Positions 1 to 32,348 of a DNA stretch of 32,348 nt are shown piece by piece. How positions within the stretch are numbered: the first letter of the stretch is position 1; each line of letters opens with the position of its first letter. This DNA comes from a virus (lineage: Duplodnaviria > Heunggongvirae > Uroviricota > Caudoviricetes), in IMG/VR virus record IMGVR_UViG_2537562189_000010, one strand, 5' to 3'. The position numbers were made by a program, and so were the translations under genes. A model generated the notes under the pieces. That model did not search any database, was not told the origin of the DNA, and was given only the letters and a program-made list of their open reading frames with translations.

Positions 1-80
1 TTACCTTTTACGTCCGTTACGTGCAACGGATGACGTGGCTGTTTTTCCTTCCCCTTCGCCATCCTTTTTCGGAGCAGTTG

Positions 81-300
81 TGCAAAAGTGTGCAAAAGTG
101 ATTTTTGCTGCCACTCCCCGCCAGGCCGCGCCAGTTCTGGCTTTCCTGATTTTTTCGTTTTCGTCGTCGGATCCTTTTTCAGATCTTCGATCGTGACGTA
201 ATTTTAAAAATCCCTTGTTATTCAGTGCATTAAAATTTTTCGGGATCCTCAGAAAGCCGGAGTTTTTGCACACTTTTGCAAAACCTTGCACAAAGTGCAA
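81..300. repeat. TGCAAAAGTG-family repeats: tandem direct repeat at 81-100, reverse-complement copy at about 264-280, perfect palindrome TTGCACAAAGTGCAA at about 286-300
   Basis: Read directly: GTGCAAAAGTGTGCAAAAGTG at 80-100; TTTTGCACACTTTTGCA at 264-280 is its reverse complement; TTGCAC-AAA-GTGCAA is a 6-3-6 palindrome. No credible ORF in the region. Confidence 0.6.
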
Positions 301-540
301 AACCATTCAGAAGGGAAATCCTCAGTAATGGCGCGCCCTGGCGGGGTGTTTTGCACCCCTTTCGATTTGCAAAATTTATCGTACACAAATACCGGAGGCG
401 TGTGCGGGGTAGCGCCGATTACGTCACTTTACGCGTTACGTCGCCCCCGAAAATTTCCGGCCATTTGCGGTGATTTTGGGGCGCAGAAATCGTTTTCTGA
501 TGTCAGGGGATCGAATCGGGCTGGCGGGGTTATCTCTTCG

Positions 541-584
541 TTACGTGGCGTTACGCGACGTTTTACGTGGGGATTACGTGGGGC
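541..584. repeat. four iteron-like direct repeats TTACG(T/C)G(G/A)(C/G)G at roughly 11-bp spacing
   Basis: ttacgtggcg / ttacgcgacg / ttacgtgggg / ttacgtgggg read consecutively; related TTACGT motifs also at about 8-36 and 421-446. Confidence 0.6.
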
Positions 585-664
585 GTTTCGTCCATCTTTT
601 TTTCTGCTGCGGACGGTTTTTTCGTGGTGGGTGATGTCCGGTGATGAATATTTTTTATTGTCCG

Positions 665-692
665 GGAATAAAAAAGGCCACATTGCGCGGCC
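665..692 (-). terminator. candidate intrinsic terminator ending the late operon
   Basis: On the minus strand, hairpin GGCCGCGCAATGTGGCC followed by TTTTTTATT, immediately after the stop of the 708..2381 gene. Confidence 0.5.
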
Positions 693-707
693 TGTTAAAG
701 TGAATAA

Positions 708-2381
708 TTATTCGATTATTGGTGAATATTTATTTTTAAGCTGGCGGCACTCCTGAGCGACCTGGCTGAACTGTGCGGCCTGCGGAGACGTGCCCGTTTT
801 GGGGTGGGTATGTGATGCTGTAATATCGGCCAGCTCTTCCACCACATCGGCAAGGTCCGTCAGCATGGTCAGTACATTAATGCCCTCGTTTCCCAGCTTC
901 ACCGTATCGCCAACCAGCTTCTGCGCCAGCGCAATACTGTGACGGACGCCCTTAATCTTTTCGGTAAGGCTGCCGCCCACGGTGTCCAGTGTGTCGCCTT
1001 CCACGTCGCGCTCACAGGTACCGGCAACCACCATCATGTGCCCGCCCGTGCTGATGCTGTAGTTCTCTTCAGTGATATGGGTGACCGCGCCAGCCTGAAG
1101 CGTGGATACACCCAGGACGGTGGTTGTGTCGGTTGCCTGTATGGTGGTCTCCCGGCTGGTCAGGCTCCGCTTTTCCTCGTCTGCGCTCACCACGCGCTCG
1201 CGTGATGTCTCCTGTATCCGCTGGTCTGTCTGGCGCTCCCAGTCTCCGGCGACCGTCACGCGCTGCGATACGCCGTCGCGCTGTTGCTGCAACTGCTCGC
1301 CCGGCTTCACGTCGGGCAGATTGTGGCCTTCTGCCATTATCTGGCGGATGAAGGGCTTATCCGCCCGGCCTTCCACAAATCCCACTTCCACCAGGGTTCC
1401 GGGTGGCGGGAACTGGAACATGCCGGACTCACTGCCCGCCATGGGTACGGGGAGGGGAACGGCGTTATAAACGGGCGTATCCGCTGCCGGGTTGCCGTTC
1501 TCGTCAAGCAGCTGGAGATTCACCGCGTAGCGGGGTCTGAACGGGTCGGCAATATTGCCCGCGCTGACGGCTTCGGTCGGTGCCTCAACACGTGCCAGTT
1601 TGGGCAGGTGAAGCCCTGATGCCAGCTCAGGGAAGACCTTTTCAGCCTGGCGACGGAAAGGGGACTTCTGGAGGGGAGCGCCGGTAGCTTTATTGCGCGG
1701 TGTCCACGTGATGGTCATGTTGTCATCTTCCAGCATGACCATCGTCAGGCGCTGACCGTTCACCTCCACACCCGGTCGCAGCGTCTGAATCATCGGGAGG
1801 GTCATACTGTGCCCGCCCGTTGATGCCTGGCTGAACTCGTGCGGGATGGTGACGGGGCGACCGGAAAACATCCCCTGCGCGGCAGCAGCGGCCATAATGC
1901 CGCCGTCCGGTAACGGATGCCAGATGTAATCCGGTACGGAGAAAATACGCCCCAGACTGGCCAGCAGTTCGTAGCCCGTGCCGCTGTGTGTGAAATGCGG
2001 AACGGGTCTGTCAGTGTAAGCCGCGTTGTCCGGCAGGATGATTTCCAGCCCGCTGGTCTCACTCAGCCACTGTGTGACCGTGCGCATTGTCGGGTGCTGA
2101 AATGAACAGGGGAAGGGGTGATCAAGGATCCCCGCCATTTCACGAATCAGAATCCGCACCGAGCCGTTTTCAGCGGGCTGGCTGCGTTCAACGTATCCGG
2201 TAAACCAGCGCACCAGGTCGTTTCCGTATCCGATATCGAGACGAACAGGGCGCCCGGTGTAGTTCTGCTCTGTTCTGGCCGTGATAAATCCGCGTCCGCA
2301 CGCGTTCAGCTCAAGCATGACGGAACAGCTGACCAGCTGAATGGTGTCGTTACCCAGTAACAGACGTTTAGTGGGGTTCAT
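708..2381 (-). CDS. distal late-operon protein, 557 aa; possibly tail hub / gpD-like, family not assigned
   Basis: Last gene of the co-directional late operon, adjacent to the preceding gene and followed by the terminator. No catalytic motif recognised. Confidence 0.45.
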   Translation of the reverse strand: MNPTKRLLLGNDTIQLVSCSVMLELNACGRGFITARTEQNYTGRPVRLDIGYGNDLVRWFTGYVERSQPAENGSVRILIREMAGILDHPFPCSFQHPTMRTVTQWLSETSGLEIILPDNAAYTDRPVPHFTHSGTGYELLASLGRIFSVPDYIWHPLPDGGIMAAAAAQGMFSGRPVTIPHEFSQASTGGHSMTLPMIQTLRPGVEVNGQRLTMVMLEDDNMTITWTPRNKATGAPLQKSPFRRQAEKVFPELASGLHLPKLARVEAPTEAVSAGNIADPFRPRYAVNLQLLDENGNPAADTPVYNAVPLPVPMAGSESGMFQFPPPGTLVEVGFVEGRADKPFIRQIMAEGHNLPDVKPGEQLQQQRDGVSQRVTVAGDWERQTDQRIQETSRERVVSADEEKRSLTSRETTIQATDTTTVLGVSTLQAGAVTHITEENYSISTGGHMMVVAGTCERDVEGDTLDTVGGSLTEKIKGVRHSIALAQKLVGDTVKLGNEGINVLTMLTDLADVVEELADITASHTHPKTGTSPQAAQFSQVAQECRQLKNKYSPIIE

Positions 2382-2383
2382 GG

Positions 2384-2926
2384 TTACTCCAGCGCATCAT
2401 TGACGGGTTTGAGGACCTTTTCTTCGAACCAGGTCATTTTCTCCGGTGTTTCGTCGGCCACGGTCCCGCCTTTTGCGCCGGGCGTCTGCGGCGTCTGTTT
2501 ACGGCTGCTGCCGGGGGTGGCGCGTGCCTGGCGTTTTTCCGGTACGCTTCGTCTTTCGCGTAATGTGAAGCTGACCTGCCAGGCGAGGCGGTCGGTCTGC
2601 TGCTGTGCGTCTATCTGCCCGGAAAATGTCCCTTCACGAAAGTTAATGGCGGCAGCGGTGGCGTTTGCGATACGGTAAACTTTCAGGGCACCGTCCCCGG
2701 TGGTGGCAGAGGCCAGCTGGAAAATGCGCTGAAGGGCCCGCTCATTGTCAAAGGTGATCATCCCGGTTACGCGAAGCTCTTTGGCCTTGATGCCCTGCTC
2801 GGCGTTCGCGGTGCTCGATGTCTGGCCGGACTGGTCCTTTTCCTGGAACTGCATCGAGGGCGAAATCACCATGTTCTGCATGAAAATACCCTCACCATCA
2901 AGGGCCAGCAGTGCGGTCTGGCTCAT
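2384..2926 (-). CDS. distal late-operon protein, 180 aa; possible tail protein, unassigned
   Basis: ORF overlaps the upstream gene by 29 nt in the same operon; no recognisable motif. Confidence 0.4.
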   Translation of the reverse strand: MSQTALLALDGEGIFMQNMVISPSMQFQEKDQSGQTSSTANAEQGIKAKELRVTGMITFDNERALQRIFQLASATTGDGALKVYRIANATAAAINFREGTFSGQIDAQQQTDRLAWQVSFTLRERRSVPEKRQARATPGSSRKQTPQTPGAKGGTVADETPEKMTWFEEKVLKPVNDALE

Positions 2927-3734
2927 GGATCATTTTCCTCAGTTCAGTTAATGAGTCTGCCGCCAGGAGTGCGGCAACGGTATGTACGGCGGTCGGTGCC
3001 GGGATATCCTTCACCATGGCCGCCGCTGCGGCGCGGTGATACCCCCGGTACTGAAATACCCAGGCCTGCGCCTTCTGTTCTGCCAGTGTTCTGATCCCCT
3101 CTTCCAGCCCGGCAAGTGCACCAGCCCGTCTGCTGATAAAGCGGCTTATCTGGCGGCGAAGCCCTGCGGCATCCGGGCGTTGTGCTGCCAGCTGCCTGGC
3201 CTGTGCTGTGCGGGCGGCACTGACTGCGCTGCGCATTGTGGCAACGGAAAGATGCACAGGGGCGGGCAGGGTGTCGGTGGTGATCGGGATTTGCATTTTG
3301 TCCGTGCTCAGACTGGCGGCAGCCTGTGCCATGCGCTGTGCCTGCGTGAATACCGGTACGGGCAGAACGGCAGTCAGTGCCGCCATTGACTGCATAAAAA
3401 GATCATGGGTGTTTTCGGCAATCATGATAATGGTCACGTCGCCGGATGCATGGCTTCCGGCCATTTTCCCGGCCAGCCAGTTTATGGCGTTCGGGGGACT
3501 TAAATATACTCCCGATTCTTCATATCGTCCCAGTCCGTAAGTCCACGGTGTGACGGGGATGACGGAACAGCTCAGCGGAGGCATGTCGGCGCTGACGCTG
3601 ATTGTTTTTCTTGTCCACGTCATGGTGCCTCCGGTCAGCCTGCGTGATGATCCGGCGAAGGGGATTCCGGCCAGACAATATCCGGCGCGTTGCCCGTGTC
3701 TGTCCGGCTCAGTAATACCCGGTATTTTTTCCAC
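2898..3734 (-). CDS. distal late-operon protein, unassigned; likely true start at Met38 (about 3623, 241 aa)
   Basis: ORF lies directly downstream of the tail fibre assembly gene; Ala-rich; an internal Met just downstream of the tfa stop is the more plausible start. Confidence 0.4.
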
Positions 3735-4231
3735 AGAGGAAGCAGGGCGCTTTCATCGTCGGTCGCCATATTTAAATCCACGGCATCCTGAAGGATGTTT
3801 ATTGTATTTGTTGCTTCCTGTATTAATTCCCGTTTTTTATTCTCCGCCTCGCTCACCCGGTAAGCCTGTTCTGCCGCTTCATCCTTAGCCCATGATGACC
3901 CGTCCCAGCGGCAGAACTCCCCGTCCGGTTTTATTATGGTCACGTTTTCCGGTAACGGGCCCGGCTCAGTAATCAGTAAGGCGCTTCCCGACTCCAGACG
4001 CCAGACGGTTTTACCCCGGTGATCTTCCATGAGGTGCCAGGTGTTTTCATCCTCATCAAAGATAGCCACGTGTCCTTCAGGAATGTCAGGCGGGGCAATG
4101 TCCGTTGAGTGCGCAGGCAGTCCGGTATGCGGAGGGATCCAGGCATCGCCTTCGCCGATAAATTCATTTGTTCCGGCTGACAGGTTGTAGATTTTAATTG
4201 TCTGCGGGTGTTCACTCATTTTAAAGGTCAT
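3635..4231 (-). CDS. tail fibre assembly protein (P2 gpG / Tfa-like)
   Basis: 198 aa directly downstream of the tail fibre gene; C-terminal ...[28 protein letters not shown]... is typical of Tfa chaperones. Confidence 0.7.
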
Positions 4232-6291
4232 TATGCAAGCCTCACGATGTAGTTAAATGCGATGTTTTTAACGGTGTTTTCGGCATTACCGGTGGGGTTA
4301 ATGGTCAGGCCGTGACCATGTGAACCCAGTGCGATCGTGTGGGCGTGTTCGCCAATGGCTACCGAATGTGTGTGCCCCGGAAGGTTTACTGTCAGGTTTG
4401 CTCCGGAGCCCGGTCCGTATGCGGTCCAGTCGCCGCTGCCTTCCGGTGACGCGGTGGCGGTTCTCAGTGCTATGTTTGCAGAGCCTGAACCCGCGCTTCC
4501 TGTTGTTTTTGTGCCGTAATTGAAGGATGAGGTCGTTTTCGTGCCAAGGTTAGTGTTTGAGACGCTCCCCCCGTGGGTGTGGGATTTGATGCCGTCCTGT
4601 TCCTGTGACAATACCGCACGACCGCTGGCAGGTTTTCCCTTGATTGTCCAGCCACGCATATCCGGGATACGACCGTCCGGATAGGCTTTTGCCAGCAGGG
4701 GATATCGTGCTTTATCGAATGTCTGTCCCGCCATGATGGCGTAACCGCTAGGCGGGGTATCTGACGGCCACGGCAGGGGAACACCTGCGGGTAACAACTC
4801 ACTTGCAGGCAGTGCGCCGATGTCCTGTGGTGTGGGTTTGTTTTTGTCCGTGTAAGTGCGGTACCAGATGGTTTTTCTTCCCCGATCCAGTATCACCCCG
4901 GTAAATTGTGCCCGGTGTTCTTTTGTGGCCGGATCTGAATCTTCCAGTCCTGTGGTGATCCTGACTATTCCGCCGATGAGTTCGCCAAACACTTCAATCA
5001 GGCAGCCACCCAGGCAGATATCGCCATACCCCGTGTCAGTAAGCACGCTGTGCTGTGACAGTGAAATATTGGCCCTTAATACCCAGCTCCCCGTTCTGAA
5101 TGCACCGCGCTCATTCAGCCATTCCACGAACTGTTCTGTTGTCCAGCGTTGCCCTGCTTTACCCACGTATCCGTCAGCATCATAAACCCGGGGAGCACCG
5201 ATGTTGATAATAAACAATTCCTTGTTGGGGATGTCCTCACCATTGCGGTTTTTCGCAAGCCGACCATCGGCGTTGTCCATGGCGATCTTTATCGCTTTTG
5301 GCGTGGCTGCCTGTGTTTCTGATGTACTGGTGGTGGCGCTGCTTAACTGTGTGAAGCCCTTTTCTTTCAGCGTTGCGTCCGGGTGGTTGCGTGATTTCTC
5401 GTGTTTTTTCAGGGCGTCCAGACTGCGGCGCTCTTCCGGGGTTCCTCTGGGGCGCAGGTCGGTTACGTTGCCGTCTTCATCAATTTCAGCGATGGCACAA
5501 AAATATTGCTGAATGCCGTCCCTGGGATACGTTTTCCGTAAACGCTCCACCGTAACGTCCGGGTCGGCTGTTATGATTTCGTGCTCTGTCGTCCATTCAC
5601 TGGTGAGCGTACCGGTCCACCACACATTCAGCCAGATACGGGACGGGAAGTCTGGCGTGGTCAGCGGTATGTCTTCGGTCAGCTCTGCGCGTAATCCCTC
5701 CACGTAACCGGTCCCTTTGCAGAGTGACCATCTTTCGCCTTTTTTAACCAGCCAGCCGTCCCCAAAGAATGCAGCGTTACCGTAAATATCGATGTTTTCC
5801 CGGCGCTGGCGCTCGTCCATGGCCGCCAGGCGTGCCGTGAAGTCTATCTGCCAGGTCTGCGCCGGGGTGGTGATACCAGTGGCTTCTTTCGCACCGCTGT
5901 ACTCCATGAGCATGGAACGAACCAGCACATTACCTTCGTTACCGTTGTGGGTTCTGATTTTTTTCTGTGTGGGGGCGTGAACAATCATGGACAGCGTGCT
6001 GGTTGCTTTGCTGACCAGTCCCACCCAGTTAAATTCAAAATCACCCAGTTCTGCCCCCAGGGTGACCGAATAAACCACGGCATTCTCATTCACCACGCCG
6101 GTTTTACCAACGGCCTGGCGGTGAACAATCTGATCTTCAGGCGGCAGGGTTTCGTCGGGGGATACCGGCGTTTCCGGGTTGAGGTCCGGGACGTTTGCAA
6201 AAATAAACTCATCCAGCACAACGGGGGTGCCTTCCGCCGCCTGCCGTGCCTTGAGCCGGATAAAGTCGCTGGTAATTACAGATTTCGCCAT
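4231..6291 (-). CDS. tail fibre protein (P2 gpH-like)
   Basis: 686 aa; N-terminus [21 protein letters not shown]...[17 protein letters not shown] matches the conserved N-terminal domain of P2 H / Mu S fibres; Gly-rich C-terminal region. Confidence 0.75.
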
Positions 6292-6313
6292 AAAGTCATA
6301 CTCCTTCAGTCAT

Positions 6314-6862
6314 TCACTCTGCCCTGGCCGTCCAGCAGATATACTCCCCTTCGTATGCGCCATAATGGATGATGAAGGGGTTGAGGGTTTCCACCTCAAA
6401 ACGGTAACGGCGGCATGTCCTGCCATATTTGCGGATGATCTCCAGAAGAAGATCGCTGTTGTCGGCTATCTGGCTGTCTGTCACCCGCACCAGGATCACA
6501 TCCCAGTCCACGCCGGGCTGGCGCTCGAGTAACTCCACGTAGCCGATGCCCAGCCGTTCAAAAATGGCGATAAAGCCCGCCACCTCGCCAGCCTCCTGTG
6601 CATTGATGAAGGCGTAACTGATGCGGCGGCGGTAGATCTCCGTGGGTTCTCCTTTAAAGCGAGTGATGTCCCGCTCCCATGCCAGTAAATCAAGTACGGG
6701 CTCTGCACATGTCATGGGGTCAAACTGGCGCACGGGCCAGGTGATCCATTCCCATACGCGGGACCAGAACGCCTGCGCGGCCCGCAGCAGCTTGTCGGGT
6801 TCCCCCCTGTCCATCCAGGAGGGCAGTTTCAGCGAGCGAAGCCGCTGCAAAAAGTCATTCAA
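6314..6862 (-). CDS. baseplate protein (P2 gpI / Mu gp48-like)
   Basis: 182 aa, between the baseplate J-like gene and the tail fibre gene; synteny-based call. Confidence 0.5.
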   Translation of the reverse strand: MNDFLQRLRSLKLPSWMDRGEPDKLLRAAQAFWSRVWEWITWPVRQFDPMTCAEPVLDLLAWERDITRFKGEPTEIYRRRISYAFINAQEAGEVAGFIAIFERLGIGYVELLERQPGVDWDVILVRVTDSQIADNSDLLLEIIRKYGRTCRRYRFEVETLNPFIIHYGAYEGEYICWTARAE

Positions 6863-8039
6863 TGACCACCTCCACTGTCAGGGATTCGAGCCGTGGCACG
6901 GCCAGATCGCTGATGATGTCTTCCAGTGAAAACTGAACCGAAGCCACCACCGGGAAGGTCTGATGAATTTCCTTGCCCAGCGTGGAAAACGAAAAGCGCG
7001 AATAGGGCCAGACTTTTTTCACATTAAAGCGGGCGTTCTCCCGAAAAGCGCAGCGTATCAGGTCGCTGATATCCTGTTTCAGCCCTTCCGCGCCGTCCGG
7101 TGGCAGGGTGGTTGAGCTTCTGATGTATACGGTGACGTCCAGACGGTGACGCGTCTCCGGCATGGCGAAACACTGCAAATCATCCCCGTGTCCGTGGTGC
7201 CCCTCTTCGTTGATGTAGCGGTTGACTGCTTCAATGAAAGGGGCAGAGGCCTCGCCGCTGTCCAGTAACAGGTAGGCGTTGGCCGTTCCCGGTCCTCTCG
7301 GGGCGTCGTGCTGAAAGTAGATCCGGTCGATGCTCAGGCCTGCCACGCTGGCGATAAGTCCCCGGTAGACGGCGTCCGTGTGGTAACTGCTCACGAGGTT
7401 AAACTGGTTGCGTATTCTGTCGCGCAGTTCGTCGTCGCTTTCCTCATCGGCACCCGGTACGGTCAGCCAGTCTTCCCGGTTCACCACGGATGCAATGCCG
7501 GGAATGGCAACGGGAAGGATACGGAAGTACCCCGGCGCGAGGTTGTGCCCGCTGCCTTCGGTGGTGGCTTCCACGGGAACGGATGCGCCGCTTTTACCGC
7601 TGCTGATAAGCGTTTCCTCCGTGACGGCCATGCTGTATATCACGCCGTTAATTCTGGCGGTCTGGACGATGGTCCCTTCGGGGATGAGAACATCATCATT
7701 TGCCCTGGTTTTGGCAAACCAGATCACGCCACGGGCCTTACTGGCCGGTTTTGGGGTGATGTTGACGTCGTGCGCATGAAGCAGAAGAAGTGACCGGTCA
7801 GCCGTGGCGACAAACATACCGGGCAGCACAACGTCAACCAGCGCATCACGCAGCCACTGAACGGGTCGTATGACAATGGTCAGAATGAGCCGCCAGAAGG
7901 GACTCATGGGCGAGGTGTTGGTGATGAGTCCGGTTTTCTGTACATCCTCATGAAAGAGGGTGGCGATCTCTTCTTCTGTTTCCGGCATACCGCTTTCACG
8001 GAATACCTGATTAAAATCAACGTCCGGTTTCCCTTTCAT
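6855..8039 (-). CDS. baseplate assembly protein J-like
   Basis: 394 aa, in the position and size expected for a baseplate J family protein upstream of the gpI-like and fibre genes. Confidence 0.55.
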   Translation of the reverse strand: MKGKPDVDFNQVFRESGMPETEEEIATLFHEDVQKTGLITNTSPMSPFWRLILTIVIRPVQWLRDALVDVVLPGMFVATADRSLLLLHAHDVNITPKPASKARGVIWFAKTRANDDVLIPEGTIVQTARINGVIYSMAVTEETLISSGKSGASVPVEATTEGSGHNLAPGYFRILPVAIPGIASVVNREDWLTVPGADEESDDELRDRIRNQFNLVSSYHTDAVYRGLIASVAGLSIDRIYFQHDAPRGPGTANAYLLLDSGEASAPFIEAVNRYINEEGHHGHGDDLQCFAMPETRHRLDVTVYIRSSTTLPPDGAEGLKQDISDLIRCAFRENARFNVKKVWPYSRFSFSTLGKEIHQTFPVVASVQFSLEDIISDLAVPRLESLTVEVVIE

Positions 8040-8388
8040 AGTTCACTCTGGTGTTTATGCGTCCAAAATCCTGTGTCTCTGCCGTCACATGCAGCCTGCC
8101 CGGTGCCTCTTCGTTAATGAACACCGTCCCCGGAACCAGCCGTTCATCATCCTCAACCAGGAGGATAAGCCGGGTAATGATGTCGCTGCGCAGCGTCGGG
8201 CTGCGTTCGCCGATAAGCAGGGCGGCGATCCCGCTTTCGATAATGCTGTGCACCACGTCCTGGCCGATGCTGACCCGGTTATCACATCGCTGTGGCTCGT
8301 TGCCGCTGTTCAGCGTAAAACTGCCGTCAGTGATAAGCAGGTCGATGTAAAGCGATGGCGTGTTCATCCCGCGTAAAGCTCCGTCCAT
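8017..8388 (-). CDS. small baseplate protein (gpW / gp25-like)
   Basis: 123 aa, immediately after the tape measure and overlapping the J-like gene; synteny-based call. Confidence 0.45.
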   Translation of the reverse strand: MDGALRGMNTPSLYIDLLITDGSFTLNSGNEPQRCDNRVSIGQDVVHSIIESGIAALLIGERSPTLRSDIITRLILLVEDDERLVPGTVFINEEAPGRLHVTAETQDFGRINTRVNYERETGR

Positions 8389-10550
8389 TCATCCAGTTGC
8401 CCCGGCGTCATCGGGCTCTGCGTGTTGATTGTCAGATTGCCGAACGTCCGGCTGTTGTCGATACGGGTTGAGGTGTCCGTGCGTATCTGGTTGCGTATGC
8501 CTCCGGGTGGCAGCTCTGCGCTGATGCGGTTGCCTGCCAGTGCCGGGACGGCGGTTTCTGCAATCTGCGGAGGTACGGTGCTGCCTGTTGCGCCCCGCGT
8601 CATGGTGTTCACCTGCTCCGTGGGCTTCATGTCGATACTGATACCGGGGATTTTGTTCAGCTTTTCCGCAAGCCAGTTCCACGTCCGGTTAAACGAGTTT
8701 TTAATGACGTTCCATAAGTCCCCGAAGACGTTACCGATGATCCCCGCCATTTTCCGGAAGGATTCGACCGGGGCAGTCGGGTCAAATGCAGCCACCACGT
8801 CCTGCCACCCTCTGATAACGATGGCGAAGATGTCGACCAGGGTTCTGATCACGCTGATAACCACCTCCAGCGCGGGGGATATCAGGCTTACCGCTGCGGC
8901 CACCACGCGACCGCATGTTTCCCCGGCACGGGTGACGCTGTTCATCTGCCCCGTGGTCAGCTGAACCGGTGTGAACAGATCAGTGAAGGCGCCGAACAGG
9001 GTTTTTATGCCCTGCCATACCGGGGCCAGCGCACGGGCAATTTCACCGAACGCGGCAGTCACCGGGCTCATGGCGTCCAGTGCGCCGGTAAAACCATCAA
9101 TAAAGCCGCGAATAAAGGCTTTGATGGGCTGCCAGAACTTAATGGCCACCACCACCAGAGCGGCGATGGCGGCGGCAACCAGGAGGACCGGGGCGCTCAT
9201 GGTCAGAAACGACACGCCCGCCAGACGCGCGGCAAGACTGGTGGCAATGATGGCGCTGCGTACTTTTGTGAGTGCGAGCGTGTACAGACTCCAGACTGCC
9301 CTGGCGCCCTTTATGATGGCCTTATGGCCTTCCATGATGAAGCTGAACACACCCAGCACGATGTTCGTGACCGCACCGGCTGCGCCCAGCGCCAGCATGG
9401 TCAGCGTGATGTAACCCAGCCAGCGGGCGATGTTCGGGAACATGTTCAGCCAGCGCACGAACGTCGCGCCGATATCGGCAAAACGGCCAGCCAGTGGTGC
9501 GAGAATGGGGTAGAGGGCGTTACCGATGGCGGCCCGGATGTTGTAGAAGGAGGCCACAAGGCGGTCCCACGGGTCGGTCATGGCTTCCGCCATTTCCGTG
9601 GCACGCTTCATGCCGTCATTACGCCCCAGCGCTGATATGCTCCGGTTAAGCATTTCCTGCTGTCCCCAGAGTTTTTTAATCACGTCCGCGCCACTGCCGA
9701 AGGCGTCATCCAGCGCCTGTTGTGCCGCCACGTTGCCCTCGATGTTCCTGCCGAACCTCGCCTGCAGACGGTCGAGGATGTCACCCATGGGTAAAATCTT
9801 CCCGGTGGCATCGACAAAACTCATCCCCATTTTTTGTGCGGCAGCGGGGGCACTGCGCAGGAACTCCTCATAGATGCCTGATGCCTCGGTACCCATGGTC
9901 CGTGACAGGGTGCCCAGTATGGCAAACTGCTCTGCCATGCTGACGCCAAAATCCGCGCCCGCGTTTTTGGTGCCCTCAATAAGCTCCTGCATGGTGCTCA
10001 TTTCCACGCCGAACTGCTGAACCATCCACGCGGTTTTACCTGCCAGATCTTCAGCAAACCCCACGGCACCCATGGCAGAAAACTCACTGCGGAAACGGGC
10101 ACCCATGGCGGCAAGGTAGCCGCTCGCCTCTTCGCTGCTGACGCGGGCAGCCACAGCCAGGGTGCTGGTTGCTGCCGTCACACGGGGTAAATCCCCGTCG
10201 CTCAGCCCGTCCAGTGCGCCGCGAATATGCCATGCGGAACGGATGATCTCCGTGGAGGACTGACCGAATGCGGTCCCCAGTTTCATGGCCTGCGTGGTGA
10301 GGGCGGTCAGCGCCTGCGCCCCGACGCCTTTGGCCTCAAGCTCGCCCAGCGCCTTCTGCATCTCCCACGCCGGATCCATCGCGGCGCGGATACCTTCAGC
10401 CACGCCCCACAGTCCGGCCACACCCACACCGATACGCGCGAACGCGCCCTGCGAGCGTTCGGCGAATCCCGTCACGGATTCCTGAACCTGCCGCAGCGGG
10501 CGGGTAAGCTGGTCTGTCAGATTGATAATGAAATCCAGCTGGCTGGCCAT
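8364..10550 (-). CDS. tail tape measure protein
   Basis: 728 aa, Ala/Gly-rich with internal hydrophobic stretches (ITLTMLALGAAGAVTNIVLGVF..., VSFLTMSAPVLLVAAAIAALVVVAI...); preceded by a chaperone gene with a frameshift site. Confidence 0.7.
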   Translation of the reverse strand: MASQLDFIINLTDQLTRPLRQVQESVTGFAERSQGAFARIGVGVAGLWGVAEGIRAAMDPAWEMQKALGELEAKGVGAQALTALTTQAMKLGTAFGQSSTEIIRSAWHIRGALDGLSDGDLPRVTAATSTLAVAARVSSEEASGYLAAMGARFRSEFSAMGAVGFAEDLAGKTAWMVQQFGVEMSTMQELIEGTKNAGADFGVSMAEQFAILGTLSRTMGTEASGIYEEFLRSAPAAAQKMGMSFVDATGKILPMGDILDRLQARFGRNIEGNVAAQQALDDAFGSGADVIKKLWGQQEMLNRSISALGRNDGMKRATEMAEAMTDPWDRLVASFYNIRAAIGNALYPILAPLAGRFADIGATFVRWLNMFPNIARWLGYITLTMLALGAAGAVTNIVLGVFSFIMEGHKAIIKGARAVWSLYTLALTKVRSAIIATSLAARLAGVSFLTMSAPVLLVAAAIAALVVVAIKFWQPIKAFIRGFIDGFTGALDAMSPVTAAFGEIARALAPVWQGIKTLFGAFTDLFTPVQLTTGQMNSVTRAGETCGRVVAAAVSLISPALEVVISVIRTLVDIFAIVIRGWQDVVAAFDPTAPVESFRKMAGIIGNVFGDLWNVIKNSFNRTWNWLAEKLNKIPGISIDMKPTEQVNTMTRGATGSTVPPQIAETAVPALAGNRISAELPPGGIRNQIRTDTSTRIDNSRTFGNLTINTQSPMTPGQLDEWTELYAG

Positions 10551-10739
10551 GTCACCTTCCGTTAAATGCGATCGCTATACCTTCAGCGGTCTTGTTGGCG
10601 CGGGTACGGGCAAAATATTCATCCAGCCAGATGGCACGGGCGATGCTCTCTTCGTCGTCCGGCTCTCCGGGGAGGTAGTGACGCCGCAATGCCAGATACT
10701 GCTCAAGGGGATTGCGGCGGATGCTTTCGACCCGCGCGG

Positions 10740-11015
10740 TCAGTTTTTTAACTCAATCTCCAGTTTCGGGGAGTAAACCTCGTTAATCTTCTCGACGATC
10801 TGCATCTCACAGCCCGGATAACGCGCAATCAGGTCAGCCAGTGCGTCGCGGCTGGCAGGCGTCACGATGCGGTTAAGATAGGTGCTCATCGGCGCCACCT
10901 TGTTGGTCATCGTGATTTCGTTGATGAGGTTGTTAAATGCCGTTTTGTTCGGTTCAAAGCTCAGGGTTACGCCCGCAACGGACAGGATGATGGTGCCGGT
11001 GTTCTTCGTGGTCAT
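10740..11015 (-). CDS. tail assembly chaperone (P2 gpE / lambda gpG-like), with a predicted frameshift-extended form reaching about 10552
   Basis: 91 aa immediately upstream of the tape measure; slippery heptamer at its stop; open -1 frame fills the 189-nt gap to the tape measure. Confidence 0.55.
   Translation of the reverse strand: MTTKNTGTIILSVAGVTLSFEPNKTAFNNLINEITMTNKVAPMSTYLNRIVTPASRDALADLIARYPGCEMQIVEKINEVYSPKLEIELKN
10743..10749 (-). other. candidate -1 programmed frameshift heptamer A_AAA_AAC at the 3' end of the tail chaperone gene
   Basis: Minus strand reads GAG TTA AAA AAC TGA at the chaperone stop; the -1 frame stays open for about 62 codons and ends at a TGA just before the tape measure ATG (about 10552). 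Confidence 0.55.
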
Positions 11016-11305
11016 TGCAGTTTCTCCGTGTTTCGTATGGTTTCCACCAGGCTGTTATGCCTGGCGGCGCATTCGGTGTAGCGGCTCGTGAGGGTTCGCA
11101 GTGCCGCATCAAAATCAGCGCCAGTCGGGCCTGCCAGTCTCGGCAGTGTCTTCGGGCATTCCGTCAGCTGGTTTTCCTGCCAGGGTACGTTCAGCGGCTT
11201 CAGCACGGGCGTTGAACAGCCGGACGTAATCATCAGTAGCGCACACATTGCGGAATACCGGGCGGACGGTTTCCGTGTGAATAACGCGTTCAGTGTGAAT
11301 TTCAT
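11012..11305 (-). CDS. Rz1-like o-spanin lipoprotein
   Basis: 97 aa, N-terminal signal with lipobox (..LLMITSGC..), overlapping the 3' part of the Rz-like gene in another frame and extending beyond it, as with P2 lysB/lysC. Confidence 0.6.
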   Translation of the reverse strand: MKFTLNALFTRKPSARYSAMCALLMITSGCSTPVLKPLNVPWQENQLTECPKTLPRLAGPTGADFDAALRTLTSRYTECAARHNSLVETIRNTEKLQ

Positions 11306-11501
11306 TGCCCTTTAACGCCTCCAGCCGTTTTTCCAGTATGCGGGCGGACTGCTGCCCGGCTTCTGTCACCGCACGTCGCGTGGCTTCCATGGCTTCCTGT
11401 TCGGCAAGCGCCACCCTGGCGTCATGCCAGTCATGGGCCAGCCAGCCTGCCCACATGGCGGCAAAGAGGATCACCAGGCAGCCCGCCAGCTGTTTCATCA
11501 T
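11115..11501 (-). CDS. Rz-like i-spanin
   Basis: 128 aa with an N-terminal transmembrane segment (LAGCLVILFAAMWAGWLA), a charged helical periplasmic part, and the embedded Rz1-like frame. Confidence 0.6.
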   Translation of the reverse strand: MMKQLAGCLVILFAAMWAGWLAHDWHDARVALAEQEAMEATRRAVTEAGQQSARILEKRLEALKGNEIHTERVIHTETVRPVFRNVCATDDYVRLFNARAEAAERTLAGKPADGMPEDTAETGRPDWR

Positions 11502-11836
11502 TTCACCCCGTTGTGCTCAAGGCTGAAATGATTGCCGTCTGCCCGGCTGAAGCGTCCGCCCCATGTGCCGCCGATGGATTCCCAGTATTCCCCCAGCGGC
11601 CTGTAGGCGTCGGTGTCGGTCTGGTATTCGCCGTTAATAAACAGGTTGAAGTCCACCGCGAGGCGCAGGGTGTGAAGGCTGTTGCGGATGCCTTTTCCGG
11701 TTTTCGCATTCAGTGCTGCCTGCTCCGGCGTGCGGTATGCCTCACCGAAGGTCAGGCGATAGCCGTGCTCCTGCGCCCAGTGAATAAGGTCGGCAATCAT
11801 GACGGCAAACAGCTGTTGTTTTTCGCTCAGTTTCAT
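11498..11836 (-). CDS. endolysin, peptidase M15 / VanY-like (L-alanyl-D-glutamate peptidase type)
   Basis: 112 aa with SLHTLRLAVDFNLF and DGNHFSLEH, resembling the zinc-binding H..D...H signature of M15 cell-wall peptidases; sits in the lysis cassette. Confidence 0.65.
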   Translation of the reverse strand: MKLSEKQQLFAVMIADLIHWAQEHGYRLTFGEAYRTPEQAALNAKTGKGIRNSLHTLRLAVDFNLFINGEYQTDTDAYRPLGEYWESIGGTWGGRFSRADGNHFSLEHNGVK

Positions 11837-12588
11837 CAGTCACTCCTCTGTTCCGTCCCCGTAAGGCGCGCCTGTGCCACGCTGAAATAGTGGGCGTTCA
11901 GTTCAATACCCGTAAAACGGCAGCCCCGGCGAAGGGCGGCCACGCCCGTGGTGCCGGACCCCATAAACGGATCGAGGATCAGCCCTCCGGGTTCACACAC
12001 GCGCACAAGCTCATCCATCAACGATTCCGGTTTACCTGTCGGGTGCTGTTTCTCCTGTGGGCGTGTGTGGTGCGTGGTGCAGCCGTCGAACGGCCCGGAA
12101 GGGGATTTGCCCAGCGCGCCTTTACTGCCCCAGACCACATATTCGCACTGGTGACGAAAATAACCGGTATGCGGTGTTCTTGAGGCCCGTCCCTTGTTCC
12201 ATGCCACGATCCCCCGCCAGGTAAAGCCGGCGGCCTGGAATGCGTCCGTCAGCGCGGGCAACTGCCGCCAGTCGGTGAAGACCAGGGCGTAACCACCGGG
12301 TCGTACCGTGCGCCATGCCTGTGTCATCCACAGATGCGTCCAGTATTCCCATGAACGGGCGTCCATGTTCTCGCCTTCGAAGCCTTCAAAGCGGTGAAGA
12401 TCTTCATCGTTGATGTATTTGGCGTGGCTGCCCTGGCATGTCCGCCCCGCCTTGTGTGTGGCACCTGAACTGTATGGCGGGTCTGTGATGAGCGCGTCCA
12501 CACTGTTTTCCGGCAGCATCCGCAGAACGTCATGCGCCTGCGCGTGATACAGGCTCAGGGAAGGCGAAATGTAAGGCTTATGGGTCAT
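11836..12588 (-). CDS. orphan DNA methyltransferase, beta-class (probably N6-adenine)
   Basis: 250 aa; catalytic motif IV ALITDPPYSSG precedes AdoMet motif I ILDPFMGSGTTGVAA; no restriction endonuclease gene adjacent. Confidence 0.85.
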   Translation of the reverse strand: MTHKPYISPSLSLYHAQAHDVLRMLPENSVDALITDPPYSSGATHKAGRTCQGSHAKYINDEDLHRFEGFEGENMDARSWEYWTHLWMTQAWRTVRPGGYALVFTDWRQLPALTDAFQAAGFTWRGIVAWNKGRASRTPHTGYFRHQCEYVVWGSKGALGKSPSGPFDGCTTHHTRPQEKQHPTGKPESLMDELVRVCEPGGLILDPFMGSGTTGVAALRRGCRFTGIELNAHYFSVAQARLTGTEQRSD

Positions 12589-12883
12589 TTCTGCGTTCCT
12601 TCTGCTTCAGGTAGCGGTCTGCCAGACGGCAAAAGCATTCTTCAATAAAGGCACTGCCCATAATGCCCAGCGCGCACGCCAGACCGACCACAACCAGTTC
12701 CGGCATATCCGGAAATTTAAACAGCGGAATGGCGGCAACCGGCGCCACGGCAGAGCCCATAATCATTCGCCCGATAAGCAGACGGGCTGTGATGCGATCG
12801 CGGCTCACCATGAGACGCCCCAGCCCGATGGCGGCACCGATGATAATCAGTTTTGCCAGGAGTGAAGTCTGACCGTCCGGCAT
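12578..12883 (-). CDS. holin (three predicted transmembrane segments)
   Basis: 101 aa, hydrophobic segments LLAKLIIIGAAIGLG, MIMGSAVAPVAAIPLF, LVVVGLACALGIMGSAFI with a charged C-terminus; directly upstream of the methyltransferase and endolysin. Confidence 0.6.
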   Translation of the reverse strand: MPDGQTSLLAKLIIIGAAIGLGRLMVSRDRITARLLIGRMIMGSAVAPVAAIPLFKFPDMPELVVVGLACALGIMGSAFIEECFCRLADRYLKQKERRNDP

Positions 12884-12887
12884 GGCA

Positions 12888-13379
12888 TCACCCCTTCAGA
12901 TCGCGGGTGTCACGGGCTGACAGGTAGGGCACGCCGTCAATGCTGATAAAGTCCGGGCTTGTGACCATGAACTTGATTTTTTTCGTGGTCTTTCCGGCTT
13001 CGCCTGCGCTGATGTTCACCACGTCCGACAACATGGGGACGCAGCCGAATACCTCGATTTTTTCCTCCTCGCTGCCGTTGTTGGCATAAAAGAGAAAATC
13101 CTTTTCAGGAATGGCACGCCATGACCCCGCAGAGCGGGCCACAGCACCAAACTTTTTAAAGTTCTGCGCGTCGACTTCCACCTCCACATCGGCAGAAACG
13201 GAACCACGGGTATAACCGTTCGGCACGCCGCGTGTCTGTGCCACGGCGCTGTTGTCGGTGATGGTGACGGTGGCGCTTTCCACGTGGATCATGATCCCGT
13301 CGTAGTTGATATCAAACGCGCCGCCGCTGATACGTTCATTTCCGGCCATGTCAGATCTCCAGTGCTGTGTCGAGTTCAA
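12888..13379 (-). CDS. putative tail tube protein; probable start at Met11 (about 13349)
   Basis: About 153-163 aa immediately after the sheath candidate; the sheath-tube pair is typical for contractile tails; no diagnostic motif. Confidence 0.45.
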   Translation of the reverse strand: MNSTQHWRSDMAGNERISGGAFDINYDGIMIHVESATVTITDNSAVAQTRGVPNGYTRGSVSADVEVEVDAQNFKKFGAVARSAGSWRAIPEKDFLFYANNGSEEEKIEVFGCVPMLSDVVNISAGEAGKTTKKIKFMVTSPDFISIDGVPYLSARDTRDLKG

Positions 13380-14496
13380 TACTTACGCCAATGGCTTTTG
13401 CGCTCTCGTAGGGGCGTACCACAATGTAAATCTGCACGTGTGTACTGCTGGTCCAGACGATGGTGATATCCCCGTCCTGTGGCGGTTTAACCTCGCCGGG
13501 GAACGGTACGCCGTTAATCTCTGTGGCGAGCGCCATTTCACGCAGCGTGCGGCTGAAATATGTCTGGCTGGCGGCAATGCTGCCCGGTGTGCTGTTGAGC
13601 GCGCGATCCGCAAGGCGGGCAATGGCACGCAGACGTACACGGCGGGAGACCTTATCCACCACGCGCACGTTTTCGATGACCTGGTAATCGCCCCCCTCCA
13701 CATCAAGGGTGCGTCCGTCTGACCAGTAGAGCCCGTCGAAATCGTGATACCACATGGGCACGCTGAAGCGTTTGCCTTCCAGCGAGCGTAGCGTGGCCAG
13801 CTCAAGGGGCTGTTTCTTGCCGTCCTGCGGGATCTCATCGTTACCCATCGCCACCAGAGCACCGGTTGCCACGCGTGCCGGGCTGTCCGCAACGGTGACA
13901 GAAGGATTACAGAGACGGCCCGCCAGTACGCCGGGCTCATTTCCCCATAAGCGGGGAACCACCATCACGCCAGGTGCTGCCACGCCGTCCTGCATGGCAC
14001 TGATGCGGGTGACGTATGCCGCCCATGCCTCATCCCTGCCCGGTCCGGCCACGCACAGCATGAACCAGACAAAACGGCCATAAGCGGACTGAAGCAGGGC
14101 GCGGGTTTCGGTGGCGCGGTTAACGGCATCTTTAGCCGTGATGTCAATGGCAATCACCACGCCTTCGGCAGAAGCAATGGTCTGCGCTTTTTTCACCGCG
14201 TCCACCCATGCGGCGTTAGCGTCGCCGCCCTCCGGTGTCGGGGGTTTGGGTTCAGACAGAACGTGAACATAGGCAAACCAGTTCTGGCCACCGTTGGCGA
14301 TTGCGGCGGTAAGCGTGGATTTAAGCAGGCTTTCATCCGGTCCCAGCACGTCGTCCAGGTCGGTCTCAGGGGAGACGGAAAGGGTGTTACCTGTGTTCTT
14401 TTTGCCATAGCCCACAAAAAGCAGCGTGCGCTCCACTTCACGGGTGGCACCGTTGAAACGGTTCTGATGGCTTACGGTTACATTCGGCCAGCTCAC
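13351..14496 (-). CDS. putative tail sheath protein
   Basis: 381 aa between the tail completion genes and the tube candidate; size and position fit a sheath (P2 FI is about 396 aa). Confidence 0.45.
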   Translation of the reverse strand: MSWPNVTVSHQNRFNGATREVERTLLFVGYGKKNTGNTLSVSPETDLDDVLGPDESLLKSTLTAAIANGGQNWFAYVHVLSEPKPPTPEGGDANAAWVDAVKKAQTIASAEGVVIAIDITAKDAVNRATETRALLQSAYGRFVWFMLCVAGPGRDEAWAAYVTRISAMQDGVAAPGVMVVPRLWGNEPGVLAGRLCNPSVTVADSPARVATGALVAMGNDEIPQDGKKQPLELATLRSLEGKRFSVPMWYHDFDGLYWSDGRTLDVEGGDYQVIENVRVVDKVSRRVRLRAIARLADRALNSTPGSIAASQTYFSRTLREMALATEINGVPFPGEVKPPQDGDITIVWTSSTHVQIYIVVRPYESAKAIGVSIELDTALEI

Positions 14497-14507
14497 GGTG
14501 TGACTCC

Positions 14508-15218
14508 TTATCTGATATCCTGTGCGTCAACGTCCAGGCCGTAGCCCATTGCGTTCATCTGGCGTGCCAGGATGTGTGAAAATTCTTCGTTTGTTACCCC
14601 CAGAAAGACGCGCGACGGAAGGGTAATGGTCCATGTCCTGGCCTTCTGCTGACGTGGTCCGGCGATAATCTGATCCTCCATAACGGTGATCAGCAACCCG
14701 GCCTGCGCCCGCGAAAGCGTTAACAGGTATTTCATGGATGCTTTCCGCCAGCGCCCCTTCTGACGTACCTTAAAGCCCAGCTCCCGCAGTCGTTTTGCCT
14801 GTCGGCGGGTGGCGGTCTGCCCGCTCTGGTCCTGACCGCTGAAGCTGTCAGCACTGACCCGGATTTCTGCGCCGTTGTGGTGAACCCAGCCCACGGCACC
14901 GGCACTGATGCGGCTCCTGCCACTGGTGTGATTGCCGTTACGGAAATAAACCTTTACGGCATCCTGTCCGGGCATCTCACGGACCGCCAGAAGACGCGGC
15001 AGCTTTCTGAACATTTTCCCCTTGCCGCGTTTCCGGGGTGCCCATGCTGTGCCGTCCGGCGCGGTCTGATCGCGCTGATGGCGTCTGGCTGCGGCGATAA
15101 TGCCGTGCCGGGCAATACGCCATAACAGGCGACGGCGTTTTTTCGGGGGCAGATCCAGCGACTGAAGCATCGCCTGCGCTTCTGCCAGCTGCTGCGGGTT
15201 CAGCTGGCCGCTTATCAT
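14508..15218 (-). CDS. virion morphogenesis / tail completion protein (P2 gpS-like)
   Basis: 236 aa, very basic, start overlaps the stop of the upstream gene; position after gpL- and gpR-like genes. Confidence 0.45.
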   Translation of the reverse strand: MISGQLNPQQLAEAQAMLQSLDLPPKKRRRLLWRIARHGIIAAARRHQRDQTAPDGTAWAPRKRGKGKMFRKLPRLLAVREMPGQDAVKVYFRNGNHTSGRSRISAGAVGWVHHNGAEIRVSADSFSGQDQSGQTATRRQAKRLRELGFKVRQKGRWRKASMKYLLTLSRAQAGLLITVMEDQIIAGPRQQKARTWTITLPSRVFLGVTNEEFSHILARQMNAMGYGLDVDAQDIR

Positions 15219-15688
15219 TCGCGGCTCCTGCTGACAAACAGATCCATGGTTTCCGCCGTCCAGATTTCAGGGTTAACCAGTGTCCAGCGTTTCCCCCTGT
15301 ACGGAACGGGGCCGTCCTCCTGCACCCGGATGATCAGCGGGTCAGCCAGTCCCACCGTGATGTCGAGAAGGCACGAGTCCTCATCGTTAAACTGCGGGTC
15401 GACGTTCACATCCTCCGGGCGGAATTCCTCCCTCAGCGGGTCCGCGTGCTCTTCCAGCCAGGCCATGACCAGCGCGTAAACCAGCCCCGGTGAGTATTTG
15501 CGGAACGGGAAGTTATCCCATGCGATCACGCCGGTGTACGTCATCACGCCCATGCGGATCTGGTCGTTACCCAGTGCCTTCTGACTTCGGATAAGTTGCG
15601 CGTCTTCCTGACTGCTCATGAAGAACTGCATGGCGTCAGACGGCAGATTTTCGGTAATGAAGGCGGTCAGGCTTTCCAGCTGGTTCAT
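15215..15688 (-). CDS. tail completion protein (P2 gpR-like)
   Basis: 157 aa, coupled to both neighbours; size close to P2 gpR. Confidence 0.4.
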   Translation of the reverse strand: MNQLESLTAFITENLPSDAMQFFMSSQEDAQLIRSQKALGNDQIRMGVMTYTGVIAWDNFPFRKYSPGLVYALVMAWLEEHADPLREEFRPEDVNVDPQFNDEDSCLLDITVGLADPLIIRVQEDGPVPYRGKRWTLVNPEIWTAETMDLFVSRSRE

Positions 15689-16158
15689 ATGATGTGCACT
15701 CCCGCGCGTCTGTGCCCCAGCATGTTACGCATGACCAGCGAGGCTTCAGCCAGTAAGGTGGCGCGTGTGTCCTCGCTTTCCTGCCCCGGATAGGTTTCAC
15801 GGCGACCAATGGTGGCGAACTCGCCCATAAGATCGGCCTTGGCACGGGCATAAACGGCCTTTTTGTACTGTGCGACCAGCTGGGTTTCATCGCCCAGCCT
15901 GGCCCCCGGTACGTCTGCGGCGCGTTCATGCCCCTGCGCCTTCCAGTGCACCACAACCGGCGCCAGCGTGGTGTTCACCTCGGCCACTGCGGCAAGCAGC
16001 GCCATGGCCGCCGTGTCGTCGGGTAAATCAGCCGGAAGCGTGCGTGACCCCTGAAGCTCAGCCAGATCAAGGTCCGGCCAGAACGGCTCGCCGTTTGTCA
16101 CCGTCTGCGGTGTGGATTTCAGCGGTTTACCGCTGACGCTGAAGCTCGGTTCGCTCAT
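15685..16158 (-). CDS. L: head completion / stabilisation protein (P2 gpL-like); start placed at Met18 (MSEPSF...)
   Basis: ORF track 15685..16209; internal Met preceded by a GAGG Shine-Dalgarno gives about 157 aa; follows the small terminase gene as in P2. Confidence 0.55.
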   Translation of the reverse strand: MSEPSFSVSGKPLKSTPQTVTNGEPFWPDLDLAELQGSRTLPADLPDDTAAMALLAAVAEVNTTLAPVVVHWKAQGHERAADVPGARLGDETQLVAQYKKAVYARAKADLMGEFATIGRRETYPGQESEDTRATLLAEASLVMRNMLGHRRAGVHII

Positions 16159-16265
16159 GACGTGCCTCATATGAATAAAAAGGCGGGCTGTCCGGGATTC
16201 CACGGCCATACAGTTTCCGTCACTGATGCCTCCTCCCGCGCCCGCCCGGCCCTGCGGGTAGTCGT

Positions 16266-16964
16266 TTACGCTGCATTAAGGGCGCTGATGCGTGCCCTGA
16301 TGCGCGCCCTGATACTTTTTACGCCAGCGGTACGGCTCAGTGCTGCCGCCTGTGCCAGGTATGCGTCTGCCTTTTCCAGTACGGCAGTATCATTAATCGC
16401 GGTGGCTCTCGGTTTGCCCGCCTCGTCGCGCAGAAGATACAGCCCGGCAAATCTGAACCACTTCGCGCGGATTTCCTCATGCAGCCGCCACGAGGTGGTG
16501 ACGTTCCTGAAGGTGCGCGAAAAATACGGTTCTATGCTGTGTCCGGCCTCGCTGTTGTCAGTGGCCCACTGCAGCACCGTGTCTGCCACGAAGGCGGGCA
16601 GGGTGCTGCGGAAGTTGTCCGGTGTGGCCTGGCCTTCACTGATGGCAATGTCTGCCCAGTCAAGGGCGCGACTCAGGTCGCCCGTGTCGAACAGCCAGAT
16701 GATGCAGTACACCAGTACCGGACAGGCGTGGCGCTTTCCGTCAGCGATATAGCGCTCCGCGACGGGCAGCCAGCGCGGCAGGAGAATGTCGCGCTTGAAC
16801 GCCAGCCGCTCTTCGCGGACCGGAAGACTGCGCAGCCGTGCCACATCGCGATCAAGCTCCGCGCGTAACAGGTGGAAGCTGACCGGGGAGGCCGTCAGCG
16901 CCTCCCGGCGTTCGAGTGCCTCCTGTGTGCGGATTTTCGCCCGGTGCCGCTGGCAGGGTGTCAT
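16266..16964 (-). CDS. M: terminase small / endonuclease subunit (P2 gpM-like); start placed at Met53 (MTPCQRH...)
   Basis: ORF track 16266..17120 begins at a GTG inside the capsid gene; first ATG gives about 232 aa directly after the capsid stop; P2 order O-N-M-L. Confidence 0.6.
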   Translation of the reverse strand: MTPCQRHRAKIRTQEALERREALTASPVSFHLLRAELDRDVARLRSLPVREERLAFKRDILLPRWLPVAERYIADGKRHACPVLVYCIIWLFDTGDLSRALDWADIAISEGQATPDNFRSTLPAFVADTVLQWATDNSEAGHSIEPYFSRTFRNVTTSWRLHEEIRAKWFRFAGLYLLRDEAGKPRATAINDTAVLEKADAYLAQAAALSRTAGVKSIRARIRARISALNAA

Positions 16965-16981
16965 TGCGCCGCCCTCCGTCC

Positions 16982-18001
16982 TCAGCCGCCGACGCCCGGT
17001 ACGGCTTCTGCGCCCTTGATGGTCAGTTTGTCGTAGGCCGCGTAAATTTCGTCGTGCTCCACGGCGTAACCTTCCATGCGCAGATAGTTGTTTTCGAAAC
17101 GCTTGCGATCGTCGTTCCACTCTGCACGGCGCTGACGGGTACCGCGCTGCGTGTAGATGTGAAGGTTCGCCAGCGTGGTGACAATCAGACGGCCTTCCGG
17201 CATAAACGGCGGGGTGTATGCCGTCAGTCCGGCGATCTGGCGACCGATAAGCTGTGCGGCCACTTTTTCGGTGGGGGCGTCGATGGCGTTAAGCAGCGTC
17301 ACCTTGTCCTGTGCCACAAGATCGGGGGCTACCAGTACCACCAGATCCGGATGACCACGATACGACTCATCAATGAGGGTGTGCACGAGATCTGCCACGG
17401 CTGCATCCAGCCCGATAAAGTCGCCACCCTTGCCCAGCGTCGGGCCAGCCTCCACGATCTGTTTTGCGCTTCGGGCTTTGACGATGGCATGCCAGCCGGT
17501 GTTGACGTCCTCGCCGTTTTTGTTGGTTACCGGGTCAGTATTTTCGGCCACGCTGGTACCGTTAAAGGCGATGCGCAGGATATCCAGCGCGATCTGTCTG
17601 TTAACAAAATTCTGAATGCGGTTAAAGAACTCGTTTTCACTTCCTGCGTTCGCCCAGGTGACCAGTGTGGTGTACAGGAGGTGGGCGCCGGAATCGGTTT
17701 CAGCCAGCTTGTATTCATTCCCGGTAACACCCAGCTGAATGGTGAAGCGTCCGTCCTTTTTACGTCCGGTGTGGAGGCCCGGCGTGCCGGTGGTGACCAC
17801 CTGGCCTGTCACCTGTTCAACATCCAGCACGTTCGGCAGTTTTGATAAAAACTCGTCGGAGTGCATGATGGCGTCACGTAGCGCGGTCTCCTTCGGGTCA
17901 GACAGCGCAAAATAGCGTGTGACGTCGTCAACCCCGTTTGCCGCACCCAGCCCGGCAGCGTACTTACGAAGCAGTGATTCGGTTTTCTGGTTCAGTTGCA
18001 T
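16982..18001 (-). CDS. N: major capsid protein (P2 gpN-like)
   Basis: 339 aa; C-terminal half (GGDFIGLDAAVADLVHTLIDESYRGHPDLVVLVAPDLVAQDK ... ANLHIY ... NYLRMEGYAVEHD) closely parallels P2 gpN as recalled. Confidence 0.85.
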   Translation of the reverse strand: MQLNQKTESLLRKYAAGLGAANGVDDVTRYFALSDPKETALRDAIMHSDEFLSKLPNVLDVEQVTGQVVTTGTPGLHTGRKKDGRFTIQLGVTGNEYKLAETDSGAHLLYTTLVTWANAGSENEFFNRIQNFVNRQIALDILRIAFNGTSVAENTDPVTNKNGEDVNTGWHAIVKARSAKQIVEAGPTLGKGGDFIGLDAAVADLVHTLIDESYRGHPDLVVLVAPDLVAQDKVTLLNAIDAPTEKVAAQLIGRQIAGLTAYTPPFMPEGRLIVTTLANLHIYTQRGTRQRRAEWNDDRKRFENNYLRMEGYAVEHDEIYAAYDKLTIKGAEAVPGVGG

Positions 18002-18012
18002 GTTGCGTATCC

Positions 18013-19062
18013 TTAAACAAAGTCAAACGGTTTTTCGCTTTCTGCCGGTGTGCCAGCCGGGCGTGGCGTGATGCCGGTTGCTGACAGCTTCGTGGTCAGG
18101 TCGTTAAGTTTTTCGGCAATGGCTTTGATTTCTTCTTTGTCGGTGTCGGCCTGGCGACGGGCGGCAAAGCGGCGGTAACGTTCGCCTTTTTCCGGTGTGA
18201 TGGTGCTGAAGGCTTTGATGGCGTCTTCCAGCTTCGCTTTTGCAGCGGTAAAGGCTTCGGCCTTAACCTCGTCTTCCGGGGCGGCTTTCACTTCTTCTGC
18301 CAGCTCTGCCACCTCTGCGGCGGCGTCGGCGATTTCGGCGGCGATTTCCGCGACTTCGGCTTTTGCTTCTTCCGGCGTGTCTGCTGTGCCCTCGCCAGTG
18401 GCAGCGGCGCTGCCGCCTTCCACCAGGGTGATCAGCTTTTCAAGCAGTGCTTTAATTTCGTCCATTTTTGCGTCCTCGCCTGTATCAGGCTTACTGGTAT
18501 CGGTGTTGTCGGTCTGTCCTGCGCTGAACAGGCGTTTCAGGAATGATTCAGGTTTACGGGGGGCAGGGGTGGTGTCCGGTGACAGGCTGCCCAGCGTGAA
18601 CGTCTGGCAGTTCGCCCGCTGTGCCGTGTATTCCTCGTTGTTCAGGGTGAAGCGTATTTTTTCCGTCCCCAGACTGGCGGGGATATCCGTCACCGCCACA
18701 CCCATGAGATAGTCGCGTCCGCTTTTGGCAAAGTTCGGTATTAATTCGGCTGATGTGAAGAGTTTTTGCCCCAGCCTGTTGGCTTCAATCAGGTACTGAT
18801 TAGGGACCAGTCGCGCGTAAAGACGGGTTTTACCGTCCTCGCGGGTTTCCACTTTCAGCGCGTCCACTTCGCCCAGATTGAAGGTGTACTGGCGGTAACT
18901 GGTGTCGTTCTCATGGCAGGGCCACAGCATCGCCGTGTAGGTGTTGCGGGAATAGGTTTCAGCGGCATCAATCAGCCACTGCGGATCAATTTCGCGACCG
19001 TCAGCGGTCGGCCCTGATGTGGCGATGCATGTCCAGTCGGTCATCAACGTTGGCTGCGGCAT
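18013..19062 (-). CDS. O: capsid scaffolding protein (P2 gpO-like); start at Met65 (MPQPTLMTD...)
   Basis: ORF track 18013..19254; the ATG at 19062 has an AAGAGG Shine-Dalgarno; ...ELIPNFAKSGRDYLMGVAVTDIPASLGTE... resembles P2 gpO; Ala/Glu-rich coiled C-terminus. Confidence 0.75.
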   Translation of the reverse strand: MPQPTLMTDWTCIATSGPTADGREIDPQWLIDAAETYSRNTYTAMLWPCHENDTSYRQYTFNLGEVDALKVETREDGKTRLYARLVPNQYLIEANRLGQKLFTSAELIPNFAKSGRDYLMGVAVTDIPASLGTEKIRFTLNNEEYTAQRANCQTFTLGSLSPDTTPAPRKPESFLKRLFSAGQTDNTDTSKPDTGEDAKMDEIKALLEKLITLVEGGSAAATGEGTADTPEEAKAEVAEIAAEIADAAAEVAELAEEVKAAPEDEVKAEAFTAAKAKLEDAIKAFSTITPEKGERYRRFAARRQADTDKEEIKAIAEKLNDLTTKLSATGITPRPAGTPAESEKPFDFV

Positions 19063-19207
19063 CGTGGCCTCTTTTACGTGAAAATCTGAAGAACTCCGGT
19101 GAGTGTCGGGATTTTTACAGCGGGGGGCTACTGGCTGAATTCGGCTGTCTTCGGATAACGCGGGATAGCCGAACACAGCCGAAATTTTCTGCCTGAATGC
19201 GGGCCGG
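19063..19207. promoter_or_regulatory. divergent late-promoter region between the scaffold and large terminase genes
   Basis: 145-bp gap between divergent operons, as at the P2 P/O junction; contains imperfect inverted repeat TTCGGATAACGCGGGATAGCCGAA. Promoter elements not resolved. Confidence 0.4.
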
Positions 19208-21034
19208 ATGCGCCGCCATAATGGGCGCATGGCTAAATATTCTGACGAAATCAAAGAGGCGGCGCGATCGCTTTACCTGAAGCGGTGGCACCCCCGCGAT
19301 ATTGCGGCGGAACTCGGTATTCCGCCGCGCACGGTTTACCACTGGTGTGATGTGGGGCAGTGGGCTACCCTGCTGCCCGCTGAATCCGTTGAGGACGTGA
19401 TCGCCCGGCGTATTGATGTGCTGACCGGACGGGAGGGCAAGACAGAGTGTGAACTTGCCGAACTGCGTGAACTTATCGCGCAGCACGTGAAGATCATCGC
19501 CCAGAAAAACAAACACGCTGAAAGGATGGCGGAAATTGCCGCCCTGCGTCCGGCAGGGTATGAGGACGGCACGGCTGCGGGGACCTGCGGCGGGGGAGAA
19601 GGGAAAAAGCGGCGCTACCGGAAAAACGACGTTTCCGGACTGACTGCTGAAATGCTGGATGAATGGGCGCGTAAAAAACTTTATGCCTACCAGCTGCACT
19701 GCCGCGAGAACCGGCACCGTGAGCGCCGTTTCATCCTCAAGAGCCGCCAGATCGGCATGACCTGGTATTTTGCATGGGAGGCGTTCGAAGATGCGGTGGT
19801 GACCGGTGATAACCAGATTTTCTTTTCTGCGTCACGGGTACAGGCGGAAATCTTTCGTGAATATATTATTAACTTCGCCCTGCAGTTCGGGATCACGCTC
19901 ACGGGTAAGCATATCCGTCTGAGCAATGGTGCAATGCTGCGTTTCCTGTCCACCAATGCCAGTACCGCCCAGGGATTTAACGGCCACCTTTACGGCGATG
20001 AGGTGTTCTGGATCCCAAAATTCACGCGACTGCATGAAGTGGCCTCGGCAATGGCGACCCACGACAAATACCGCACGACGTATTTTTCCACACCCAGCGC
20101 CAAAACCCACCAGGCTTATCTGGTCTGGAATGGTGACGACTGGCGCGGGGATGATCCGGCGCGCCGTGCTGTTGAGTTTCCGAAAGAAAGCGCGATGCGT
20201 GTGGGCTGTGAATGCCCTGACGGGATCTGGCGCTACATTATCCGGCTGGAAGAGGCGGTGGCGGGTGGCCTGTCTGCACGGGTTGATATTGAACGTATCA
20301 GGAACCGCTACAACCCGACCACCTATGCGATGCTGTACGGCTGCGAGTTTGTTGACAGCAAGGATGCGGTATTTAAGTTCTCCGAACTGGTCAGGTGTGA
20401 GGTGGAGATGGAGACGTGGGGTGACTACGATCCCACGGCGGCACGTCCGTTCGGCAATCGTGAGGTGTGGGCGGGCTTTGACCCGTCAAGGTCCGGGGAT
20501 AATTCCACGTTTGTGATTGTGGCCCCGCCTGTCCATGAGGGCGAGCGGTTCCGTGTGCTCGCTGTCTGGCAGTGGCAGGGATTTAACTTCACCTGGCAGG
20601 CCGATCAGATCCGCGAACTGATGCAGCGCTTTAACATTACCTATATCGGCATAGATATCACTGGTATCGGGAAAGGGGTGTTTGATATCGTCAGTCGCTT
20701 TGCGCCACGTGAGGCTAACGCCATTCTTTACAGCGTGGAGAGCAAAAACCGCCTGGTGATGAAAATGATAGACGTGGTGGCCCATAAGCGTATCGAGTGG
20801 GCGAAAGACGCCATTGATGAGGCCAGCCGTGAACGCACGGAGATCCCCGCGTCGTTCATGTCTATACGCCGCACCACCACAAAAAGCGGTAACGCGCTGA
20901 CGTTCGTGGCGGAACGGTCGGATGTTACGGGGCATGCGGATGTGTTTTTTGCCATTTCGCACGCCGTGATTAATGAGCCTGTAGATTATGACTATGAACG
21001 CCCGTCCACATGGGCCTTCGGGAAAGCCGCATGA
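19208..21034 (+). CDS. P: terminase large (ATPase) subunit (P2 gpP-like); alternative start at Met8 (19229)
   Basis: 608 aa, divergent from the head operon; its stop overlaps the portal start (ATGA); order and size match P2 gpP. Confidence 0.8.
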   Translation: MRRHNGRMAKYSDEIKEAARSLYLKRWHPRDIAAELGIPPRTVYHWCDVGQWATLLPAESVEDVIARRIDVLTGREGKTECELAELRELIAQHVKIIAQKNKHAERMAEIAALRPAGYEDGTAAGTCGGGEGKKRRYRKNDVSGLTAEMLDEWARKKLYAYQLHCRENRHRERRFILKSRQIGMTWYFAWEAFEDAVVTGDNQIFFSASRVQAEIFREYIINFALQFGITLTGKHIRLSNGAMLRFLSTNASTAQGFNGHLYGDEVFWIPKFTRLHEVASAMATHDKYRTTYFSTPSAKTHQAYLVWNGDDWRGDDPARRAVEFPKESAMRVGCECPDGIWRYIIRLEEAVAGGLSARVDIERIRNRYNPTTYAMLYGCEFVDSKDAVFKFSELVRCEVEMETWGDYDPTAARPFGNREVWAGFDPSRSGDNSTFVIVAPPVHEGERFRVLAVWQWQGFNFTWQADQIRELMQRFNITYIGIDITGIGKGVFDIVSRFAPREANAILYSVESKNRLVMKMIDVVAHKRIEWAKDAIDEASRERTEIPASFMSIRRTTTKSGNALTFVAERSDVTGHADVFFAISHAVINEPVDYDYERPSTWAFGKAA

Positions 21035-22083
21035 GCAAGAAACGCAGAAACAAAACGTCACGCGTGACGAAAAAATCATTCACGCCCGCACGTGGCAGCA
21101 CAATCACCTTTGGCCAGCCGGAACCGGTGCTGACCACCGGCACGGACTACCATAACATCTGGTATGACAACGAACACAACCACTGGCAGCTGCCGATTAA
21201 CCGCCTGGCACTGGCGCAGCTCCCGAACCTTAACGCCCAGCACGGTGGGGTGCTGTATGCCCGCCGTAACATGGTGGCGGGGGGCTATACCGGTGGTGGT
21301 CTCACAACGGACCAGATGGAACAGGCGGTATTTGACTACCTGTTATTCGGCGATCTCGCCCTGCTCAAGGTGCGTAACGTATTCGGCGACGTCGTGGCTC
21401 TTGAGCCGCTTCCGTCGCTGTATCTCCGGCGCCGCAAAACCGGTGAGTTCGTGGTGCTTCAGGAAGGCCCCGCGCTGGTCTATACGCCGGAAGATATTAT
21501 CTTTCTGCGGATGTATGATCCGCGTCAGCAAATTTACGGGCTGCCGGATTATATCGGTGGCATTCACTCGGCGCTGCTGAACAGCGAGGCCAGCCTTTTT
21601 CGTCGCCGTTACTACAACAACGGGGCGCATATGGGGTTTTTGCTGTATACGAACGACCCTGGGATCACCACGGAGATGGAGGATGAGATCCGCGAGAAGG
21701 TGGCGGAGTCTAAGGGGCTGGGAAATTTCCGCAATCTGTACATCAACATCCCCAAAGGTTCGCCGGATGGAGTGAAAATTATTCCGATTGGTGAGGTGAG
21801 CGCCAAGGATGAATTTTCAAACATCAAGGGGATCAGCGCCCAGGATGTGTTTACGGCACACCGCTTTCCTGCCGGTCTTGCGGGGATCATCCCCACGAAC
21901 GGAGCCACCATCCCTAACCCGGAAACGACGCGTGAAACGTACCGCAAGGATGAGGTGATACCGCTTCAGCGTAAAATCATGAACGCCGTGAACAGCGATC
22001 CCGATATACCGGAACACCTTTATCTTTGTTTTGATGTGGAAGCCGGGCATGTGGCGGAAGAAAAAGCGGTACCGGTCGGGTAA
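21031..22083 (+). CDS. Q: portal protein (P2 gpQ-like)
   Basis: About 350 aa, translationally coupled to the terminase gene; ORF track 21010..22083 with the coupled ATG at 21031. Confidence 0.75.
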   Translation: MSKKRRNKTSRVTKKSFTPARGSTITFGQPEPVLTTGTDYHNIWYDNEHNHWQLPINRLALAQLPNLNAQHGGVLYARRNMVAGGYTGGGLTTDQMEQAVFDYLLFGDLALLKVRNVFGDVVALEPLPSLYLRRRKTGEFVVLQEGPALVYTPEDIIFLRMYDPRQQIYGLPDYIGGIHSALLNSEASLFRRRYYNNGAHMGFLLYTNDPGITTEMEDEIREKVAESKGLGNFRNLYINIPKGSPDGVKIIPIGEVSAKDEFSNIKGISAQDVFTAHRFPAGLAGIIPTNGATIPNPETTRETYRKDEVIPLQRKIMNAVNSDPDIPEHLYLCFDVEAGHVAEEKAVPVG

Positions 22084-22120
22084 AATGTCCTCCCCTGGGT
22101 ACGTGTTATCGGGAGGTAAG

Positions 22121-22384
22121 ATGCGGATTTTTAAAGCCCGGTGTCCTGACTGTGGCGCACCTGCTGTCATCCGGAAGACAGACTGGAAAACCCCTGAACT
22201 TGCGGATCTGTACTGTGCATGCAGTGATGTCGAATGCGGGCATACCTTCGTCTGTACGATGACCTTTTCCCATACCCTCAGCCCCGGCGCCCGCTCCGGT
22301 CGCAATATGGTGAAGTTTCTTGTTGATGCCATGCGCCCGGAAGATCGCCGGTATGCACTTGAACTTCTGTCGCGGCGTTCCTGA
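22121..22384 (+). CDS. ogr: Ogr/Delta-family zinc-finger late transcription activator
   Basis: 87 aa from the ATG at 22121 (GGGAGG Shine-Dalgarno 4 nt upstream); CPDC...(21 aa)...CACSDVECGHTF matches the Cys-x2-Cys...Cys-x4-Cys Ogr zinc finger. Confidence 0.75.
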   Translation: MRIFKARCPDCGAPAVIRKTDWKTPELADLYCACSDVECGHTFVCTMTFSHTLSPGARSGRNMVKFLVDAMRPEDRRYALELLSRRS

Positions 22385-22410
22385 CGCGCTTCGCTTGTCT
22401 GCTGCTTCGC

Positions 22411-22435
22411 CGGGGCAAAAAGAATTTTTGCCCCG
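22411..22435. other. 25-bp perfect palindrome CGGGGCAAAAAGAATTTTTGCCCCG between convergent transcription units
   Basis: Read directly; forms a 10-11 bp hairpin on either strand; lies between the end of ogr and the end of the early operon. Possible bidirectional terminator or protein site. Confidence 0.45.
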
Positions 22436-22503
22436 ACTCACCAGCTCTCTTAACGGAATGCGGCGGGCGCTTTTCTTTGTAAATTAGTGTGCCCAGTCCC
22501 ATG

Positions 22504-22731
22504 CTACCTGTCCGCAGGGATCTCCTTATTTGTGTGGTTATGTATCTGTTGTAGATATTTCATCTTCCGAATGATGTCGGCTTTGACTTCAGGGTTGTCA
22601 ACGTTCAGGGTCGCATTACCGTTTGCGTCAACAATAAGTCGGTATTTTGCTGTTTGCTCCAGATTTGTATCAACATGTGATGCTACCGCATCCGTGTATC
22701 GGCGTAGTACTTTCCAAATAAGTGTTGGCAT
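22504..22731 (-). CDS. hypothetical protein, 75 aa (last gene of the early operon)
   Basis: ORF with a GAGGAAGAG Shine-Dalgarno upstream of the ATG; no recognisable motif. Confidence 0.5.
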   Translation of the reverse strand: MPTLIWKVLRRYTDAVASHVDTNLEQTAKYRLIVDANGNATLNVDNPEVKADIIRKMKYLQQIHNHTNKEIPADR

Positions 22732-22797
22732 ATCTCTTCCTCGTGGTTAGTGACTAACTTTTACCACATCTCATCTTTTTATATGTTTTCCTTTCGG

Positions 22798-22962
22798 TCA
22801 CGAGAGCAACCAGATAACCGCAACGGTTGCCGCGAAAATTCTGGCGATAAAGCCTGCTGTGAAGTGGCGAAACGGGTTTTCCCACGTCAGGAATGCCATT
22901 AAAGCAATCCATGCAATGGTAAAAATCAGTGCGCCCTTAACGGCGATAAACAGTTCGTTCAT
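22798..22962 (-). CDS. small hydrophobic membrane protein, about 54 aa (approximate coordinates)
   Basis: Hand-translated: MNELFIAVKGALIFTIAWIALMAFLTWENPFRHFTAGFIARIFAATVAVIWLLS, preceded by AAGGAGG; below the ORF-track length cutoff. Confidence 0.45.
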   Translation of the reverse strand: MNELFIAVKGALIFTIAWIALMAFLTWENPFRHFTAGFIARIFAATVAVIWLLS

Positions 22963-23036
22963 TGTGGTGTCCTCCTTTGTGTGTCAGGCGAATAAATTGC
23001 GTTGCGGTGAAAAAAATCAGGTGCGCCAGCGCAGCC

Positions 23037-23192
23037 TTACTGCTGACGGCGTTCCCGGAGTTCGGTCAGTGCTGCAAGTAAATTCTCCCACCACGTTTCT
23101 TCCACGACCGGGTTTTGTCGTGAAAGTAGCTGCTGCGCCGACTCAATCATCTTCTTCAGGTCTTTGTCGCTGATCCTTCGGGGATTGTTCAT
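23037..23192 (-). CDS. small protein, about 51 aa (approximate coordinates)
   Basis: Hand-translated: MNNPRRISDKDLKKMIESAQQLLSRQNPVVEETWWENLLAALTELRERRQQ; its ATG overlaps the stop of the upstream 134-aa ORF (ATGA). Confidence 0.4.
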   Translation of the reverse strand: MNNPRRISDKDLKKMIESAQQLLSRQNPVVEETWWENLLAALTELRERRQQ

Positions 23193-23593
23193 GGTGTGTT
23201 CCTTCTGTTGGCGGTTGAATGCACATAGCGGGCAATTGCCGCTTTGCGGTTAATTGTGACCAGTGTTCTGGTGAGTTCTGCGTTGTGTTTGTGTGCCTGC
23301 TCTTCGTGGTACTGCCGCATGATTTTTCCGGCAGGCGTGAGCGGCTCCGGCTCCCCGTGCGGACGGCGCGGACGAACGGCGACAAGCCAGCTGCGGTTAG
23401 TGCTGTCCGGTCGTCCGTTGAGTATGTCGGTGATGATGGCCGTGGTGGTGCGATCGGGACTGACGACTGTGATTTCCAGCTCATCGCCGGGTTGTGGTCC
23501 CGTGGCAATGTTGTTCAGGGTCAGTAAGGGCGTGCGCTGGCGCATCATTTCGTCAAAGCGCTGGCGCTGCATGGCGCAATAAAAGCGGGTCAT
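23189..23593 (-). CDS. hypothetical protein, 134 aa, translationally coupled to the replication gene
   Basis: Start codon overlaps the stop of the replication gene (ATGA); function unknown. Confidence 0.45.
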   Translation of the reverse strand: MTRFYCAMQRQRFDEMMRQRTPLLTLNNIATGPQPGDELEITVVSPDRTTTAIITDILNGRPDSTNRSWLVAVRPRRPHGEPEPLTPAGKIMRQYHEEQAHKHNAELTRTLVTINRKAAIARYVHSTANRRNTP

Positions 23594-26109
23594 TGTGGCG
23601 CCTCCGTATTCGGTGCGGGGGTGATATCAATGCGGCGGGTGCTGTCGTTCCAGTGCGCGGTGCGCCCGTCAGCCAGGCGCACGCGGGCACCGTGCCGGAC
23701 GGAAACGACGGCGCTTTCATGCAGCTGCACGCCCAGCGCATCAAGCTCGCGGGTGATTTGTGCGGTGATGTGTGGCTCAGCGGTCAGTGCGACACTCACG
23801 CGAACGCCGTCAGCGGGCGCACTGATGCCGCCGTTTTTCACGGTTTCCGTGTCAGGTGGCGGGTTTTTCAGCTGCCTGGTGAGTTGTTTTCGCTCTGTGG
23901 GGGTCAGTGACCTTAACCATTCACCCAAATCACCTTCAGGCAGGGTAAGTCGCTGCTCCCTGCGTTCGTCCGGCTGCCTTTCTGGCGGGTCGTTTATGGT
24001 CAGATTCTGGTCAGGGGGACAGTTATTGCCACGAGTCCAAGGTGCGGCAAAGCCGCACTCAACGTCAAAACCCTCGTCCGTGCGGTCTTCGTTTTCCGGC
24101 TTACGTCTGACCAGTTTCCAGGTGTCCGGGTGGGTGCATATGGTGTAGCGCTCCCCGAGTGACGGGGCGCGGACGCCGTAAATACGTTGCGGGAATTCGC
24201 CGTAGTCGTTGGCCTCTTCGGCAGTTTCGTATGCGGTGCGGACCAGGTACGTGTTGCGGGGAATGAGCACACCACCCTGGCGGGTGATATAGGTGGCAAA
24301 ACATCCCACGTCGGCGGCGGCCAGTATGGCGTCAATGTCGTCATGGTCCAGACGCTGCGGGGCAGCCGGGTTACGGGCCATCTGCCCGGCAAGGCGGCGG
24401 AGTTCGCGCCATACCTGGCGGGGCGGGATACCGAAGAACTGGAACTGGCGGATGCGGTGAAGGGCAGCCCAGCCGATGGCGTTCTCCACGGTTTCGGCCA
24501 TGGTTTTGCCTGATTCCTTATCGACGTAAGGTTTGCCGGTTTTCGGGTCATTCCCCATGAAGGCGCTGGCGTCCAGGTTCTTACCGATATAGGTCGCGAT
24601 ATAGCTCGCCGGTGTGCCTTTTGCCGGGTCGATTTTTTCGCATTTAAAACGCGGGGAGATATCATCACCCAGCTCTGCGCGGTCCTCCCTGATGGCGGCG
24701 TTGCGCATGATTTCAGTGATACGGGCTTCGTTTTCCGGGCTGGTGAATACCAGCATGTGCCAGTGCGGTGTACCGTCGTGGTGGGGCTCCACTGTGCGCA
24801 CGCCGTACCAGCCCAGCCCGGCCTTGTTGATGGCCCTGCGGACGGCGGCGAAAAAGCGGTAAACCAGATAATCACTGGCATCACGTACCGTTGCTCCGCA
24901 GTATTTCGGGTTCAGGCTGCCGTCATCGTTCACGCTGTGAAAACGGGAAGGGGCTGTGACGGTGACGAAAAACGCCAGGTCGCCGCGTGCTTCGGCGACC
25001 TGCTCCATTCCCCGGACGCAGGCCATCATCTCGTTACGGCGGTTACGCGGATTAGAGAGACCTGCCCAGTAGATATCCTCAAGGCTGAACCGTTCTCCTT
25101 CTTCGTTCTCGATGTCCCAGGCCTTCAGAAAATCGCGGGTGCGCTGGCGTTTTTCGCGCCAGTCCAGTAACGCTTCATGGCTGATATATACCGACGTCTT
25201 ACGTGACACCAGGCCTGCGGCGCGTAACAGCTCTTCACGCCAGATGTCCCGGAGGTGTCTTAACTGACTGTTCCACCATGTCGCACAGGAAAGGCGCATG
25301 ACCGCACCCGGCACCTGTTCCGGGTCGGGGGCGGTGCGGCGGTCGGGCCTGATTTCCAGCGACGGCCAGCAGGGTGGCGTGATACCCAGTTTTAACGCCA
25401 TGTGTGCCAGTGGCTGGTAGGTCAGTAACCAGGTGAACAGGTCATCGTCACCCCTGCCGGTCTTTTCGATGACCTCATCACATGCGCGCTCCAGTGCGGT
25501 GGAAAACGCGGTGGCGGTCAGGGTGGCAAGGCGCTGGATTTCGTCACGGCTCAGCTGCGGCAGCATAAGCAGTTCATCCAGCCGTTCGCGGGCGGCGGTG
25601 GCCTTAAAGGCCGGGGTGGCAAAGCGTTCATTCACACGGGCGATACGTTTCAGGCGGGCACGCAGCCCGTGACGAACGAAGTTATCCGCCGCGTATGCGC
25701 TGTTGTTCTTAAGCCCTTCCCGGCGTGCGCTCTCCTGTTTGCGGCTCAGGCGTGCCAGGTCCCGGATGAGCGGACCGGCAAGAAACGGCGGCAGGGCGCG
25801 CAGCTCCGCCATGGCTTCAGATACCAGTGTGGGCGGATTTTCGCGTTTGTGTCGCGCCAGTTTTTCCAGTCTGATCCGACGCTCTTCGTCGTGGTAAAGA
25901 TGCGAATTAATTCGCTTCCCTTCGTCTGTGGTTGTCAGAAAGGCGACGGTTTCTTCATCCAGTCTGGCGTCAGTGCGAATGTCCTCGTTGATGTAGCTCT
26001 GAATGGCCTGGCGTAATGCAGTTGGCTGTGCCCTGCCGAACGTTTCAGGATCGATAACCGGCAGCGGGGCGTTCCACGGGTACGCCAGTTGTGCGTTATG
26101 GTCGCTCAT
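23590..26109 (-). CDS. A: rolling-circle replication initiator, HUH endonuclease (P2 gpA-like)
   Basis: About 839 aa from the first ATG (ORF track 23590..26118); contains ...GTPHWHMLVF..., the HUH metal-binding motif of P2 A / phiX174 A-type initiators. Confidence 0.85.
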   Translation of the reverse strand: MSDHNAQLAYPWNAPLPVIDPETFGRAQPTALRQAIQSYINEDIRTDARLDEETVAFLTTTDEGKRINSHLYHDEERRIRLEKLARHKRENPPTLVSEAMAELRALPPFLAGPLIRDLARLSRKQESARREGLKNNSAYAADNFVRHGLRARLKRIARVNERFATPAFKATAARERLDELLMLPQLSRDEIQRLATLTATAFSTALERACDEVIEKTGRGDDDLFTWLLTYQPLAHMALKLGITPPCWPSLEIRPDRRTAPDPEQVPGAVMRLSCATWWNSQLRHLRDIWREELLRAAGLVSRKTSVYISHEALLDWREKRQRTRDFLKAWDIENEEGERFSLEDIYWAGLSNPRNRRNEMMACVRGMEQVAEARGDLAFFVTVTAPSRFHSVNDDGSLNPKYCGATVRDASDYLVYRFFAAVRRAINKAGLGWYGVRTVEPHHDGTPHWHMLVFTSPENEARITEIMRNAAIREDRAELGDDISPRFKCEKIDPAKGTPASYIATYIGKNLDASAFMGNDPKTGKPYVDKESGKTMAETVENAIGWAALHRIRQFQFFGIPPRQVWRELRRLAGQMARNPAAPQRLDHDDIDAILAAADVGCFATYITRQGGVLIPRNTYLVRTAYETAEEANDYGEFPQRIYGVRAPSLGERYTICTHPDTWKLVRRKPENEDRTDEGFDVECGFAAPWTRGNNCPPDQNLTINDPPERQPDERREQRLTLPEGDLGEWLRSLTPTERKQLTRQLKNPPPDTETVKNGGISAPADGVRVSVALTAEPHITAQITRELDALGVQLHESAVVSVRHGARVRLADGRTAHWNDSTRRIDITPAPNTEAPQ

Positions 26110-26522
26110 GCGTCGCACTCCCCGGCAGTTGCCGCCTGAAACGCCGCGCGGTACAGCACGAGAAGGCGCTGGTATTCACCGATAAAGTCTTCTGCGGTGT
26201 ATATGCCTTTCACGGCCACGCTGTGCGTTGTCATTTCCAGAACCAGCGCCATTTCTGACGACGACCAGCTGATGGCGGTGCTGTCGGTTCCGTTGATGTG
26301 AAATAAACCAAAGCCATCACCATCGCCTTTTACGTCCACGCGGTAACGGTCGTCAACGGTGAAGGAGAAATCCCCGTATGTGGTGACGCGTCCGGCGGCC
26401 TGTTTACAGGCGCGGCGGTAATAGTCGTGCCAGTCGTTCAGGCGGGAAGCCAGCCGGGGATCCACTGCCCACATCCAGTTAAAAAAATCCTGAATATCTG
26501 AAAGTCCCTTAACGCTCTTCAT
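26106..26522 (-). CDS. hypothetical protein, 138 aa, directly upstream of and coupled to the replication gene
   Basis: ATG preceded by GGAGG; its stop overlaps the replication gene ATG; its ribosome-binding site lies at the boundary of the tandem repeat. Confidence 0.5.
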   Translation of the reverse strand: MKSVKGLSDIQDFFNWMWAVDPRLASRLNDWHDYYRRACKQAAGRVTTYGDFSFTVDDRYRVDVKGDGDGFGLFHINGTDSTAISWSSSEMALVLEMTTHSVAVKGIYTAEDFIGEYQRLLVLYRAAFQAATAGECDA

Positions 26523-26590
26523 GAGAACCTCCGGTAACAGACGTGCGGAAGCCTCCCGCGCACGTGTGCGGGATGGCTTCAGGATGTTGT

Positions 26591-26818
26591 TTAGTGGTGG
26601 TGTTGCTGGTTGATAAGGTCCTGCAGTTCTGCCAGGTCTTCGGCCAGATAGCTGAAGACTGCCGCGTAATACCCGGCAGCGATACCGTCGTTAAGTCGGT
26701 GTAATACGTTTGACTGCATGATGAAGGAGACAGATGCAGCCCGATGGAGTCTGCGGTTGATTTCTGTGCGGATGTGAAGACGCTCAGCGCGGGCGCGCTG
26801 TTGTTTGCGGTTTGCCAT
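26591..26818 (-). CDS. 75-aa Arg-rich protein, copy 1 (unknown function; candidate RNA-controlled effector)
   Basis: Identical in protein sequence to copy 2 despite synonymous nucleotide changes; AAGAGG Shine-Dalgarno; basic N-terminus, acidic C-terminus ending in HHH. Confidence 0.7.
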   Translation of the reverse strand: MANRKQQRARAERLHIRTEINRRLHRAASVSFIMQSNVLHRLNDGIAAGYYAAVFSYLAEDLAELQDLINQQHHH

Positions 26819-27132
26819 GGTGTTTGGCCTCTTGTAGTAAGTTGTGAAAACTCACCAACCCGAGGCGGTAATCTCAGGGTGGCGAGACGTACAGGGTTAC
26901 CACAACCGGCTACAAGAGATCCCGGCCCGACCGAAGTCGGCCCCGTACGCCCCGCCATAATTCTGACGCAAAAAAGACGTGGCGATACAGTACGCACAAA
27001 AAAACCGCTGGCGCGGTTGTGCGCTCTTGTAGTCGGCGGGGTGGTAATCCCGGCACCCGTTTTATGAGGTGCGGGAAAACTGTAACCCGACCAGGCGAAC
27101 GCTGGCAAGCGGTTTTTTTGTGTGTGCATGGA
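26819..27132 (-). ncRNA. structured leader / antisense-type regulatory RNA region, copy 1 (c4/CI-like architecture)
   Basis: CTCTTGTAG (about 26829-26837) and again (about 27024-27032) are each the reverse complement of CTACAAGAG (about 26911-26919); GGTAA/TTACC inner pairing; minus-strand hairpin plus T7 terminator; UUCG-loop hairpin. Confidence 0.5.
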
Positions 27133-27202
27133 GAACGAACCTCCGGTAACAGACGTGCGGAAGCCTCCCGCGCACGGGTGCGGGATGGCTTCAGGATGTT
27201 GT

Positions 27203-27430
27203 TTAGTGGTGGTGTTGCTGGTTGATAAGGTCCTGCAGTTCTGCCAGGTCTTCGGCCAGATAGCTGAAGACTGCCGCGTAATACCCGGCAGCGATACCGT
27301 CGTTAAGTCGGTGTAATACGTTTGACTGCATGATGAAGGAGACAGATGCAGCCCGATGGAGTCTGCGGTTGATTTCAGTCCGGATGTGAAGACGCTCAGC
27401 GCGGGCGCGCTGTTGCTTGCGGTTTGCCAT
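27203..27430 (-). CDS. 75-aa Arg-rich protein, copy 2
   Basis: Same protein as copy 1; the only nucleotide differences are AAA/AAG (Lys), CGC/CGG (Arg) and ACA/ACT (Thr). Confidence 0.7.
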   Translation of the reverse strand: MANRKQQRARAERLHIRTEINRRLHRAASVSFIMQSNVLHRLNDGIAAGYYAAVFSYLAEDLAELQDLINQQHHH

Positions 27431-27745
27431 GGTGTGGCCTCTTGTGTAGTAAGTTTTGAAAACTCACCATCCAGAGGTTGCAATTCTGGGTGGTGAGACG
27501 TACAGGGTTGCAACCACCGGCTACACAAGACCCCGGCCCGACCGAAGTCGGCCCTGTACGCCCCACCATAATTCTGACGCGAAAAAGATGTGACGATGCG
27601 GTACGCACAAAAAAACCGCTGGCGCGGTTGTGCGCTTGTGTAGTCAGCGGGGGTTGCAATCCCGGCACCCGTTTTATGAGGTGCGGGAAAACTGTAACCC
27701 GACCAGGCGAACGCTGGCAAGCGGTTTTTTTGTGTGTGCATGTTC
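27431..27745 (-). ncRNA. structured leader / antisense-type regulatory RNA region, copy 2
   Basis: Segments CTTGTGTAG...GGTTGCAAT (about 27441-27485 and 27635-27660) are both complementary to GGTTGCAACC...CTACACAAG (about 27507-27529); the Shine-Dalgarno of the ORF lies inside the downstream segment; terminator (about 27609-27635) and UUCG hairpin (about 27535-27554) on the minus strand. Confidence 0.5.
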
Positions 27746-27752
27746 TGGTTTC

Positions 27753-28052
27753 TTACTGGTTCAGAAAAAAATCAAAAACCTTGTCAATGCGTTGCAGTAG
27801 CTCTTGCTGTATTGCTTCCGGCGTTTCCGGTTCACCTGGCGCCTCCAACGTCGCGCAGAAATCAGCGATTTCATGATGGAGCGCCAGGCGAATGGCAGGA
27901 GCCGTGGTTCTGGCGTGCTCCAGCTCATCCAGCAGTGCCAGCACAGCAGACGGCGAGAGCATTGCGCGAAATGCCAGTAATTTTTGAGGCGTTGCCATTC
28001 GTTGCAGGGCAAATGCCAGTTCGCGTAGCTTCTGGTGGTTGATGGTGCTCAT
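27753..28052 (-). CDS. hypothetical protein, 99 aa; paralogue of the 28341..28592 product
   Basis: C-terminal ...ADFCATLEAPGEPETPEAIQQELLQRIDKVFDF aligns with ...DDFTATLSGPGAPVTPGEIHRDLKRRIENAIDY of the other ORF. Confidence 0.5.
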   Translation of the reverse strand: MSTINHQKLRELAFALQRMATPQKLLAFRAMLSPSAVLALLDELEHARTTAPAIRLALHHEIADFCATLEAPGEPETPEAIQQELLQRIDKVFDFFLNQ

Positions 28053-28315
28053 GCTCTGGCTTCCTTCAGTAGCTGGTTAAACATGTGAGTAAGTGGATTG
28101 CTACACCCGAACGGCATCGGGTTTACGTGGTAAGAAGCCCGGCCTCCTGTTTTGCGAGCGCGACCACCTGTGCTGCGGTTTGTTCTGATGACTAAGCCAC
28201 CGCGCCAGAGTCGGCGTAACTCAGCATTAATGGCTGTGGTCTGGGTATTCAGTGCCGTGGCGATTTCACTTCCGCTGCACCCCGGATTGGCTGCGATGTA
28301 GTCTAGAATGGTCAT
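28049..28315 (-). CDS. small winged-helix DNA-binding protein, 88 aa
   Basis: ILDYIAANPGCSGSEIATALNTQTTAINAELRRLWRGGLVIR looks like a helix-turn-helix with a wing; coupled to the downstream gene. Confidence 0.5.
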   Translation of the reverse strand: MTILDYIAANPGCSGSEIATALNTQTTAINAELRRLWRGGLVIRTNRSTGGRARKTGGRASYHVNPMPFGCSNPLTHMFNQLLKEARA

Positions 28316-28340
28316 CGTGAGATCTCCTTTGCAGTTCCGG

Positions 28341-28592
28341 TTATTCAGTCGGGTTCAGGGTGTAATCAATGGCGTTTTCAATACGGCGTTTAAGGTCCCG
28401 GTGGATCTCACCTGGTGTTACTGGTGCGCCCGGACCGCTCAGCGTTGCCGTGAAGTCGTCGATTTCCTCCAGTAACAGATTGCGGAGTACGGCGATGTGG
28501 TGGCGTGCGTCTTTACCGGGTTTACGTGCGTTGGTGGTGTACTTGCTGATCATGGCCGCAGCTCTCCGTGGGCTTGTGTTTCTGATTTCCAT
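28341..28592 (-). CDS. hypothetical protein, paralogue of the 99-aa ORF; likely start at Met14 (about 28553, coupled to the upstream stop)
   Basis: Shares a C-terminal domain with 27753..28052; the internal ATG overlaps the stop of the upstream ORF. Confidence 0.45.
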   Translation of the reverse strand: MEIRNTSPRRAAAMISKYTTNARKPGKDARHHIAVLRNLLLEEIDDFTATLSGPGAPVTPGEIHRDLKRRIENAIDYTLNPTE

Positions 28593-28807
28593 GCCCCTCT
28601 GATGGCCGTTACTTCGCGAACGGTACTGGCAATCGCGGTGATTTGTGTTCCGTCAGCCAGATGGATGTAGAGATAATCAGCGTCTGACGGGCACGGCGTG
28701 GTCGTTGTGATCAAATGACTTTCCACCATGAACTCGTGGCCCACGGCATCGGTGAAACGCGTCAGCATGGTGGCGGTAAATATGCTGTTCATCGACCTGC
28801 CCCTCAC
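28550..28807 (-). CDS. hypothetical early protein, 85 aa
   Basis: ORF in the co-directional early operon; no motif recognised. Confidence 0.4.
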   Translation of the reverse strand: MRGRSMNSIFTATMLTRFTDAVGHEFMVESHLITTTTPCPSDADYLYIHLADGTQITAIASTVREVTAIRGAWKSETQAHGELRP

Positions 28808-29082
28808 GCTGAAAACTGGCCGGACTGTGTCCGGAGTTCTGCCAGTTCGCGCTCGAGGCGCAGGTTTTTCATATAGAGTTCACTGATGGTCTGTTTTGCT
28901 GTCACCATTGCCATGCTTTGCATTTGCAGGGCCATGTAGGTGGCAAAATGCTTGTCTTTATCTATTTCTGATATTCTTTCATCCAGTACATTGGTTATTT
29001 CAGTCAGCGTTTTTTGCGTAAATTCAATATGCGCCGGGTCGGTAAATAGTTTGTTTATTTCTGTAGGTGTATTGATGCTCAT
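28804..29082 (-). CDS. hypothetical early protein, 92 aa
   Basis: ORF in the early operon; predicted helical/coiled C-terminus (...LRLERELAELRTQ). Confidence 0.4.
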   Translation of the reverse strand: MSINTPTEINKLFTDPAHIEFTQKTLTEITNVLDERISEIDKDKHFATYMALQMQSMAMVTAKQTISELYMKNLRLERELAELRTQSGQFSA

Positions 29083-29160
29083 GGCTGTTTCTCCGTTTCT
29101 GGATTGAGTGAAGCCCTCCGCAGATGCGGATGGTTTTAATGTTTTCTGTCCGGTTGGTTA

Positions 29161-29283
29161 TTTATTTACGGCACTCTTCGCCAGTAAATAAAGATTCGAT
29201 ATTTTTCAGCGCTTCGATAATTCGCATAATGCCAATTGCCATAAGCACGGAAATAATCAGAATCACCCATGAAAGAAATATGC
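29161..29283 (-). CDS. possible small membrane peptide, about 40 aa (approximate coordinates)
   Basis: Hand-translated: MSIFLSWVILIISVLMAIGIMRIIEALKNIESLFTGEECR; its ATG abuts the stop of the upstream ORF. Confidence 0.25.
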
Positions 29284-29526
29284 TCATGCTGCATTCCCAA
29301 GTGCGTATGGCTCAATATGTACTCCGCATTCTGCATCACGAACAAGCTCAGACAGTTCATTGAGAGCATCCAGATCGTCAGCGTAAAAAGCTGCATCATA
29401 CAGGCTGCGAATTGCTCTGGTCAGTGAGTCTCTTGCTGCATGTTCTGCGGCAACTCCTGACATACTCAGGCGAAAGTTAAAGCGCTCAAGGGCTTTATTG
29501 ATGAGAACCTTATATTCTTTGTCCAT
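29284..29526 (-). CDS. hypothetical early protein, 80 aa
   Basis: ORF in the AT-rich early region; no motif recognised. Confidence 0.4.
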   Translation of the reverse strand: MDKEYKVLINKALERFNFRLSMSGVAAEHAARDSLTRAIRSLYDAAFYADDLDALNELSELVRDAECGVHIEPYALGNAA

Positions 29527-29546
29527 TGTATTTCCCCGGAAAACAA

Positions 29547-29801
29547 TTAAACAAAATCGCTTAATGATTTACCTGATTCAATCTTCTCTATCGTGTCTTC
29601 AATAGCCATGTATGCGGCGTAATCGCCTGCGAGGTCGGCGCATTTCTGTAGCCCCTGTAATGCGCTGATGATATCTTCTTTTGCTTCCCATAAAGGTTTT
29701 GCTGTATTTAGTGCATTACGGGCATTATTAGCTATGAGCCGGTGTATGAGAATTGTGTAGGCTGATGCTATCTCTGCCATGTCTTTTGTCGTTGTTGCCA
29801 T
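29547..29801 (-). CDS. hypothetical early protein, 84 aa
   Basis: ORF in the AT-rich early region; no motif recognised. Confidence 0.4.
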   Translation of the reverse strand: MATTTKDMAEIASAYTILIHRLIANNARNALNTAKPLWEAKEDIISALQGLQKCADLAGDYAAYMAIEDTIEKIESGKSLSDFV

Positions 29802-29804
29802 GTA

Positions 29805-30140
29805 TTAATTCCCCCATGGATGCTGAAAACTGCGACCGCTGATTAACCGGTCTGCCGTTCTTAATGCTTCGTGCAGGGTGAAATCCTGCCCGAACTGCTC
29901 ATCTCCGCGAGTCAGGGAGTAACAGGTATTTCCGGTAATCGGGTTGCGTGCGCCTCTGTGTATGACAATTCCGGCATCATTAATCAGCCAGGTGTGTTTA
30001 CCGGTTTGTTTAACCAGATGCCCGTCAGGTGTGGCGTGCGTTTCCTGCAGGCTGTAGTGCGAGTTGCTGCGTGATGCGCTGGTTGAGAAACGGTTAGCGT
30101 GGCGTTCTGTGCCGCTGCGGAAGTTGCGTCGCTGTGTCAT
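29805..30140 (-). CDS. hypothetical early protein, 111 aa
   Basis: ORF in the early operon; no motif recognised. Confidence 0.4.
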   Translation of the reverse strand: MTQRRNFRSGTERHANRFSTSASRSNSHYSLQETHATPDGHLVKQTGKHTWLINDAGIVIHRGARNPITGNTCYSLTRGDEQFGQDFTLHEALRTADRLISGRSFQHPWGN

Positions 30141-30192
30141 ATCGGAAAAACCCGCTTAAGTTAAAAGAATTGAAATAACGGTGTATTGGCAT

Positions 30193-30423
30193 TTATGCCC
30201 AGTTGTCTTTTCTTATTACTGTTTCATTCTGAAATCCTGTCTGCTCCATTGCATTTTTTAAGGACTCTTCTGTTTCAAATGTCACAACGATGCAATGGGT
30301 CGGGTAATGGAAATACAAATCGTTGCCAGCCCGAACAATGGCATCTAAGTTCTGATTACAGATTATTACTGAAGCGTCGTCGCTTATTTTTATTCTTTGT
30401 CTGATTTCCGTGTGTTTAATCAT
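30193..30423 (-). CDS. hypothetical early protein, 76 aa
   Basis: First ORF downstream of the cox-like gene; no motif recognised. Confidence 0.4.
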   Translation of the reverse strand: MIKHTEIRQRIKISDDASVIICNQNLDAIVRAGNDLYFHYPTHCIVVTFETEESLKNAMEQTGFQNETVIRKDNWA

Positions 30424-30453
30424 CTTGCCCCTCCAATGATTGCCAGTTCTATA

Positions 30454-30879
30454 TCACGCAGCTTTTTTACTGATGCGTTTATTCCGTGAACCAGCTGCTG
30501 GCTTAAATAAAAAAAGTCGGTTTTCCCATTCGTGCCATTCTTGCGGTGCGTTTTCAGTGAGTCGATCGCAGGCTTCATCCCACGCTTTCCGGTTGATGTA
30601 GAGTTCGGCGTTTCCGCCAGGCTTGAGAGGGTCCGCCATGTACACAGCGGGTAATTTCCCTGCTTTTGCCATGCTCACGATGGCGTCAACGGTCTTGCCG
30701 ATATACATCGCAAACCCTTCTTTTGACAGGAGATGAGAAGGGTTTTGTGAAAGCCGGATTTCCTGGCGTTCAGGGGCTTTGCGGCCGGTCTTCAGGTGTG
30801 CGGTTTCTGGCGCATCTGTCAACTGATCGCACTGTGTTTCGGCAGGCGATTCAGGCGCGTTTTGAGTGACTTCTTGCAT
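30454..30879 (-). CDS. cox: Cox-like excisionase / early-promoter regulator with an N-terminal extension (141 aa from the first ATG)
   Basis: ...EGFAMYIGKTVDAIVSMAKAGKLPAVYMADPLKPGGNAELYINRKAW... parallels P2 Cox as recalled; ATG at 30879 has a GGAGGA Shine-Dalgarno; the ORF-track start at 30960 is a GTG. Confidence 0.6.
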   Translation of the reverse strand: MQEVTQNAPESPAETQCDQLTDAPETAHLKTGRKAPERQEIRLSQNPSHLLSKEGFAMYIGKTVDAIVSMAKAGKLPAVYMADPLKPGGNAELYINRKAWDEACDRLTENAPQEWHEWENRLFLFKPAAGSRNKRISKKAA

Positions 30880-30986
30880 CTGGTATCCTCCGTTATTGGC
30901 CCCTTTTTCGAATAGGGACCATGTAGAACCAATTGCGACTATTCTTGTGTTGCTATACACAAAAATTATTGGAGATTAGAAAAATT
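30880..30986. promoter_or_regulatory. immunity switch region between the divergent cox-like and C-like genes
   Basis: 107-bp AT-rich spacer; direct repeat AAAAATTAT (about 30961 and 30980); inverted repeat GAATAG...CTATTC (about 30911-30945). Promoter boxes not resolved. Confidence 0.45.
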
Positions 30987-31286
30987 ATGTCAATACCGCA
31001 AAATGAGAAATTAAAACTTATCAGAGAGTCCGAACGGATGAAAATGAAGGAACTATCTGATTTAATTGGAATTAATTACTATACATATCATGGCTATGAA
31101 AGTGGGAAATCTAAGATGCCTCTTGATTTTGGGATCCTTCTTTTGCGGCACGCTCGTTTCCGTAAATACCGTGACTGGTTTTTGTTCGATGAGGTCGAAC
31201 CAAAGGCCGGGCAGGTGGTACCGGCTCTCGCACACATTGGGCAAAGCGAAGCGGAATCATCCCACTCCGGCAAGAAGACTGGTTAA
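30987..31286 (+). CDS. C: immunity repressor (P2 C-like), 99 aa
   Basis: Same length as P2 C; central ...YESGKS... and C-terminal ...PALAHIGQSEAESSHSGKKTG resemble P2 C as recalled; upstream of and co-directional with int. Confidence 0.7.
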   Translation: MSIPQNEKLKLIRESERMKMKELSDLIGINYYTYHGYESGKSKMPLDFGILLLRHARFRKYRDWFLFDEVEPKAGQVVPALAHIGQSEAESSHSGKKTG

Positions 31287-31352
31287 CGGTCCATCTGGCC
31301 TTTATTTCTCAAAATTGTGATCAAGATGATGTTTTCATTGGGGGGCTTCCTT

Positions 31353-32348
31353 ATGTCGATTAAGAAGCTCGCTGATGGCAAATACTGTGTGGACGTGCGG
31401 CCTGCTGGATCTGAAGGAAGAAGATTTCGGCGGCGATTTCCTACCCGTGGTGAAGCGGCGATGTATGAACGCCATGTTCTGACGCATTATCACGATAAGG
31501 ACTGGGTCGAAAAACCTATTGAACGTAAAGCGTTAAGCGATCTTCTGGAACTGTGGTGGGTGTACCACGGTAAGAATCATCGTTATGGCGCGATGAATCG
31601 GGTCAGAATTGAAGCGGTTCTTCGTGATATGCAAGAGCTTGGTATTAACAGAAGTGACCACTTAACCCGAAAAAATATTATCAGATATCGCCTTGAATTA
31701 ATGAATCGCGGAATTAAGCAGTCAACGGTAAATCGTTATTGTGCAATGATGAGTGGTTTCTTTGAAAAGCTGATTGATGTTGAAGAGTTTGTGGGTGATA
31801 ACCCGTTTCACGAGATACGCAAGCTAACAATTAATCAGCCGGAAATGGCTTATCTTGCACATGATGATATTCCCAGGCTAACCGCACTTTTATCTGGCGA
31901 TAATCTTAAGGCTGTATTGTTAAGCCTGGCTACAGGCGGGCGCTGGGGTGAAGTTGCCAATATTAAAGGTGAACACATAATTGGTGGGAAGGTTATTTTC
32001 ATGGAGACAAAGAATGGATCGCGGCGGGTTATTCCTATAGCTAAAGATCTTGAATCTCTGATTAAAGTCAAAGCGACTGGAAGATTAATGAACCCCAGTT
32101 ATGCGATAGTCAGAAGTGCAATAAGGACTGTGCGGCCTGATTTACCAGTCGGTCAGTCTGTGCATGTTTTACGGCACACATTCGCAACTCATTTCATGAT
32201 AAATGGAGGGAACATTATTACCCTTCAGCGTATTTTAGGGCACAGCACAATTCAGCAAACAATGACCTATGCGCACTTTGCACCTGATTATCTCCAGGAC
32301 GCGGTAAGGTTCAATCCGGTTGCGGAGTTGTCCAGATTTTGCCCATAA
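31353..32348 (+). CDS. int: tyrosine integrase (P2 Int-like)
   Basis: N-terminus MSIKKLADGKYCVDVRPAG parallels P2 Int; C-terminal catalytic region HVLRHTFATHFMINGGNIITLQRILGHSTIQQTMTYAHFAPDYLQD carries the R...HxxR...Y signature; stop codon at the window end. Confidence 0.9.
   Translation: MSIKKLADGKYCVDVRPAGSEGRRFRRRFPTRGEAAMYERHVLTHYHDKDWVEKPIERKALSDLLELWWVYHGKNHRYGAMNRVRIEAVLRDMQELGINRSDHLTRKNIIRYRLELMNRGIKQSTVNRYCAMMSGFFEKLIDVEEFVGDNPFHEIRKLTINQPEMAYLAHDDIPRLTALLSGDNLKAVLLSLATGGRWGEVANIKGEHIIGGKVIFMETKNGSRRVIPIAKDLESLIKVKATGRLMNPSYAIVRSAIRTVRPDLPVGQSVHVLRHTFATHFMINGGNIITLQRILGHSTIQQTMTYAHFAPDYLQDAVRFNPVAELSRFCP

Follow-up and report, generated by a model that had tools for sequence, protein, structure and literature searches.

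The window analysed here (a stretch of 32,348 nucleotides from a virus of the Caudoviricetes, IMG/VR record IMGVR_UViG_2537562189_000010) contains, close to its first letter, three open reading frames on the minus strand, at 708-2381 (557 aa), 2384-2926 (180 aa) and 2898-3734 (278 aa in the longest reading). The features of this region are as follows, in the direction of transcription:

3635..4231, minus strand: tail fibre assembly protein (Tfa), directly upstream of the three genes (Pfam Caudo_TAP, 1.1e-37)
2898..3623, minus strand: 241-aa protein, homologue of HP1 orf33, K139 orf37 and SI7 gp22 (phrog_1677, position, RefSeq model)
2384..2926, minus strand: 180-aa protein, homologue of HP1 orf34 and K139 orf38 (PF25759, phrog_1398, AF2 and Foldseek)
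708..2381, minus strand: 557-aa probable hub-spike fusion, homologue of HP1 orf35 and K139 orf39 (phrog_2258, profiles, Foldseek)
675..693, minus strand: intrinsic terminator-like hairpin with T-run, end of the late tail operon (hairpin sequence)

The true start of the 241-aa gene is the ATG at 3623, which is preceded by a GGAGG ribosome-binding site and lies 11 nt past the Tfa stop at 3635. This start agrees with the lengths of the homologues and with an identical RefSeq gene model from the same prophage; the upper limit of 3734 given in an earlier note on this DNA is 111 nt too far and falls within the Tfa gene. The ribosome-binding site lies inside the mere 11 nt that separate Tfa from the 241-aa gene, the 241-aa and 180-aa genes overlap by 29 nt, and the 180-aa and 557-aa genes are 2 nt apart, indicating tight coupling. 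The three genes are co-directional with the tail genes, to which they are translationally coupled, and their GC content (58-62%) is that of the rest of the late operon, with no compositional break. Neither an internal promoter nor a convincing terminator was found among them. The hairpin, AGGCCGCG-CAA-TGTGGCCT followed by TTTTTT (693-675 on the minus strand), lies 15 nt past the stop of the 557-aa gene and has an 8-bp stem with 5 GC pairs and a 3-nt loop; in phage K139 a terminator, T39, is annotated at the corresponding place. Up to this hairpin the late tail operon runs without interruption through the tape measure, a gpW-like DUF2590 protein, J, I, fibre, Tfa, orf33, orf34 and orf35. Reading frames, junctions and hairpin thus bear out the earlier description of three genes (241, 180 and 557 aa) that follow Tfa and end at a terminator.

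The same note could not place the three proteins in a family. In fact, all three match PHROG families, with E-values from 6e-59 to 3e-241: the 241-aa protein, encoded between Tfa and orf34, matches phrog_1677 (5.9e-59), the 180-aa protein phrog_1398 (4e-66), and the 557-aa protein phrog_2258, 'baseplate protein' (2.7e-241, residues 1-557 on profile positions 1-544 of 544). The 180-aa protein also matches Pfam PF25759, HP1_ORF34, a family of baseplate complex proteins (5.2e-54; it scores 183 bits where 27 suffice, residues 7-179 on profile positions 3-175 of 180). Direct homologues are HP1 orf33-orf34-orf35 (UniProt P51737-P51739), K139 orf37-39 and SI7 gp22-24, which stand in the same order at the same end of the operon, with a terminator after them. 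Identities for the three proteins, in that order, are 26, 43 and 38% to HP1 (the last over 100% of the length) and 48, 74 and 66% to SI7. Lengths are similar in HP1, K139 and SI7, the 29-nt overlap recurs in SI7, and divergence in sequence is the only difference from the window.

The comparison with related phages that the earlier note had proposed shows the same nine-gene order in HP1, Salmonella phage SI7, Vibrio phages K139 and ValB1MD-2, Aeromonas phage phiO18P and Pseudomonas phage UFJF_PfPro, and profile searches of every one of these genomes recovered the three families (E <= 4e-18). In all the HP1-subgroup phages that were examined, whose hosts belong to six genera ranging from Haemophilus to Pseudomonas, the three genes occur in this order. 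With tblastn, the 557-aa, 180-aa and 241-aa proteins were found in 75, 76 and 40 phage records, respectively, all of them Peduoviridae of the HP1 group. Sequence conservation thus supports the view that the three genes are core to the HP1 subgroup of Peduoviridae. At the DNA level there is no close sequenced phage, since the sole megablast match of window positions 1-8400 to phages is 249 bp in the Tfa/fibre region. Taken with the protein-level results below, we regard it as very probable that these are central (inner) baseplate genes of an HP1-type contractile tail, situated at the promoter-distal end of its single late tail operon. The identity of the three genes is already in the literature.

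The gene for the 557-aa protein comes last in the tail operon, behind orf33 and orf34, as expected for the HP1 orf35 family. Four regions can be delineated: a probable hub module resembling gp27, gpD and Mu gp44 (residues 1 to ~230), a probable OB fold (~285-350), a beta-helix of the gp5/VgrG type (~409-506) and a tip region (503-557) with an invariant H524-T-H526 motif. For the spike, a profile of 27 homologues compared with the PDB recovered the triple-stranded beta-helix repeat of T4 gp5 (4jiv, 1k28 and others) over residues 409-506, with E-values from 1.5e-6 to 3e-5, and VgrG over residues 292-519 (1.3e-4), where the AF2 model is only moderately confident. The 27-sequence profile was needed for this; phmmer with the single sequence gave only sub-threshold matches. 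Pfam Phage_base_V matched residues 310-345 (E 0.0024) with 18.6 bits, under the cut-off of 23.8. H524 and H526 are invariant in the 27 homologues (alignment A1); HTH is found also in HP1 orf35 and K139 orf39, and HKH in P2 gpV (H197/H199). [quoted passage not shown]

For the hub, there is a weak match to phrog_196, 'baseplate hub' (9.7e-6, residues 25-128), and Pfam Phage_GPD was unmatched at E <= 0.1. The structure search that the earlier note had proposed returned baseplate proteins for two of the three products, the 557-aa and the 180-aa protein. With the AF2 model of the former, the top 34 Foldseek matches are VgrG, Pvc8, Afp8, Mu gp44 and the MuSo2 43-kDa protein, with E-values down to 6e-10. 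The hub region itself matches Mu gp44 (1wru, 2e-7; 9ki1_G), the hubs of E217, PhiTE and Bas63, and two gpD-like proteins, the MuSo2 43-kDa protein (3cdd, 1e-7) and a tail protein of Neisseria (3d37), all over ~180-200 columns and with low TM-scores. The model is poor (mean pLDDT 54, pTM 0.30, residues 1-170 reaching ~70 at best) and Foldseek gave it TM-scores of just 0.15-0.19, so that the basis for assigning a hub is local 3Di similarity together with the weak PHROG match. The gene is split in relatives: in UFJF_PfPro, one gene covers the hub part of orf35 (profile positions 1-229) and another the spike part (240-563), and the counterpart in Pseudoalteromonas phage ACA1 is likewise divided into hub and spike genes (PMC10612066).

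At the level of fold and profile, the 557-aa protein thus appears to be a VgrG-like fusion of a hub of the gp27/gpD type with a spike of the gpV/gp5 type. That both reside in one chain would explain why the rest of the window has no separate hub or spike gene, as the earlier note had remarked; indeed, Pfam scans of the 28 window proteins found Phage_GPD, Phage_base_V, GpU or LysM nowhere outside the region of the three genes. The protein would most likely trimerise, its N-terminal module acting as the hub and bridging the 3-fold symmetry of the spike and the 6-fold symmetry of the tube, while the OB fold, intertwined beta-helix and HxH tip of the C-terminal part would form the membrane-piercing spike. 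A single VgrG-like chain would in this way do the job of P2 gpD and gpV. Membership of the VgrG family proper was ruled out, the score against NCBIfam TIGR01646 vgr_GE (17.9 bits) being far under the cut-off of 121.8; no other NCBIfam family matched.

The same job is performed by gpD and gpV in P2 and by gp44 and gp45 in Mu, with a triple beta-helix and an HxH tip as in the window protein and with the hub of gp27 type and the OB fold that are probable there. In P2, however, these are distributed over two polypeptides, which have no sequence-level match to the 557-aa family; the hub has 387 residues rather than ~230, and gpV has a small beta apex, whereas confident AF2 helices flank the HxH motif of the window protein on both sides. 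Comparisons by hhalign of the family profiles (A1, A4 and A5) with P2 gpD, gpV, gpU and gpX all remained below 1% probability (gpD, 0.3%), values which are uninformative because the P2 side is a single sequence and A1 has an effective number of sequences (Neff) of 1.8. Gene order differs as well: the hub-spike gene follows the fibre genes in the window, whereas in P2 D follows the tape measure and V precedes W. More generally, HP1-type phages have a single tail operon, T-W-J-I-H-G-orf33-orf34-orf35, and P2 has V-W-J-I-H-G together with FI-FII-E-T-U-D. A fused hub and spike is found in VgrG of type VI secretion systems (T6SS) and in Pvc8 and Afp8 of extracellular contractile injection systems, which are the best Foldseek matches (6e-10 to 2e-7). 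VgrG differs in being a secretion-system component rather than a phage virion protein, and in using a separate PAAR tip where the 557-aa protein carries its own HxH motif.

Residues 1-126 of the 180-aa protein make up a domain with the tail-tube fold, which a charged, disordered stretch (127-162) links to a conserved helix at the C-terminus (166-178). The AF2 model, with a core pLDDT of ~90, shows a predicted tail-tube (Hcp/gp19-like) fold as in tube initiators and ripcords, and its top Foldseek matches are baseplate chains. In this model the fold is closest to tube initiators and so-called 'ripcords', namely Pam3 gp17, Pa193 gp38/39, Mu gp43 and pyocin PA0626. By analogy, the protein is most likely a baseplate protein of the tube-initiator/ripcord class. 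It would most likely form a ring atop the hub that seeds polymerisation of the tube, as in the case of Pam3 gp17, Mu gp43 and pyocin PA0626, with the flexible linker and the C-terminal helix reaching down into the baseplate. Pam3 gp17 (182 aa) is close to it in size, and its gene lies directly upstream of the hub gene, like U before D in P2 and gp43 before gp44 in Mu; Mu gp43 differs by a LysM/helix-rich domain that the 180-aa protein does not have. Orf34 has been tentatively equated with gpU through an HHpred link of 15% identity, which the authors themselves marked as uncertain (PMC10612066). No sequence similarity to P2 gpU was found here: Pfam GpU (PF06995) was unmatched at E <= 0.1, a family profile of 50 sequences gave an hhalign probability of 0.2% against P2 gpU, and the family profile had no match among PDB sequences.

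A tube fold by itself is equally compatible with a tube initiator, a ripcord and some other tube-like adaptor. The protein could therefore be an adaptor of the ripcord or another tube-like type, with tube-like domains in the hub module supplying the seeding ring instead, a reading that we consider possible although the less probable one. It would be in line with the failure to detect the ACA1 homologue in virions (PMC10612066 Table S2). On the other hand, a length of 180 aa and a tube domain followed by a descending C-terminal element correspond to the tube initiators of simple myophages as described in PMC11915804, where these are part of an architecture with the helical-bundle protein BH1a; moreover, the naming of tube-initiator and ripcord chains varies between structure papers for one and the same baseplate layer. 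A tube-initiator/ripcord-class protein that seeds the tube accordingly remains our preferred reading by analogy.

Judged by its sequence, the 241-aa protein belongs to a conserved tail-module family of the HP1 subgroup. It has a conserved N-terminal domain (residues ~14-122) with a YLSPxNA motif and a C-terminal half rich in Ala (24%) and Arg (12%); enteric versions of orf33, such as this one, are without the 55-70-residue N-terminal extension of those from Vibrio, Aeromonas and Pseudomonas phages (~295 residues). A word-indexed homologue search yielded 12 proteins, and the family comprises 238 representative clusters in a library of 1.8 billion proteins. In phages of six genera, its profiles (A2 and A5) match the gene that occupies the place between Tfa and orf34. 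A 44-sequence profile found no solved relative among PDB sequences, and a Pfam scan of 44 diverse members of the family found no shared domain. In the record of Yersinia phage vB_YenM_324, on which no paper was found, the orf33 homologue is labelled 'structural protein'.

The 241-aa protein may fill the space between hub and wedges, which is the weakest part of our explanation. It would then be a functional counterpart of the BH1a 'glue' or helical-bundle proteins (Pam3, XM1, E217, Pa193 gp34) or of the LysM protein gpX of P2, a functional guess made by elimination, since no other conserved protein of the tail module lacks an assigned role, and from context; sequence similarity to solved BH1a chains or to gpX was not found. 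BH1a and LysM proteins have been reported to be mutually exclusive (PMC11915804), and the window has none of the LysM type. As a tentative and rather doubtful proposal, the orf33 family could be a new inner-baseplate component of HP1-type tails that replaces both LysM and BH1a, or else a virion protein of low copy number that enters the host by ejection; either way, the baseplate would be of a distinct minimal kind. If this were true, an HP1-type minimal baseplate would consist of a VgrG-like fused hub-spike, a tube initiator and orf33.

Alternatively, the 241-aa protein may not be a permanent part of the baseplate, and may instead assist in assembling the hub complex or the fibre, or else be a pilot protein or one that is ejected, present in few copies per virion. 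Mass spectrometry of ACA1 virions detected the gpD-like and gpV-like proteins and also, weakly, with 2 spectra and 6% coverage, the orf33 homologue (gp46, 16% identical) (PMC10612066 Table S2); this very low count, the failure of the 44-sequence profile to find a solved baseplate chain, and the adjacency to the fibre chaperone gene would all suit such a role. The homologues of gpW and gpJ, which are low-copy baseplate proteins, gave equally low counts in ACA1, however. In addition, the fibre/antireceptor cassette of ACA1 has been exchanged for one that resembles that of VHML and includes a diversity-generating retroelement, and the orf33 homologue was kept together with orf34 and the hub genes, which indicates that orf33 travels with the hub module rather than with the fibre. 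We thus consider this alternative unlikely and retain, with due caution, a place for the 241-aa protein between hub and wedges.

The earlier note had left two readings open, displaced essential baseplate components or accessory cargo. The former is sustained by the probable hub-spike fusion, the tube fold and the core status of the three genes in the HP1 subgroup. That some or all of them form an anti-phage or lysogenic-conversion module, at an equivalent of the P2 Z/fun hot spot, is highly improbable: such cargo might be suspected from the position after Tfa, as in P2, and from the 241-aa protein, which belongs to no Pfam family and has diverged more rapidly than the two proteins beside it (it is 26% identical to its HP1 counterpart, they 38-43%), yet none of the three proteins matched a PADLOC-DB defence family at E <= 0.1, the genes share the strand, the close junctions and the GC content of the tail operon, their order is constant in the genomes examined from six host genera, two of the three products have baseplate folds or profiles that contradict such a reading for both, and removal of the 557-aa protein would leave the phage without hub or spike. 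Variable presence, a separate transcription unit and deviating composition, which mark morons of the Z/fun type, were not observed. The positional analogy to P2 is misleading, since the tail operon is organised differently and true cargo in relatives lies downstream of the three genes, as does a glycosyltransferase in UFJF_PfPro.

That the hub, spike and tube-initiator genes of HP1-type Peduoviridae follow the tail-fibre chaperone matters mainly as a correction. These genes are too diverged from P2 to be spotted by eye or BLAST, and are therefore routinely left 'hypothetical' in GenBank or misnamed there, for example as "adenine glycosylase", "DNA-binding protein" or "head completion protein". 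Knowing what they are guards against mistaking them for defence genes or cargo in surveys of prophage hot spots. Beyond the terminator, window positions 1-700 contain CACGTAA and TTTGCACA repeats, which are weakly above chance window-wide.

The three genes behind those for the tail fibre and its assembly chaperone Tfa (the trio; orf33, orf34 and orf35 in phage HP1) encode displaced essential baseplate components. This was one of two readings offered in the earlier note, and it proved correct: the trio is core in relatives, and two of its products (180 and 557 aa) have the profiles or folds of baseplate proteins. Likewise, gene order, junctions and a hairpin with a T-run bear out the description of three genes after fibre and Tfa, followed by a terminator.

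Late tail operon and the hairpin that follows it (window coordinates)
8364-10550, minus strand, tape measure
8017-8388, minus strand, DUF2590
6855-8039, minus strand, baseplate J
6314-6862, minus strand, P2-I-like
4231-6291, minus strand, tail fibre
3635-4231, minus strand, Tfa
2898-3623, minus strand, trio gene 1, 241 aa
2384-2926, minus strand, trio gene 2, 180 aa
708-2381, minus strand, trio gene 3, 557 aa
693-675, minus strand, hairpin with T-run after the 557-aa gene

The trio does lie within the span 708-3734 first assigned to it, but 3734, where the ORF would begin at its longest, overshoots; the true start of the 241-aa gene is the ATG at 3623, just 3′ of a GGAGG and with the Tfa stop 11 nt before it. 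The 241- and 180-aa genes overlap by 29 nt, the 180- and 557-aa genes are 2 nt apart, and the GC content of the trio (58-62%) is that of the remaining late operon. Contrary to the earlier statement that the products cannot be placed in a family, all three match one.

Comparison with relatives indicates that the trio is core rather than variable. When its proteins were searched by tblastn against 50,697 phage records, the 557-, 180- and 241-aa proteins matched 75, 76 and 40 records, respectively, the last being a single-sequence query with a faster-evolving protein. Only HP1-group phages were matched, from Vibrio, Haemophilus, Pasteurella, Aeromonas, Pseudomonas, Pseudoalteromonas, Salmonella, Escherichia, Cronobacter and Yersinia. 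The order fibre, chaperone, orf33-like, orf34-like, orf35-like recurs in all six annotated genomes (HP1, SI7, K139, phiO18P, ValB1MD-2 and UFJF_PfPro), in each of which enteric-only homologue profiles also recover the gene at every trio position (E ≤ 4e-18); hence the core status. Conflicting names are carried by trio homologues in GenBank OM095401 (vB_YenM_324), MT662115 (ValB1MD-2) and MK972713 (SW5): 'adenine glycosylase' and 'DNA-binding protein' for the 180-aa homologues, 'head completion protein' for the 557-aa homologue. These look like misannotations, at odds with the fold and family evidence.

The 557-aa protein aligns over its full length with phrog_2258 ('baseplate protein', 3e-241). 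Weaker matches are to phrog_196 ('baseplate hub'; residues 25-128) and, below threshold, to the OB domain Phage_base_V (residues 310-345). A profile of 27 homologues matches the T4 gp5 beta-helix (residues 409-506, E 1.5e-6) and VgrG spikes (residues 292-519, E 1.3e-4). The AF2 monomer is poor (pLDDT 54), which is to be expected when an intertwined trimer is modelled as a monomer from a shallow alignment. The structural check proposed earlier was run on this model with Foldseek, and the top 34 hits were coherent: VgrG, Pvc8, Afp8 and other injection-system spikes, Mu gp44 and gpD-like crystal structures. Pseudomonas phage UFJF_PfPro encodes the counterpart in two genes, of 234 aa (profile positions 1-229) and 323 aa (240-563), so the division between hub and spike falls at about residue 230-240; both genes lie within 3501-6728 of L008, from that phage. 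Pseudoalteromonas phage ACA1 likewise has two genes, and mass spectrometry found their products in virions (PMC10612066). Two invariant histidines, H524 and H526, line up with the HxH of HP1, K139 and P2 gpV; spike Apex domains, whose iron-binding histidine cage is built from this motif, are recognised by it (bioRxiv 10.1101/2023.02.25.529910). Whereas P2 gpV carries its HxH 12 residues before its end, within a small apex of beta structure, the motif of the 557-aa protein lies 31 residues from the C-terminus between predicted helices, and this protein may carry a variant spike tip. In the AF2 model, confident alpha-helices (pLDDT 80-89) flank the motif on both sides (residues 503-557, window 708-870). 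As the earlier note had observed, no hub or spike gene is recognisable elsewhere, with zero matches to Phage_GPD, Phage_base_V, GpU or LysM in any other scanned window protein.

The 180-aa protein falls clearly within PF25759 (HP1_ORF34 baseplate complex protein), and its RefSeq name agrees. Its gene lies directly 5′ of the hub gene, like U before D in P2 and gp43 before gp44 in Mu. The AF2 core is confident (pLDDT about 90, residues 1-126, one long loop excepted) and is followed by a charged disordered linker and a C-terminal helix. This agrees with the layout described for the tube initiators of simple myophages, in which a tube-like domain precedes an element descending into the baseplate (PMC11915804). 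Since no link to gpU was found at the sequence level, it is fold and context that decide how the protein is filed here, and it is not counted among the GpU family.

The 241-aa protein is a member of the HP1 orf33 family (phrog_1677), which is modest in size (238 representative clusters among 1.8 billion proteins). Its conserved part is the N-terminal domain, the C-terminal half being 24% Ala and 12% Arg; no Pfam domain was found in 44 diverse members, nor any solved-structure relative. ACA1 has a VHML-like fibre cassette in place of the original, yet its orf33 homologue is still with the hub genes, and the product was seen weakly in virions (PMC10612066). Between hub and wedges, simple myophages are reported to have a LysM domain or else a BH1a 'glue' protein (PMC11915804), and since the present phage is without a LysM protein, our best guess, which we infer from this pattern, is that orf33 would take that place. 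The tail module of the HP1 subgroup is an old paralogue of that of P2 (PMC10612066); the trio arrangement is its normal, published gene order, ordinary and already known, and the residual novelty is confined to the structural role of the orf33 family.

The other reading, anti-phage cargo at the equivalent of the P2 Z/fun locus, is rejected, given the core status of the trio and the lack of any PADLOC defence-model match for its three proteins. Moreover, the obvious cargo in relatives lies downstream of the trio, as small ORFs in SI7 and ValB1MD-2 and as a glycosyltransferase gene that follows the UFJF_PfPro spike gene, which places the cargo slot of this phage group there.

The window is a complete HP1-subgroup Peduoviridae prophage. 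Pfam and PHROG scans identified P2-type head genes (portal, large and small terminase, gpO scaffold, P2-family capsid, gpL), tail-completion proteins gpR and gpS, an HP1-type sheath (DUF2586) and tube (Phage_HP1_Orf24), a lysis cassette, the gpA replication protein, Cox-like and cI-like regulators and, at the right edge, an integrase. Among 5,426 complete E. coli genomes, 12 carry the same element, with an identity of 97.7-98.7% across window 1-4300, and the RefSeq gene models in one of these copies are exactly those called here. In the otherwise 98.5%-identical copy of strain JNEC-KY171 (L005, 8500-10290), the tail-fibre gene is annotated as two pseudogene fragments, which makes a defect in that copy probable. 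In that strain the left end of the window-equivalent region is closely flanked on the outside by two Hok/Gef genes and prpB.

Within the lysis cassette lies an N6/N4 DNA methyltransferase gene (Pfam N6_N4_Mtase, 1e-27):

12578-12883, holin
11836-12588, minus strand, methyltransferase
11498-11836, M15 peptidase endolysin

In Salmonella phage SI7, unlike here, holin and endolysin are adjacent with nothing between, so the gene looks like an inserted moron, possibly serving anti-restriction. Two stretches (22000-23600 and 28500-31300) are of lower GC (44-51% versus about 58%), and several of their ORFs have no PHROG or Pfam family, for example:

21817-22332, ORF of 171 aa
28804-29082, ORF
29547-29801, ORF

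As accessory or cargo slots, these stretches are more plausible than the trio. A 410-aa early-region protein (26509-27741, minus strand) has no Pfam match and matches transcriptional-regulator PHROGs at residues 202-321 only, about 200 N-terminal and 90 C-terminal residues falling outside. Window 1-700, 3′ of the operon terminator, is non-coding and is probably a cos or att-proximal region, since it follows the last tail gene, like its counterpart in HP1 and phiO18P; over about 1-291 RefSeq has a hypothetical CDS of 96 aa, which is doubtful. The region contains clustered short repeats, with three copies of CACGTAA at 541-580 and one at 17-23, and copies of TTTGCACA at 79-86, 89-96 and 265-272.

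Follow-up and report, generated by a model that had tools for sequence, protein, structure and literature searches.

Orphan methyltransferases are among the commonest counter-defences of phages. Two prophage-borne beta-class adenine methyltransferases have been found to block many restriction enzymes, namely M.EcoGII, which is not expressed in the lysogen (PMC5778455), and phiOS31_p25 of Serratia phage OS31 (PMC7556043), and the methyltransferase genes of phage phiP27 and phage OS31 lie upstream of the lysis genes (PMC5778455, PMC7556043). The com-mom operon of phage Mu encodes a late DNA modification against restriction that is harmful to the host and is gated to the dying cell (PMC3299994). 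A Com gene is also paired with a methyltransferase in Stenotrophomonas phage Smp131 (orf5/orf4), whose enzyme is 48% identical to the one described here, and the same pairing occurs in Burkholderia phage KS5 (gp21/gp20; PMC3091744). In this work we describe a methyltransferase gene spliced into the junction between the holin and endolysin genes of a prophage and propose, with a probability of about 70%, that it encodes a late-made anti-restriction adenine methyltransferase that is translationally coupled to the lysis genes.

The window, by which we mean the whole 32.3-kb stretch of DNA analyzed, is a P2-like Escherichia coli prophage (Peduoviridae, Irrigatiovirus-related). Matches of 97-98% over 25 kb to 12 complete E. 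coli chromosomes take in its tail, head, replication (gpA), Cox, repressor and integrase genes, and in E. coli JNEC-KY172 a 98%-identical copy of the prophage is located between serS and dmsA. The nearest named phages are the Salmonella phages SI7, SW3 and SW5 (Peduoviridae, Irrigatiovirus). The sole large unknown ORF of the window, of 410 aa (26509..27741), falls in an Ash/Rha-like regulator group.

The methyltransferase had been described in an earlier note on this DNA as a 250-aa beta-class enzyme in which DPPY precedes FMGSGTT, and the profile match, the motif positions and the predicted fold all bear this out. The protein matches PF01555 (N6_N4_Mtase) with 97.9 bits against a gathering cut-off of 26.7 bits (E = 1.1e-27), over profile positions 1-220 of 221, as well as the PHROG family phrog_67 'DNA methyltransferase' (E = 4e-70) and the PADLOC type II methyltransferase model MTase_II (E = 2e-61). 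Motif IV, DPPY at residues 36-39 within TDPPYSSG (35-42), stands N-terminal to motif I, FMGSGTT at residues 208-214 within DPFMGSGTT (206-214), which is the circular permutation typical of the beta class. We looked for a degenerate catalytic motif by aligning the protein with 22 homologs at 50-72% identity and found none, the catalytic and SAM-binding residues being invariant in all 23 sequences (D36, P37, P38, Y39, S40, S41, G42, K186, P187, D206, P207, F208, G210 and S211). When the AlphaFold2 model (pLDDT 83, pTM 0.83), which has a Rossmann-like methyltransferase fold, was searched with Foldseek, the top PDB matches were all beta-class DNA methyltransferases at a probability of 1.00, led by CcrM, M.BceJIV and M1.HpyAVI, and M.MboIIA and M.RsrI also superpose. 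The window gene is a solitary beta-class amino-methyltransferase gene with intact motifs. The N-terminal 20 residues of its product diverge in the alignment from the family consensus, with a change of G16 to A at a position where conservation is ≥90%, so that full methyltransferase activity is an assumption. Conservation among the homologs does not extend to the C-terminal tail, TGTEQRSD. Approximately 25-30 residues separate motif VIII from the HPTGKP motif, the usual site of the target-recognition domain in the beta class.

The target base is most likely the N6 of adenine, since motif IV reads DPPY and not SPPY. Beta-class N4-cytosine enzymes typically carry S/T-PP-Y/F at this position, and adenine enzymes D/N-PP-Y/F/W. 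Methylation of the N4 of cytosine would also fit PF01555, which includes both activities, and the structural neighbors of the model include the rotifer enzyme N4CMT (ranked second) and M.PvuII; we nevertheless hold cytosine to be an improbable target, because DPPY is invariant in the family and JGI labels the homologs as adenine-specific, a label that is itself a prediction only. Equivalog identity with CcrM or YhdJ was considered and rejected, with scores of 86 bits against a cut-off of 830 for NF050803 and 61 bits against 292 for NF008572 (NCBIfam). Literature on the RefSeq accession, on M.EcoGIX and on the ST131 methylome held nothing applicable to the target sequence.

The lysis cassette in which the gene lies comprises a holin, an M15-family endolysin and two spanin genes (Table 1), and the holin and endolysin are 69% and 87% identical to those of SI7, respectively. 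As the earlier note had it, the methyltransferase gene sits between the holin and endolysin genes and overlaps both. The TAA stop codon of the holin (12578-12580) lies inside the methyltransferase ORF, giving an overlap of 11 nt with its start, and at the other end the methyltransferase TGA and the endolysin ATG have base 11836 in common (TGATG). The genes for sheath, tube, holin, methyltransferase, endolysin, spanin, chaperone and tape measure form an uninterrupted run on the same strand.

Table 1. Features of the lysis cassette and of the junctions around the methyltransferase gene
Feature	Coordinates	Strand	Basis and remarks
Orphan beta-class DNA methyltransferase (probably N6-adenine), 250 aa	11836..12588	-	ATG start; PF01555, phrog_67, PADLOC MTase_II
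Holin (Phage_holin_3_2), 101 aa	12578..12883	-	PF04550, E = 1.2e-19; phrog_175
M15-family peptidase endolysin	11498..11836	-	PF13539, E = 3.5e-10
Rz-like inner-membrane spanin	11115..11501	-	phrog_1152, E = 5.5e-31
Rz1/LysC-like outer-membrane lipoprotein spanin, partly overlapping Rz	11012..11305	-	phrog_2425, phrog_456; weak PF23793 LysC match; lipobox-like SGCS
Shine-Dalgarno-like AAGGAA for the methyltransferase	12596..12601	-	Read from sequence; 7 nt upstream of the ATG (12588-12586), within the 3' codons of the holin
GAGGAG Shine-Dalgarno for the endolysin	11843..11848	-	Read from sequence; 6 nt before the ATG at 11836, within codons for the non-conserved C-terminal tail of the methyltransferase
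First 52 nt of the methyltransferase ORF	12537..12588	-	Kept as holin-endolysin spacer in siblings lacking the methyltransferase (blastn, alignment with L173 and L179)

A scan of positions 10500-15500 for sigma-70-type promoters and intrinsic terminators found none on the minus strand in or beside the cassette genes. The single promoter-like match on that strand is within the tail tube gene, ~700 nt upstream, and such matches are no more numerous than in shuffled sequences. The P2 Ogr-type late promoter element TGT-N12-ACA has 5 matches where 7 are expected by chance; one of the 5 lies upstream of the holin but does not stand out enough to be called. The holin-methyltransferase junction shows no unusual RNA structure of the regulatory kind found at Mu mom (z = -0.49), and of the direct or inverted repeats expected at the borders of a mobile cassette, only short ones at chance level were found. 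The G+C content is 0.59-0.63 in the methyltransferase gene and 0.55-0.62 in its flanks, with no shift across the gene. Upstream of the methyltransferase lies the holin, and there is no CxxC...CxxC ORF of the Com kind.

Because no sigma-70-type promoter, terminator or Com regulator adjoins the gene, it would probably be transcribed only with the late tail and lysis operon. Translation would be coupled to that of the holin through the start codon 11 nt inside the holin gene behind AAGGAA, and the methyltransferase would in turn provide the GAGGAG and the stop-start overlap for the endolysin. The layout of the genes thus makes late timing and translational coupling probable. In our proposal, the lysogen would not express the enzyme, production of which would fall towards the end of the lytic cycle, the replicated phage DNA would be methylated before or during packaging, and the methylated progeny would resist restriction in the next host. 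Gene order and the known relatives make anti-restriction the most likely role. The Com-paired homologs, whose control is late or tightly gated, speak for the proposal. Several observations point the other way, namely the early placement of the homolog Bpm in Bordetella phage BPP-1, the varied contexts of the family, the divergence of the N terminus and the siblings that do without the gene.

The cognate endonuclease that would adjoin the methyltransferase in a type II restriction-modification system is absent here, the neighbors being the holin and the endolysin. No restriction endonuclease or defence gene was matched when the larger unassigned ORFs of the window, a set that leaves out several of < ~120 aa, were compared with Pfam, NCBIfam, PHROGs and PADLOC, in agreement with the statement in the earlier note that the window holds no partner endonuclease. 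A restriction gene just outside the annotation was looked for as well, and none is annotated within 12 kb on either side of the 98%-identical prophage copy in JNEC-KY172.

The same cassette is also found without the methyltransferase. Phage SI7 has the same gene order, but its holin overlaps the endolysin directly, and its 73% nucleotide match to the window ends exactly at base 11836. In SW3, SW5 and the IMG/VR locus L175, the endolysin likewise follows directly after the holin, and 18 further E. coli prophages show an SI7-like partial match that ends at the endolysin start. Near-identical siblings that lack the gene are present in the contig IMGVR_UViG_2579778804_000007 (L173) and as the second prophages of E. 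coli O22:H8 strain 154 (L179) and of strain Z1323MEC0001, with holins 98-99% and endolysins 97% identical to those of the window; two E. coli chromosomes carry both a sibling of this kind and a methyltransferase-bearing copy. Since the cassette of related phages does without it, the methyltransferase is an accessory insertion. The earlier note had called it a moron-type insertion, and the accessory part of this description holds, the gene being absent at the same position in SI7, SW3, SW5, L175, L173 and L179. A classical moron, however, carries a promoter and a terminator of its own and often differs in base composition, whereas this gene has no promoter or terminator match beside it on its strand, shares the G+C content of its flanks and is welded to its neighbors by overlapping stop and start codons. 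The gene is an operon-integrated accessory gene and not a classical promoter-bearing moron.

The siblings keep the initial 52 nt of the methyltransferase ORF in the form of a 50-nt spacer that ends in AGGAGATACCCC-ATG and shows an in-frame difference of 6 nt from the window. Secondary deletion is a somewhat likelier origin of these siblings than a pre-insertion state, because the retained 52 nt encode residues in register with the N terminus of the family (L13, Y14), because a spacer is lacking altogether in the more distant relatives and because the difference from the window is an in-frame one. The parental methyltransferase allele that a deletion predicts, carrying the 3' end of the sibling spacer, was not found among viral contigs. 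The string CAGGAGATACCCCATGA was discarded as a marker of such an allele, as it amounts to a generic ribosome-binding site plus ATG in unrelated phages and the only relevant match was the known sibling contig. Under either origin of the siblings, the methyltransferase is acquired and lost as a whole, without harm to the lysis cassette.

Methylation could instead serve the biology of the phage itself, in the timing of gene expression, in replication or at packaging signals, as it does for some phage methyltransferases, an example being P1 Dam and the cleavage of pac. The location of the gene in a morphogenesis and lysis operon would suit such a role. The near-identical siblings and the SI7-like phages, however, lack the gene while all neighboring genes are intact, so that it cannot be required for packaging or lysis, and the family hops among unrelated phage types and positions. 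We therefore consider a role in the phage's own biology to be very unlikely. We give equally little credence to the gene being a passenger of little current function that is in the process of being lost. The deletion-like remnants in the siblings, which retain the first 52 nt only, and the diverged N terminus with its G16 to A change are what such a passenger might show. Against this, the ORF is intact with all catalytic and SAM-binding residues conserved, and each junction has a suitably positioned ribosome-binding site. Besides the window, all 12 matching E. coli prophages carry the gene, at ~98-99% nucleotide identity across a 4-kb region, and the 100%-identical protein cluster of the window methyltransferase has 280 member sequences.

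The family is large, with >7,700 database matches and 1,595 phage records. The closest homologs, at 72-74% identity, are those of Escherichia phage Chuche (73%) and of many E. coli viral contigs. In Chuche, in the E. coli contigs and in a Yersinia prophage with a 67%-identical enzyme, a Com zinc-ribbon gene (PF10122) overlaps the methyltransferase from upstream, and the Com-linked closest homologs are located near hok/gef at the prophage end. In a Mu-like Salmonella prophage with GemA and Mor, a 60% homolog (P0011) is flanked by an unrelated holin, of the P21 type, and a lysozyme. Because its similarity to the window protein is below that of the Com-linked group, the methyltransferase probably entered lysis cassettes at least twice. 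Other homologs near lysis genes are a 54% homolog (L149), between a lysozyme and an ORF that is Rz-like by eye only and has no Pfam match, and two homologs directly after a GH108 endolysin (L079, L084). A survey of 146 loci, representing ~100 distinct contexts, found very varied neighbors, most of them other than lysis genes, such as invertase, DUF1804, tail sheath, primase and terminase. The BPP-1 homolog Bpm (51%) lies just after cro and ahead of primase, among early genes. A constant tie of the family to lysis genes was considered and rejected, as lysis neighbors occur in only a handful of the ~100 distinct contexts; the association is recurrent but is no rule.

The enzyme might, in addition, be an adenine methyltransferase of relaxed specificity or none, harmful to the host and functionally analogous to Mu Mom, Hia5 and M.EcoGII, for which embedding in the lysis operon replaces Com as the gate. 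This is a sharper version of our proposal and does not contradict it. Com gates the closest homologs, as it does mom, and the tested methyltransferases of the Com/mom slot are almost non-specific (PMC3299994). The prophage enzymes M.EcoGII and phiOS31_p25 are non-specific as well, and constitutive M.EcoGII slowed growth (PMC5778455, PMC7556043). The small size of the protein, with the short stretch at its target-recognition site, and the independent placement in lysis cassettes of P2-like and Mu-like prophages point in the same direction. On the other side, Hia5 and B3 ORF48 are unrelated alpha-class enzymes, the M.EcoGII-type enzyme L24 of phiP27 has only motif-level similarity to the window protein, small beta-class enzymes such as M1.HpyAVI and M.BceJIV (GTWWAC) can be specific, and the position of the BPP-1 homolog among early genes speaks against general toxicity of the family. 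We regard relaxed specificity as possible but doubtful. Slightly more speculative is the further suggestion that the 250-aa subfamily forms a second, compact lineage of broad-specificity, host-toxic, Mom-like adenine methyltransferases that are gated interchangeably, by Com in some P2-like phages and by holin-endolysin splicing here and, independently, in the Salmonella Mu-like prophage.

One more orphan phage methyltransferase changes little in itself, and this one is an ordinary type of accessory gene in a neat junction architecture. The locus does provide a clean natural case of an accessory gene that is seamless within an essential operon, borrowing one ribosome-binding site and supplying another. 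The near-isogenic prophages with and without the gene form a natural control that makes the anti-restriction hypothesis directly testable. Hia5 and M.EcoGII serve as reagents for chromatin footprinting, and a compact 250-aa non-specific adenine methyltransferase, if the window protein is one, would be a useful reagent too.

Compared with the solved beta-class enzymes, the window protein has the same fold and motif order as CcrM (GANTC), M.BceJIV (GTWWAC), M1.HpyAVI, M.MboIIA and M.RsrI, with Foldseek E values of 1e-17 to 1e-12 and TM scores of 0.6-0.75, and their HPTxKP and DPFxGSG motifs align with its own. It differs from them in that identity is 19-26% and the recognition loops are different, so that no target is transferable from the solved enzymes; prediction of the target by homology found no usable relative, the best solved or characterized ones being ≤26% identical.

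M.EcoGII, L24 of phiP27, p25 of OS31 and p56 of Aeromonas ARM81ld are likewise beta-class, prophage-borne orphans for which a broad anti-restriction role has been proposed. The M.EcoGII-type enzymes are, however, ~350 aa long with a central domain that the window protein lacks, and the methyltransferase genes of phiP27 and OS31 precede the lysis cassette, whereas the window gene sits inside it. Non-specificity has been shown for M.EcoGII-type enzymes, for phiP27 L24 by homology inference, and is a candidate property only for the window protein. Full-length kinship with M.EcoGII or L24 was rejected, as only two short motif segments align with L24 (22/56 and 25/95 identities). As for the Mu system, Mom is not a methyltransferase, and the methyltransferases Hia5, Hin1523 and Nma1821 occupy the mom slot. 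Membership of the window protein in the Hia5/Hin1523 family was also rejected, these being alpha-class (Dam-like) enzymes unrelated in sequence, as was kinship with B3 ORF48, to which the window protein is unrelated. The M.EcoGII-type and mom-slot precedents show what the gene may work like and not what it is. The Com gate of Mu is common to the nearest homologs of the window protein, and there is no Com in the window.

The Com-preceded methyltransferases of P2-like phages, Chuche CDS0013/0014, KS5 gp21/gp20 and Smp131 orf5/orf4, belong to the same family as the window protein, are likewise found in Peduoviridae and are likewise solitary, with no restriction partner. Their genes overlap the upstream Com gene and occupy slots of their own, close to ogr/att with hok, downstream of the portal gene or between the tail fibre and sheath genes. 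The window copy, by contrast, has no Com, is fused into the holin-endolysin junction and lacks the 13-18 residue N-terminal extension of the Com-linked forms. This difference from the close homologs gated by Com suggests that strict gating to the late phase is important for the family and, if so, hints at relaxed specificity.

In Escherichia coli O22:H8 strain 154, and likewise in strain Z1323MEC0001, a single chromosome contains two sibling prophages of the window type. The methyltransferase gene is present in one sibling of each pair, whereas the other retains only a 50-nt remnant spacer between the holin and the endolysin genes. The sibling prophages with and without the methyltransferase are a natural near-isogenic pair. 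The 17-mer CAGGAGATACCCCATGA, which consists of a ribosome-binding site and a start codon, occurs in exact copies in 14 unrelated viral contigs (L180-L194), where it precedes different genes. As this illustrates, junction strings of this kind do not mark lineages. The G+C content is ~0.55-0.67 across the scanned stretch at window positions 9500-15000.

Features discussed in the text, with their coordinates
Feature	Sequence	Position	Strand
Methyltransferase-less sibling, strain 154 (L179)	NZ_CP067426.1	4812007-4818507	
Sibling prophage, Z1323MEC0001 (hit H81)	NZ_CP148318.1	around 4472225	
Three tandem Hok/Gef genes, outside prophage left end	L002 (NZ_AP045168.1)	10760-11845	
hok/mok-like gene upstream of com-methyltransferase	L003	4429-4569	
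hok/mok-like gene upstream of com-methyltransferase	L009	3462-3611	
Lysis cassette region	window	10552-13379	-
TGT-N12-ACA palindrome	window	13013-13030	
Two early-region ORFs (138 aa and 410 aa)	window	26106-27741	-
92-aa ORF	window	28804-29082	-

Three Hok/Gef toxin genes, in tandem, flank the copy of this prophage in E. coli JNEC-KY172 just beyond its left end. In phage Chuche, as in the Yersinia prophage, the com-methyltransferase pair is directly preceded by a hok/mok-like gene.

The early region contains two mutually overlapping ORFs, neither of which is matched in Pfam, NCBIfam or PADLOC. The 138-aa product belongs to phrog_3237, listed in PHROGs as of unknown function. The 410-aa product resembles Ash/Rha-type phage regulators in its C-terminal half, with nothing matching its first ~200 residues. 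This segment appears to take the place of genes that, in the most closely related E. coli prophage, are annotated at the equivalent site as 'derepression protein / ash pseudogene / SANT-Myb'; the alignment of the window to that prophage extended to position 25000. The product of a separate 92-aa ORF matches the candidate defence proteins PDC-M64B (E = 5e-4) and PDC-M64C (E = 3e-3) in PADLOC, too weakly to be interpreted.

A TGT-N12-ACA palindrome, the pattern of P2 Ogr-type activator sites, lies within the tube gene and precedes the start codon of the holin gene by ~135 nt. Because this pattern occurs only 5 times window-wide, below the 7 expected by chance, it is not callable as a promoter element. 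The entire lysis cassette (holin, endolysin, Rz and Rz1) is bordered on one side by the tail tube gene and on the other by the genes for the tail assembly chaperone and the tape measure protein. In P2, the lysis cassette follows the head completion genes, and its location thus differs from that in the window prophage, whereas the Salmonella phage SI7 places its cassette between the same tail genes as the window prophage does.

Follow-up and report, generated by a model that had tools for sequence, protein, structure and literature searches.

Four small genes between the replication initiator and the packaging region of a P2-like prophage are best explained as a mosaic of independent pieces and not as one system, an explanation to which, taken as a whole, we assign a probability of about 0.72. 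The genes lie in a 32,348-nucleotide stretch of viral DNA (Caudoviricetes; IMG/VR record IMGVR_UViG_2537562189_000010), hereafter called the window. The original prediction had described open reading frames (ORFs) of 134, 51, 54, and 75 amino acids at positions 22504–23593 as a single coupled cluster. All four ORFs are present there, on the minus strand and immediately after the replication gene, which encodes 842 aa. The single cluster does not survive comparison with related loci because each gene has its own distribution: o134 occurs in 26 of 26 loci, o51 in 13, o54 in 4, and o75 in only 2. We propose that the interval forms the distal end of the early (replication) transcription unit in an Escherichia coli P2-like prophage, and that the gpA–gpQ hotspot has here reached a reduced state of 804 bp holding no complete recognizable defense system. 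We infer functions for all four genes from fold and context; a role of the four in defense or exclusion is neither shown nor excluded by these data.

Flanking Genes and Transcription Unit

Upstream, the interval adjoins gene A (23590..26118, minus strand), the 842-aa product of which is a replication initiator (Pfam Phage_GPA, 1.9e-106) that is 33% identical to P2 A and is annotated as "replication endonuclease" in RefSeq relatives. A 410-aa ORF at 26509..27741 was rejected as a tandem duplication artifact. On the packaging side the interval is bounded by ogr (22121..22384, plus strand), encoding a zinc-finger late activator of the Ogr/Delta type (Pfam Ogr_Delta, 1.3e-15), beyond which lies the portal gene (gpQ, 21010..22083), recognized as portal in RefSeq relatives. 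The window contains no good match to the 19-nt cos sequence of P2, the best comprising 13 of the 19 positions.

All four genes are co-directional with A, and the only strong hairpin of the interval follows the last of them, o75. This hairpin (22401..22445; inverted repeat I1) has a 13-bp stem formed by GGGGCAAAAA and TTTTTGCCCC, and RNA folding gave a z-score of -2.2 for the region. Situated between the convergent o75 and ogr, it is likely to be a bidirectional terminator that ends the transcription unit running from A to o75. It lies inside a 69-bp noncoding element (22379–22447) that is 92–94% identical in P88-like phages and was the sole match returned by nucleotide searches in phages. Simple scans, on which our statements about promoters and terminators are based, found neither an internal terminator nor a convincing promoter within the interval, so that expression of the four genes in the lysogen is not evident.

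Coding Potential and Family Searches

Each ORF is preceded at a distance of 5–9 nt by a Shine–Dalgarno motif: GGAGG for o134 (23189..23593), AAGGAA for o51 (23037..23192), AAGGAGGA for o54 (22798..22962), and GAGGAAGAG for o75 (22504..22731), all on the minus strand. Comparison with homologs gave dN/dS ratios of 0.13–0.41 for o134, 0.04–0.49 for o51, and 0.07–0.33 for the o75 family, which points to purifying selection on all three, and a protein identical to each of the four ORFs has been called in 151–213 E. coli contigs. Judged from these sequence features, the ORFs are real genes, beyond what chance would produce. The frames are indeed very short, without family annotation, and set in a recombination-scarred region, as would be expected if some or all of them were chance openings in noncoding hotspot debris. 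We regard that explanation as extremely improbable, given the Shine–Dalgarno motifs on four of four ORFs, dN/dS ratios that stay far under 1 for o134, for o51, and for the o75 family, the confident structural model of o134, and the 91–98% identity of o54, with only one nonsynonymous change.

The original prediction recognized no motif in the four proteins, and this agrees with the profile searches: no Pfam, NCBIfam, or PADLOC family scored above threshold against any of them. Weak matches to WAV3_C, DUF6404, PetN, and Cas8a were all subthreshold and were dismissed as chance. Three of the four proteins match PHROGs, exclusively families without an assigned function. A tblastn search of each protein against 50,697 phage records returned no match.

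Comparison with the P2 Hotspot

The region between gpA and gpQ is a published variable defense hotspot of P2-like phages and is the site of tin and old in P2 (Rousset et al. 2022, PMC9122126). The proposal that the four genes occupy the P2 tin/old locus is borne out in position: as in P2, the interval lies between A and the portal gene, and its content is variable among close relatives of the prophage. It fails in content, with o134 appearing to be a counterpart of P2 Orf91 and with no Tin or Old homolog present, the best tblastn E values of the two P2 proteins against the window (0.16–0.44) being at chance level. The locus also differs from that of P2 in that ogr separates the portal gene from the hotspot, and in that its genes are co-directional with A, whereas tin and old have their own divergent promoter according to the P2 annotation. 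Its 804 bp of cargo compare with an average of 3.2 kb for the hotspot (PMC9122126).

The description of the interval as variable and accessory proved apt. Three arrangements occur among 12 complete E. coli genomes with flanks of 94–95% nucleotide identity, and the interval ranges from 369 to 3746 bp in the IMG/VR loci measured. Cargo in these relatives includes a Rosmer-like RmrA/PIN pair, a single-stranded DNA-binding protein (SSB), a ClpX zinc-finger protein, and a Ren-like winged-helix protein, together with stretches that resemble insertion sequences by eye. The type of locus is already described, and little sets this example apart beyond two minor points of evolution. What it mainly offers is an illustrative case of hotspot erosion and reshuffling.

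The four genes could be taken as one coupled accessory operon for superinfection exclusion or antiphage defense, in the manner of tin and old. They sit in a published defense hotspot (PMC9122126), they are co-directional with short spacers and a single terminator at the end, and genes of unknown function at such loci have often turned out to be defensive, including six of eight tested in P4 (NAR 2026, PMC13586616). We nevertheless hold a single operon to be very unlikely. The genes do not covary among loci, o75 belongs to another cassette elsewhere, and o134 is an Orf91-like backbone gene; in addition, a promoter of their own was not detected, and PADLOC recognized no antiphage system in the four genes, one chance-level match aside.

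o134 and P2 Orf91

o134 adjoins gene A in every one of the 26 related loci fetched. The stop codon of A and the start codon of o134 overlap in the sequence ATGA (23590–23593), an arrangement confirmed in 23 of 23 IMG/VR loci, and P2 itself has an ATGA overlap between A and the first gene that follows it, Orf91 (30316–30319). The predicted structure of o134 consists of an ASCH/PUA-like beta-barrel (residues 1–75) and a long basic C-terminal helix (residues 87–131); the model is confident, and its best structural match is 3iuw, a solved relative of P2 Orf91. Like Orf91, o134 is the first gene after A, is coupled to A, and has a predicted ASCH-like fold. We conclude that o134 belongs to the phage backbone and appears to be the positional and structural counterpart of Orf91 (ASCH/DUF3850), not tin/old cargo. 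This illustrates how an Orf91-like backbone gene can pass for cargo.

The likeness between the two proteins may reflect homology or convergence. Homology is not proven because sequence similarity is undetectable and the characteristic motif is apparently absent from o134. No Pfam match to o134 was found at E ≤ 1, including PF12961 and PF04266, and hhalign of o134 against Orf91 gave a probability of 0.1. The o134 profile retrieved nothing from PDB sequences, its own family only and no remote ASCH link from 1.84 billion representatives, and no relatives from genome contigs searched at one genome per species. The motif was compared by eye at the level of sequence, using alignment A1 and an alignment of Orf91 with 3iuw, and not by structural superposition. 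Around the first helix and strand Orf91 has a motif of basic and acidic residues, EGKKRAEFRKKDR, and at the corresponding place o134 has QRTPLLTLNN; the G-K-x-x-E-x-R type motif of Orf91 and 3iuw is not seen there, and the invariant columns of o134 at this place contain no K, E, or R. o134 further differs from Orf91 in its additional C-terminal helix of about 45 residues.

In loci L012–L015, A is 53% identical and o134 70–71% identical, which indicates that the alleles of the two genes do not strictly follow each other. We predict that o134 is translated through stop/start coupling from gene A and that its product binds RNA or single-stranded DNA, possibly as a nonessential helper of A-dependent replication or of early-transcript handling. 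That A-type initiators recur together with ASCH-fold proteins could be a second lead for the cataloguing of phage defense, beside the two-gene cassette described below.

o51 and a Lineage-Specific Overlap

o51 encodes a small hydrophilic protein, probably helical, with two helices discernible by eye, which matches phrog_14672 (8e-30). It is found in half of the related loci at 86–96% identity, even where o134 is only 51–58% identical. In relatives, o51 is usually ATGA-coupled to a gene that is absent from the window, encoding a 103-aa winged-helix protein (phrog_142, 1.3e-28, with a weak MarR_2 match) that resembles the Ren exclusion protein of phage lambda. In the window this place is taken by o54. 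o51 itself matches nothing with a known function, and comparison with PDB sequences gave chance matches only. A possible Ead/Ea22-like motif considered for o51 was dropped, there being no Pfam match, and a terminator suspected after o51 from the sequence received no support from RNA folding.

Both ATGA overlaps described in the original prediction are real, that of A with o134 and that of o134 with o51 (23189–23192), the second with a qualification. Alignment of the window with loci L001, L002, L003, and L016 (alignment A6) places a 52-nt deletion at 23193..23216 on the minus strand, with its junction between 23205 and 23204. The deletion fuses the 3' end of o134 to the ribosome-binding site of o51 in place of the spacer of about 46 nt that relatives carry. 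The o134/o51 overlap is specific to this lineage, having been created by the deletion, and the case illustrates that an ATGA coupling signal can stem from a recent deletion. o51 sits at the recombination border between backbone and cargo.

The constant presence of o134 beside A, its coupling to A, and the good conservation of o51 might be taken to mean that the four genes are all accessories of replication or packaging, conserved in this phage group. This is highly improbable. o51 is absent from half of the loci, o54 and o75 are rare and can be replaced, and the genes that follow A in other P2-like phages, those for ParM, DUF7415, and a methyltransferase, are unrelated. Synteny already contradicts such a reading for o54 and o75, and nowhere does it reveal the four genes as a universally conserved set with a known replication or packaging role.

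A Small Predicted Membrane Protein

The predicted membrane nature of o54 is upheld by two hydrophobic segments, with Kyte–Doolittle 19-residue means of 2.23 and 1.94, and by a GRAVY of 1.29. We predict that o54 spans the inner membrane with two transmembrane helices and is the only intact cargo gene of this hotspot. Its ribosome-binding site is strong. Searches of Pfam, PHROG, and PADLOC returned no family for the protein, and its 90% identity cluster has 20 members, of which every named one comes from E. coli. Relative to locus L001, the gene shows two synonymous changes in addition to the nonsynonymous one, too few to judge selection. With low confidence, and from fold and context, o54 may have its role at the membrane, superinfection exclusion being one example.

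o75 and a Two-Gene Cassette

From sequence comparison, o75 appears to be the small leading gene, now orphaned, of a two-gene cassette, the large gene of which was deleted in this lineage. The o75 family comprises only seven protein clusters in a collection of 5.8 billion. In the five clusters examined beyond the window's own, which come from different P2-like phages, the o75 homolog is followed by a gene for a membrane protein of 263–268 aa, the stop and start codons overlapping by 1 nt. o75 is 68–92% identical to its counterparts in E. coli and Citrobacter prophages (alignment A3; 69–93% by BLASTP). More widely, the cassette pairs a 58–74-aa protein with a 258–281-aa Sm-like membrane protein (phrog_3630; e.g., SEN5_46/47 and HYP83_gp13/14), and the model of the 263-aa partner shows several transmembrane helices together with an Sm-like barrel. 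Distant small-plus-large pairs were found in phages SEN5 and ST15-OXA48phi14.1 and in Aeromonas, Pantoea, and Photorhabdus; such pairs occur in phage hotspots and, in distant genera, also as stand-alone chromosomal pairs. A core motif of o75 is common to the SEN5, Klebsiella, Aeromonas, Pantoea, and Photorhabdus versions.

In the window the gap between o75 and ogr is just 119 bp, and the large component is missing. What is left of the partner gene is a piece of its 5' end (ATGGG..., 22481..22502, minus strand; alignment A2), amounting to about seven codons and joined directly to the conserved, terminator-bearing noncoding DNA beside ogr, to which homology switches at this point. Locus L001 keeps ATGGCACCACTCATCATCA, which is identical to the opening codons of the partner in loci L029 and L030 (alignment A2). 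Homology to L029 and L030 detected by blastn stops before the o75 stop codon, and the o75 of the window has an altered C-terminus. A small gene standing alone can be what remains of a two-gene cassette.

Could o54 and o75 instead form a newly assembled module, a membrane effector with a small soluble regulator, acting in exclusion, in abortive infection, or as a toxin–antitoxin pair? The two genes are adjacent, separated by 66 nt, and both have strong ribosome-binding sites; the natural partner of o75 elsewhere is also a membrane protein, and the arrangement is stable in at least 150 E. coli contigs. We consider this unlikely, as o54 occurs without o75 in loci L002 and L006, where other genes follow it, and is unrelated to the 263-aa partner, having no Sm-like domain. 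The junction after o75 shows that the pairing is a product of deletion and recombination and did not arise as a unit.

With the leftover of a truncated cassette as our preferred reading, o75 would be a regulator or antidote-like gene, possibly one without function. Its frame is intact, with its ribosome-binding site and 45 nt of conserved DNA ahead of it also in place, and the orphan gene is identical across many E. coli assemblies, conservation that is compatible with a retained function. Survival of the small gene alone is the usual fate of antitoxin-like partners. These points, and the fact that the cassette is common at this hotspot in other P2-like phages, would suit an orphan kept as an antidote or antidefense factor against the cognate membrane effector of rival P2-like prophages or of the host. 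We view such a role as doubtful, since the partner has no PADLOC or Pfam match indicating toxicity or defense, since the o75 of the window has its altered C-terminus, and since the excess of nonsynonymous over synonymous differences between the window and L001 (seven against four, too small a sample to show relaxed selection) hints at relaxed constraint.

The architecture and mobility of the cassette are suggestive of a toxin–antitoxin or abortive-infection module, without a family match to go with them: the cassette has no PADLOC or Pfam assignment, the most distant member giving one subthreshold match to DUF6338, and profiles of the o75 family and of the partner found chance matches only among PDB sequences. 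One homolog of the partner bears the UniRef label "SMODS-associating 2TM beta-strand rich," which Pfam did not reproduce and which we treat as unverified. A bolder proposal would make the cassette an undescribed mobile module, toxin–antitoxin-like or acting by abortive infection, carried in P2 hotspots and enterobacterial chromosomes, from which the prophage has kept the small component as an antidote that would neutralize the module in rival prophages or in the host, and would separately make o134 a cryptic ASCH branch, not recognizable from sequence, serving A-type rolling-circle initiators; as it stands we think it improbable. Independent of its eventual role, this widespread, unnamed cassette of a small protein and an Sm-like membrane protein in P2 hotspots is a lead for the cataloguing of phage defense.

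The gpA–gpQ interval

The window represents a P2-like Escherichia coli prophage. Four small minus-strand ORFs lie exactly where the original prediction had placed them, between the replication initiator and the packaging region at 22504–23593, and are named here by their lengths in amino acids: o134 (23189–23593), o51 (23037–23192), o54 (22798–22962), and o75 (22504–22731). Directly upstream is the initiator gene A (23590–26118, minus strand; Phage_GPA, 1.9e-106; 33% identity to P2 A), and on the other side are plus-strand genes for the large terminase (19208–21034), the portal protein (21010–22083), and an Ogr/Delta zinc-finger protein (ogr, 22121–22384; Pfam, 1.3e-15). A Shine–Dalgarno motif precedes each of the four ORFs, pairwise dN/dS against homologs is 0.13–0.41 for o134, 0.04–0.49 for o51, and 0.07–0.33 for the o75 family, and two synonymous changes and one nonsynonymous change separate o54 from the nearest relative. 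The four ORFs are genes rather than chance frames. The proposed ATGA overlaps were confirmed at 23590–23593 (A stop and o134 start) and 23189–23192 (o134 stop and o51 start), and the reported lack of recognizable motifs held in database searches: Pfam, NCBIfam, and PADLOC have no family for any of the four proteins, and three of them match PHROGs of unknown function. Residue-for-residue copies of each protein occur in 151–213 Escherichia coli contigs, and six sampled assemblies carry the same interval with zero or one single nucleotide polymorphism.

The gpA–gpQ region is a published defense hotspot of P2-like phages and holds tin and old in P2 (PMC9122126; also PMC13586616), in agreement with the P2 annotation. 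Assignment of the interval to the tin/old locus therefore stands as to hotspot position but not as to content, as PADLOC and a search with P2 Tin and Old recovered neither a homolog of these two nor any recognized defense protein in the window. The predicted variability was borne out. Twelve prophages in complete E. coli genomes share the same flanks (94–95% identity) and show three arrangements, with all four genes (3/12), a 187-aa protein in place of o75 (3/12), or a winged-helix gene annotated as MarR in place of o54 and o75 (6/12). Gene content also differs across 26 related loci, 23 of them IMG/VR loci retrieved with an o134 profile: o134 is present in 26 (a count that is partly by construction), o51 in 13, o54 in 4, and o75 in 2, and in the IMG/VR loci measured o134 is 369–3746 bp away from the ogr or portal gene. 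Universal conservation of the four genes in a replication or packaging role, which would have argued against a variable hotspot, was not seen, and these counts do not support a reading of the four genes as a single coupled accessory system.

Cargo in the relatives includes SSB, a ClpX zinc-finger protein, an Ead/Ea22-like protein, a Ren-like winged-helix protein (phrog_142, 1.3e-28), and apparent insertion-sequence fragments (judged by eye). Three loci (L013–L015) carry a Rosmer-like pair comprising a 381-aa XRE/M78 peptidase (PADLOC RmrA, 3e-35) and a 183-aa PIN protein, located ∼680–2340 nt past the o134 stop in L014 and L015 and ∼1950–3600 nt past it in L013, where extra inserted DNA is present. 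A frameshift interrupts the peptidase gene of L015, and L013 and L018 have ∼1.3 kb of additional hotspot DNA, a putative insertion sequence.

The interval is composed of an Orf91-like backbone gene, a border gene, a small membrane cargo gene, and an orphaned cassette component, and the window hotspot is a reduced one of 804 bp without a recognizable defense system. In about 19% of P2-like prophages, too, these loci hold genes of unknown function but no identifiable defense genes (PMC13586616). The locus adds one case to an already known type.

o134 and P2 Orf91

The o134 family comprises 35 clusters among 5.8 billion proteins, with all source-named matches from E. coli, and a profile search of 1.84 billion representatives returned just three real clusters and zero remote relatives. 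AlphaFold, given the family alignment, yields a confident model (pLDDT 85.6) of a six-stranded barrel with one helix (residues 1–75) and, after it, a single long helix (87–131); Foldseek comparison with viral models returned several DUF3850/ASCH phage proteins. P2 Orf91, which matches Pfam DUF3850 (1e-16) and ASCH (2e-10) and by sequence the structure 3iuw (5e-11), is encoded directly after A with an ATGA overlap as in the window. The A/o134 overlap is found in all 23 IMG/VR loci with GAGG (AAGG in one) ∼8 nt upstream. Position, coupling, and fold therefore agree between o134 and Orf91. No sequence similarity of o134 to Orf91, DUF3850, or ASCH was detected with Pfam, hhalign against Orf91, or a profile search of the PDB, and the charged motif after the first helix of Orf91 and 3iuw contrasts with QRTPLLTL in o134 (correspondence by eye). 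Because this similarity is absent, and because the tables of Rousset list a “DUF3850/ASCH” gene for numerous hotspot arrangements and treat Orf91 as part of “old-tin” (PMC9122126), we file o134 as a counterpart of Orf91 in position and predicted fold, as distinct from a Pfam member. It is probably a very divergent Orf91 homolog. By analogy with the known properties of ASCH/PUA-like domains, we predict that o134 may assist A by binding RNA or single-stranded DNA, and the putative ASCH-fold partner recurring beside A-type initiators is a modest lead.

The A and o134 alleles are not strictly congruent. In L012–L015, A is 53% and o134 70–71% identical to the window genes, whereas L009–L011 have a 74% identical A and an o134 about as diverged as that of L012–L015 (70–71%), with equal o134 match statistics for L012 and L009–L011. 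Because o134 divergence is similar while A differs, these identities imply that recombination took place close to or at the junction of A and o134. In other P2-like phages the first gene after A is an unrelated one, namely a 173-aa DUF7415 protein (L037/L038, 2523–3044) or ParM/ParR partition genes (L028, P88, 7545–8504), so that across the wider P2-like family even the slot next to A can be exchanged.

o51 and o54

o51 is a hydrophilic protein that probably forms two helices and is more conserved than o134, with 86–96% identity in lineages where o134 has 51–58%. Half of the o51-bearing loci have the Ren-like winged-helix gene joined to o51 by an ATGA overlap; the window lacks this gene. Alignment with four relatives shows a 52-nt deletion between o134 and o51 in the window (junction 23204/23205), which alters the last residues of o134 and generates the second ATGA overlap. 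Since the relatives keep a ∼46-nt spacer here, this overlap is a recent accident rather than a mark of ancestral operon design.

The forecast of a membrane protein fits o54, which has two hydrophobic segments of membrane-spanning length, predicted to be transmembrane helices, and which belongs to no assigned family. It is absent from sequenced phages and found in only three IMG/VR contigs, yet is common in E. coli drafts. As o54 occurs without o75 in L002 and L006, it is an independent cargo gene, and it could plausibly act at the membrane, for example in exclusion.

o75 and a two-gene cassette

Only seven protein clusters contain o75 homologs. In the five inspected besides the window's own, the homolog is followed, with a one-base stop/start overlap, by a 263–268-aa membrane protein with an Sm-like domain. 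In every case the pair is the cassette nearest the portal side, in P2-like phages of Citrobacter and E. coli with quite different replication modules, including ParM-bearing P88-like phages. When the window and its relative L001 are aligned with cassette-bearing loci (L029, L030), homology begins 45 nt upstream of o75 and stops just past the first few partner codons. L001 retains ATGGCACCACTCATCATCA, then conserved noncoding DNA beside ogr, and the window has a further 11-nt change altering the o75 C-terminus. The window keeps only the small cassette gene, and o75 is the stump of a two-gene cassette. It differs from the L001 copy by four synonymous and seven nonsynonymous changes, too few to judge retained function.

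Distant small-plus-large pairs, whose small proteins have a common core motif, occupy the same hotspot in Salmonella phage SEN5 and Klebsiella phage ST15-OXA48phi14.1; others lie at the end of a P2-like prophage of Aeromonas or by themselves in Pantoea and Photorhabdus chromosomes. Across these loci outside the window (L029–L038, L039, L040, L051, L053, and L055), the conserved cassette comprises a 58–74-aa protein and a 258–281-aa protein in which membrane helices at the N-terminus are combined with an Sm-like barrel at the C-terminus. Neither PADLOC nor Pfam includes the cassette. Mobile and always paired, the cassette resembles a toxin–antitoxin or abortive-infection pair, making it a candidate defense or toxin–antitoxin module and a modest lead, as yet unnamed.

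Expression and neighboring elements

Simple scans detected neither a terminator between A and o75 nor a sigma-70 promoter in the spacers, and RNA folding gave no support for termination downstream of o51 or o54. Folding did identify a 13-bp GC/A-T hairpin between the convergent o75 and ogr (22401–22445). The simplest reading is therefore that the early operon ends with these four genes, unlike tin and old of P2, which are served by a separate promoter on the opposite strand, so that a role in the lysogen is less obvious. Rfam contains no RNA family matching the o134–o75 interval.

This hairpin, a predicted bidirectional terminator, is contained in a 69-bp noncoding element (22379–22447). P88-like (Xuanwuvirus) phages have the element at 92–94% identity, and more than 1,100 E. 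coli genomes match it, although the genes on either side differ. The element may belong to the cos or packaging region, but a cos sequence of the P2 type was not recognized. The adjacent late-activator gene ogr directly follows the portal gene and faces the hotspot, whereas in P2 it lies at the opposite end of the late region.

A 612-bp unit is tandemly duplicated at 26525–27742, the two copies being 89–98% identical by segment. Each unit has a 75-aa “derepression protein” ORF (26591–26818 and 27203–27430), a C4 antisense RNA (RF01695; 80 and 78 bits), and an isrK RNA (RF01394), and the immunity/antisense-RNA region is therefore doubled. A 410-aa ORF at 26509–27741 is an artifact of read-through of the repeat. 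Most E. coli assemblies have one derepression gene, and some (L045, L050) have two.

Follow-up and report, generated by a model that had tools for sequence, protein, structure and literature searches.

A tandem of two predicted P4-type RNA immunity cassettes with different recognition sequences in the early operon of a P2-like prophage

The DNA examined in this study, referred to as the window, is a stretch of 32,348 nucleotides from a member of the Caudoviricetes (IMG/VR record IMGVR_UViG_2537562189_000010). Its early operon contains two homologous units arranged head to tail; the whole locus, units and flanking genes alike, lies on the minus strand, and all coordinates below refer to features on that strand. 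The upstream unit (27133..27745) is the extra copy relative to the closest single-unit relative, and the downstream unit (26521..27132) is identical to the single unit of Escherichia coli strain 154 (locus L001). The upstream neighbor is a 99-aa Ead/Ea22-like gene (27753..28052; phrog_4144) and the downstream neighbor is a 138-aa gene (26106..26522; phrog_3237), whose GGAGG Shine-Dalgarno sequence sits within the end of the downstream unit. Downstream of the units and in the same operon lies the gene for the GPA replication initiator of the P2 gene A family (23590..26118; Pfam PF05840, E=2e-106). A preliminary description of this DNA had reported head-to-tail units of about 612 bp between the 99-aa gene and the gene upstream of the replication initiator, and the annotated flanks agree with that placement. 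Alignment of the units by MAFFT (27745..27133 against 27132..26521) gave lengths of 613 and 612 nt and 96% identity over 614 columns, and a repeat search of the window returned a spacing of 612 nt. Tandem Repeats Finder missed this repeat because the longest period allowed there was 500. The minus-strand orientation of the locus is absent from the preliminary description.

The differences between the two units are unevenly spread. The leaders of about 311 nt differ at 35 alignment columns, in keeping with the leader divergence first described, whereas the 75-aa open reading frame (ORF) that follows differs at 3 nt and the 3' untranslated region at one column. Of the 35 differing leader columns, 17 fall in or adjoin six short recognition sites, which are described below. 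A hairpin without a U-run follows the ORF stop codon (27160..27192, with its twin at 26580..26548; fold z-score -3.5), and it is kept in all relatives, with an alternative stem sequence.

Each leader carries the same succession of elements. At its start is a putative sigma-70-like promoter, TTGCCA-18-TACAGT at 27691..27720 in the upstream unit, a position equivalent to that of the P4 promoter PLE, and at 27079..27108 in the downstream unit; the site ends 6-7 nt ahead of position 1 of the Rfam IsrK model. These twin sites were the sole promoter-like matches between 26000 and 28700, and the promoter and terminator scans matched the expected positions exactly and nowhere else. The -35 hexamer is conserved at 90% or more in a set of 47 distinct leaders from related P2-like phages, which also served for the covariation analysis. 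There follows an IsrK/seqA-like RNA (RF01394, gathering score 50), which scores 59.6 bits in the upstream unit (27609..27684) and 65.0 bits in the downstream unit (26998..27072). It contains two sites, b1 and a1, and an intrinsic terminator. In the upstream unit these lie at 27659..27652, 27643..27635 and 27629..27614, the last followed by a U-run; in the downstream unit they lie at 27047..27041, 27032..27024 and 27018..27003.

The second RNA of each leader is a C4/CI-type antisense RNA. Matches to RF01695 span positions 1-87 of the 87-position model in both units and exceed the gathering score of 45, with 78.0 bits upstream (27486..27573; fold z-score -5.8) and 80.4 bits downstream (26875..26962; fold z-score -4.7). 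The suspicion that the leader contains a specificity-determining RNA of the C4 or P4 CI type was therefore well founded, as these gathering-score matches bear it out. In the upstream C4 RNA, the hairpin-loop site a' is CUUGUGUAG (27529..27521) and the single-stranded site b' is GGUUGCAA (27515..27508); in the downstream C4 RNA, a' is CUCUUGUAG (26918..26910) and b' is UGUGGUAA (26904..26897). Complementarity and covariation place a target region immediately beyond each C4 RNA, at 27441..27483 in the upstream unit, with b2 = UUGCAACC (27483..27476) and a2 = CUACACAAG (27449..27441), and at 26829..26871 in the downstream unit, with b2 = UUACCGCC (26871..26864) and a2 = CUACAAGAG (26837..26829). 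Site a2 of each unit overlaps a Shine-Dalgarno sequence, which in the upstream unit is AAGAGG and belongs to the 75-aa ORF.

The pairing of these sites is maintained across the family by compensatory change. In the 47 leaders, pairing between the C4 sites and the downstream targets stands at 94.2%, and double-change cells number 195, as compared to 56±6 in shuffles (0/500), while slid controls reach 69 at most; for the C4 sites and the upstream sites, pairing stands at 99.0% and double-change cells number 196 (0/500 shuffles). A possible hairpin that would present b2 in its loop (columns 236-248 with 259-271) is 93% paired and almost invariant, and shuffles were equal or better in 132/500. With their own sites, C4 RNAs form 16-17 of the 17 possible pairs in the two window units and 15-17 in the family as a whole. 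Mean duplex energies are -13.4 and -10.1 kcal/mol for cognate combinations, as compared to -6.1 and -4.5 kcal/mol for non-cognate ones. The sites are allelic, with 15 forms of a' and 7 of b' that occur in 25 combinations.

The two window units carry different, internally matched putative recognition sequences. Because the matched sites differ from unit to unit, the prophage is expected to have the anti-repressor gene in two copies, each gated separately. By pairing predictions, it should also make two C4 RNAs that are largely orthogonal, with specificity between the units that is incomplete: the upstream C4 RNA forms 14 of 17 in-register pairs (G-U pairs included) with the targets of the downstream unit, and the reverse combination forms 13 of 17. 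At the a site, with flanks included, the upstream C4 RNA has a duplex energy of -14.6 on the downstream target, as compared to -15.7 on its own.

The 75-aa ORF that follows each target region lies at 27203..27430 in the upstream unit and at 26591..26818 in the downstream unit. The two copies differ at 3 nt, in codons 5, 17 and 18, and encode identical proteins, so the original observation of three differences that are all synonymous is correct. Homology searches with the product match the P4 epsilon family: Pfam PF25738 is reached at 29.1 bits, a small margin over the cut-off of 27, phrog_3688 at E=3e-32, and P4 epsilon itself, by BLASTP, at 36% identity over 50 aa (E=4e-9). The tandem ORFs of a second prophage, in E. 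coli Bongo, score 30.7 and 27.7 bits against PF25738. A tblastn search of phage records with the 75-aa ORF did not reach P4, and the link to epsilon rests on the Pfam profile and the direct pairwise comparison. These comparisons identify the 75-aa protein as a homologue, of modest similarity, of epsilon, the P4 protein for helper derepression. No solved structure was found among its relatives. The median dN/dS of the ORF is 0.27 across the family, which indicates a real gene under purifying selection, as had been proposed from the window alone.

A further reading of the region is that it encodes a protein and not RNAs. A frame of 410 aa (27741..26509) runs through both units without a stop codon, at about 204 aa for each, and in 47 of 48 related units its uninterrupted length is 174 aa or more; it matches PHROG families named transcriptional regulator or repressor, and PGAP calls an 'ash family protein' here in some genomes, so that a product of the 'Ash' or 'transcriptional repressor' type could be envisaged. 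In this frame, however, all three differences between the 75-aa ORF copies are non-synonymous, many relatives lack the ATG and have CAGCACGCAAC in place of ATGCACACAC, and the variation is compensatory at the level of RNA, in a region that matches two Rfam models. The name of the protein family also has a precedent in P4, where the match of the 'cI protein' ORF to Pfam Phage_ASH coincides exactly with the CI RNA, and where the immunity factor is a processed RNA and not a protein (PMC4825925; PMC3632133). On the non-synonymous differences, the missing ATGs and the RNA-level covariation we rejected the 410-aa frame as a gene, and we consider a protein-coding role for it very improbable.

The junction between the units bears on how the tandem arose. 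A heptamer, GTTCTCC (27130..27136), lies between GGAGGTTC at the end of the upstream unit and ATGCACAC at the start of the downstream unit; the junctions of the window and of E. coli Bongo are the only places where it is found, and the 65 single-unit loci examined lack it. In Bongo (NZ_CM153263.1) the 60 nt across the junction are 100% identical to those of the window, and the P2-like prophage that contains them is a different one, with another integration site, other upstream genes and two further specificities. Many E. coli genomes contain 2 to 4 modules, in different prophages, and these could confuse short-read assemblers, so that the repeat might be supposed to be an assembly artefact, such as a chimera of two co-resident P2-like prophages. 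The recurrence of the identical junction in an independent complete genome, the absence of the heptamer from single-unit loci, and the colinearity of the window with L001 on both sides, plus one extra 612-nt copy, all speak against this. An artefact is an unlikely source of the tandem, and one to which we give hardly any weight.

Both units have counterparts among single-unit loci. For the downstream unit the counterpart is the single unit of E. coli O22:H8 strain 154, which it matches at 100% identity. The upstream leader shares 260 nt with the single unit of E. coli N51 at 100% identity, and an IMG/VR locus, L005, matches it at 99.7%. The presence of both leader alleles as single units implies that the tandem was assembled from existing alleles and did not diverge in place. 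The preliminary description had proposed the opposite course, an in-place tandem duplication followed by selected divergence of the leader with the protein held constant. The 3 synonymous ORF differences set beside 35 differing leader columns, and the compensatory nature of the leader differences among sites, are what such a course would leave. Yet both leader alleles exist unchanged in other genomes, and leader and ORF alleles reassort freely: in N51 the leader is that of the upstream unit but the ORF differs at 9 nt, and in L005 an upstream-type leader is joined to a downstream-like ORF. Moreover, the two ORFs of the Bongo tandem differ at 21 codons, of which 12 are synonymous and 9 non-synonymous, so that identical proteins are not a property of tandems as such. 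We regard duplication followed by divergence as improbable; of the original interpretation, the regulatory RNA and the purifying selection stand, and the history does not. Concerted evolution or gene conversion between the ORF copies, which the near identity of the window copies brings to mind, was considered as well and rejected: the two Bongo ORFs are 21 codons apart, single-unit loci supply a closer or equal relative for all four ORFs of the two tandems, and L005 is of mixed type.

Read from these alignments, the tandem is the product of recombination between two pre-existing alleles, joined at a CATG microhomology beside the start of the 138-aa gene. On the same grounds, the units would have brought their conserved ORF and diverged leaders with them from a pool of alleles that reassort, and the contrast between the two would not have been generated in place. 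Taken jointly, we have good confidence that each unit is a complete P4-type RNA immunity cassette with an anti-repressor gene, that the two form a dual-specificity locus, and that the locus originated by recombination.

A single unit may be proposed to work as follows. A constitutive sigma-70 promoter would start transcription at the first base of the IsrK/seqA-like RNA, as its match to the consensus and homology to P4 PLE suggest, and most transcripts would end at the intrinsic terminator of that RNA. Read-through transcripts would carry the C4/CI-type RNA, which would then be cut out, by analogy with P1 and P4, where excision of C4/CI from the longer transcript is RNase P-dependent. From complementarity and covariation, the a' site in the hairpin loop and the single-stranded b' site are predicted to pair with a2 and b2. 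Pairing at a2 would cover the Shine-Dalgarno sequence of the 75-aa ORF and block its translation, and polarity from the blocked translation would lower expression of the 138-aa gene and gene A, as P1 icd/ant and P4 lead one to expect. Covariation indicates that the same C4 stretches may also pair with b1 and a1 in the IsrK-like RNA; this pairing could either reinforce termination, as in the P4 model, or titrate C4 and turn translation on, as in the Gifsy-1 model. The 75-aa protein most likely promotes lytic expression by binding the C repressor, which is of the P2 type. The two units together would amount to a dual-specificity RNA immunity locus.

The module is widespread and its doubling is rare. 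It was found in 1,252 of 5,426 complete E. coli genomes, and the single-unit cassette occupies the same place in the early operon in Xuanwuvirus P88, P884B11, vB_EcoM-569R5 and Citrobacter phage Shae_phiSM. A single unit is the rule, with tandems in 2 of the 67 loci examined, the second being that of Bongo. The tandem junction was present in 1 of 5,426 complete E. coli genomes, in a search able to detect near-identical junctions only, and a tandem-specific pattern that recovers both known cases gave no match in IMG/VR or among JGI metagenome contigs. A scan of GTDB genomes with the protein found 2 loci, both single units. The literature covers the general framework of IsrK-C4, P4 and P1 (PMC4825925; PMC3632133), and we found none on the module in P88-like phages or on tandem cassettes; the module is known, and what appears to be new is its doubling, together with the combinatorial pool of alleles.

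So rare an arrangement may have no selected function. The tandem could be a selectively neutral and probably transient product of recombination, in which each unit acts independently as it does in single-unit phages and no immunity or escape phenotype arises from having two, and the identity of the window alleles to extant single-unit alleles, which suggests recent assembly, is in line with that view. However, the same junction in two prophage backgrounds, with four allele combinations, implies that the tandem persisted through diversification or spread across it, and all parts are intact in all four units of the two tandems, which carry four different site combinations, each internally matched. 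We hold neutrality to be possible but somewhat doubtful. We put forward with equal reserve, as a tentative proposal, that selection maintains the tandem as a stack of two orthogonal cassettes, which would shut off anti-repressor and replication functions in incoming relatives of two heteroimmune classes, would allow the phage to escape a resident's RNA immunity, and would form part of a combinatorial RNA barcode layer among P2-like phages. Such escape, if it occurs, would follow from one of the two anti-repressor copies being always translatable. If the proposal is true, the barcode layer would comprise at least 15 x 7 freely reassorting alleles, made of the components that also serve the immunity of satellite P4, and RNA-RNA recognition would be one of the levels at which helper, satellite and phage contend.

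The cassette itself is textbook P4 and P1 biology and calls for no new mechanism; what the window offers is a rare natural doubling of a known switch, and with it a natural test case for whether two stacked specificities broaden immunity or allow escape. The family as a whole is a large natural set of matched three-way alleles (decoy, repressor and operator) that reassort at two independent positions, and as such is a candidate panel of orthogonal RNA regulators and a system in which to follow the diversification of RNA immunity specificities. That a seqA-CI-seqC-epsilon module is common to a P2-family helper-type phage and its satellite P4 bears on the source of P4 immunity and helper derepression, and on possible cross-regulation between helper and satellite.

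Among the known systems closest to the window cassettes is this P4 arrangement. The P4 immunity region has the same order, PLE-seqA-CI-seqC, with all elements in register with the window leaders by alignment, and Rfam matches isrK and C4 in P4 at 8692..8615 and 8507..8420, both RNAs being homologous to those of the window; the isrK-then-C4 order of both window units is that of P4 and P88. The P4 promoter, TTGCCT-17-TATAGT, occupies the place equivalent to TTGCCA-18-TACAGT. In both elements the last target site overlaps a Shine-Dalgarno sequence, and an epsilon-family gene and a replication gene lie downstream in the same operon, so the P4-type order of promoter, seqA, CI, seqC, last target at a ribosome-binding site and downstream replication operon is found in full in the window. 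The window, however, is a P2-like helper-type phage with gene A, whereas P4 is a satellite with the alpha primase; epsilon directly follows the RNA in the window, whereas a stretch of about 245 nt separates CI from epsilon in P4; the epsilon homologue has 75 aa as opposed to 95 aa; the recognition sequences differ; and the window, unlike P4, has two copies of the cassette. By analogy, the window cassettes would be expected to act through CI-dependent premature termination or a block of translation, and so to confer superinfection immunity.

The immI operon of P1 and P7 shares the RNA part of the window cassettes but not the protein part (icd, ant). The P1 record has the same layout, with promoters, a1/b1, c4, a2/b2, a small ORF of about 75 aa and an anti-repressor downstream, and in P1/P7 as in the window specificity resides in two short complementary stretches, although by position the window a sites correspond to P1 b and the window b sites to P1 a. 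BLASTP gave no alignment of the 75-aa ORF with P1 Icd, the 138-aa ORF showed no similarity to Ant1, no Ant, Bro or KilA domain was found, and there was no Ant homologue downstream. P1 and P7, which show c4-based heteroimmunity, have one cassette each, and the difference lies between the phages, unlike the window, in which two specificities lie within one genome.

In the lambdoid Gifsy-1 (Salmonella isrK, orf45 (STnc1160), anrP), IsrK has its own promoter and a leaky terminator and is followed by a processed C4/CI-like RNA, RNA pairing gates translation of the anti-repressor, and short IsrK is able to activate translation in trans (PMC4825925). Such trans-activation is a possible role for the RNA of the window that bears a1/b1. 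The anti-repressor-like AnrP, which is reached via a 45-codon upstream ORF, can be set beside the 75-aa ORF by description, and Gifsy-1 has a single copy of the arrangement whereas the P2-like window has two. The P88-like phages have the same module as the window in the same place of the early operon, with one unit where the window has two.

The window is a P2-like prophage. Its minus-strand early operon is read leftward, and the last gene of that operon encodes a replication protein of the P2 gene A type (26118..23590, -; Pfam PF05840, E=2e-106). The integrase gene, on the plus strand, runs off the right end, and plus-strand terminase and portal genes lie beyond the early operon (cf. the annotated prophage of E. 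coli O22:H8 strain 154, which is near-identical). The window very probably holds two intact P4-type cassettes that differ in specificity and each gate one copy of an epsilon-like gene, a reading to which RNA family membership, promoter and terminator signals, three-way complementarity with covariation, and protein homology all contribute as direct observations.

The two-unit tandem reported in the preliminary description is correct, and lies entirely on the minus strand. Alignment of both units places them head to tail (upstream unit 27745..27133, downstream unit 27132..26521) with a spacing of 612 nt and 96% identity, flanked by a gene of 99 aa (28052..27753, -) on one side and one of 138 aa (26522..26106, -) on the other. 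Each unit comprises a leader of about 311 nt and, in its 3' part, a 75-aa ORF (27430..27203 and 26818..26591, both -). The leaders differ at 35 alignment columns, 17 of them in or beside six short sites; the protein product of the two ORFs is the same, their three differences being synonymous, as had been counted. A second local duplication in this operon is much older: the 99-aa gene (E=1e-61) and an ORF of 83 aa that lies two genes further upstream (28341-28592, -; E=1e-10) both match phrog_4144. Among the structural genes, a 12-nt tandem repeat (16285-16313, 2.4 copies of CTGATGCGCGCC) is probably trivial.

The leader had rightly been flagged as a specificity-determining RNA, and its family is of a well-known kind. 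An Rfam covariance search at curated gathering thresholds identified in each unit an isrK RNA (59.6 and 65.0 bits, gathering score 50) followed by a C4 antisense RNA (78.0 and 80.4 bits, gathering score 45, full model covered). The same order occurs in phage P88, in both units of a second tandem in E. coli strain Bongo, and, under the names seqA and CI RNA, in satellite phage P4. Only two sigma-70-like sites are present in 26000-28700, one per unit (27720..27691 and 27108..27079, both -; TTGCCA-18-TACAGT), and the predicted transcription start of each is the first base of the isrK match, at whose 3' end lies an intrinsic terminator.

Just 5' of each promoter is an A7CCGC stretch complementary to GCGGU7 of the IsrK terminator, with 21-nt arms that are 90% complementary (27717-27737 with terminator side 27603-27623; 27105-27125 with 26992-27012). 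It is part only of transcripts that enter the unit from upstream, and in the minimum-energy fold of this longer transcript (-57.2 kcal/mol, z -4.3) its pairing supplants the terminator hairpin. Transcription begun at the early promoter might thus pass the terminator where that from the unit's own promoter stops, a folding prediction of promoter-dependent read-through. The stretch is invariant among relatives and hence carries no covariation signal. Directly 3' of each ORF stop is a GC-rich hairpin without a U-run (27160-27192 and 26548-26580, -), kept in every relative, one sub-family having a different stem sequence; stabilisation or processing could be its role.

Recognition within the unit was examined in 69 units from 67 loci (the window, three E. 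coli genome loci, two GTDB genomes and 62 IMG/VR contigs), which yielded 47 distinct leaders. The C4 RNA carries a hairpin-loop stretch, a', and then a single-stranded stretch, b', with 15 and seven alleles, respectively, in 25 combinations. Covariation was assessed in a single alignment of these leaders, against 500 shuffles and slid controls. Between a'/b' and the downstream sites a2/b2, 94.2% of cells were paired and 195 had changed on both sides (shuffles 56±6, none of 500 reaching the observed value; slid controls at most 69). Pairing with the upstream sites a1/b1 in the IsrK-like RNA reached 99.0% of cells, with 196 changed on both sides (0/500 shuffles; slid controls at most 53). Cognate duplexes averaged -13.4 kcal/mol at a and -10.1 at b, compared with -6.1 and -4.5 kcal/mol for different alleles. 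These comparisons strongly support mutual recognition by base pairing among the three elements of each unit, and a recognition code that diversifies. The 75-aa ORF has an AAGAGG Shine-Dalgarno sequence, which site a2 overlaps.

In the upstream unit a' is CUUGUGUAG and b' is GGUUGCAA; in the downstream unit they are CUCUUGUAG and UGUGGUAA. Each C4 RNA matches all four of its own target sites, with 16-17 of 17 in-register pairs, as against 14/17 for the upstream C4 on the downstream unit's targets and 13/17 for the reverse. Since the b site discriminates clearly (-12.3 vs -6.8 and -8.4 vs -3.2 kcal/mol) and the a site less so, the two units are predicted, though not provably, to be largely orthogonal.

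On Pfam PF25738 ('Derepression protein family') the 75-aa product scores barely over the cut-off (29.1 bits, cut-off 27); P4 epsilon, the derepressor of helper prophage P2, reaches 170 bits on the same profile. A direct homology search aligned it with P4 epsilon at 36% identity over 50 residues (E=4e-9). With a median dN/dS of 0.27 across 43 distinct gene sequences, the ORF is a real gene. No solved structure was found among its relatives. A 410-aa frame is also open through both units (26509-27741, -) and matches PHROG families named 'transcriptional regulator/repressor', and the annotated P4 'cI protein' ORF (8168-8584 of the P4 locus L067) matches Pfam PF10554 (Phage_ASH) exactly over CI RNA and seqC. 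These protein families look like a conserved RNA locus read as protein. P4-like satellites have been surveyed with PF10554 as the 'epsilon' marker (PMC8628076), whereas true P4 epsilon matches PF25738.

A search of related prophages for unit number found that a single unit is the rule: each of the other 65 loci has a single ORF and a single C4, spaced at a constant distance. Of 5,426 complete E. coli genomes, 1,252 contain the module, which is also present in P88-like phage records; replication proteins in all sampled loci are of the gene A type, which marks them as P2-like phages, not P4-like satellites. Two tandems are known. A 60-nt junction probe found one other genome, that of strain Bongo (100% identity), and a tandem-only pattern that matches the window and Bongo found none in IMG/VR or JGI metagenome contigs. 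In Bongo the tandem sits within another P2-like prophage, one that adjoins dmsA, has a different upstream gene and is colinear with the window over both units (94% identity); the units of this tandem are two further allele combinations, and its ORFs differ at nine amino acids. Bongo carries three cassettes in all, two in the tandem and one as a single unit in a separate prophage (loci L069 and L002), each a different combination; the single unit shares b' with one Bongo tandem unit and a' with the window's downstream unit. Beside the integration site near dmsA is the sRNA STnc130 (Rfam; L002 13855-13989). Another sampled contig, L007 (IMGVR_UViG_2563366990_000002), has an Illumina adapter, AGATCGGAAGAGCACACGTCTGAACTCCAGTCAC, within the 75-aa ORF (~620-660) and is chimeric or untrimmed.

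The window and the strain-154 prophage are colinear at 98.5-99.6% identity, with exactly one extra unit in the window. Short stretches without a match lie at 30899-31155 and 22447-22807; one separates the cox-side operon from the repressor/integrase side, so the region of protein-repressor immunity may have been swapped. The strain-154 unit and the downstream unit are identical, and the upstream leader matches the single unit of E. coli N51 at 100% over 260 nt and IMG/VR locus L005 at 99.7%. Despite the leader match, the N51 ORF differs from the window's at 9 nt; leader and ORF alleles thus reassort, and the tandem was built from alleles that predate it. The junction, GGAGGTTC-GTTCTCC-ATGCAC, looks like the Shine-Dalgarno/start region of the 138-aa gene (GGAGGTTCTCATG) joined at CATG to the unit start. 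Its presence in two prophages that together hold four specificities suggests either a single origin followed by allele replacement or recombinational spread of the junction. That the doubling has an effect of its own, through dual exclusion or escape, is a tentative proposal; that it is a neutral by-product is likewise put forward with little confidence.

The cassette kind is well known; its doubling in tandem and its combinatorial pool of alleles appear to be novel forms of it, of moderate interest. By analogy with P4, P1 and Gifsy-1, each unit's promoter would be transcribed constitutively, the C4/CI-type RNA would be processed, translational block and polarity would operate, and the epsilon-like product would have anti-repressor activity. 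The annotated P1 record follows the same plan, with promoters, a1 and b1, c4, a2 and b2, a 73-aa ORF and then an anti-repressor, our a corresponding by position to P1's b and our b to P1's a. Icd occupies the ORF position in P1 and Ant is the anti-repressor; the 75-aa and 138-aa gene products are unrelated to Icd and Ant, respectively. In alignment with P4, PLE (TTGCCT-17-TATAGT) is in register with the window promoters and seqA, seqB and seqC with the six short sites, and in P4 and the window alike the last site lies over a Shine-Dalgarno sequence.

Follow-up and report, generated by a model that had tools for sequence, protein, structure and literature searches.

Results and Discussion

What is the function of the short stretch at 27428-27497 on the minus strand of this viral DNA (IMG/VR record IMGVR_UViG_2537562189_000010; the whole 32,348-nucleotide stretch that was analysed is called the window), and which gene does it serve? 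The original prediction, made from the sequence alone, had described a functional minus-strand RNA with three complementary segments acting by termination and/or translational block, and this view is supported by matches to Rfam families, by the corresponding layout in phage P1 and by covariation. We consider it very probable that the stretch is the a2/b2 ('seqC') target of a C4/CI-type immunity antisense RNA in the early operon of a P2-like E. coli prophage. The RNA system at this site, the C4/CI immunity type of phages P1 and P4, is already known and the mechanism itself is not new; the target site of this classic antisense immunity system was recognisable from the raw sequence. An alignment of the copies showed that the whole module is present twice in tandem with a period of 612 bp, the two copies (modules 1 and 2 in Table 1) differing in their a'/b' specificities.

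Table 1: Predicted features of the two modules and of the genes downstream (positions in the window).
Feature	Position	Strand	Basis or remark
Tandem unit 1	27131..27742	-	alignment of the two copies
Promoter-like site TTGCCA-18-TACAGT, module 1	27691..27720	-	ends 7 nt before leader RNA start
isrK/seqA-type leader, module 1	27607..27684	-	hairpin 1; hairpin 2 with a1; linear b1; intrinsic terminator
a1 AUUGCAACC	27660-27652	-	displayed by leader hairpin 2
b1 CUACACAAG	27643-27635	-	linear
Intrinsic terminator of leader	stem 27629-27614, then U7	-	found independently by terminator scan
C4/CI-type antisense RNA, module 1	27486..27573	-	Rfam RF01695, fold, P1 C4 ends
UUCG hairpin of C4, CCGAC-UUCG-GUCGG	27551-27538	-	
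b' UCUUGUGUAG	27530-27521	-	12-nt loop of C4 hairpin 2
a' GGUUGCAACC	27515-27506	-	C4 junction strand
a2 hairpin, module 1	27459..27497	-	arms 27497-27485 and 27475-27463, loop a2 27484-27476, then UUUU 27462-27459
b2 target CUACACAAGA	27449-27440, within part 27428..27449	-	overlaps Shine-Dalgarno AAGAGG (27443-27438)
75-aa ORF copy 1 (homologue of epsilon, the helper derepression protein of P4)	27203..27430	-	Pfam, pairwise comparison
Unit 1/unit 2 junction GGAGGTTC-GTTCTC-CATGCAC	about 27144-27124	-	copy alignment
Module 2, second tandem copy	26525..27130	-	other specificity
Promoter-like site, module 2	27108-27079	-	
isrK-type leader, module 2	27072-26998	-	b1 27032-27024, terminator 27018-27003; 65.0 bits (threshold 50)
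C4 RNA, module 2	26962-26875	-	b' 26918-26910; 80.4 bits (threshold 45), model 1-87 of 87
a2 hairpin, module 2	about 26886-26851	-	
b2, module 2	26837-26829	-	Shine-Dalgarno 26833-26828
75-aa ORF copy 2	26818-26591	-	identical to copy 1
138-aa ORF	26522-26106 (part 23590..26522)	-	downstream in operon
P2 gpA-type replication endonuclease	26109-23590	-	Pfam Phage_GPA, E = 1.9e-106

The target site and its complementary segments

The Shine-Dalgarno motif AAGAGG of the 75-aa ORF lies within the outer complementary segment and is followed by 7 nt (CCACACC) and the ATG (27430-27428), in agreement with the earlier coordinates. The 9-mer CUACACAAG of this segment occurs three times in the 32-kb window, twice directly (27449-27441 in b2, and as b1) and once as the reverse complement (27529-27521, in b'), against a chance expectation of 0.14 occurrences, and three occurrences were reached in none of 100 shuffles. 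With one base added to the 9-mer, b' and b2 form a duplex of 10 bp, UCUUGUGUAG : CUACACAAGA. The proposed occlusion of the Shine-Dalgarno motif by pairing with the central segment holds only in part for copy 1, where the duplex covers AAGA, four of the six bases; in copy 2 it covers all of AAGAGG, one G.U pair included, and the motif lies 9 nt before the ATG. The position of b2 over the ribosome-binding site, by which the C4 class is recognised, is found in both copies and likewise in P1 and P4.

Just upstream, the a2 hairpin consists of a 13-bp stem of CUCACCACCCAGA with UCUGGAUGGUGAG, interrupted by a single C.A mismatch, and displays AUUGCAACC in its loop (-14.5 kcal/mol, z = -4.2). Stem, mismatch and loop are real as originally described, only that the lower 7 bp compete with the closing stem of C4 (see below). 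Among 31 relatives 86% of the cells are paired; covariation is weak inside the own clade and support comes only from more distant relatives, where P4, P1, an Stx2 phage and phage 1720a-02 show the same design built from different stems. The palindromic core UUGCAA, for which a kissing-loop contact had been suggested, is indeed present in GGUUGCAACC, which is one of eight variants of the a' segment among the relatives. As none of the other listed a' variants has a palindromic core, this self-complementarity looks incidental, and the term kissing loop is only loosely apt, the partner of a2 in C4 being a junction strand and not a hairpin loop.

The leader and the C4 RNA

Upstream of the target, copy 1 matches the Rfam family C4 (RF01695) with 78.0 bits (threshold 45) over model positions 1-87 of 87 and copy 1 of the leader matches isrK (RF01394) with 59.6 bits (27684-27609, threshold 50). 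In both copies the leader shows the two hairpins, the linear b1, the Rho-independent terminator and the above-threshold score that define the isrK class (fold z = -2.8 for module 1), and the hairpin with U7 that had been placed between the upstream and the central segment is this terminator. The promoter-like site is conserved in 46 related leaders and its position matches the annotated P1c4 promoter of P1 and a TTGCCT/TATAGT site ahead of the P4 leader; the TTGCCA-18-TACAGT sites, each 7 nt before a leader, are consensus matches only (two found, 0.9 expected in the region).

The C4 RNA of module 1 has a 17-bp closing stem (fold z = -5.5), contains the UUCG-closed stem noticed before, and its acceptor-like stem runs into CCACC, which also stands at the 3' end annotated for P1 C4. 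All 27 pairs of the cloverleaf are standard pairs in 31 distinct relatives (837 of 837 cells; slid controls 34-46%), the sole compensated pair being 16-87 (CG 13, UA 12, UG 6). By alignment to the annotated 77-nt P1 C4, mature RNAs are predicted at 27567-27489 (~79 nt) and, for copy 2, at 26956-26878. The central segment belongs to a discrete and, by analogy, trans-acting RNA and is not only a cis element of the leader, a point that the original prediction had missed; its counterpart in P1 is annotated as a separate 77-nt C4, and the CI RNA of P4 arises by processing of the primary transcript (PMC4825925). For mature C4 copy 1 the energy minimum in ViennaRNA departs from the Rfam cloverleaf; the fold found there gains 4 kcal/mol over the cloverleaf and partly pairs b' with a', which could lower the activity of this RNA. 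Folded as a whole, the 265-nt leader reaches its minimum with a1/b1 paired to a'/b' in cis and with the Shine-Dalgarno motif free, so that cis effects could dominate.

In copy 1 the helices are 10 bp (b'-b2), 9 bp (b'-b1), 8 bp (a'-a2) and 8 bp (a'-a1) long, and in copy 2 10, 9, 7 and 7 bp, respectively. Collecting 66 loci gave 46 distinct leaders with 8 a' types and 15 b' types in 25 combinations, and all 46 form b'-b2 helices of at least 8 bp and a'-a2 helices of at least 7 bp (non-cognate means 5.7 and 4.7 bp). In an alignment of 31 distinct relatives (A2), 94.3% of the cells between the C4 loops and a2/b2 pair and 10 of the 18 pairs are changed on both sides (131 cells), the covariation score being 0.642 compared to 0.131 for shuffles, with 0 of 500 as good and slid controls at most 52% paired. 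The substitutions are compensatory at the RNA level and clustered in short swapped blocks. This covariation supports a pairing of C4 with a2/b2, be it in cis or in trans, and the natural variants amount to a very clean data set on covariation in an RNA-RNA interaction. Cognate helices of copy 1 and copy 2 are uninterrupted and the cross pairs are interrupted; the duplex energies between the copies are uninformative on cross-immunity, as bases of the common scaffold raise the non-cognate values.

Proposed mode of action and its alternatives

By analogy with P1 and P4, the promoter-like site of each module would be active in the lysogen and most transcripts would stop at the U7 terminator, giving a short isrK/seqA-type RNA with a1 and b1. 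Processing by RNase P is a feature of the C4/CI RNAs of the P1/P4 type, and here too read-through transcripts carrying C4 would be cut at the tRNA-like closing stem and an RNA of ~79 nt would accumulate. C4 is predicted to show b' in the 12-nt hairpin loop and a' in the junction strand; acting in trans, a' would pair with a2 in the hairpin loop just after C4 and b' with b2 over the Shine-Dalgarno motif, 7 nt before the ATG, and ribosome start on the 75-aa epsilon-like anti-repressor gene would be blocked. Without this translation, and probably by termination as well, the 138-aa gene and replication gene A would be kept silent through polarity. As a second binding site, a1/b1 of the leader may titrate C4 or feed back on its synthesis, and the a'/b' sequences would set the specificity of the resulting immunity. 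For comparison, c4 prevents translation of the antirepressor mRNA in the region of its ribosome-binding site, and heteroimmunity rests on specificity differences (PMC12197685). The Gifsy-1 relative is partly an activator via the short IsrK RNA (PMC4825925), and the sign of regulation here is therefore not guaranteed.

The a2 hairpin and C4 have one strand in common: CUCACCA in the 5' arm of the 13-bp a2 stem also provides the 3' strand of the C4 closing stem (17 bp). As the lower 7 bp of the a2 stem use this strand, the two structures are mutually exclusive alternatives. With C4 folded the full a2 hairpin is a minor state of about 1.5% (-53.1 vs -55.7 kcal/mol), the C4 stem being favoured at equilibrium by 2.6 kcal/mol in copy 1 and 6.9 kcal/mol in copy 2, and the upper 5 bp of the a2 hairpin still show a2 in the loop.

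This arrangement leads to the strongest alternative, namely that P4-style termination control and not ribosome occlusion is the main output, with a2 hairpin and UUUU as a conditional non-canonical terminator like P4 t4, which we regard as possible but rather unlikely. Formation of the hairpin would then hinge on whether the CUCACCACC strand is taken up by the closing stem of C4, and C4 bound to a1/b1 would in addition raise stopping at the U7 terminator. In P4, Briani et al. in 2000 reportedly described two terminators, namely t1 after seqA, which depends on CI, and the atypical t4, which lies between cI and timm. The mutual exclusion of the a2 hairpin and the C4 stem agrees with such a switch, and so does the full-leader fold, in which the cis pairing of a1b1 with a'b' frees the strand and the whole a2 hairpin forms. 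Furthermore, the UUUU(C) tract is at least 90% conserved among the 31 relatives, the corresponding hairpin of P4, P1, the Stx2 phage and 1720a-02 is likewise succeeded by a U-rich tract, and the P4 CI RNA is summarised as causing premature termination via seqA and seqC pairing (PMC4825925). However, the scan for intrinsic terminators (GC-rich stem, loop of 3-8 nt, at least 5 U within the next 8 nt) did not report the a2 element, whose loop has 9 nt and whose tail UUUUCAAA has only 4 U, b2 is located downstream of the U tract and cannot act at that site, the C4 stem wins the equilibrium in both copies, and the P1 record annotates a2/b2 as translational repression sites.

A purely cis-acting leader, that is an attenuator in which the central segment pairs within the same transcript without a separate trans RNA, is improbable in our view. 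The fold of the 265-nt leader agrees with it, cis pairing sets the translational activity in Gifsy-1 as shown there by mutation and native gels (PMC4825925), and the covariation is blind to the difference. Against this, the central segment lies within an RNA that matches the C4 family over its full length, a family annotated in P1 as a discrete 77-nt RNA and processed in P4 from the primary transcript (PMC4825925), the 17-bp closing stem with its 3' CCACC tail is 100% conserved as pairs, and heterospecific tandem modules with mix-and-match a'/b' types make most sense for a diffusible specificity determinant.

Putative target genes and host element

Returning to the C4 target and the gene that it would control, the 75-aa ORF matches Pfam PF25738 ('Derepression') marginally with 29.1 bits (threshold 27), shows 36% identity over 50 aa to P4 epsilon (E = 4e-9) and is called 'derepression protein' in E. 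coli RefSeq records. Judged from this sequence similarity its product is likely an anti-repressor that, as in the epsilon family, putatively binds and inactivates the P2-type C repressor; a gene for a C-type repressor is present in the window at 30933-31286. Expression of the 138-aa ORF and of gpA is presumably gated by the modules. The 138-aa ORF shows no homology to P4 ORF151, no names were obtained from NCBIfam for the small ORFs, and the exact look-up of gpA matched with an ATG start three codons downstream of the GTG start. The gene order of the operon is shared with the related loci L002 and L067-L068.

The surroundings are P2-like, comprising integrase, C, Cox, early genes, gpA, Ogr, portal and terminase as well as scaffold and capsid genes, and the host element is a P2-like (Xuanwuvirus-type) prophage and not P4. 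A P4-like satellite, as guessed from the 842-aa ORF, would carry an alpha primase-helicase and sid/delta/psu and lack virion structural genes; this assignment was rejected as the ORF is P2 gpA and structural genes follow. DNA of the module was matched in about 1,250 of 5,426 complete E. coli genomes. Documented here are P2-like E. coli prophages with an RNA immunity module of the P1/P4 type on an epsilon-type anti-repressor, upstream of gene A, and in the open literature that we searched, including a 2026 survey of P2-like viruses, no discussion of such modules in P2-like prophages was found.

Comparison with known systems

The Rfam models isrK and C4 are known to detect seqA and CI of P4 (PMC3632133, PMC10111431), and in our hands they matched the CI RNA at 8420-8507 (74.9 bits) and the seqA leader at 8615-8692 (60.8 bits). 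C4 also matched P1 (68.8 bits), the Stx2 phage, phage 1720a-02 and a Citrobacter P2-like phage. In the P1 GenBank record the order is exactly the one seen here, from promoter, a1, b1, c4, a2 and b2 to icd and ant, and b2 carries the remark 'repression of icd ant translation'. Accordingly, immI of P1/P7 resembles the module in the sequence of promoter, a1 in a loop, b1, terminator, C4 and a2 right after C4, in the position of b2 over the Shine-Dalgarno motif of a small first ORF that is followed by an anti-repressor function, in the covariance-model family, and in the two-part recognition by b' in a loop and a' in the junction strand; also in P1 the a2 hairpin and the C4 closing stem have a strand in common. 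In contrast, P1 is a plasmid prophage and the window a P2-like myovirus prophage, icd precedes ant in P1 whereas here the first gene itself is the putative epsilon-type anti-repressor, and the module here is tandemly duplicated, lies upstream of replication gene A and has no evident C1 operator.

P4 has the same a2 hairpin, a b2 (UUCACAGGA) overlapping AGGAGG before the first ORF, and both epsilon and a replication gene downstream. It differs in that epsilon is the second gene after CI, ~190 nt past the start codon of the first ORF, whereas the epsilon-like ORF of the window is the direct target, and in having the alpha primase where the window has gpA within a full helper-type phage with structural genes. 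The scaffold sequence has diverged as well, a nucleotide profile of the window's clade not finding P4. The Salmonella Gifsy-1 locus IsrK - orf45 (STnc1160) - anrP has an isrK leader with terminator, a processed ~80-nt RNA and an anti-repressor gene, and pairing of the leader with the downstream RNA in cis is experimentally shown there (PMC4825925) and a predicted fold here. Gifsy-1 is however lambdoid, its short IsrK activates in trans and anrP is coupled to the translation of a short ORF lying within the C4-like region, whereas the target ORF of the window lies downstream of C4 with its Shine-Dalgarno motif in b2.

The tandem modules

The unusual part of the locus is the tandem duplication with two specificities; otherwise the locus is ordinary. 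Tandem Repeats Finder did not report a repeat in the region, the 612-bp period being above the limit of the tool. Both copies are known singly elsewhere, copy 2 at locus L002 and the leader of copy 1 at locus L005, the module 2 leader also being identical to the single copy of E. coli O22:H8 strain 154, and the 3' ~290 bp of both units differ in one base. The tandem junction was found again in NCBI assembly GCA_037352425.1, an isolate assembly with a 131.7-kb contig that is 100% identical to the window over 10.5 kb. The junction pattern gave no matches in IMG/VR or JGI metagenomes, a junction-spanning query against the 5,426 complete E. coli genomes always matched as two pieces ~600 bp apart with the tandem being absent, and the 64 related loci, scanned by tblastn and with a C4 nucleotide profile, have one module copy each. 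In five further assemblies that carry the same gpA the sequence breaks off precisely at the point from which the copies diverge, which fits a repeat in these genomes, although other prophages could also be the cause.

Could the tandem be an assembly artefact that joined two heteroimmune variants, be they from different prophages or from a sample that was mixed, while the real phage has a single module? The absence of a second instance in the genomes, loci, IMG/VR records and metagenomes mentioned above, the single occurrence of each copy elsewhere and the near-identical 3' parts, which are prone to mis-joins, speak for it. Nevertheless we give it little probability, as the junction is located inside the isolate contig, which may not be independent of the window, contains the 6-nt filler GTTCTC that would not arise from a k-mer mis-join, and agrees with the five broken assemblies insofar as these reflect a repeat.

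We tentatively put forward, with somewhat less than even confidence, a joint reading in which the tandem is real and a functional immunity cassette of two specificities, combined with a combinatorial a'/b' code, decoy leaders and strand-coupled maturation. One prophage would then produce a pair of C4 RNAs that differ in their 'keys', each controlling its own epsilon-like copy and the replication gene in series, and would be immune to two immunity groups at once, providing a simple natural example of stacked RNA-based immunities. The two-segment code with its 8 a' and 15 b' types (25 combinations in 46 leaders) would be reshuffled by recombination, occasional leaders whose a1/b1 mismatch their own C4 might be decoys for the C4 of other phages, and, through the strand that the a2 hairpin has in common with the closing stem, maturation of C4 would be linked with exposure of the target or termination there.

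That the region is protein-coding and its complementarity coincidental is hardly credible: a 410-aa open frame (26509-27741) does span both copies, RefSeq calls ORFs here 'ash family protein', also over C4, and the old P4 record has a 137-aa 'cI gene product' over the CI RNA, but the P4 cI product is treated as an RNA in the literature (PMC4825925, PMC3632133), the 410-aa frame crosses the promoter-like site, the terminator and, in another frame, the real 75-aa ORF, and the substitutions among the relatives compensate each other at the level of the RNA in short swapped blocks.

Identity and layout of the RNA module

At the curated Rfam thresholds (45 bits for C4, RF01695, and 50 bits for isrK, RF01394) the window gave four matches in all, every one on the minus strand: an isrK-type leader and a C4 antisense RNA, each in two copies. 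Both models also match phage P4, at its CI RNA (8420–8507) and its upstream leader seqA (8615–8692), and the C4 model further matches phage P1, an Stx2 phage, phage 1720a-02 and a Citrobacter P2-like phage; P4 seqA and CI are equivalent to Rfam isrK and C4, respectively (PMC3632133, PMC10111431).

A promoter-like TTGCCA-18-TACAGT site ends 7 nt upstream of the leader in each copy, and the leader carries the upstream targets a1, in a hairpin loop, and b1, linear, and a U7 terminator. The complementary segments follow in the C4 RNA, b' in the 12-nt loop of the second hairpin and a' in a junction strand, and after C4 come the downstream targets, a2 in a hairpin loop and then b2 over the Shine-Dalgarno sequence of a 75-aa ORF. 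The order of parts is alike in the GenBank record of P1 (c4 promoters, 'a1' and 'b1' target sites, 77-nt C4 RNA, a2, b2, icd, ant), where a2 lies four bases past C4 and b2, labelled 'repression of icd ant translation', just ahead of icd. Because of the Rfam matches and this shared order we identify 27428–27497 as the a2/b2 target ('seqC' in P4) of a C4/CI-type system.

Coordinates of the features of the module
Feature	Coordinates	Strand	Details
Unit 1	27742–27131	minus	alignment of copies, period 612 bp
isrK (RF01394), copy 1	27684–27609	minus	59.6 bits
Intrinsic terminator, stem	27629–27614	minus	followed by U7; terminator scan
C4 (RF01695), copy 1	27573–27486	minus	78.0 bits
UUCG hairpin	27551–27538	minus	
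a2 hairpin, 5' arm	27497–27485	minus	CUCACCACCCAGA; 13-bp stem, one C.A mismatch
a2 loop	27484–27476	minus	AUUGCAACC
a2 hairpin, 3' arm	27475–27463	minus	UCUGGAUGGUGAG
b2 9-mer	27449–27441	minus	CUACACAAG; overlaps Shine-Dalgarno
Shine-Dalgarno AAGAGG	27443–27438	minus	7 nt before ATG (27430–27428)
75-aa ORF, copy 1	27430–27203	minus	
Unit 2	27130–26525	minus	alignment of copies, period 612 bp
isrK (RF01394), copy 2	27072–26998	minus	65.0 bits
C4 (RF01695), copy 2	26962–26875	minus	80.4 bits

The original prediction had described the Shine-Dalgarno sequence inside an outer complementary segment, a UUCG-tetraloop stem and a hairpin with a U7 terminator, and every particular of it was found in the minus-strand sequence. 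The b2 9-mer recurs at 27643–27635 and, as reverse complement, at 27529–27521, giving three occurrences in both orientations of the 32-kb window versus 0.14 expected. With the Rfam matches and the covariation described below, the proposal of a functional minus-strand RNA with complementary segments was essentially right, and the module belongs to a well-known family.

The upstream targets of P1 belong to a separate Rfam family, RF03163 (c4-a1b1, P1 48217–48269), and those of the window are captured by the isrK model instead. For the predicted mature C4 of copy 1 (27489–27567, minus) the most stable fold departs from the family cloverleaf: UGUAGCC, within b', pairs with GGUUGCA, within a', and the consensus is 4 kcal/mol less favourable. 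For copy 2 the fold agrees with the consensus. An open frame of 410 aa, judged spurious, crosses both modules (26509–27741, minus). In related E. coli loci RefSeq names the ORFs that cover the C4 RNA 'ash family protein', and the old P4 record has kept a 137-aa 'cI gene product' over the CI RNA region.

Pairing and covariation among relatives

The 66 loci encoding homologues of the 75-aa protein gave 46 distinct leaders with a near-invariant scaffold, in which four or six short segments vary blockwise (8 a' types and 15 b' types in 25 combinations). A cognate b'–b2 helix of at least 8 bp was found in 46/46 leaders (mean 10.2 bp, non-cognate 5.7 bp) and a cognate a'–a2 helix of at least 7 bp likewise in all 46 (non-cognate mean 4.7 bp). 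In an alignment of 31 distinct sequences the 18 proposed pairs of a'/b' with a2/b2 were 94.3% paired, against at most 52% in slid controls, and both sides had changed in 10 of them (131 cells). The covariation score was 0.642 versus 0.131 in shuffles, 0/500 of which reached it, and the 27 pairs of the C4 cloverleaf were 100% paired in the 31 relatives. Comparison of sequences thus lends strong support to a C4–target RNA interaction and fits pairing in cis or in trans alike.

In three related loci (L022, L008 and L032; about 3690–4000 or equivalent) a2/b2 match the locus's own C4 but a1 is mismatched, as is b1 in L022. These look like recombinant leaders, and an isrK-type RNA 'orphan' of this kind could act by titrating the C4 of another phage. 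Among the database entries, IMGVR_UViG_2563366990_000002 carries an Illumina adapter (AGATCGGAAGAGCACACGTCTGAACTCCAGTCAC) inside the epsilon-like (75-aa) ORF and is a chimeric assembly, and NZ_JBQPOM010000071.1, labelled Vagococcus sp. WN89Y, has a typical enterobacterial isrK/C4/epsilon module on a 226-kb contig credited to a Firmicute, likely by contamination or mislabelling.

The a2 hairpin

The predicted 13-bp stem with one mismatch is present in the sequence (fold −14.5 kcal/mol, z = −4.2). Its 5' arm (CUCACCA...) doubles as the 3' strand in the 17-bp stem that closes C4, and therefore its lower 7 bp and the C4 stem are mutually exclusive. When C4 through the U tract was co-folded, the C4 stem was favoured over the full hairpin in copy 1 (−55.7 vs −53.1 kcal/mol, the hairpin forming about 1.5% of the ensemble) and in copy 2 (−58.7 vs −51.8 kcal/mol). 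In either state a2 is still shown in a loop, on an upper stem of 5 bp (copy 1) or 6 bp (copy 2). When the whole 265-nt leader is folded, the most stable structure pairs a1/b1 with a'/b' in cis and has no C4 stem, a complete hairpin and an unpaired Shine-Dalgarno sequence, resembling the alternative structures shown experimentally for the Gifsy-1 isrK locus (PMC4825925).

Among close relatives 86% of the hairpin cells are paired and covariation is slight; column 87, which covaries with its partner in C4, fits the hairpin only by way of a G.U wobble. The stems of P4 (GCUAUCGCC/GGCGAUAGC) and P1 (CCUGC/GCAGG) differ in sequence from that of the window, yet the design is alike. As a2 in a loop followed by a U-rich tract recurs with different stem sequences in P4, P1, the Stx2 phage and 1720a-02, the hairpin is a conserved family feature. 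UUUU(C) follows it in at least 90% of relatives (window 27459–27462 and 26847–26850; alignment columns 120–123; about 8385–8395 in locus L001). Hairpin and U tract were not called as a canonical terminator by the terminator scan and look like a non-canonical one that may correspond to P4 t4. The hairpin may display a2, switch state as C4 folds or is processed, or serve as a weak terminator.

Predicted target gene, host prophage and proposed mechanism

The 75-aa ORF matches the Pfam 'Derepression protein family' (PF25738, 29.1 bits vs threshold 27) and P4 epsilon (36% identity over 50 aa, E = 4e-9), and its RefSeq homologues are named 'derepression protein'. On its 3' side lie a 138-aa ORF and a P2 gpA-type replication endonuclease (Phage_GPA, E = 1.9e-106), and past gpA portal, terminase and capsid genes. 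Upstream, early genes extend on the same strand back to Cox, with the C repressor and integrase on the opposite strand; an E. coli chromosome matches the integrase–Cox end at 100% identity. A P4 satellite is ruled out by gpA and the portal, terminase and capsid genes; these, together with Cox, C and integrase and the nearest annotated phages (P88/Xuanwuvirus-type Peduoviridae), identify the host element as a P2-like prophage. Here a P1-immI-like or P4-like RNA immunity module would directly control an epsilon-type putative anti-repressor, ahead of the replication gene. Module DNA was matched in 1,252 of 5,426 complete E. coli genomes.

On the model of P1, P4 and Gifsy-1, the promoter of the module would be active in the lysogen and yield mostly the short terminated leader, with read-through giving rise to C4, which would be processed and accumulate. 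Pairing of its a'/b' with a2/b2 would block initiation on the epsilon-like ORF, and lost translation, possibly with termination, would keep the 138-aa gene and gene A from being expressed. The segments a1/b1 would be a second C4 binding site serving autoregulation or titration. Either translational block or termination as the dominant output would fit the evidence here.

A tandem module of two specificities

Promoter, isrK-type leader, C4 RNA, a2/b2 and 75-aa ORF are duplicated in tandem (26525–27742, minus), joined by a 6-nt filler, GTTCTC. The 75-aa products are identical and the final ~290 bp of the units differ by one base. Most differences between the leaders fall in a1, b1, b', a', a2 and b2, where the changes match each other (UCUUGUGUAG/CUACACAAGA in unit 1 vs UCUCUUGUAG/CUACAAGAG in unit 2; UUGCAACC vs GUGGUAACC); the C4 stem and hairpin also differ, by changes that compensate, and the terminator–C4 spacer has several substitutions. 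The unit 2 leader is identical to the single copy of E. coli O22:H8 strain 154, and that of unit 1 recurs unchanged as a lone copy in the IMG/VR contig L005. Together these features favour an origin by recombination of two heteroimmune relatives over a duplication with later divergence. The locus is of modest interest for its P2-like setting, its natural variants that covary cleanly and this tandem of two specificities.

NCBI assembly GCA_037352425.1 has the same arrangement on a contig of 131.7 kb, which matches the window at 100% identity over 10.5 kb and may be the window's own source; the arrangement was not found elsewhere in the 5,426 complete E. coli genomes, 64 related loci, IMG/VR and JGI metagenomes. 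Five further assemblies sharing gpA end exactly where the copies start to differ, which is compatible with a repeat there but no proof of it. Past the epsilon-like ORF the window carries the motif CTGTTACCGGA in the 3' untranslated region (26531–26541 and 27145–27155). In L005 and L016 (close variants in L023 and L028) the motif encodes the C-terminal ELLPD/ELLPN-stop of a DNA-binding gene upstream of the module; it is possibly a scar left by recombination at the edge of the module.

Follow-up and report, generated by a model that had tools for sequence, protein, structure and literature searches.

A candidate P4 epsilon-family antirepressor gene under proposed C4 antisense RNA control in a P2-like prophage of Escherichia coli

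Results

A duplicated 75-aa ORF upstream of gpA in a P2-like prophage

The window analysed here is a 32,348-nucleotide stretch of viral DNA (IMG/VR record IMGVR_UViG_2537562189_000010), and all positions refer to it unless another genome is named. We found that it represents most of a P2-like prophage, and the carrier is a complete P2-like (P88/Xuanwuvirus-like) prophage of E. coli; many E. coli assemblies have near-identical prophages beside ppa. The 75-aa ORF under study and its neighbours were located as follows.

23590–26118, minus strand: gpA, replication initiator, the downstream gene of the operon (PF05840 Phage_GPA, E 1.9e-106)
26106–26522, minus strand: orf138, encoding 138 aa, which follows unit B and overlaps the gpA start (phrog_3237, function unknown)
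26509–27741, minus strand: tandem repeat of two 612-bp units, unit A at 27121–27741 and unit B at 26509–27120
26591–26818, minus strand: second copy of the 75-aa ORF, in unit B, encoding an identical protein
27203–27430, minus strand: 75-aa ORF of unit A, a putative epsilon-like derepression/antirepressor protein (translation, PF25738, P4 epsilon similarity, pN/pS, AF2 model)
30454–30960, minus strand: Cox-like regulator, the first gene of the early operon running towards the module (phrog_1831, phrog_272)
30987–31286, plus strand: P2 C-type immunity repressor, the presumed antirepressor target (phmmer E 6e-24 to PDB 2xcj/2l49, P2 C)
31317 to the window end: integrase

Ogr, portal and terminase lie beyond gpA, and PF10743 (Phage_Cox) was detected on the same Cox-like gene in near-identical loci. 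The initial annotation had placed the 75-aa ORF upstream of the replication gene, and the ORF positions together with the PF05840 match agree with this, unit B and orf138 separating the unit A copy from gpA. This arrangement was widely kept: in 71 of 72 loci gpA followed the epsilon-like gene at a distance of about 0.7 kb, and in 59 of 66 related loci a P2 C-type repressor lay upstream of the epsilon-like gene. The slot occupied by orf138 is variable, since only 32 of 72 related loci carried this ORF, and it showed no similarity to ORF151 of P4. No LexA box (CTGT-N8-ACAG) was found in the whole 32 kb window, in which no Tum-like gene or other antirepressor was recognised either. The related phage P88 was obtained after mitomycin C treatment (PMC5285337).

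The module was detected in 1252 of 5426 complete E. coli genomes, with up to 4 modules per genome, and in 9 of 50,697 phage records; among isolated phages, these closest carriers are Escherichia phage P88, other Xuanwuvirus isolates and Citrobacter phage Shae_phiSM. A scan of genome contigs covering one genome per species returned 3 loci only.

The 75-aa ORF is a gene under purifying selection

The unit A ORF starts with an ATG at 27430, and the interval 27203–27430 includes the stop codon. Its translation was exactly as first quoted, with the basic N-terminus, acidic C-terminus and three terminal histidines that had been described. The sequence AAGAGG at 27438–27443, 7 nt 5′ of the ATG, forms the Shine–Dalgarno (SD) element. 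We found that ORF length was held at 73–76 aa in all 86 units from related loci and that variable sites in the first 70 codons were concentrated at third positions (59, versus 28 at position 1 and 27 at position 2). Furthermore, pN/pS was 0.39 in the frame of the 75-aa ORF, whereas the two overlapping frames gave 1.41 and 1.25. Because the low ratio was confined to its own frame, the ORF is a genuine protein-coding gene under purifying selection and not a chance ORF. The amino-acid sequence also has invariant motifs, and 138 protein clusters matched the protein.

A 410-aa ORF that spans both units in another frame (26509–27741, minus strand) was considered and rejected as a gene: it had no Pfam match, its pN/pS exceeded 1 where it overlapped epsilon and its start was missing in half of the loci. 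Long ORFs of this kind were also noted at 4060–4677 of locus L002 and at 8168–8584 of P4 (L003), and PGAP labels them 'ash family protein'. What the PF10554 'Ash' profile matched in P4 was not epsilon but the translated segment containing the C4/CI RNA and leader; a survey of P4-like satellites used PF10554 as its profile for 'epsilon' (PMC8628076, Methods). In the IMG/VR contig L009, at about 560–592, the start of an epsilon-like ORF runs directly into the Illumina adapter AGATCGGAAGAGCACACGTCTGAAC, and the contig is therefore chimeric or untrimmed there. A near-palindrome without a U-run, CCCGCAC(C/A)CGTGCGCGGG, comes after the stop codon of each ORF copy and before the ribosome-binding site that follows (27164–27184 and 26552–26572, minus strand).

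C4 antisense RNA loops covary with the leader and with isrK

Each unit contains, in order on the minus strand, a promoter-like site, an isrK-like RNA with an intrinsic terminator, a C4 antisense RNA, a leader (55 nt) and the ORF. The elements of unit A, all on the minus strand, were as follows.

27691–27720: promoter-like site TTGCCA-18-TACAGT, ending 6 nt before isrK
27603–27684: isrK-like RNA (RNA 27609–27684; Rfam RF01394, 59.6 bits, gathering score 50), with an a site at 27652–27659, a b site at 27635–27643 and an intrinsic terminator stem at 27614–27629 followed by a U run
27486–27573: C4 antisense RNA (Rfam RF01695, 78 bits, gathering score 45)
27521–27530: C4 loop b2, UCUUGUGUAG
27508–27515: C4 loop a2, GGUUGCAA
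27476–27483: leader site a′, UUGCAACC, forming 8 bp with C4 a2, with covariation
27438–27449: leader site b′, whose pairing sequence CUACACAAGA occupies 27440–27449, overlapping the SD and forming 10 contiguous bp with C4 b2

The corresponding elements of unit B, also on the minus strand, were as follows.

26992–27108: isrK and promoter-like site, with isrK at 26998–27072 (RF01394, 65.0 bits) and the promoter-like site at 27079–27108
27041–27047 and 27024–27032: a site and b site of isrK, which also has a terminator
26875–26962: C4 antisense RNA (RF01695, 80.4 bits)
26910–26919: C4 loop b2, UCUCUUGUAG
26897–26903: C4 loop a2, GUGGUAA
26828–26871: leader, with b′ CUACAAGAGG at 26828–26837 covering the SD at 26828–26833, and a′ UUACCGC at 26865–26871

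In unit A, the b2 loop UCUUGUGUAG is complementary both to CUACACAAGA in the leader and to CUACACAAG in isrK, and the a2 loop GGUUGCAA is complementary to UUGCAACC, which occurs in the leader and again in a hairpin loop of isrK. The pairings in unit B are those of UCUCUUGUAG with CUACAAGAG(G) and of GUGGUAA with UUACCAC or UUACCGC. The promoter-like pattern TTGCCA-18-TACA(T/G)T was present in 73 of 74 distinct loci and always 6 nt before isrK.

Covariation was analysed in 74 distinct loci giving 65 distinct rows. For C4 and the leader, 93.8% of cells held a standard pair, compared with 67.5% in column shuffles and 37–49% when the partner was slid by 1–3 columns; 266 cells were changed on both sides (compensatory), with up to 5 pair types per position. 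The result for C4 and isrK was similar, with 94.0% of cells in a standard pair against 68.0% in column shuffles and 28–50% after sliding by 1–3 columns. Ten pairs were changed on both sides in the C4–leader test and 10 in the C4–isrK test. In addition, 19 b2 and 7 a2 alleles were found in 30 combinations, and the median duplex energy was −22 kcal/mol for cognate and −14 kcal/mol for non-cognate partners. The covariation establishes that C4 pairing is under selection. It also supports the view, put forward in the initial annotation, that the gene is an antisense-RNA-controlled product, since the C4 loops match both the leader and the ribosome-binding site and have changed in step with them from locus to locus.

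These elements point to a route of control that resembles that of P1 c4 and P4 CI. The promoter-like site would drive transcription through isrK and C4 into the ORF, with the majority of transcripts ending at the isrK terminator and C4 RNA arising from those that read through. Loops a2 and b2 of C4 would then pair with a′ and b′ of the leader, and because b′ overlaps the SD we propose that this prevents the ORF from being translated; polarity may in turn block expression of orf138 and gpA from the module promoter. The a and b sites occur a second time in isrK, which could thus be a second target of C4 or a decoy that titrates it.

Several further observations concern these RNAs. In the IMG/VR locus L028 the C4 b2 loop is mismatched to its own leader and isrK, and in L045 and L011 isrK is mismatched to C4; these three look like recombinants, and their modules may be derepressed or decaying. 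The a2 loop of unit A with its flanks, GGUUGCAACC at 27506–27515 (minus strand), is its own reverse complement, so that self-pairing of the unit A C4 RNA is conceivable as well. Immediately upstream of the promoter-like site, and partly overlapping it, is a 21-nt arm, ACACACAAAAAAACCGCUUGC (27717–27737 in unit A and 27105–27125 in unit B, minus strand), which is complementary to the 3′ half of the isrK terminator plus its U-run (27603–27623 and 26992–27012, respectively). This pairing is part of the fold predicted for a read-through transcript (−57.7 kcal/mol, z = −3.9). All of the commonest sequence variants listed (60 of 74 loci) retained the core of the arm, both arms being invariant and showing no covariation. 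Such folding could allow transcripts from the early promoter to pass the isrK terminator while those from the module's own promoter stop.

Tandem units carry one protein behind two RNA specificities

The two ORF copies lie 612 bp apart and differ by 3 substitutions, all synonymous. Nearly all of the differences between units A and B fall in the six pairing elements, every one of which differs in allele between the units while matching within its own unit, and the cognate duplexes were stronger than the cross-unit duplexes. The same layout recurred in independent E. coli assemblies (L087, L088, L090, L091 and L093), including the complete chromosome CP027484.1, and is therefore not an assembly artefact; L089, L092 and L094 are single-unit relatives. 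Across the two-unit assemblies the first unit was constant and the second was of three kinds, its b2 always unlike that of the first. The b2/a2 alleles of the three second units were CTTTGTTGA/GGTTGC, CTTTGCTAG/AGTTCC and CTCTTGTAG/TGTGGT. Two units were seen in none of the 80 IMG/VR loci. As one protein is encoded behind two different RNA locks, a two-unit phage would be expected to evade either RNA immunity alone when it enters a cell and to impose both once it is a prophage.

The protein is related to the P4 epsilon antirepressor

The initial annotation had recognised no family for this protein, which did not hold: it matched PF25738 'Derepression protein' (29.1 bits, only 2 bits above the cut-off of 27; E 8.5e-7; residues 10–66 on profile positions 14–70 of 95), and NCBI names its relatives in P88 and many E. 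coli genomes 'derepression protein'. The PF25738 model is built on epsilon of satellite phage P4, which itself scores 170 bits over its full length. BLASTP aligned the 75-aa protein with P4 epsilon at 36% identity over 50 aa (E 4e-9). The profile comparison and structure prediction that had been suggested as checks were also carried out. Comparison of the P2-like protein profile with the P4-type epsilon profile by hhalign gave a probability of 97.2% (E 2.8e-11, 61 columns). The AF2 model is a helical hairpin with helices at 2–39 and 47–73 (mean pLDDT 87), for which Foldseek searches of PDB and BFVD returned generic helical hairpins only (E > 1), so that the fold search was nonspecific. Sequence and profile similarity thus identify the 75-aa protein as homologous to P4 epsilon, an antirepressor.

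The full-length epsilon architecture (95 aa with a C-terminal extension) was not found. The 75-aa protein lacks about 20 C-terminal residues and a 4-residue N-terminal insertion of P4 epsilon, and the part common to both is a two-helix core only. A PDB sequence search gave no match, NCBIfam held no family for the protein and PHROGs placed it in families of unknown function only. The family appears to be narrow, as an HMM search of 1.8 billion representatives found only 22 clusters (50% identity) and no new link.

P4 epsilon (E) is an antirepressor without DNA-binding activity of its own, and forms with the P2 C repressor a complex that is unable to bind DNA (PMC2995052). Two C mutations located on the helix 5 surface, T67I (sos) and I70N (c7), weaken the interaction with P4 E (PMC2995052). 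The prophage C repressor carries F and V at the positions of P2 C T67 and I70. Of the three roles offered in the initial annotation, that of antirepressor fits the data, given the epsilon homology found by PF25738, BLASTP and hhalign and the matching P2 C-type repressor in the same prophage.

The other roles offered, a cell-division inhibitor or toxin-like host effector of the Kil or Icd type, drew on gene position. The 75-aa ORF occupies the first translated slot behind C4, as does the first ORF after CI RNA in P4, which we take to be kil, and in P1 that slot belongs to icd; a small, tightly repressed product would also suit such a role. We found, however, that the protein did not align with the P4 ORF, that Pfam, PHROGs and NCBIfam yielded no match to a division inhibitor or toxin, that its clear homology is to epsilon instead, and that its variable core tracks the phage immunity region (see below) and not a host target. 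A host effector of this type is thus very improbable.

We also weighed whether translation itself is what matters, with the ORF serving as a leader cistron: ribosomes on it would keep Rho from terminating transcription and would in this way gate orf138 and gpA. The ORF lies directly upstream of these genes in the same orientation with no terminator after it, and in P4 immunity the translation of kil and eta, which are nested genes, plays such a leader-cistron role (PMC4825925). Such a role does not account for an amino-acid sequence under purifying selection with invariant motifs (pN/pS 0.39), or for homology to a protein of known activity. As the main function we regard it as highly unlikely, although it could well coexist with an antirepressor role.

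The variable core of the protein tracks the immunity region

Residues 24–51 of the protein form a core with two main classes, 'FIMQS' and 'QIMH', which we compared with the helix-5 classes of C, 'KY.DW' and the rest. The helix-5 motif spans the T67 and I70 positions that affect P4 E binding. The two classifications were concordant in 52 of 56 distinct locus pairs (table 19/3/1/33; AMI 0.62; Fisher p = 7e-11, a statistic that ignores shared ancestry). In contrast, there was little association with nearer sequences: AMI was 0.07–0.08 for the C4 loop alleles 100–200 bp upstream, 0.04–0.11 for gpA 0.7 kb downstream and at most 0.08 for the ead-like and winged-helix genes 1.2–1.4 kb upstream. These data point to a core class that tracks the C/Cox immunity switch region as a whole, 4 kb away, and not its immediate neighbours. 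The association with Cox was equally strong (AMI 0.4–0.6) and integrase was also associated (about 0.3), and therefore Cox may be the partner, or residual linkage may account for the signal. There were 3 core types against 14 repressor types. At the level of whole proteins, a Mantel comparison of epsilon with C was significant but no stronger than that with integrase or gpA; class-level tests were therefore used, with neighbouring genes as controls.

The match between core and repressor classes also bears on which repressor would be bound. The protein might be an antirepressor whose main target is the repressor of another element, that is, an entry weapon that induces or overrides resident P2-like prophages of the same class. 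P4 epsilon acts in trans on the P2 repressor of its helper and Ant of P1/P7 acts across immunity types; many C4 alleles and tandem units of differing specificity would make most sense in phage–phage encounters, and an E. coli genome can hold up to 4 modules. Nevertheless, the core class matches the repressor class of the same genome in 52 of 56 loci, which would make the phage's own repressor a target as well. One role does not preclude the other, and we consider it unlikely that a foreign repressor is the main target.

Comparison with known C4-controlled systems

On the basis of sequence and gene order, the module belongs to the known C4-gated antirepressor systems, as found in P1, P4 and Gifsy-1. 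The P4 immunity region has the same series of elements, namely a promoter-like site, isrK, C4, a leader with a′ and b′, b′ over the SD, epsilon and a replication gene (isrK 8692–8615; C4, or CI RNA, 8507–8420; an intervening ORF starting at 8365; epsilon 8175–7888, in P4 coordinates). Its promoter-like sequence, TTGCCT ... TATAGT, stands at the same position relative to isrK and is presumably PLE. The proteins are homologous and the target repressor family, P2 C, would be the same. That isrK corresponds to seqA of P4, and C4 to its CI RNA, has already been published (PMC3632133, PMC4825925). The systems differ in that P4 is a satellite, whereas the present carrier is a complete helper-type P2-like phage; epsilon is the second gene in P4, 245 nt from C4, and the first gene here, 55 nt from C4; the P4 protein has 95 aa instead of 75; the replication gene is the alpha primase in P4 and gpA here; and a tandem duplication is found here.

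Among 80 P4-like loci (L095–L174) epsilon was 97–99% conserved, and the C4 loop alleles were polymorphic and shuffled, with at least 12 combinations. Cross-talk with P4-like satellites through common C4 alleles was considered and rejected, as 0 of 12 combinations from these loci occurred in the P2-like set, and the two sets had no observed loop allele in common.

The immI region of P1/P7 likewise has a C4-family RNA (Rfam RF01695) that controls an antirepressor. Two loops of c4 pair upstream of the first gene in P1/P7, one of them covering the ribosome-binding site, and heteroimmunity between these phages arises from loop/target allele differences alone. Ant, however, is unrelated in sequence to the 75-aa protein, the icd-like cistron is absent here, and the repressor is C1 in P1 and of the P2 C type here. 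The isrK–orf45–anrP region of Gifsy-1 (Salmonella) shares an isrK with its own promoter, a leaky terminator, the C4-like processed RNA STnc1160 and an antirepressor gene (PMC4825925), and isrK has been called a structural homologue of P4 seqA (PMC4825925). Gifsy-1 differs in being lambdoid, with IsrK acting in trans to activate translation of AnrP, a protein of a different family (PMC4825925). Tum of phage 186 is also a small antirepressor that a P2-like phage uses to leave lysogeny, but it acts on the 186 CI-type repressor under LexA control, whereas the present module has a P2 C-type repressor, antisense RNA control and no LexA box.

Four features seem to be undescribed in the literature that we searched: a complete helper-type P2-like phage as the host of such a module, a position of the gene directly behind C4, a class-level match of the protein to its own C/Cox region, and tandem units of differing specificity.

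Discussion

Our preferred reading, to which we assign a probability of roughly 0.7, is that the product of the 75-aa ORF is a small antirepressor, a helical hairpin of the P4 epsilon family, that belongs to a P2-like prophage and is controlled by C4 RNA. By analogy with P4 epsilon, the protein would bind the phage's own P2 C-type repressor, or a repressor of the same class in a resident prophage, with the contact on the helix-5 side of C and not on its DNA-binding part. The repressor would then leave its operator, derepressing the early promoter and opening the early operon. In a lysogen, C4 would hold the antirepressor off. In a cell without the cognate C4, whether on fresh infection or in a superinfected lysogen with another C4 allele, the protein would be made and lytic growth favoured. 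Tandem units would widen both the range of resident RNA immunities that can be escaped and the range that is imposed.

A broader reading, which we offer tentatively and hold to be possible though doubtful, is that the module gives P88-like P2-type phages a third route for leaving or avoiding lysogeny, and that the cassette has an ancestry shared by P4 and the helper lineage. Such phages would differ both from P2, which is non-inducible, and from 186, which is driven by LexA and Tum. An epsilon matched to the phage's own C would sit behind a polymorphic C4 lock, isrK would be the key that titrates C4, and tandem locks would be the product of an arms race that widened escape from, and imposition of, RNA immunity. 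A survey of P4-like satellites gave delta as the one gene specific to P4 that clearly has homologues among P2-like phages (PMC8628076). Our comparison shows close counterparts, in helper-type phages, of both epsilon and the RNA immunity region of P4, and if the shared ancestry is true, P4 would gain a second helper-derived module besides delta/ogr.

Collectively, these results turn an unknown small protein into a candidate antirepressor with a named partner, in a module carried by about a quarter of complete E. coli genomes. The 19 × 7 loop and target alleles constitute a natural set of orthogonal RNA locks. Furthermore, the module suggests how prophages with a P2 C-type repressor and no LexA/Tum circuit could nonetheless undergo induction.

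Follow-up and report, generated by a model that had tools for sequence, protein, structure and literature searches.

We analyzed a 32,348-nt stretch of viral DNA (IMG/VR record IMGVR_UViG_2537562189_000010; hereafter the window) and identified a 612-bp direct tandem duplication at positions 26518-27741, with all of its functional parts on the minus strand. Each of the two units contained, in 5' to 3' order, a promoter, an isrK/seqA-type leader with a terminator, a C4/CI-type RNA, a 55-nt spacer and a 75-aa ORF. An initial annotation had placed the feature at 27431-27745; this interval corresponds to the leader of the upstream unit (unit 2), while the whole feature takes in both units. The parts of the locus are listed below, with the boxes given as minus-strand RNA in plus-strand coordinates.

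Unit 2 (upstream)
27691-27720, minus strand: promoter (-35 TTGCCA, 18-nt spacer, -10 TACAGT); the predicted start, 27684, is the first base of the isrK match
27609-27684, minus strand: isrK / P4 seqA-type leader RNA (RF01394, 59.6 bits), with a terminator hairpin at 27614-27629 and a U7 run
27652-27659, minus strand: box a1, UUGCAACC, in the loop of leader hairpin 2
27635-27643, minus strand: box b1, CUACACAAG, in the single-stranded linker of the leader
27486-27573, minus strand: C4/CI-type antisense RNA (RF01695, 78.0 bits, model positions 1-87 of 87; fold -50.1 kcal/mol, z = -5.8)
27521-27529, minus strand: box b', CUUGUGUAG, in the 12-nt hairpin loop of C4
27508-27515, minus strand: box a', GGUUGCAA, in the unpaired stretch 3' of the b' hairpin
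27431-27485, minus strand: target region with a2, b2 and the Shine-Dalgarno sequence AAGAGG (27438-27443), which overlaps b2
27476-27483, minus strand: box a2, UUGCAACC
27441-27449, minus strand: box b2, CUACACAAG, with the AGG of the Shine-Dalgarno sequence directly after it, 12 nt before the ATG at 27430
27203-27430, minus strand: effector gene, 75 aa, a homologue of P4 epsilon ('derepression') by Pfam PF25738, BLASTP and hhalign

Junction between the units
27123-27147, minus strand: tandem junction, where GGAGGTTCGTTCTCC is joined to ATGCACACAC

Unit 1 (downstream)
27079-27108, minus strand: promoter, with hexamers as in unit 2
26998-27072, minus strand: isrK/seqA-type leader RNA (RF01394, 65.0 bits), with a terminator hairpin at 27003-27018
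27041-27047, minus strand: box a1, UUACCAC
27024-27032, minus strand: box b1, CUACAAGAG
26875-26962, minus strand: C4/CI-type antisense RNA (RF01695, 80.4 bits, model positions 1-87 of 87; z = -4.7)
26910-26918, minus strand: box b', CUCUUGUAG
26897-26903, minus strand: box a', GUGGUAA
26819-26874, minus strand: target region with a2 and b2
26865-26871, minus strand: box a2, UUACCGC, with one G-U pair to a'
26829-26837, minus strand: box b2, CUACAAGAG, overlapping the Shine-Dalgarno sequence
26591-26818, minus strand: effector gene, 75 aa, with three synonymous differences from unit 2 near the 5' end

Genes after the units
23590-26522, minus strand: a 138-aa ORF (26106-26522) and the gpA replication endonuclease gene (23590-26118), reachable only by transcription through the units

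The element that carries the duplication was found to be a complete P2-type helper-like phage with gpA, portal, terminase, Cox, C and integrase. Small early genes lay 5' of the units, followed by Cox, an HTH repressor and the integrase. The genes after the units matched Pfam Phage_GPA (356 bits, gpA) and PHROG 3237; the small ORFs fell only into PHROGs families with no assigned function, and had no match in NCBIfam. The closest annotated relatives were the P88-like phages (Xuanwuvirus, Peduoviridae) and Citrobacter phage PhiSM, in which the 75-aa ORF is named 'derepression protein'. Among complete genomes, the nearest was that of E. coli O22:H8 strain 154, which was 98.8% identical over 12 kb and had one unit only. 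A unit was matched in more than 1250 of the 5426 complete E. coli genomes, about a quarter. When the region 26000-28400 was scanned for promoters, those of the two units were the sole sigma-70-like sites, and no other promoter was detected there for the 138-aa ORF or gene A. The promoter hexamers were invariant across 44 homologues while the spacer varied. The LexA box CTGT-N8-ACAG was absent from the whole window, which does not fit an SOS-controlled antirepressor of the 186 Tum type. The duplication probably lies within the early operon of an E. coli prophage of the P88-like type (Xuanwuvirus, P2-family), and each of its units is probably a P4/P1-type antisense-RNA immunity cassette.

Both RNAs of each unit are members of Rfam families, with scores above the gathering cut-offs of 50 bits for isrK (RF01394) and 45 bits for C4 (RF01695). 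In addition to its score, the leader RNA had two 5' hairpins, a linker, a Rho-independent terminator (a G+C hairpin with a U7 run) and its own promoter in both units. In the C4 RNA a long closing stem enclosed two hairpins, the second of which had b' in its loop and was followed on the 3' side by the unpaired a'; in unit 1 the minimum-energy fold of this RNA was the Rfam consensus structure. Downstream lay the a2/b2 targets, and b2 was located at the first ORF's ribosome-binding site, such that the duplex with C4 would end inside AAGAGG. The third relevant family, c4-a1b1 (RF03163), had no match in 26400-27800 even at E <= 1. The a1/b1 boxes exist here despite this result, but within an isrK-type scaffold; P4 itself scored only 44.1 bits with RF03163 against a cut-off of 46.7. 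When the whole leader of unit 1 was folded, a1:a' and b1:b' were paired in cis in both the minimum-energy and the centroid structures. For unit 2, the centroid structure had the same cis pairs, whereas the minimum-energy fold kept C4 folded. Since the predicted folds differed by method and by unit, the leader appears to have two conformers of similar energy, a situation known from structures A and B of IsrK. An anti-Shine-Dalgarno sequence, CCUCU, adjoins a2 and can pair with the Shine-Dalgarno sequence in the predicted folds.

The complementary strings quoted in the initial annotation were all present at their places when read on the minus strand. To estimate how often such complementarity arises by chance, we counted the k-mers that had a reverse complement both upstream and downstream within the 315-nt leader, and compared the counts with 2000 dinucleotide shuffles. 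For k = 7, 8 and 9, the counts were 5, 3 and 1 in unit 2 and 3, 2 and 1 in unit 1, while the shuffle means were 0.05, 0.002 and 0. The observed counts were matched in none of the 2000 shuffles. The b boxes did not occur elsewhere in the 32-kb window. We then aligned unit 1 with unit 2 and, with seven columns at the end of the repeat left out of the count, found 39 differing columns, 35 of which fell between a1 and b2. The remaining differences were three synonymous changes in the ORF and one change in a hairpin 3' of the ORF; the promoter, the first isrK hairpin and the terminator had none. The flanks were nearly identical (no differences over 84 nt upstream and one over ~240 nt downstream) while the core from a1 to b2 was 16% different. 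It had been claimed earlier that the copies differ in all three segments at once with pairing preserved, and this held true for both sets of boxes. In the a1/a'/a2 triple, three positions per box differed between the units and pairing was retained. In the b triple, two to three positions differed in b1 and b', b2 shifted with the adjacent spacing, and pairing was again retained. Changes in the small hairpin that presents a2 also preserved pairing between the units, and in the closing stem of C4 a U-A pair of one unit was a C-G pair in the other.

The initial annotation had proposed a search for covariation in a wider alignment, and this search gave clear covariation (98-99% of the cells paired and 10-11 pairs changed on both sides). 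We gathered 64 related loci with the 75-aa protein, all of them single-copy, and the covariation alignment consisted of 44 leaders, 42 of them distinct. For the 16 pairs of a1b1 with C4, 99.1% of the cells were paired, 11 pairs had changes in both partners, and a single position had as many as five pair types. The covariation score of 0.72 was reached in none of 500 shuffles (0.13 in shuffles), and when the partner was slid by 1-3 columns just 30-52% of the cells paired. Similarly, for the 17 pairs of C4 with a2b2, 97.9% of the cells were paired and 10 pairs had changed on both sides, with a score of 0.69 relative to 0.13. The a and b boxes would be specificity determinants, and they co-vary in all three places. 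Among 84 units (49 distinct leaders) there were 26 combinations, made up of 7 a alleles and 16 b alleles, indicating independent assortment of the two boxes. All 7 positions of a' were paired with a2 in every leader, while a1 was mismatched in three evident recombinants, suggesting that the downstream target is under the tighter constraint.

The proteins encoded by the two units were identical, in agreement with the earlier statement that a single effector serves both. The 75-aa protein belongs to the epsilon family, although its margin in Pfam was slim (PF25738, 29.1 bits against a cut-off of 27). Comparison with P4 epsilon by BLASTP gave 36% identity over 50 aa (E = 4e-9), and profile-profile alignment with hhalign gave a probability of 93.7% (E = 1.8e-7). 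When the protein was searched by tblastn against the phage collection, only nine records were found, all of them P88-like or PhiSM; since P4 was not among these, pairwise and profile comparisons were required to establish the homology to P4 epsilon. All the database relatives carry the name 'derepression protein'. P4 epsilon, an antirepressor, binds to the C repressor of P2 (PMC2995052), and by analogy the 75-aa protein would be an antirepressor acting on the C repressor of the prophage. Sp13, a P2-like prophage of O157 Sakai, has an epsilon-like gene and is inducible by mitomycin though its repressor has no cleavage motif; the gene was noted in 2009 and proposed as the cause of this inducibility (PMC2669165). 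A 75-aa family that is prevalent in P4-like satellites (PMC8628076) had no link to this ORF, as the sole tblastn match in 80 P4-like loci was epsilon itself. A scan of genome contigs with the 75-aa protein returned two loci only, one of which was labelled Vagococcus and is probably contamination.

The immunity region of P4 has the order PLE - seqA - CI RNA/seqB - seqC - kil - epsilon - orf151 - cnr - alpha, and we take the 65-aa ORF that follows CI and precedes epsilon to be kil. The c4/CI-type architecture suggested for the window was supported by this comparison, since P4 gave isrK and C4 matches in the same order upstream of epsilon, with its seqA region scoring 60.8 bits on RF01394. As in the units of the window, a2 and b2 of P4 lie immediately 3' of the CI RNA, and the P4 b2 box (UUCACAGG-AGG) shares bases with the Shine-Dalgarno sequence of the ORF that comes next. 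P4 also resembles the window in having a replication gene downstream in the same operon, a homologous effector and combinatorial a'/b' alleles. On the other hand, P4 is a satellite while the window element is a complete P2-type helper-like phage, and the replication protein is gpA here and the alpha primase in P4. There is no kil ORF in the window, so translation begins with the epsilon-like gene itself (75 aa, compared with 95 aa in P4), which starts 55 nt after C4. In addition, the unit is present twice here, with two specificities. The 138-aa ORF had no similarity to P4 orf151.

The immI region of P1/P7 (c4 - icd - ant1/2) shares with the window the arrangement of a1/b1, c4 (with b' and a') and a2/b2, the Rfam C4 family, a small first ORF with b2 at its ribosome-binding site, and an antirepressor output. 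In these phages small sequence changes set heteroimmunity (PMC12197685, PMC6906374). The effectors, however, are unrelated: the first ORF here is a PF25738 protein and not Icd, and it is followed by the 138-aa ORF and gpA, with no Ant-like gene. The window has an isrK/seqA-type leader that ends in a terminator of its own, and the host phage belongs to a different family. In the Gifsy-1 locus of Salmonella (isrK - orf45/STnc1160 - anrP), the same two RNA families occur in the same order with an antirepressor output. In structure IsrK is homologous to P4 SeqA, and STnc1160, which lies downstream of it, is similar to CI; the antirepressor AnrP is under the control of this locus, and the cis pairing between the leader and the C4-like RNA was confirmed by compensatory mutations (PMC4825925). 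The Gifsy-1 leader likewise has its own promoter and a terminator with partial read-through, and the conformer with cis a1b1:a'b' pairing is inactive (PMC4825925). AnrP, in contrast, is a different protein that is translationally coupled through orf45, and the Gifsy-1 locus is single-copy in a lambdoid prophage. The epsilon-like genes of Sp13 and P88/PhiSM are of the same family and phage group as the window, at single-copy loci; neither the RNA part nor the allelic diversity of such loci was discussed in the literature searched. Each unit is thus a member of a curated and experimentally studied family, and the cassette as such is well known. The recurrent tandem arrangement with two specificities and the extent of allelic assortment in P2-type prophages appear to be undescribed in the literature searched.

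We consider the most likely mechanism to be one in which the C4 RNA would block translation of the antirepressor. Transcription from a constitutive promoter would first produce ~76 nt that contain a1 and b1 and extend to the intrinsic terminator (the isrK/seqA-type RNA). Most transcripts would stop at this terminator, and read-through would yield the C4/CI RNA, which is probably excised as a stable RNA of ~88 nt with b' in a hairpin loop and a' in the adjacent unpaired stretch. The a' and b' boxes would pair with a2 and b2 just downstream, and since b2 overlaps the Shine-Dalgarno sequence this pairing would block translation of the 75-aa epsilon-like antirepressor. With the first ORF left untranslated, polarity would probably lower the expression of the 138-aa ORF and replication gene A as well. 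The a1/b1 leader, working in cis or as a short trans-acting RNA, may compete for the C4 surfaces that the targets use, and could thereby tune or relieve the block. The short leader RNA may aid termination, a role suggested for P4, or may be a sponge or activator of the kind seen in Gifsy-1. The analysis itself establishes that both RNAs and the protein belong to their families, that the boxes co-vary in three places and that the tandem recurs; we infer the RNA processing, the trans action, the translational block, the polarity and the target of the antirepressor from P1, P4 and Gifsy-1.

A possible though less favored reading is that a1b1 locks the read-through mRNA in cis and that the short a1/b1 RNA activates antirepressor translation in trans, with C4 having mainly a structural role. 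This is what was shown with compensatory mutants for the homologous Gifsy-1 locus, where the trans-acting RNA is the short IsrK bearing a1/b1, an activator, and where repression by the C4-like STnc1160 was not demonstrated (PMC4825925). The cis pairing of a1:a' and b1:b' predicted for the full leaders, in unit 1 by both methods and in unit 2 in the centroid, also agrees with it. In P1/P7 and P4, however, the processed C4/CI RNA is the trans-acting immunity factor (PMC12197685). Moreover, a':a2 and b':b2 at the Shine-Dalgarno sequence were kept more strictly than a1/b1, and a model with an activator only does not call for this stricter retention. Activation of the IsrK type and repression by C4 are not mutually exclusive. 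We consider it improbable that the region is a purely cis-acting leader or attenuator that switches between folds and makes no small RNA for trans action. The nearly isoenergetic alternative folds and the CCUCU sequence next to a2 would suit such a switch, but it has no need for 26 allele combinations with strict three-way matching, a pattern that is the signature of specificity in trans, as in P1/P7 heteroimmunity; the C4 fold is also a stable autonomous domain (z = -4.7 to -5.8). It is very improbable that the region is protein-coding, whether as an 'ash family protein' or as the 410-aa ORF at 26509-27741, in which case coding constraints would account for the repeats, or that the tandem is an assembly artefact. 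The 410-aa ORF does cover both units, and PGAP calls 'ash family protein' pseudogenes over homologous leaders, with a Phage_ASH match that is below threshold. However, the 410-aa ORF had no Pfam match, its ATG was not conserved and indels in the homologues break the frame, while the variation was compensatory at the RNA level and, in P4, the ORF matched by Phage_ASH lies over the CI RNA. As for an artefact, the same junction was reproduced in independent complete genomes, which shows that the tandem is not one.

The tandem recurs outside the window. The junction was absent from single-copy relatives, and we found the identical junction in five other E. coli assemblies (strain Bongo, L151, L153, L154 and L156). 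For this search a 56-nt query covering the junction only was used, as single-copy genomes match both halves of a longer query 606 bp apart. Strain Bongo was the one genome with the junction among 5426 complete RefSeq E. coli genomes, while four further junction-bearing NCBI assemblies, CP027484.1 among them, were found through the exact protein. Neither the exact junction nor a generic tandem pattern, validated on the window and L068, was found in IMG/VR or JGI metagenomes. The alleles of the arrays were as follows.

Window and L156: upstream unit a GCAAC, b CTACACAAG; downstream unit a ACCAC, b CTACAAGAG
L151 and L154: upstream unit a GCAAC, b CTACACAAG; downstream unit a GCAAC, b TCAACAAAG
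L153: upstream unit a GCAAC, b CTACACAAG; downstream unit a GGAAC, b CTAGCAAAG
Bongo: upstream unit a GGAAC, b CTACGCACG; downstream unit a CGCAG, b CTAGCAAAG

These arrays amount to five allele-pair instances, in which the window and L156 are counted as separate instances of one pair since the protein of the upstream unit differs between them by one residue. The shared junction shows that both units descend from one duplication event, which persisted while the a1-to-b2 cassettes were swapped by recombination. It is likely that the tandem prophage makes two C4 specificities, each of which guards a copy of the same antirepressor.

Whether the two specificities serve the phage is a separate matter. 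The tandem may be a neutral and short-lived product of unequal recombination between two heteroimmune phages, with no function for its two specificities, and we give this reading some weight without preferring it. The nearly identical flanks around a core that is 16% different are a signature of recombination, and the rarity of the junction among complete genomes and its absence from the IMG/VR and JGI metagenomes count in its favor as well. Against this, five allele-pair instances with the same junction indicate that the tandem outlasted several cassette exchanges, and it persists despite ~300 nt of perfect direct repeat that should collapse the array. In addition, the b alleles of the two units differed in every array seen (all five pairs), and in the window the promoters, RNAs and ORFs were intact in both units, the ORF differences being synonymous. 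We also considered, as a speculative and rather unlikely proposal, that P2-type phages are engaged in an RNA-coded arms race in which stacked cassettes are adaptive as a 'two-key' strategy, which would be the benefit of stacking. If so, the two C4 RNAs of a resident tandem would silence the epsilon-type antirepressors of invaders of either specificity, and an invading tandem could still express its antirepressor unless the resident had both keys. Such a strategy would explain why the b alleles differ in every array and why the arrays survive despite their long perfect repeats. As a corollary, P4 satellites and helper-type phages would use one homologous immunity-plus-epsilon cassette and may contest the same repressor, with RNA locks of one kind on both sides.

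The two units had been described as two independent RNA locks, and this was upheld in part. The a boxes paired with their own partners at -8 to -12 kcal/mol in silico and with those of the other unit at about -3 to -3.6 kcal/mol, and thus look orthogonal in these calculations. The b boxes, on the other hand, cross-paired: the b' loop of the unit 2 C4 paired with b2 of unit 1 at -14.6 kcal/mol, compared with -13.6 kcal/mol for unit 1's own C4, suggesting that the two locks may not be independent. The earlier speculation that the module could act on a P4-like satellite found no support. The 80 P4-like loci, which have nearly identical epsilon genes, showed combinatorial diversity of their own, with 3 alleles of a' and at least 7 of b'; they had no b allele in common with the P88-like set, and comparison of the two sets gave no evidence of helper-satellite cross-talk. 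One P4-like a' allele, UUUCCAC, is the complement of the P88-like a' allele GUGGAAA, a match that is within chance since only 3-4 positions vary.

These observations make P4-type RNA immunity with an epsilon antirepressor a standard part of widespread helper-type E. coli prophages, and offer a candidate explanation for the induction of P88/Sp13-like phages that have no cleavable repressor. At least 26 matched RNA key/lock combinations, in which the three-way covariation is near-perfect, make the alleles a natural library that could be used for dissecting the role of a1/b1 (seqA, IsrK) and as a source of orthogonal riboregulators. The recurrent two-specificity tandems provide a simple system for asking whether antisense-RNA immunity faces diversifying selection. 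For annotation, an 'ash family protein' (PF10554) call at these loci represents the translation of an RNA gene, and studies that take PF10554 as a marker of epsilon actually detect the CI/C4 RNA locus.

In the P4-like elements (L070-L149, from IMG/VR), three a' alleles and at least seven b' loop alleles of the antisense RNA occurred in 13 combinations, while the epsilon genes of these elements were 97-99% identical. The a'/b' alleles follow the same combinatorial specificity pattern in P4-like elements as in P88-like phages. In three related loci (L007, L021 and L031), the a1 box of the leader was mismatched to the C4 RNA of the same locus while a2 and b2 were matched; b1 was likewise mismatched in L021. 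These loci resemble products of recombination in which the crossover fell after the leader terminator and before C4, and as natural a1/b1-mismatch mutants they could reveal the purpose of a1/b1. The a' box of unit 2 together with its flanks forms a perfect palindrome, GGUUGCAACC (window 27506-27515), through which the unit 2 C4 could pair with itself and the a1 target could pair with the a2 target.

Pairing within the transcript was also predicted at the target. A conserved CCUCU lies directly 3' of a2 and can pair with the AGAGG Shine-Dalgarno sequence in the predicted folds of the following target regions:
Window 27436-27475, minus strand, CCUCU and Shine-Dalgarno target region
Window 26824-26863, minus strand, CCUCU and Shine-Dalgarno target region
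Besides C4, this pairing may therefore hide the ribosome-binding site in cis.

We noted in both units that ACACACAAAAAAACCGCUUGC, just 5' of the -35 hexamer, is complementary at 19 of 21 positions to the leader terminator, over its 3' arm and U tract:
Window 27717-27737 with 27603-27623, unit 2, upstream segment and terminator partner
Window 27105-27125 with 26992-27012, unit 1, upstream segment and terminator partner
For transcripts starting 5' of the promoter, this long helix (z = -4.6 and -6.6) was predicted to replace the terminator, while the terminator was predicted to form in transcripts from the predicted start site. The long helix could allow early-operon read-through past the leader terminator; equally, the A tract upstream of the -35 hexamer may be a promoter UP element and nothing more. 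A search of the whole 32-kb window for a LexA box (CTGT-N8-ACAG) found none. If DNA damage induces this prophage, as it does P88 and Sp13, no promoter under LexA control inside the window is the point of entry for the signal.

Several reading frames overlie the RNA genes:
Window 26509-27741, minus strand, 410-aa ORF through both units
Window 27396-27668, minus strand, 90-aa ORF over unit 2, sub-threshold Phage_ASH match
L066 8168-8584, minus strand, P4 'cI ORF137' over the CI RNA, full Phage_ASH match (59.7 bits)
A Pfam search of the 410-aa ORF gave no match, and its start codon was not kept among homologues. Judging by the Phage_ASH matches of these ORFs, what PF10554 and the PGAP label 'ash family protein' pick out appears to be the C4/CI RNA gene in translated form. 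PF10554 served as the 'epsilon' marker in a published satellite survey (PMC8628076).

Among the loci collected for comparison, L002, titled Vagococcus sp., carries a P88-like cassette of E. coli type; contamination of the assembly is the probable cause. For L006, the underlying IMG/VR contig terminates in Illumina adapter sequence (AGATCGGAAGAGCACACGTCTG).
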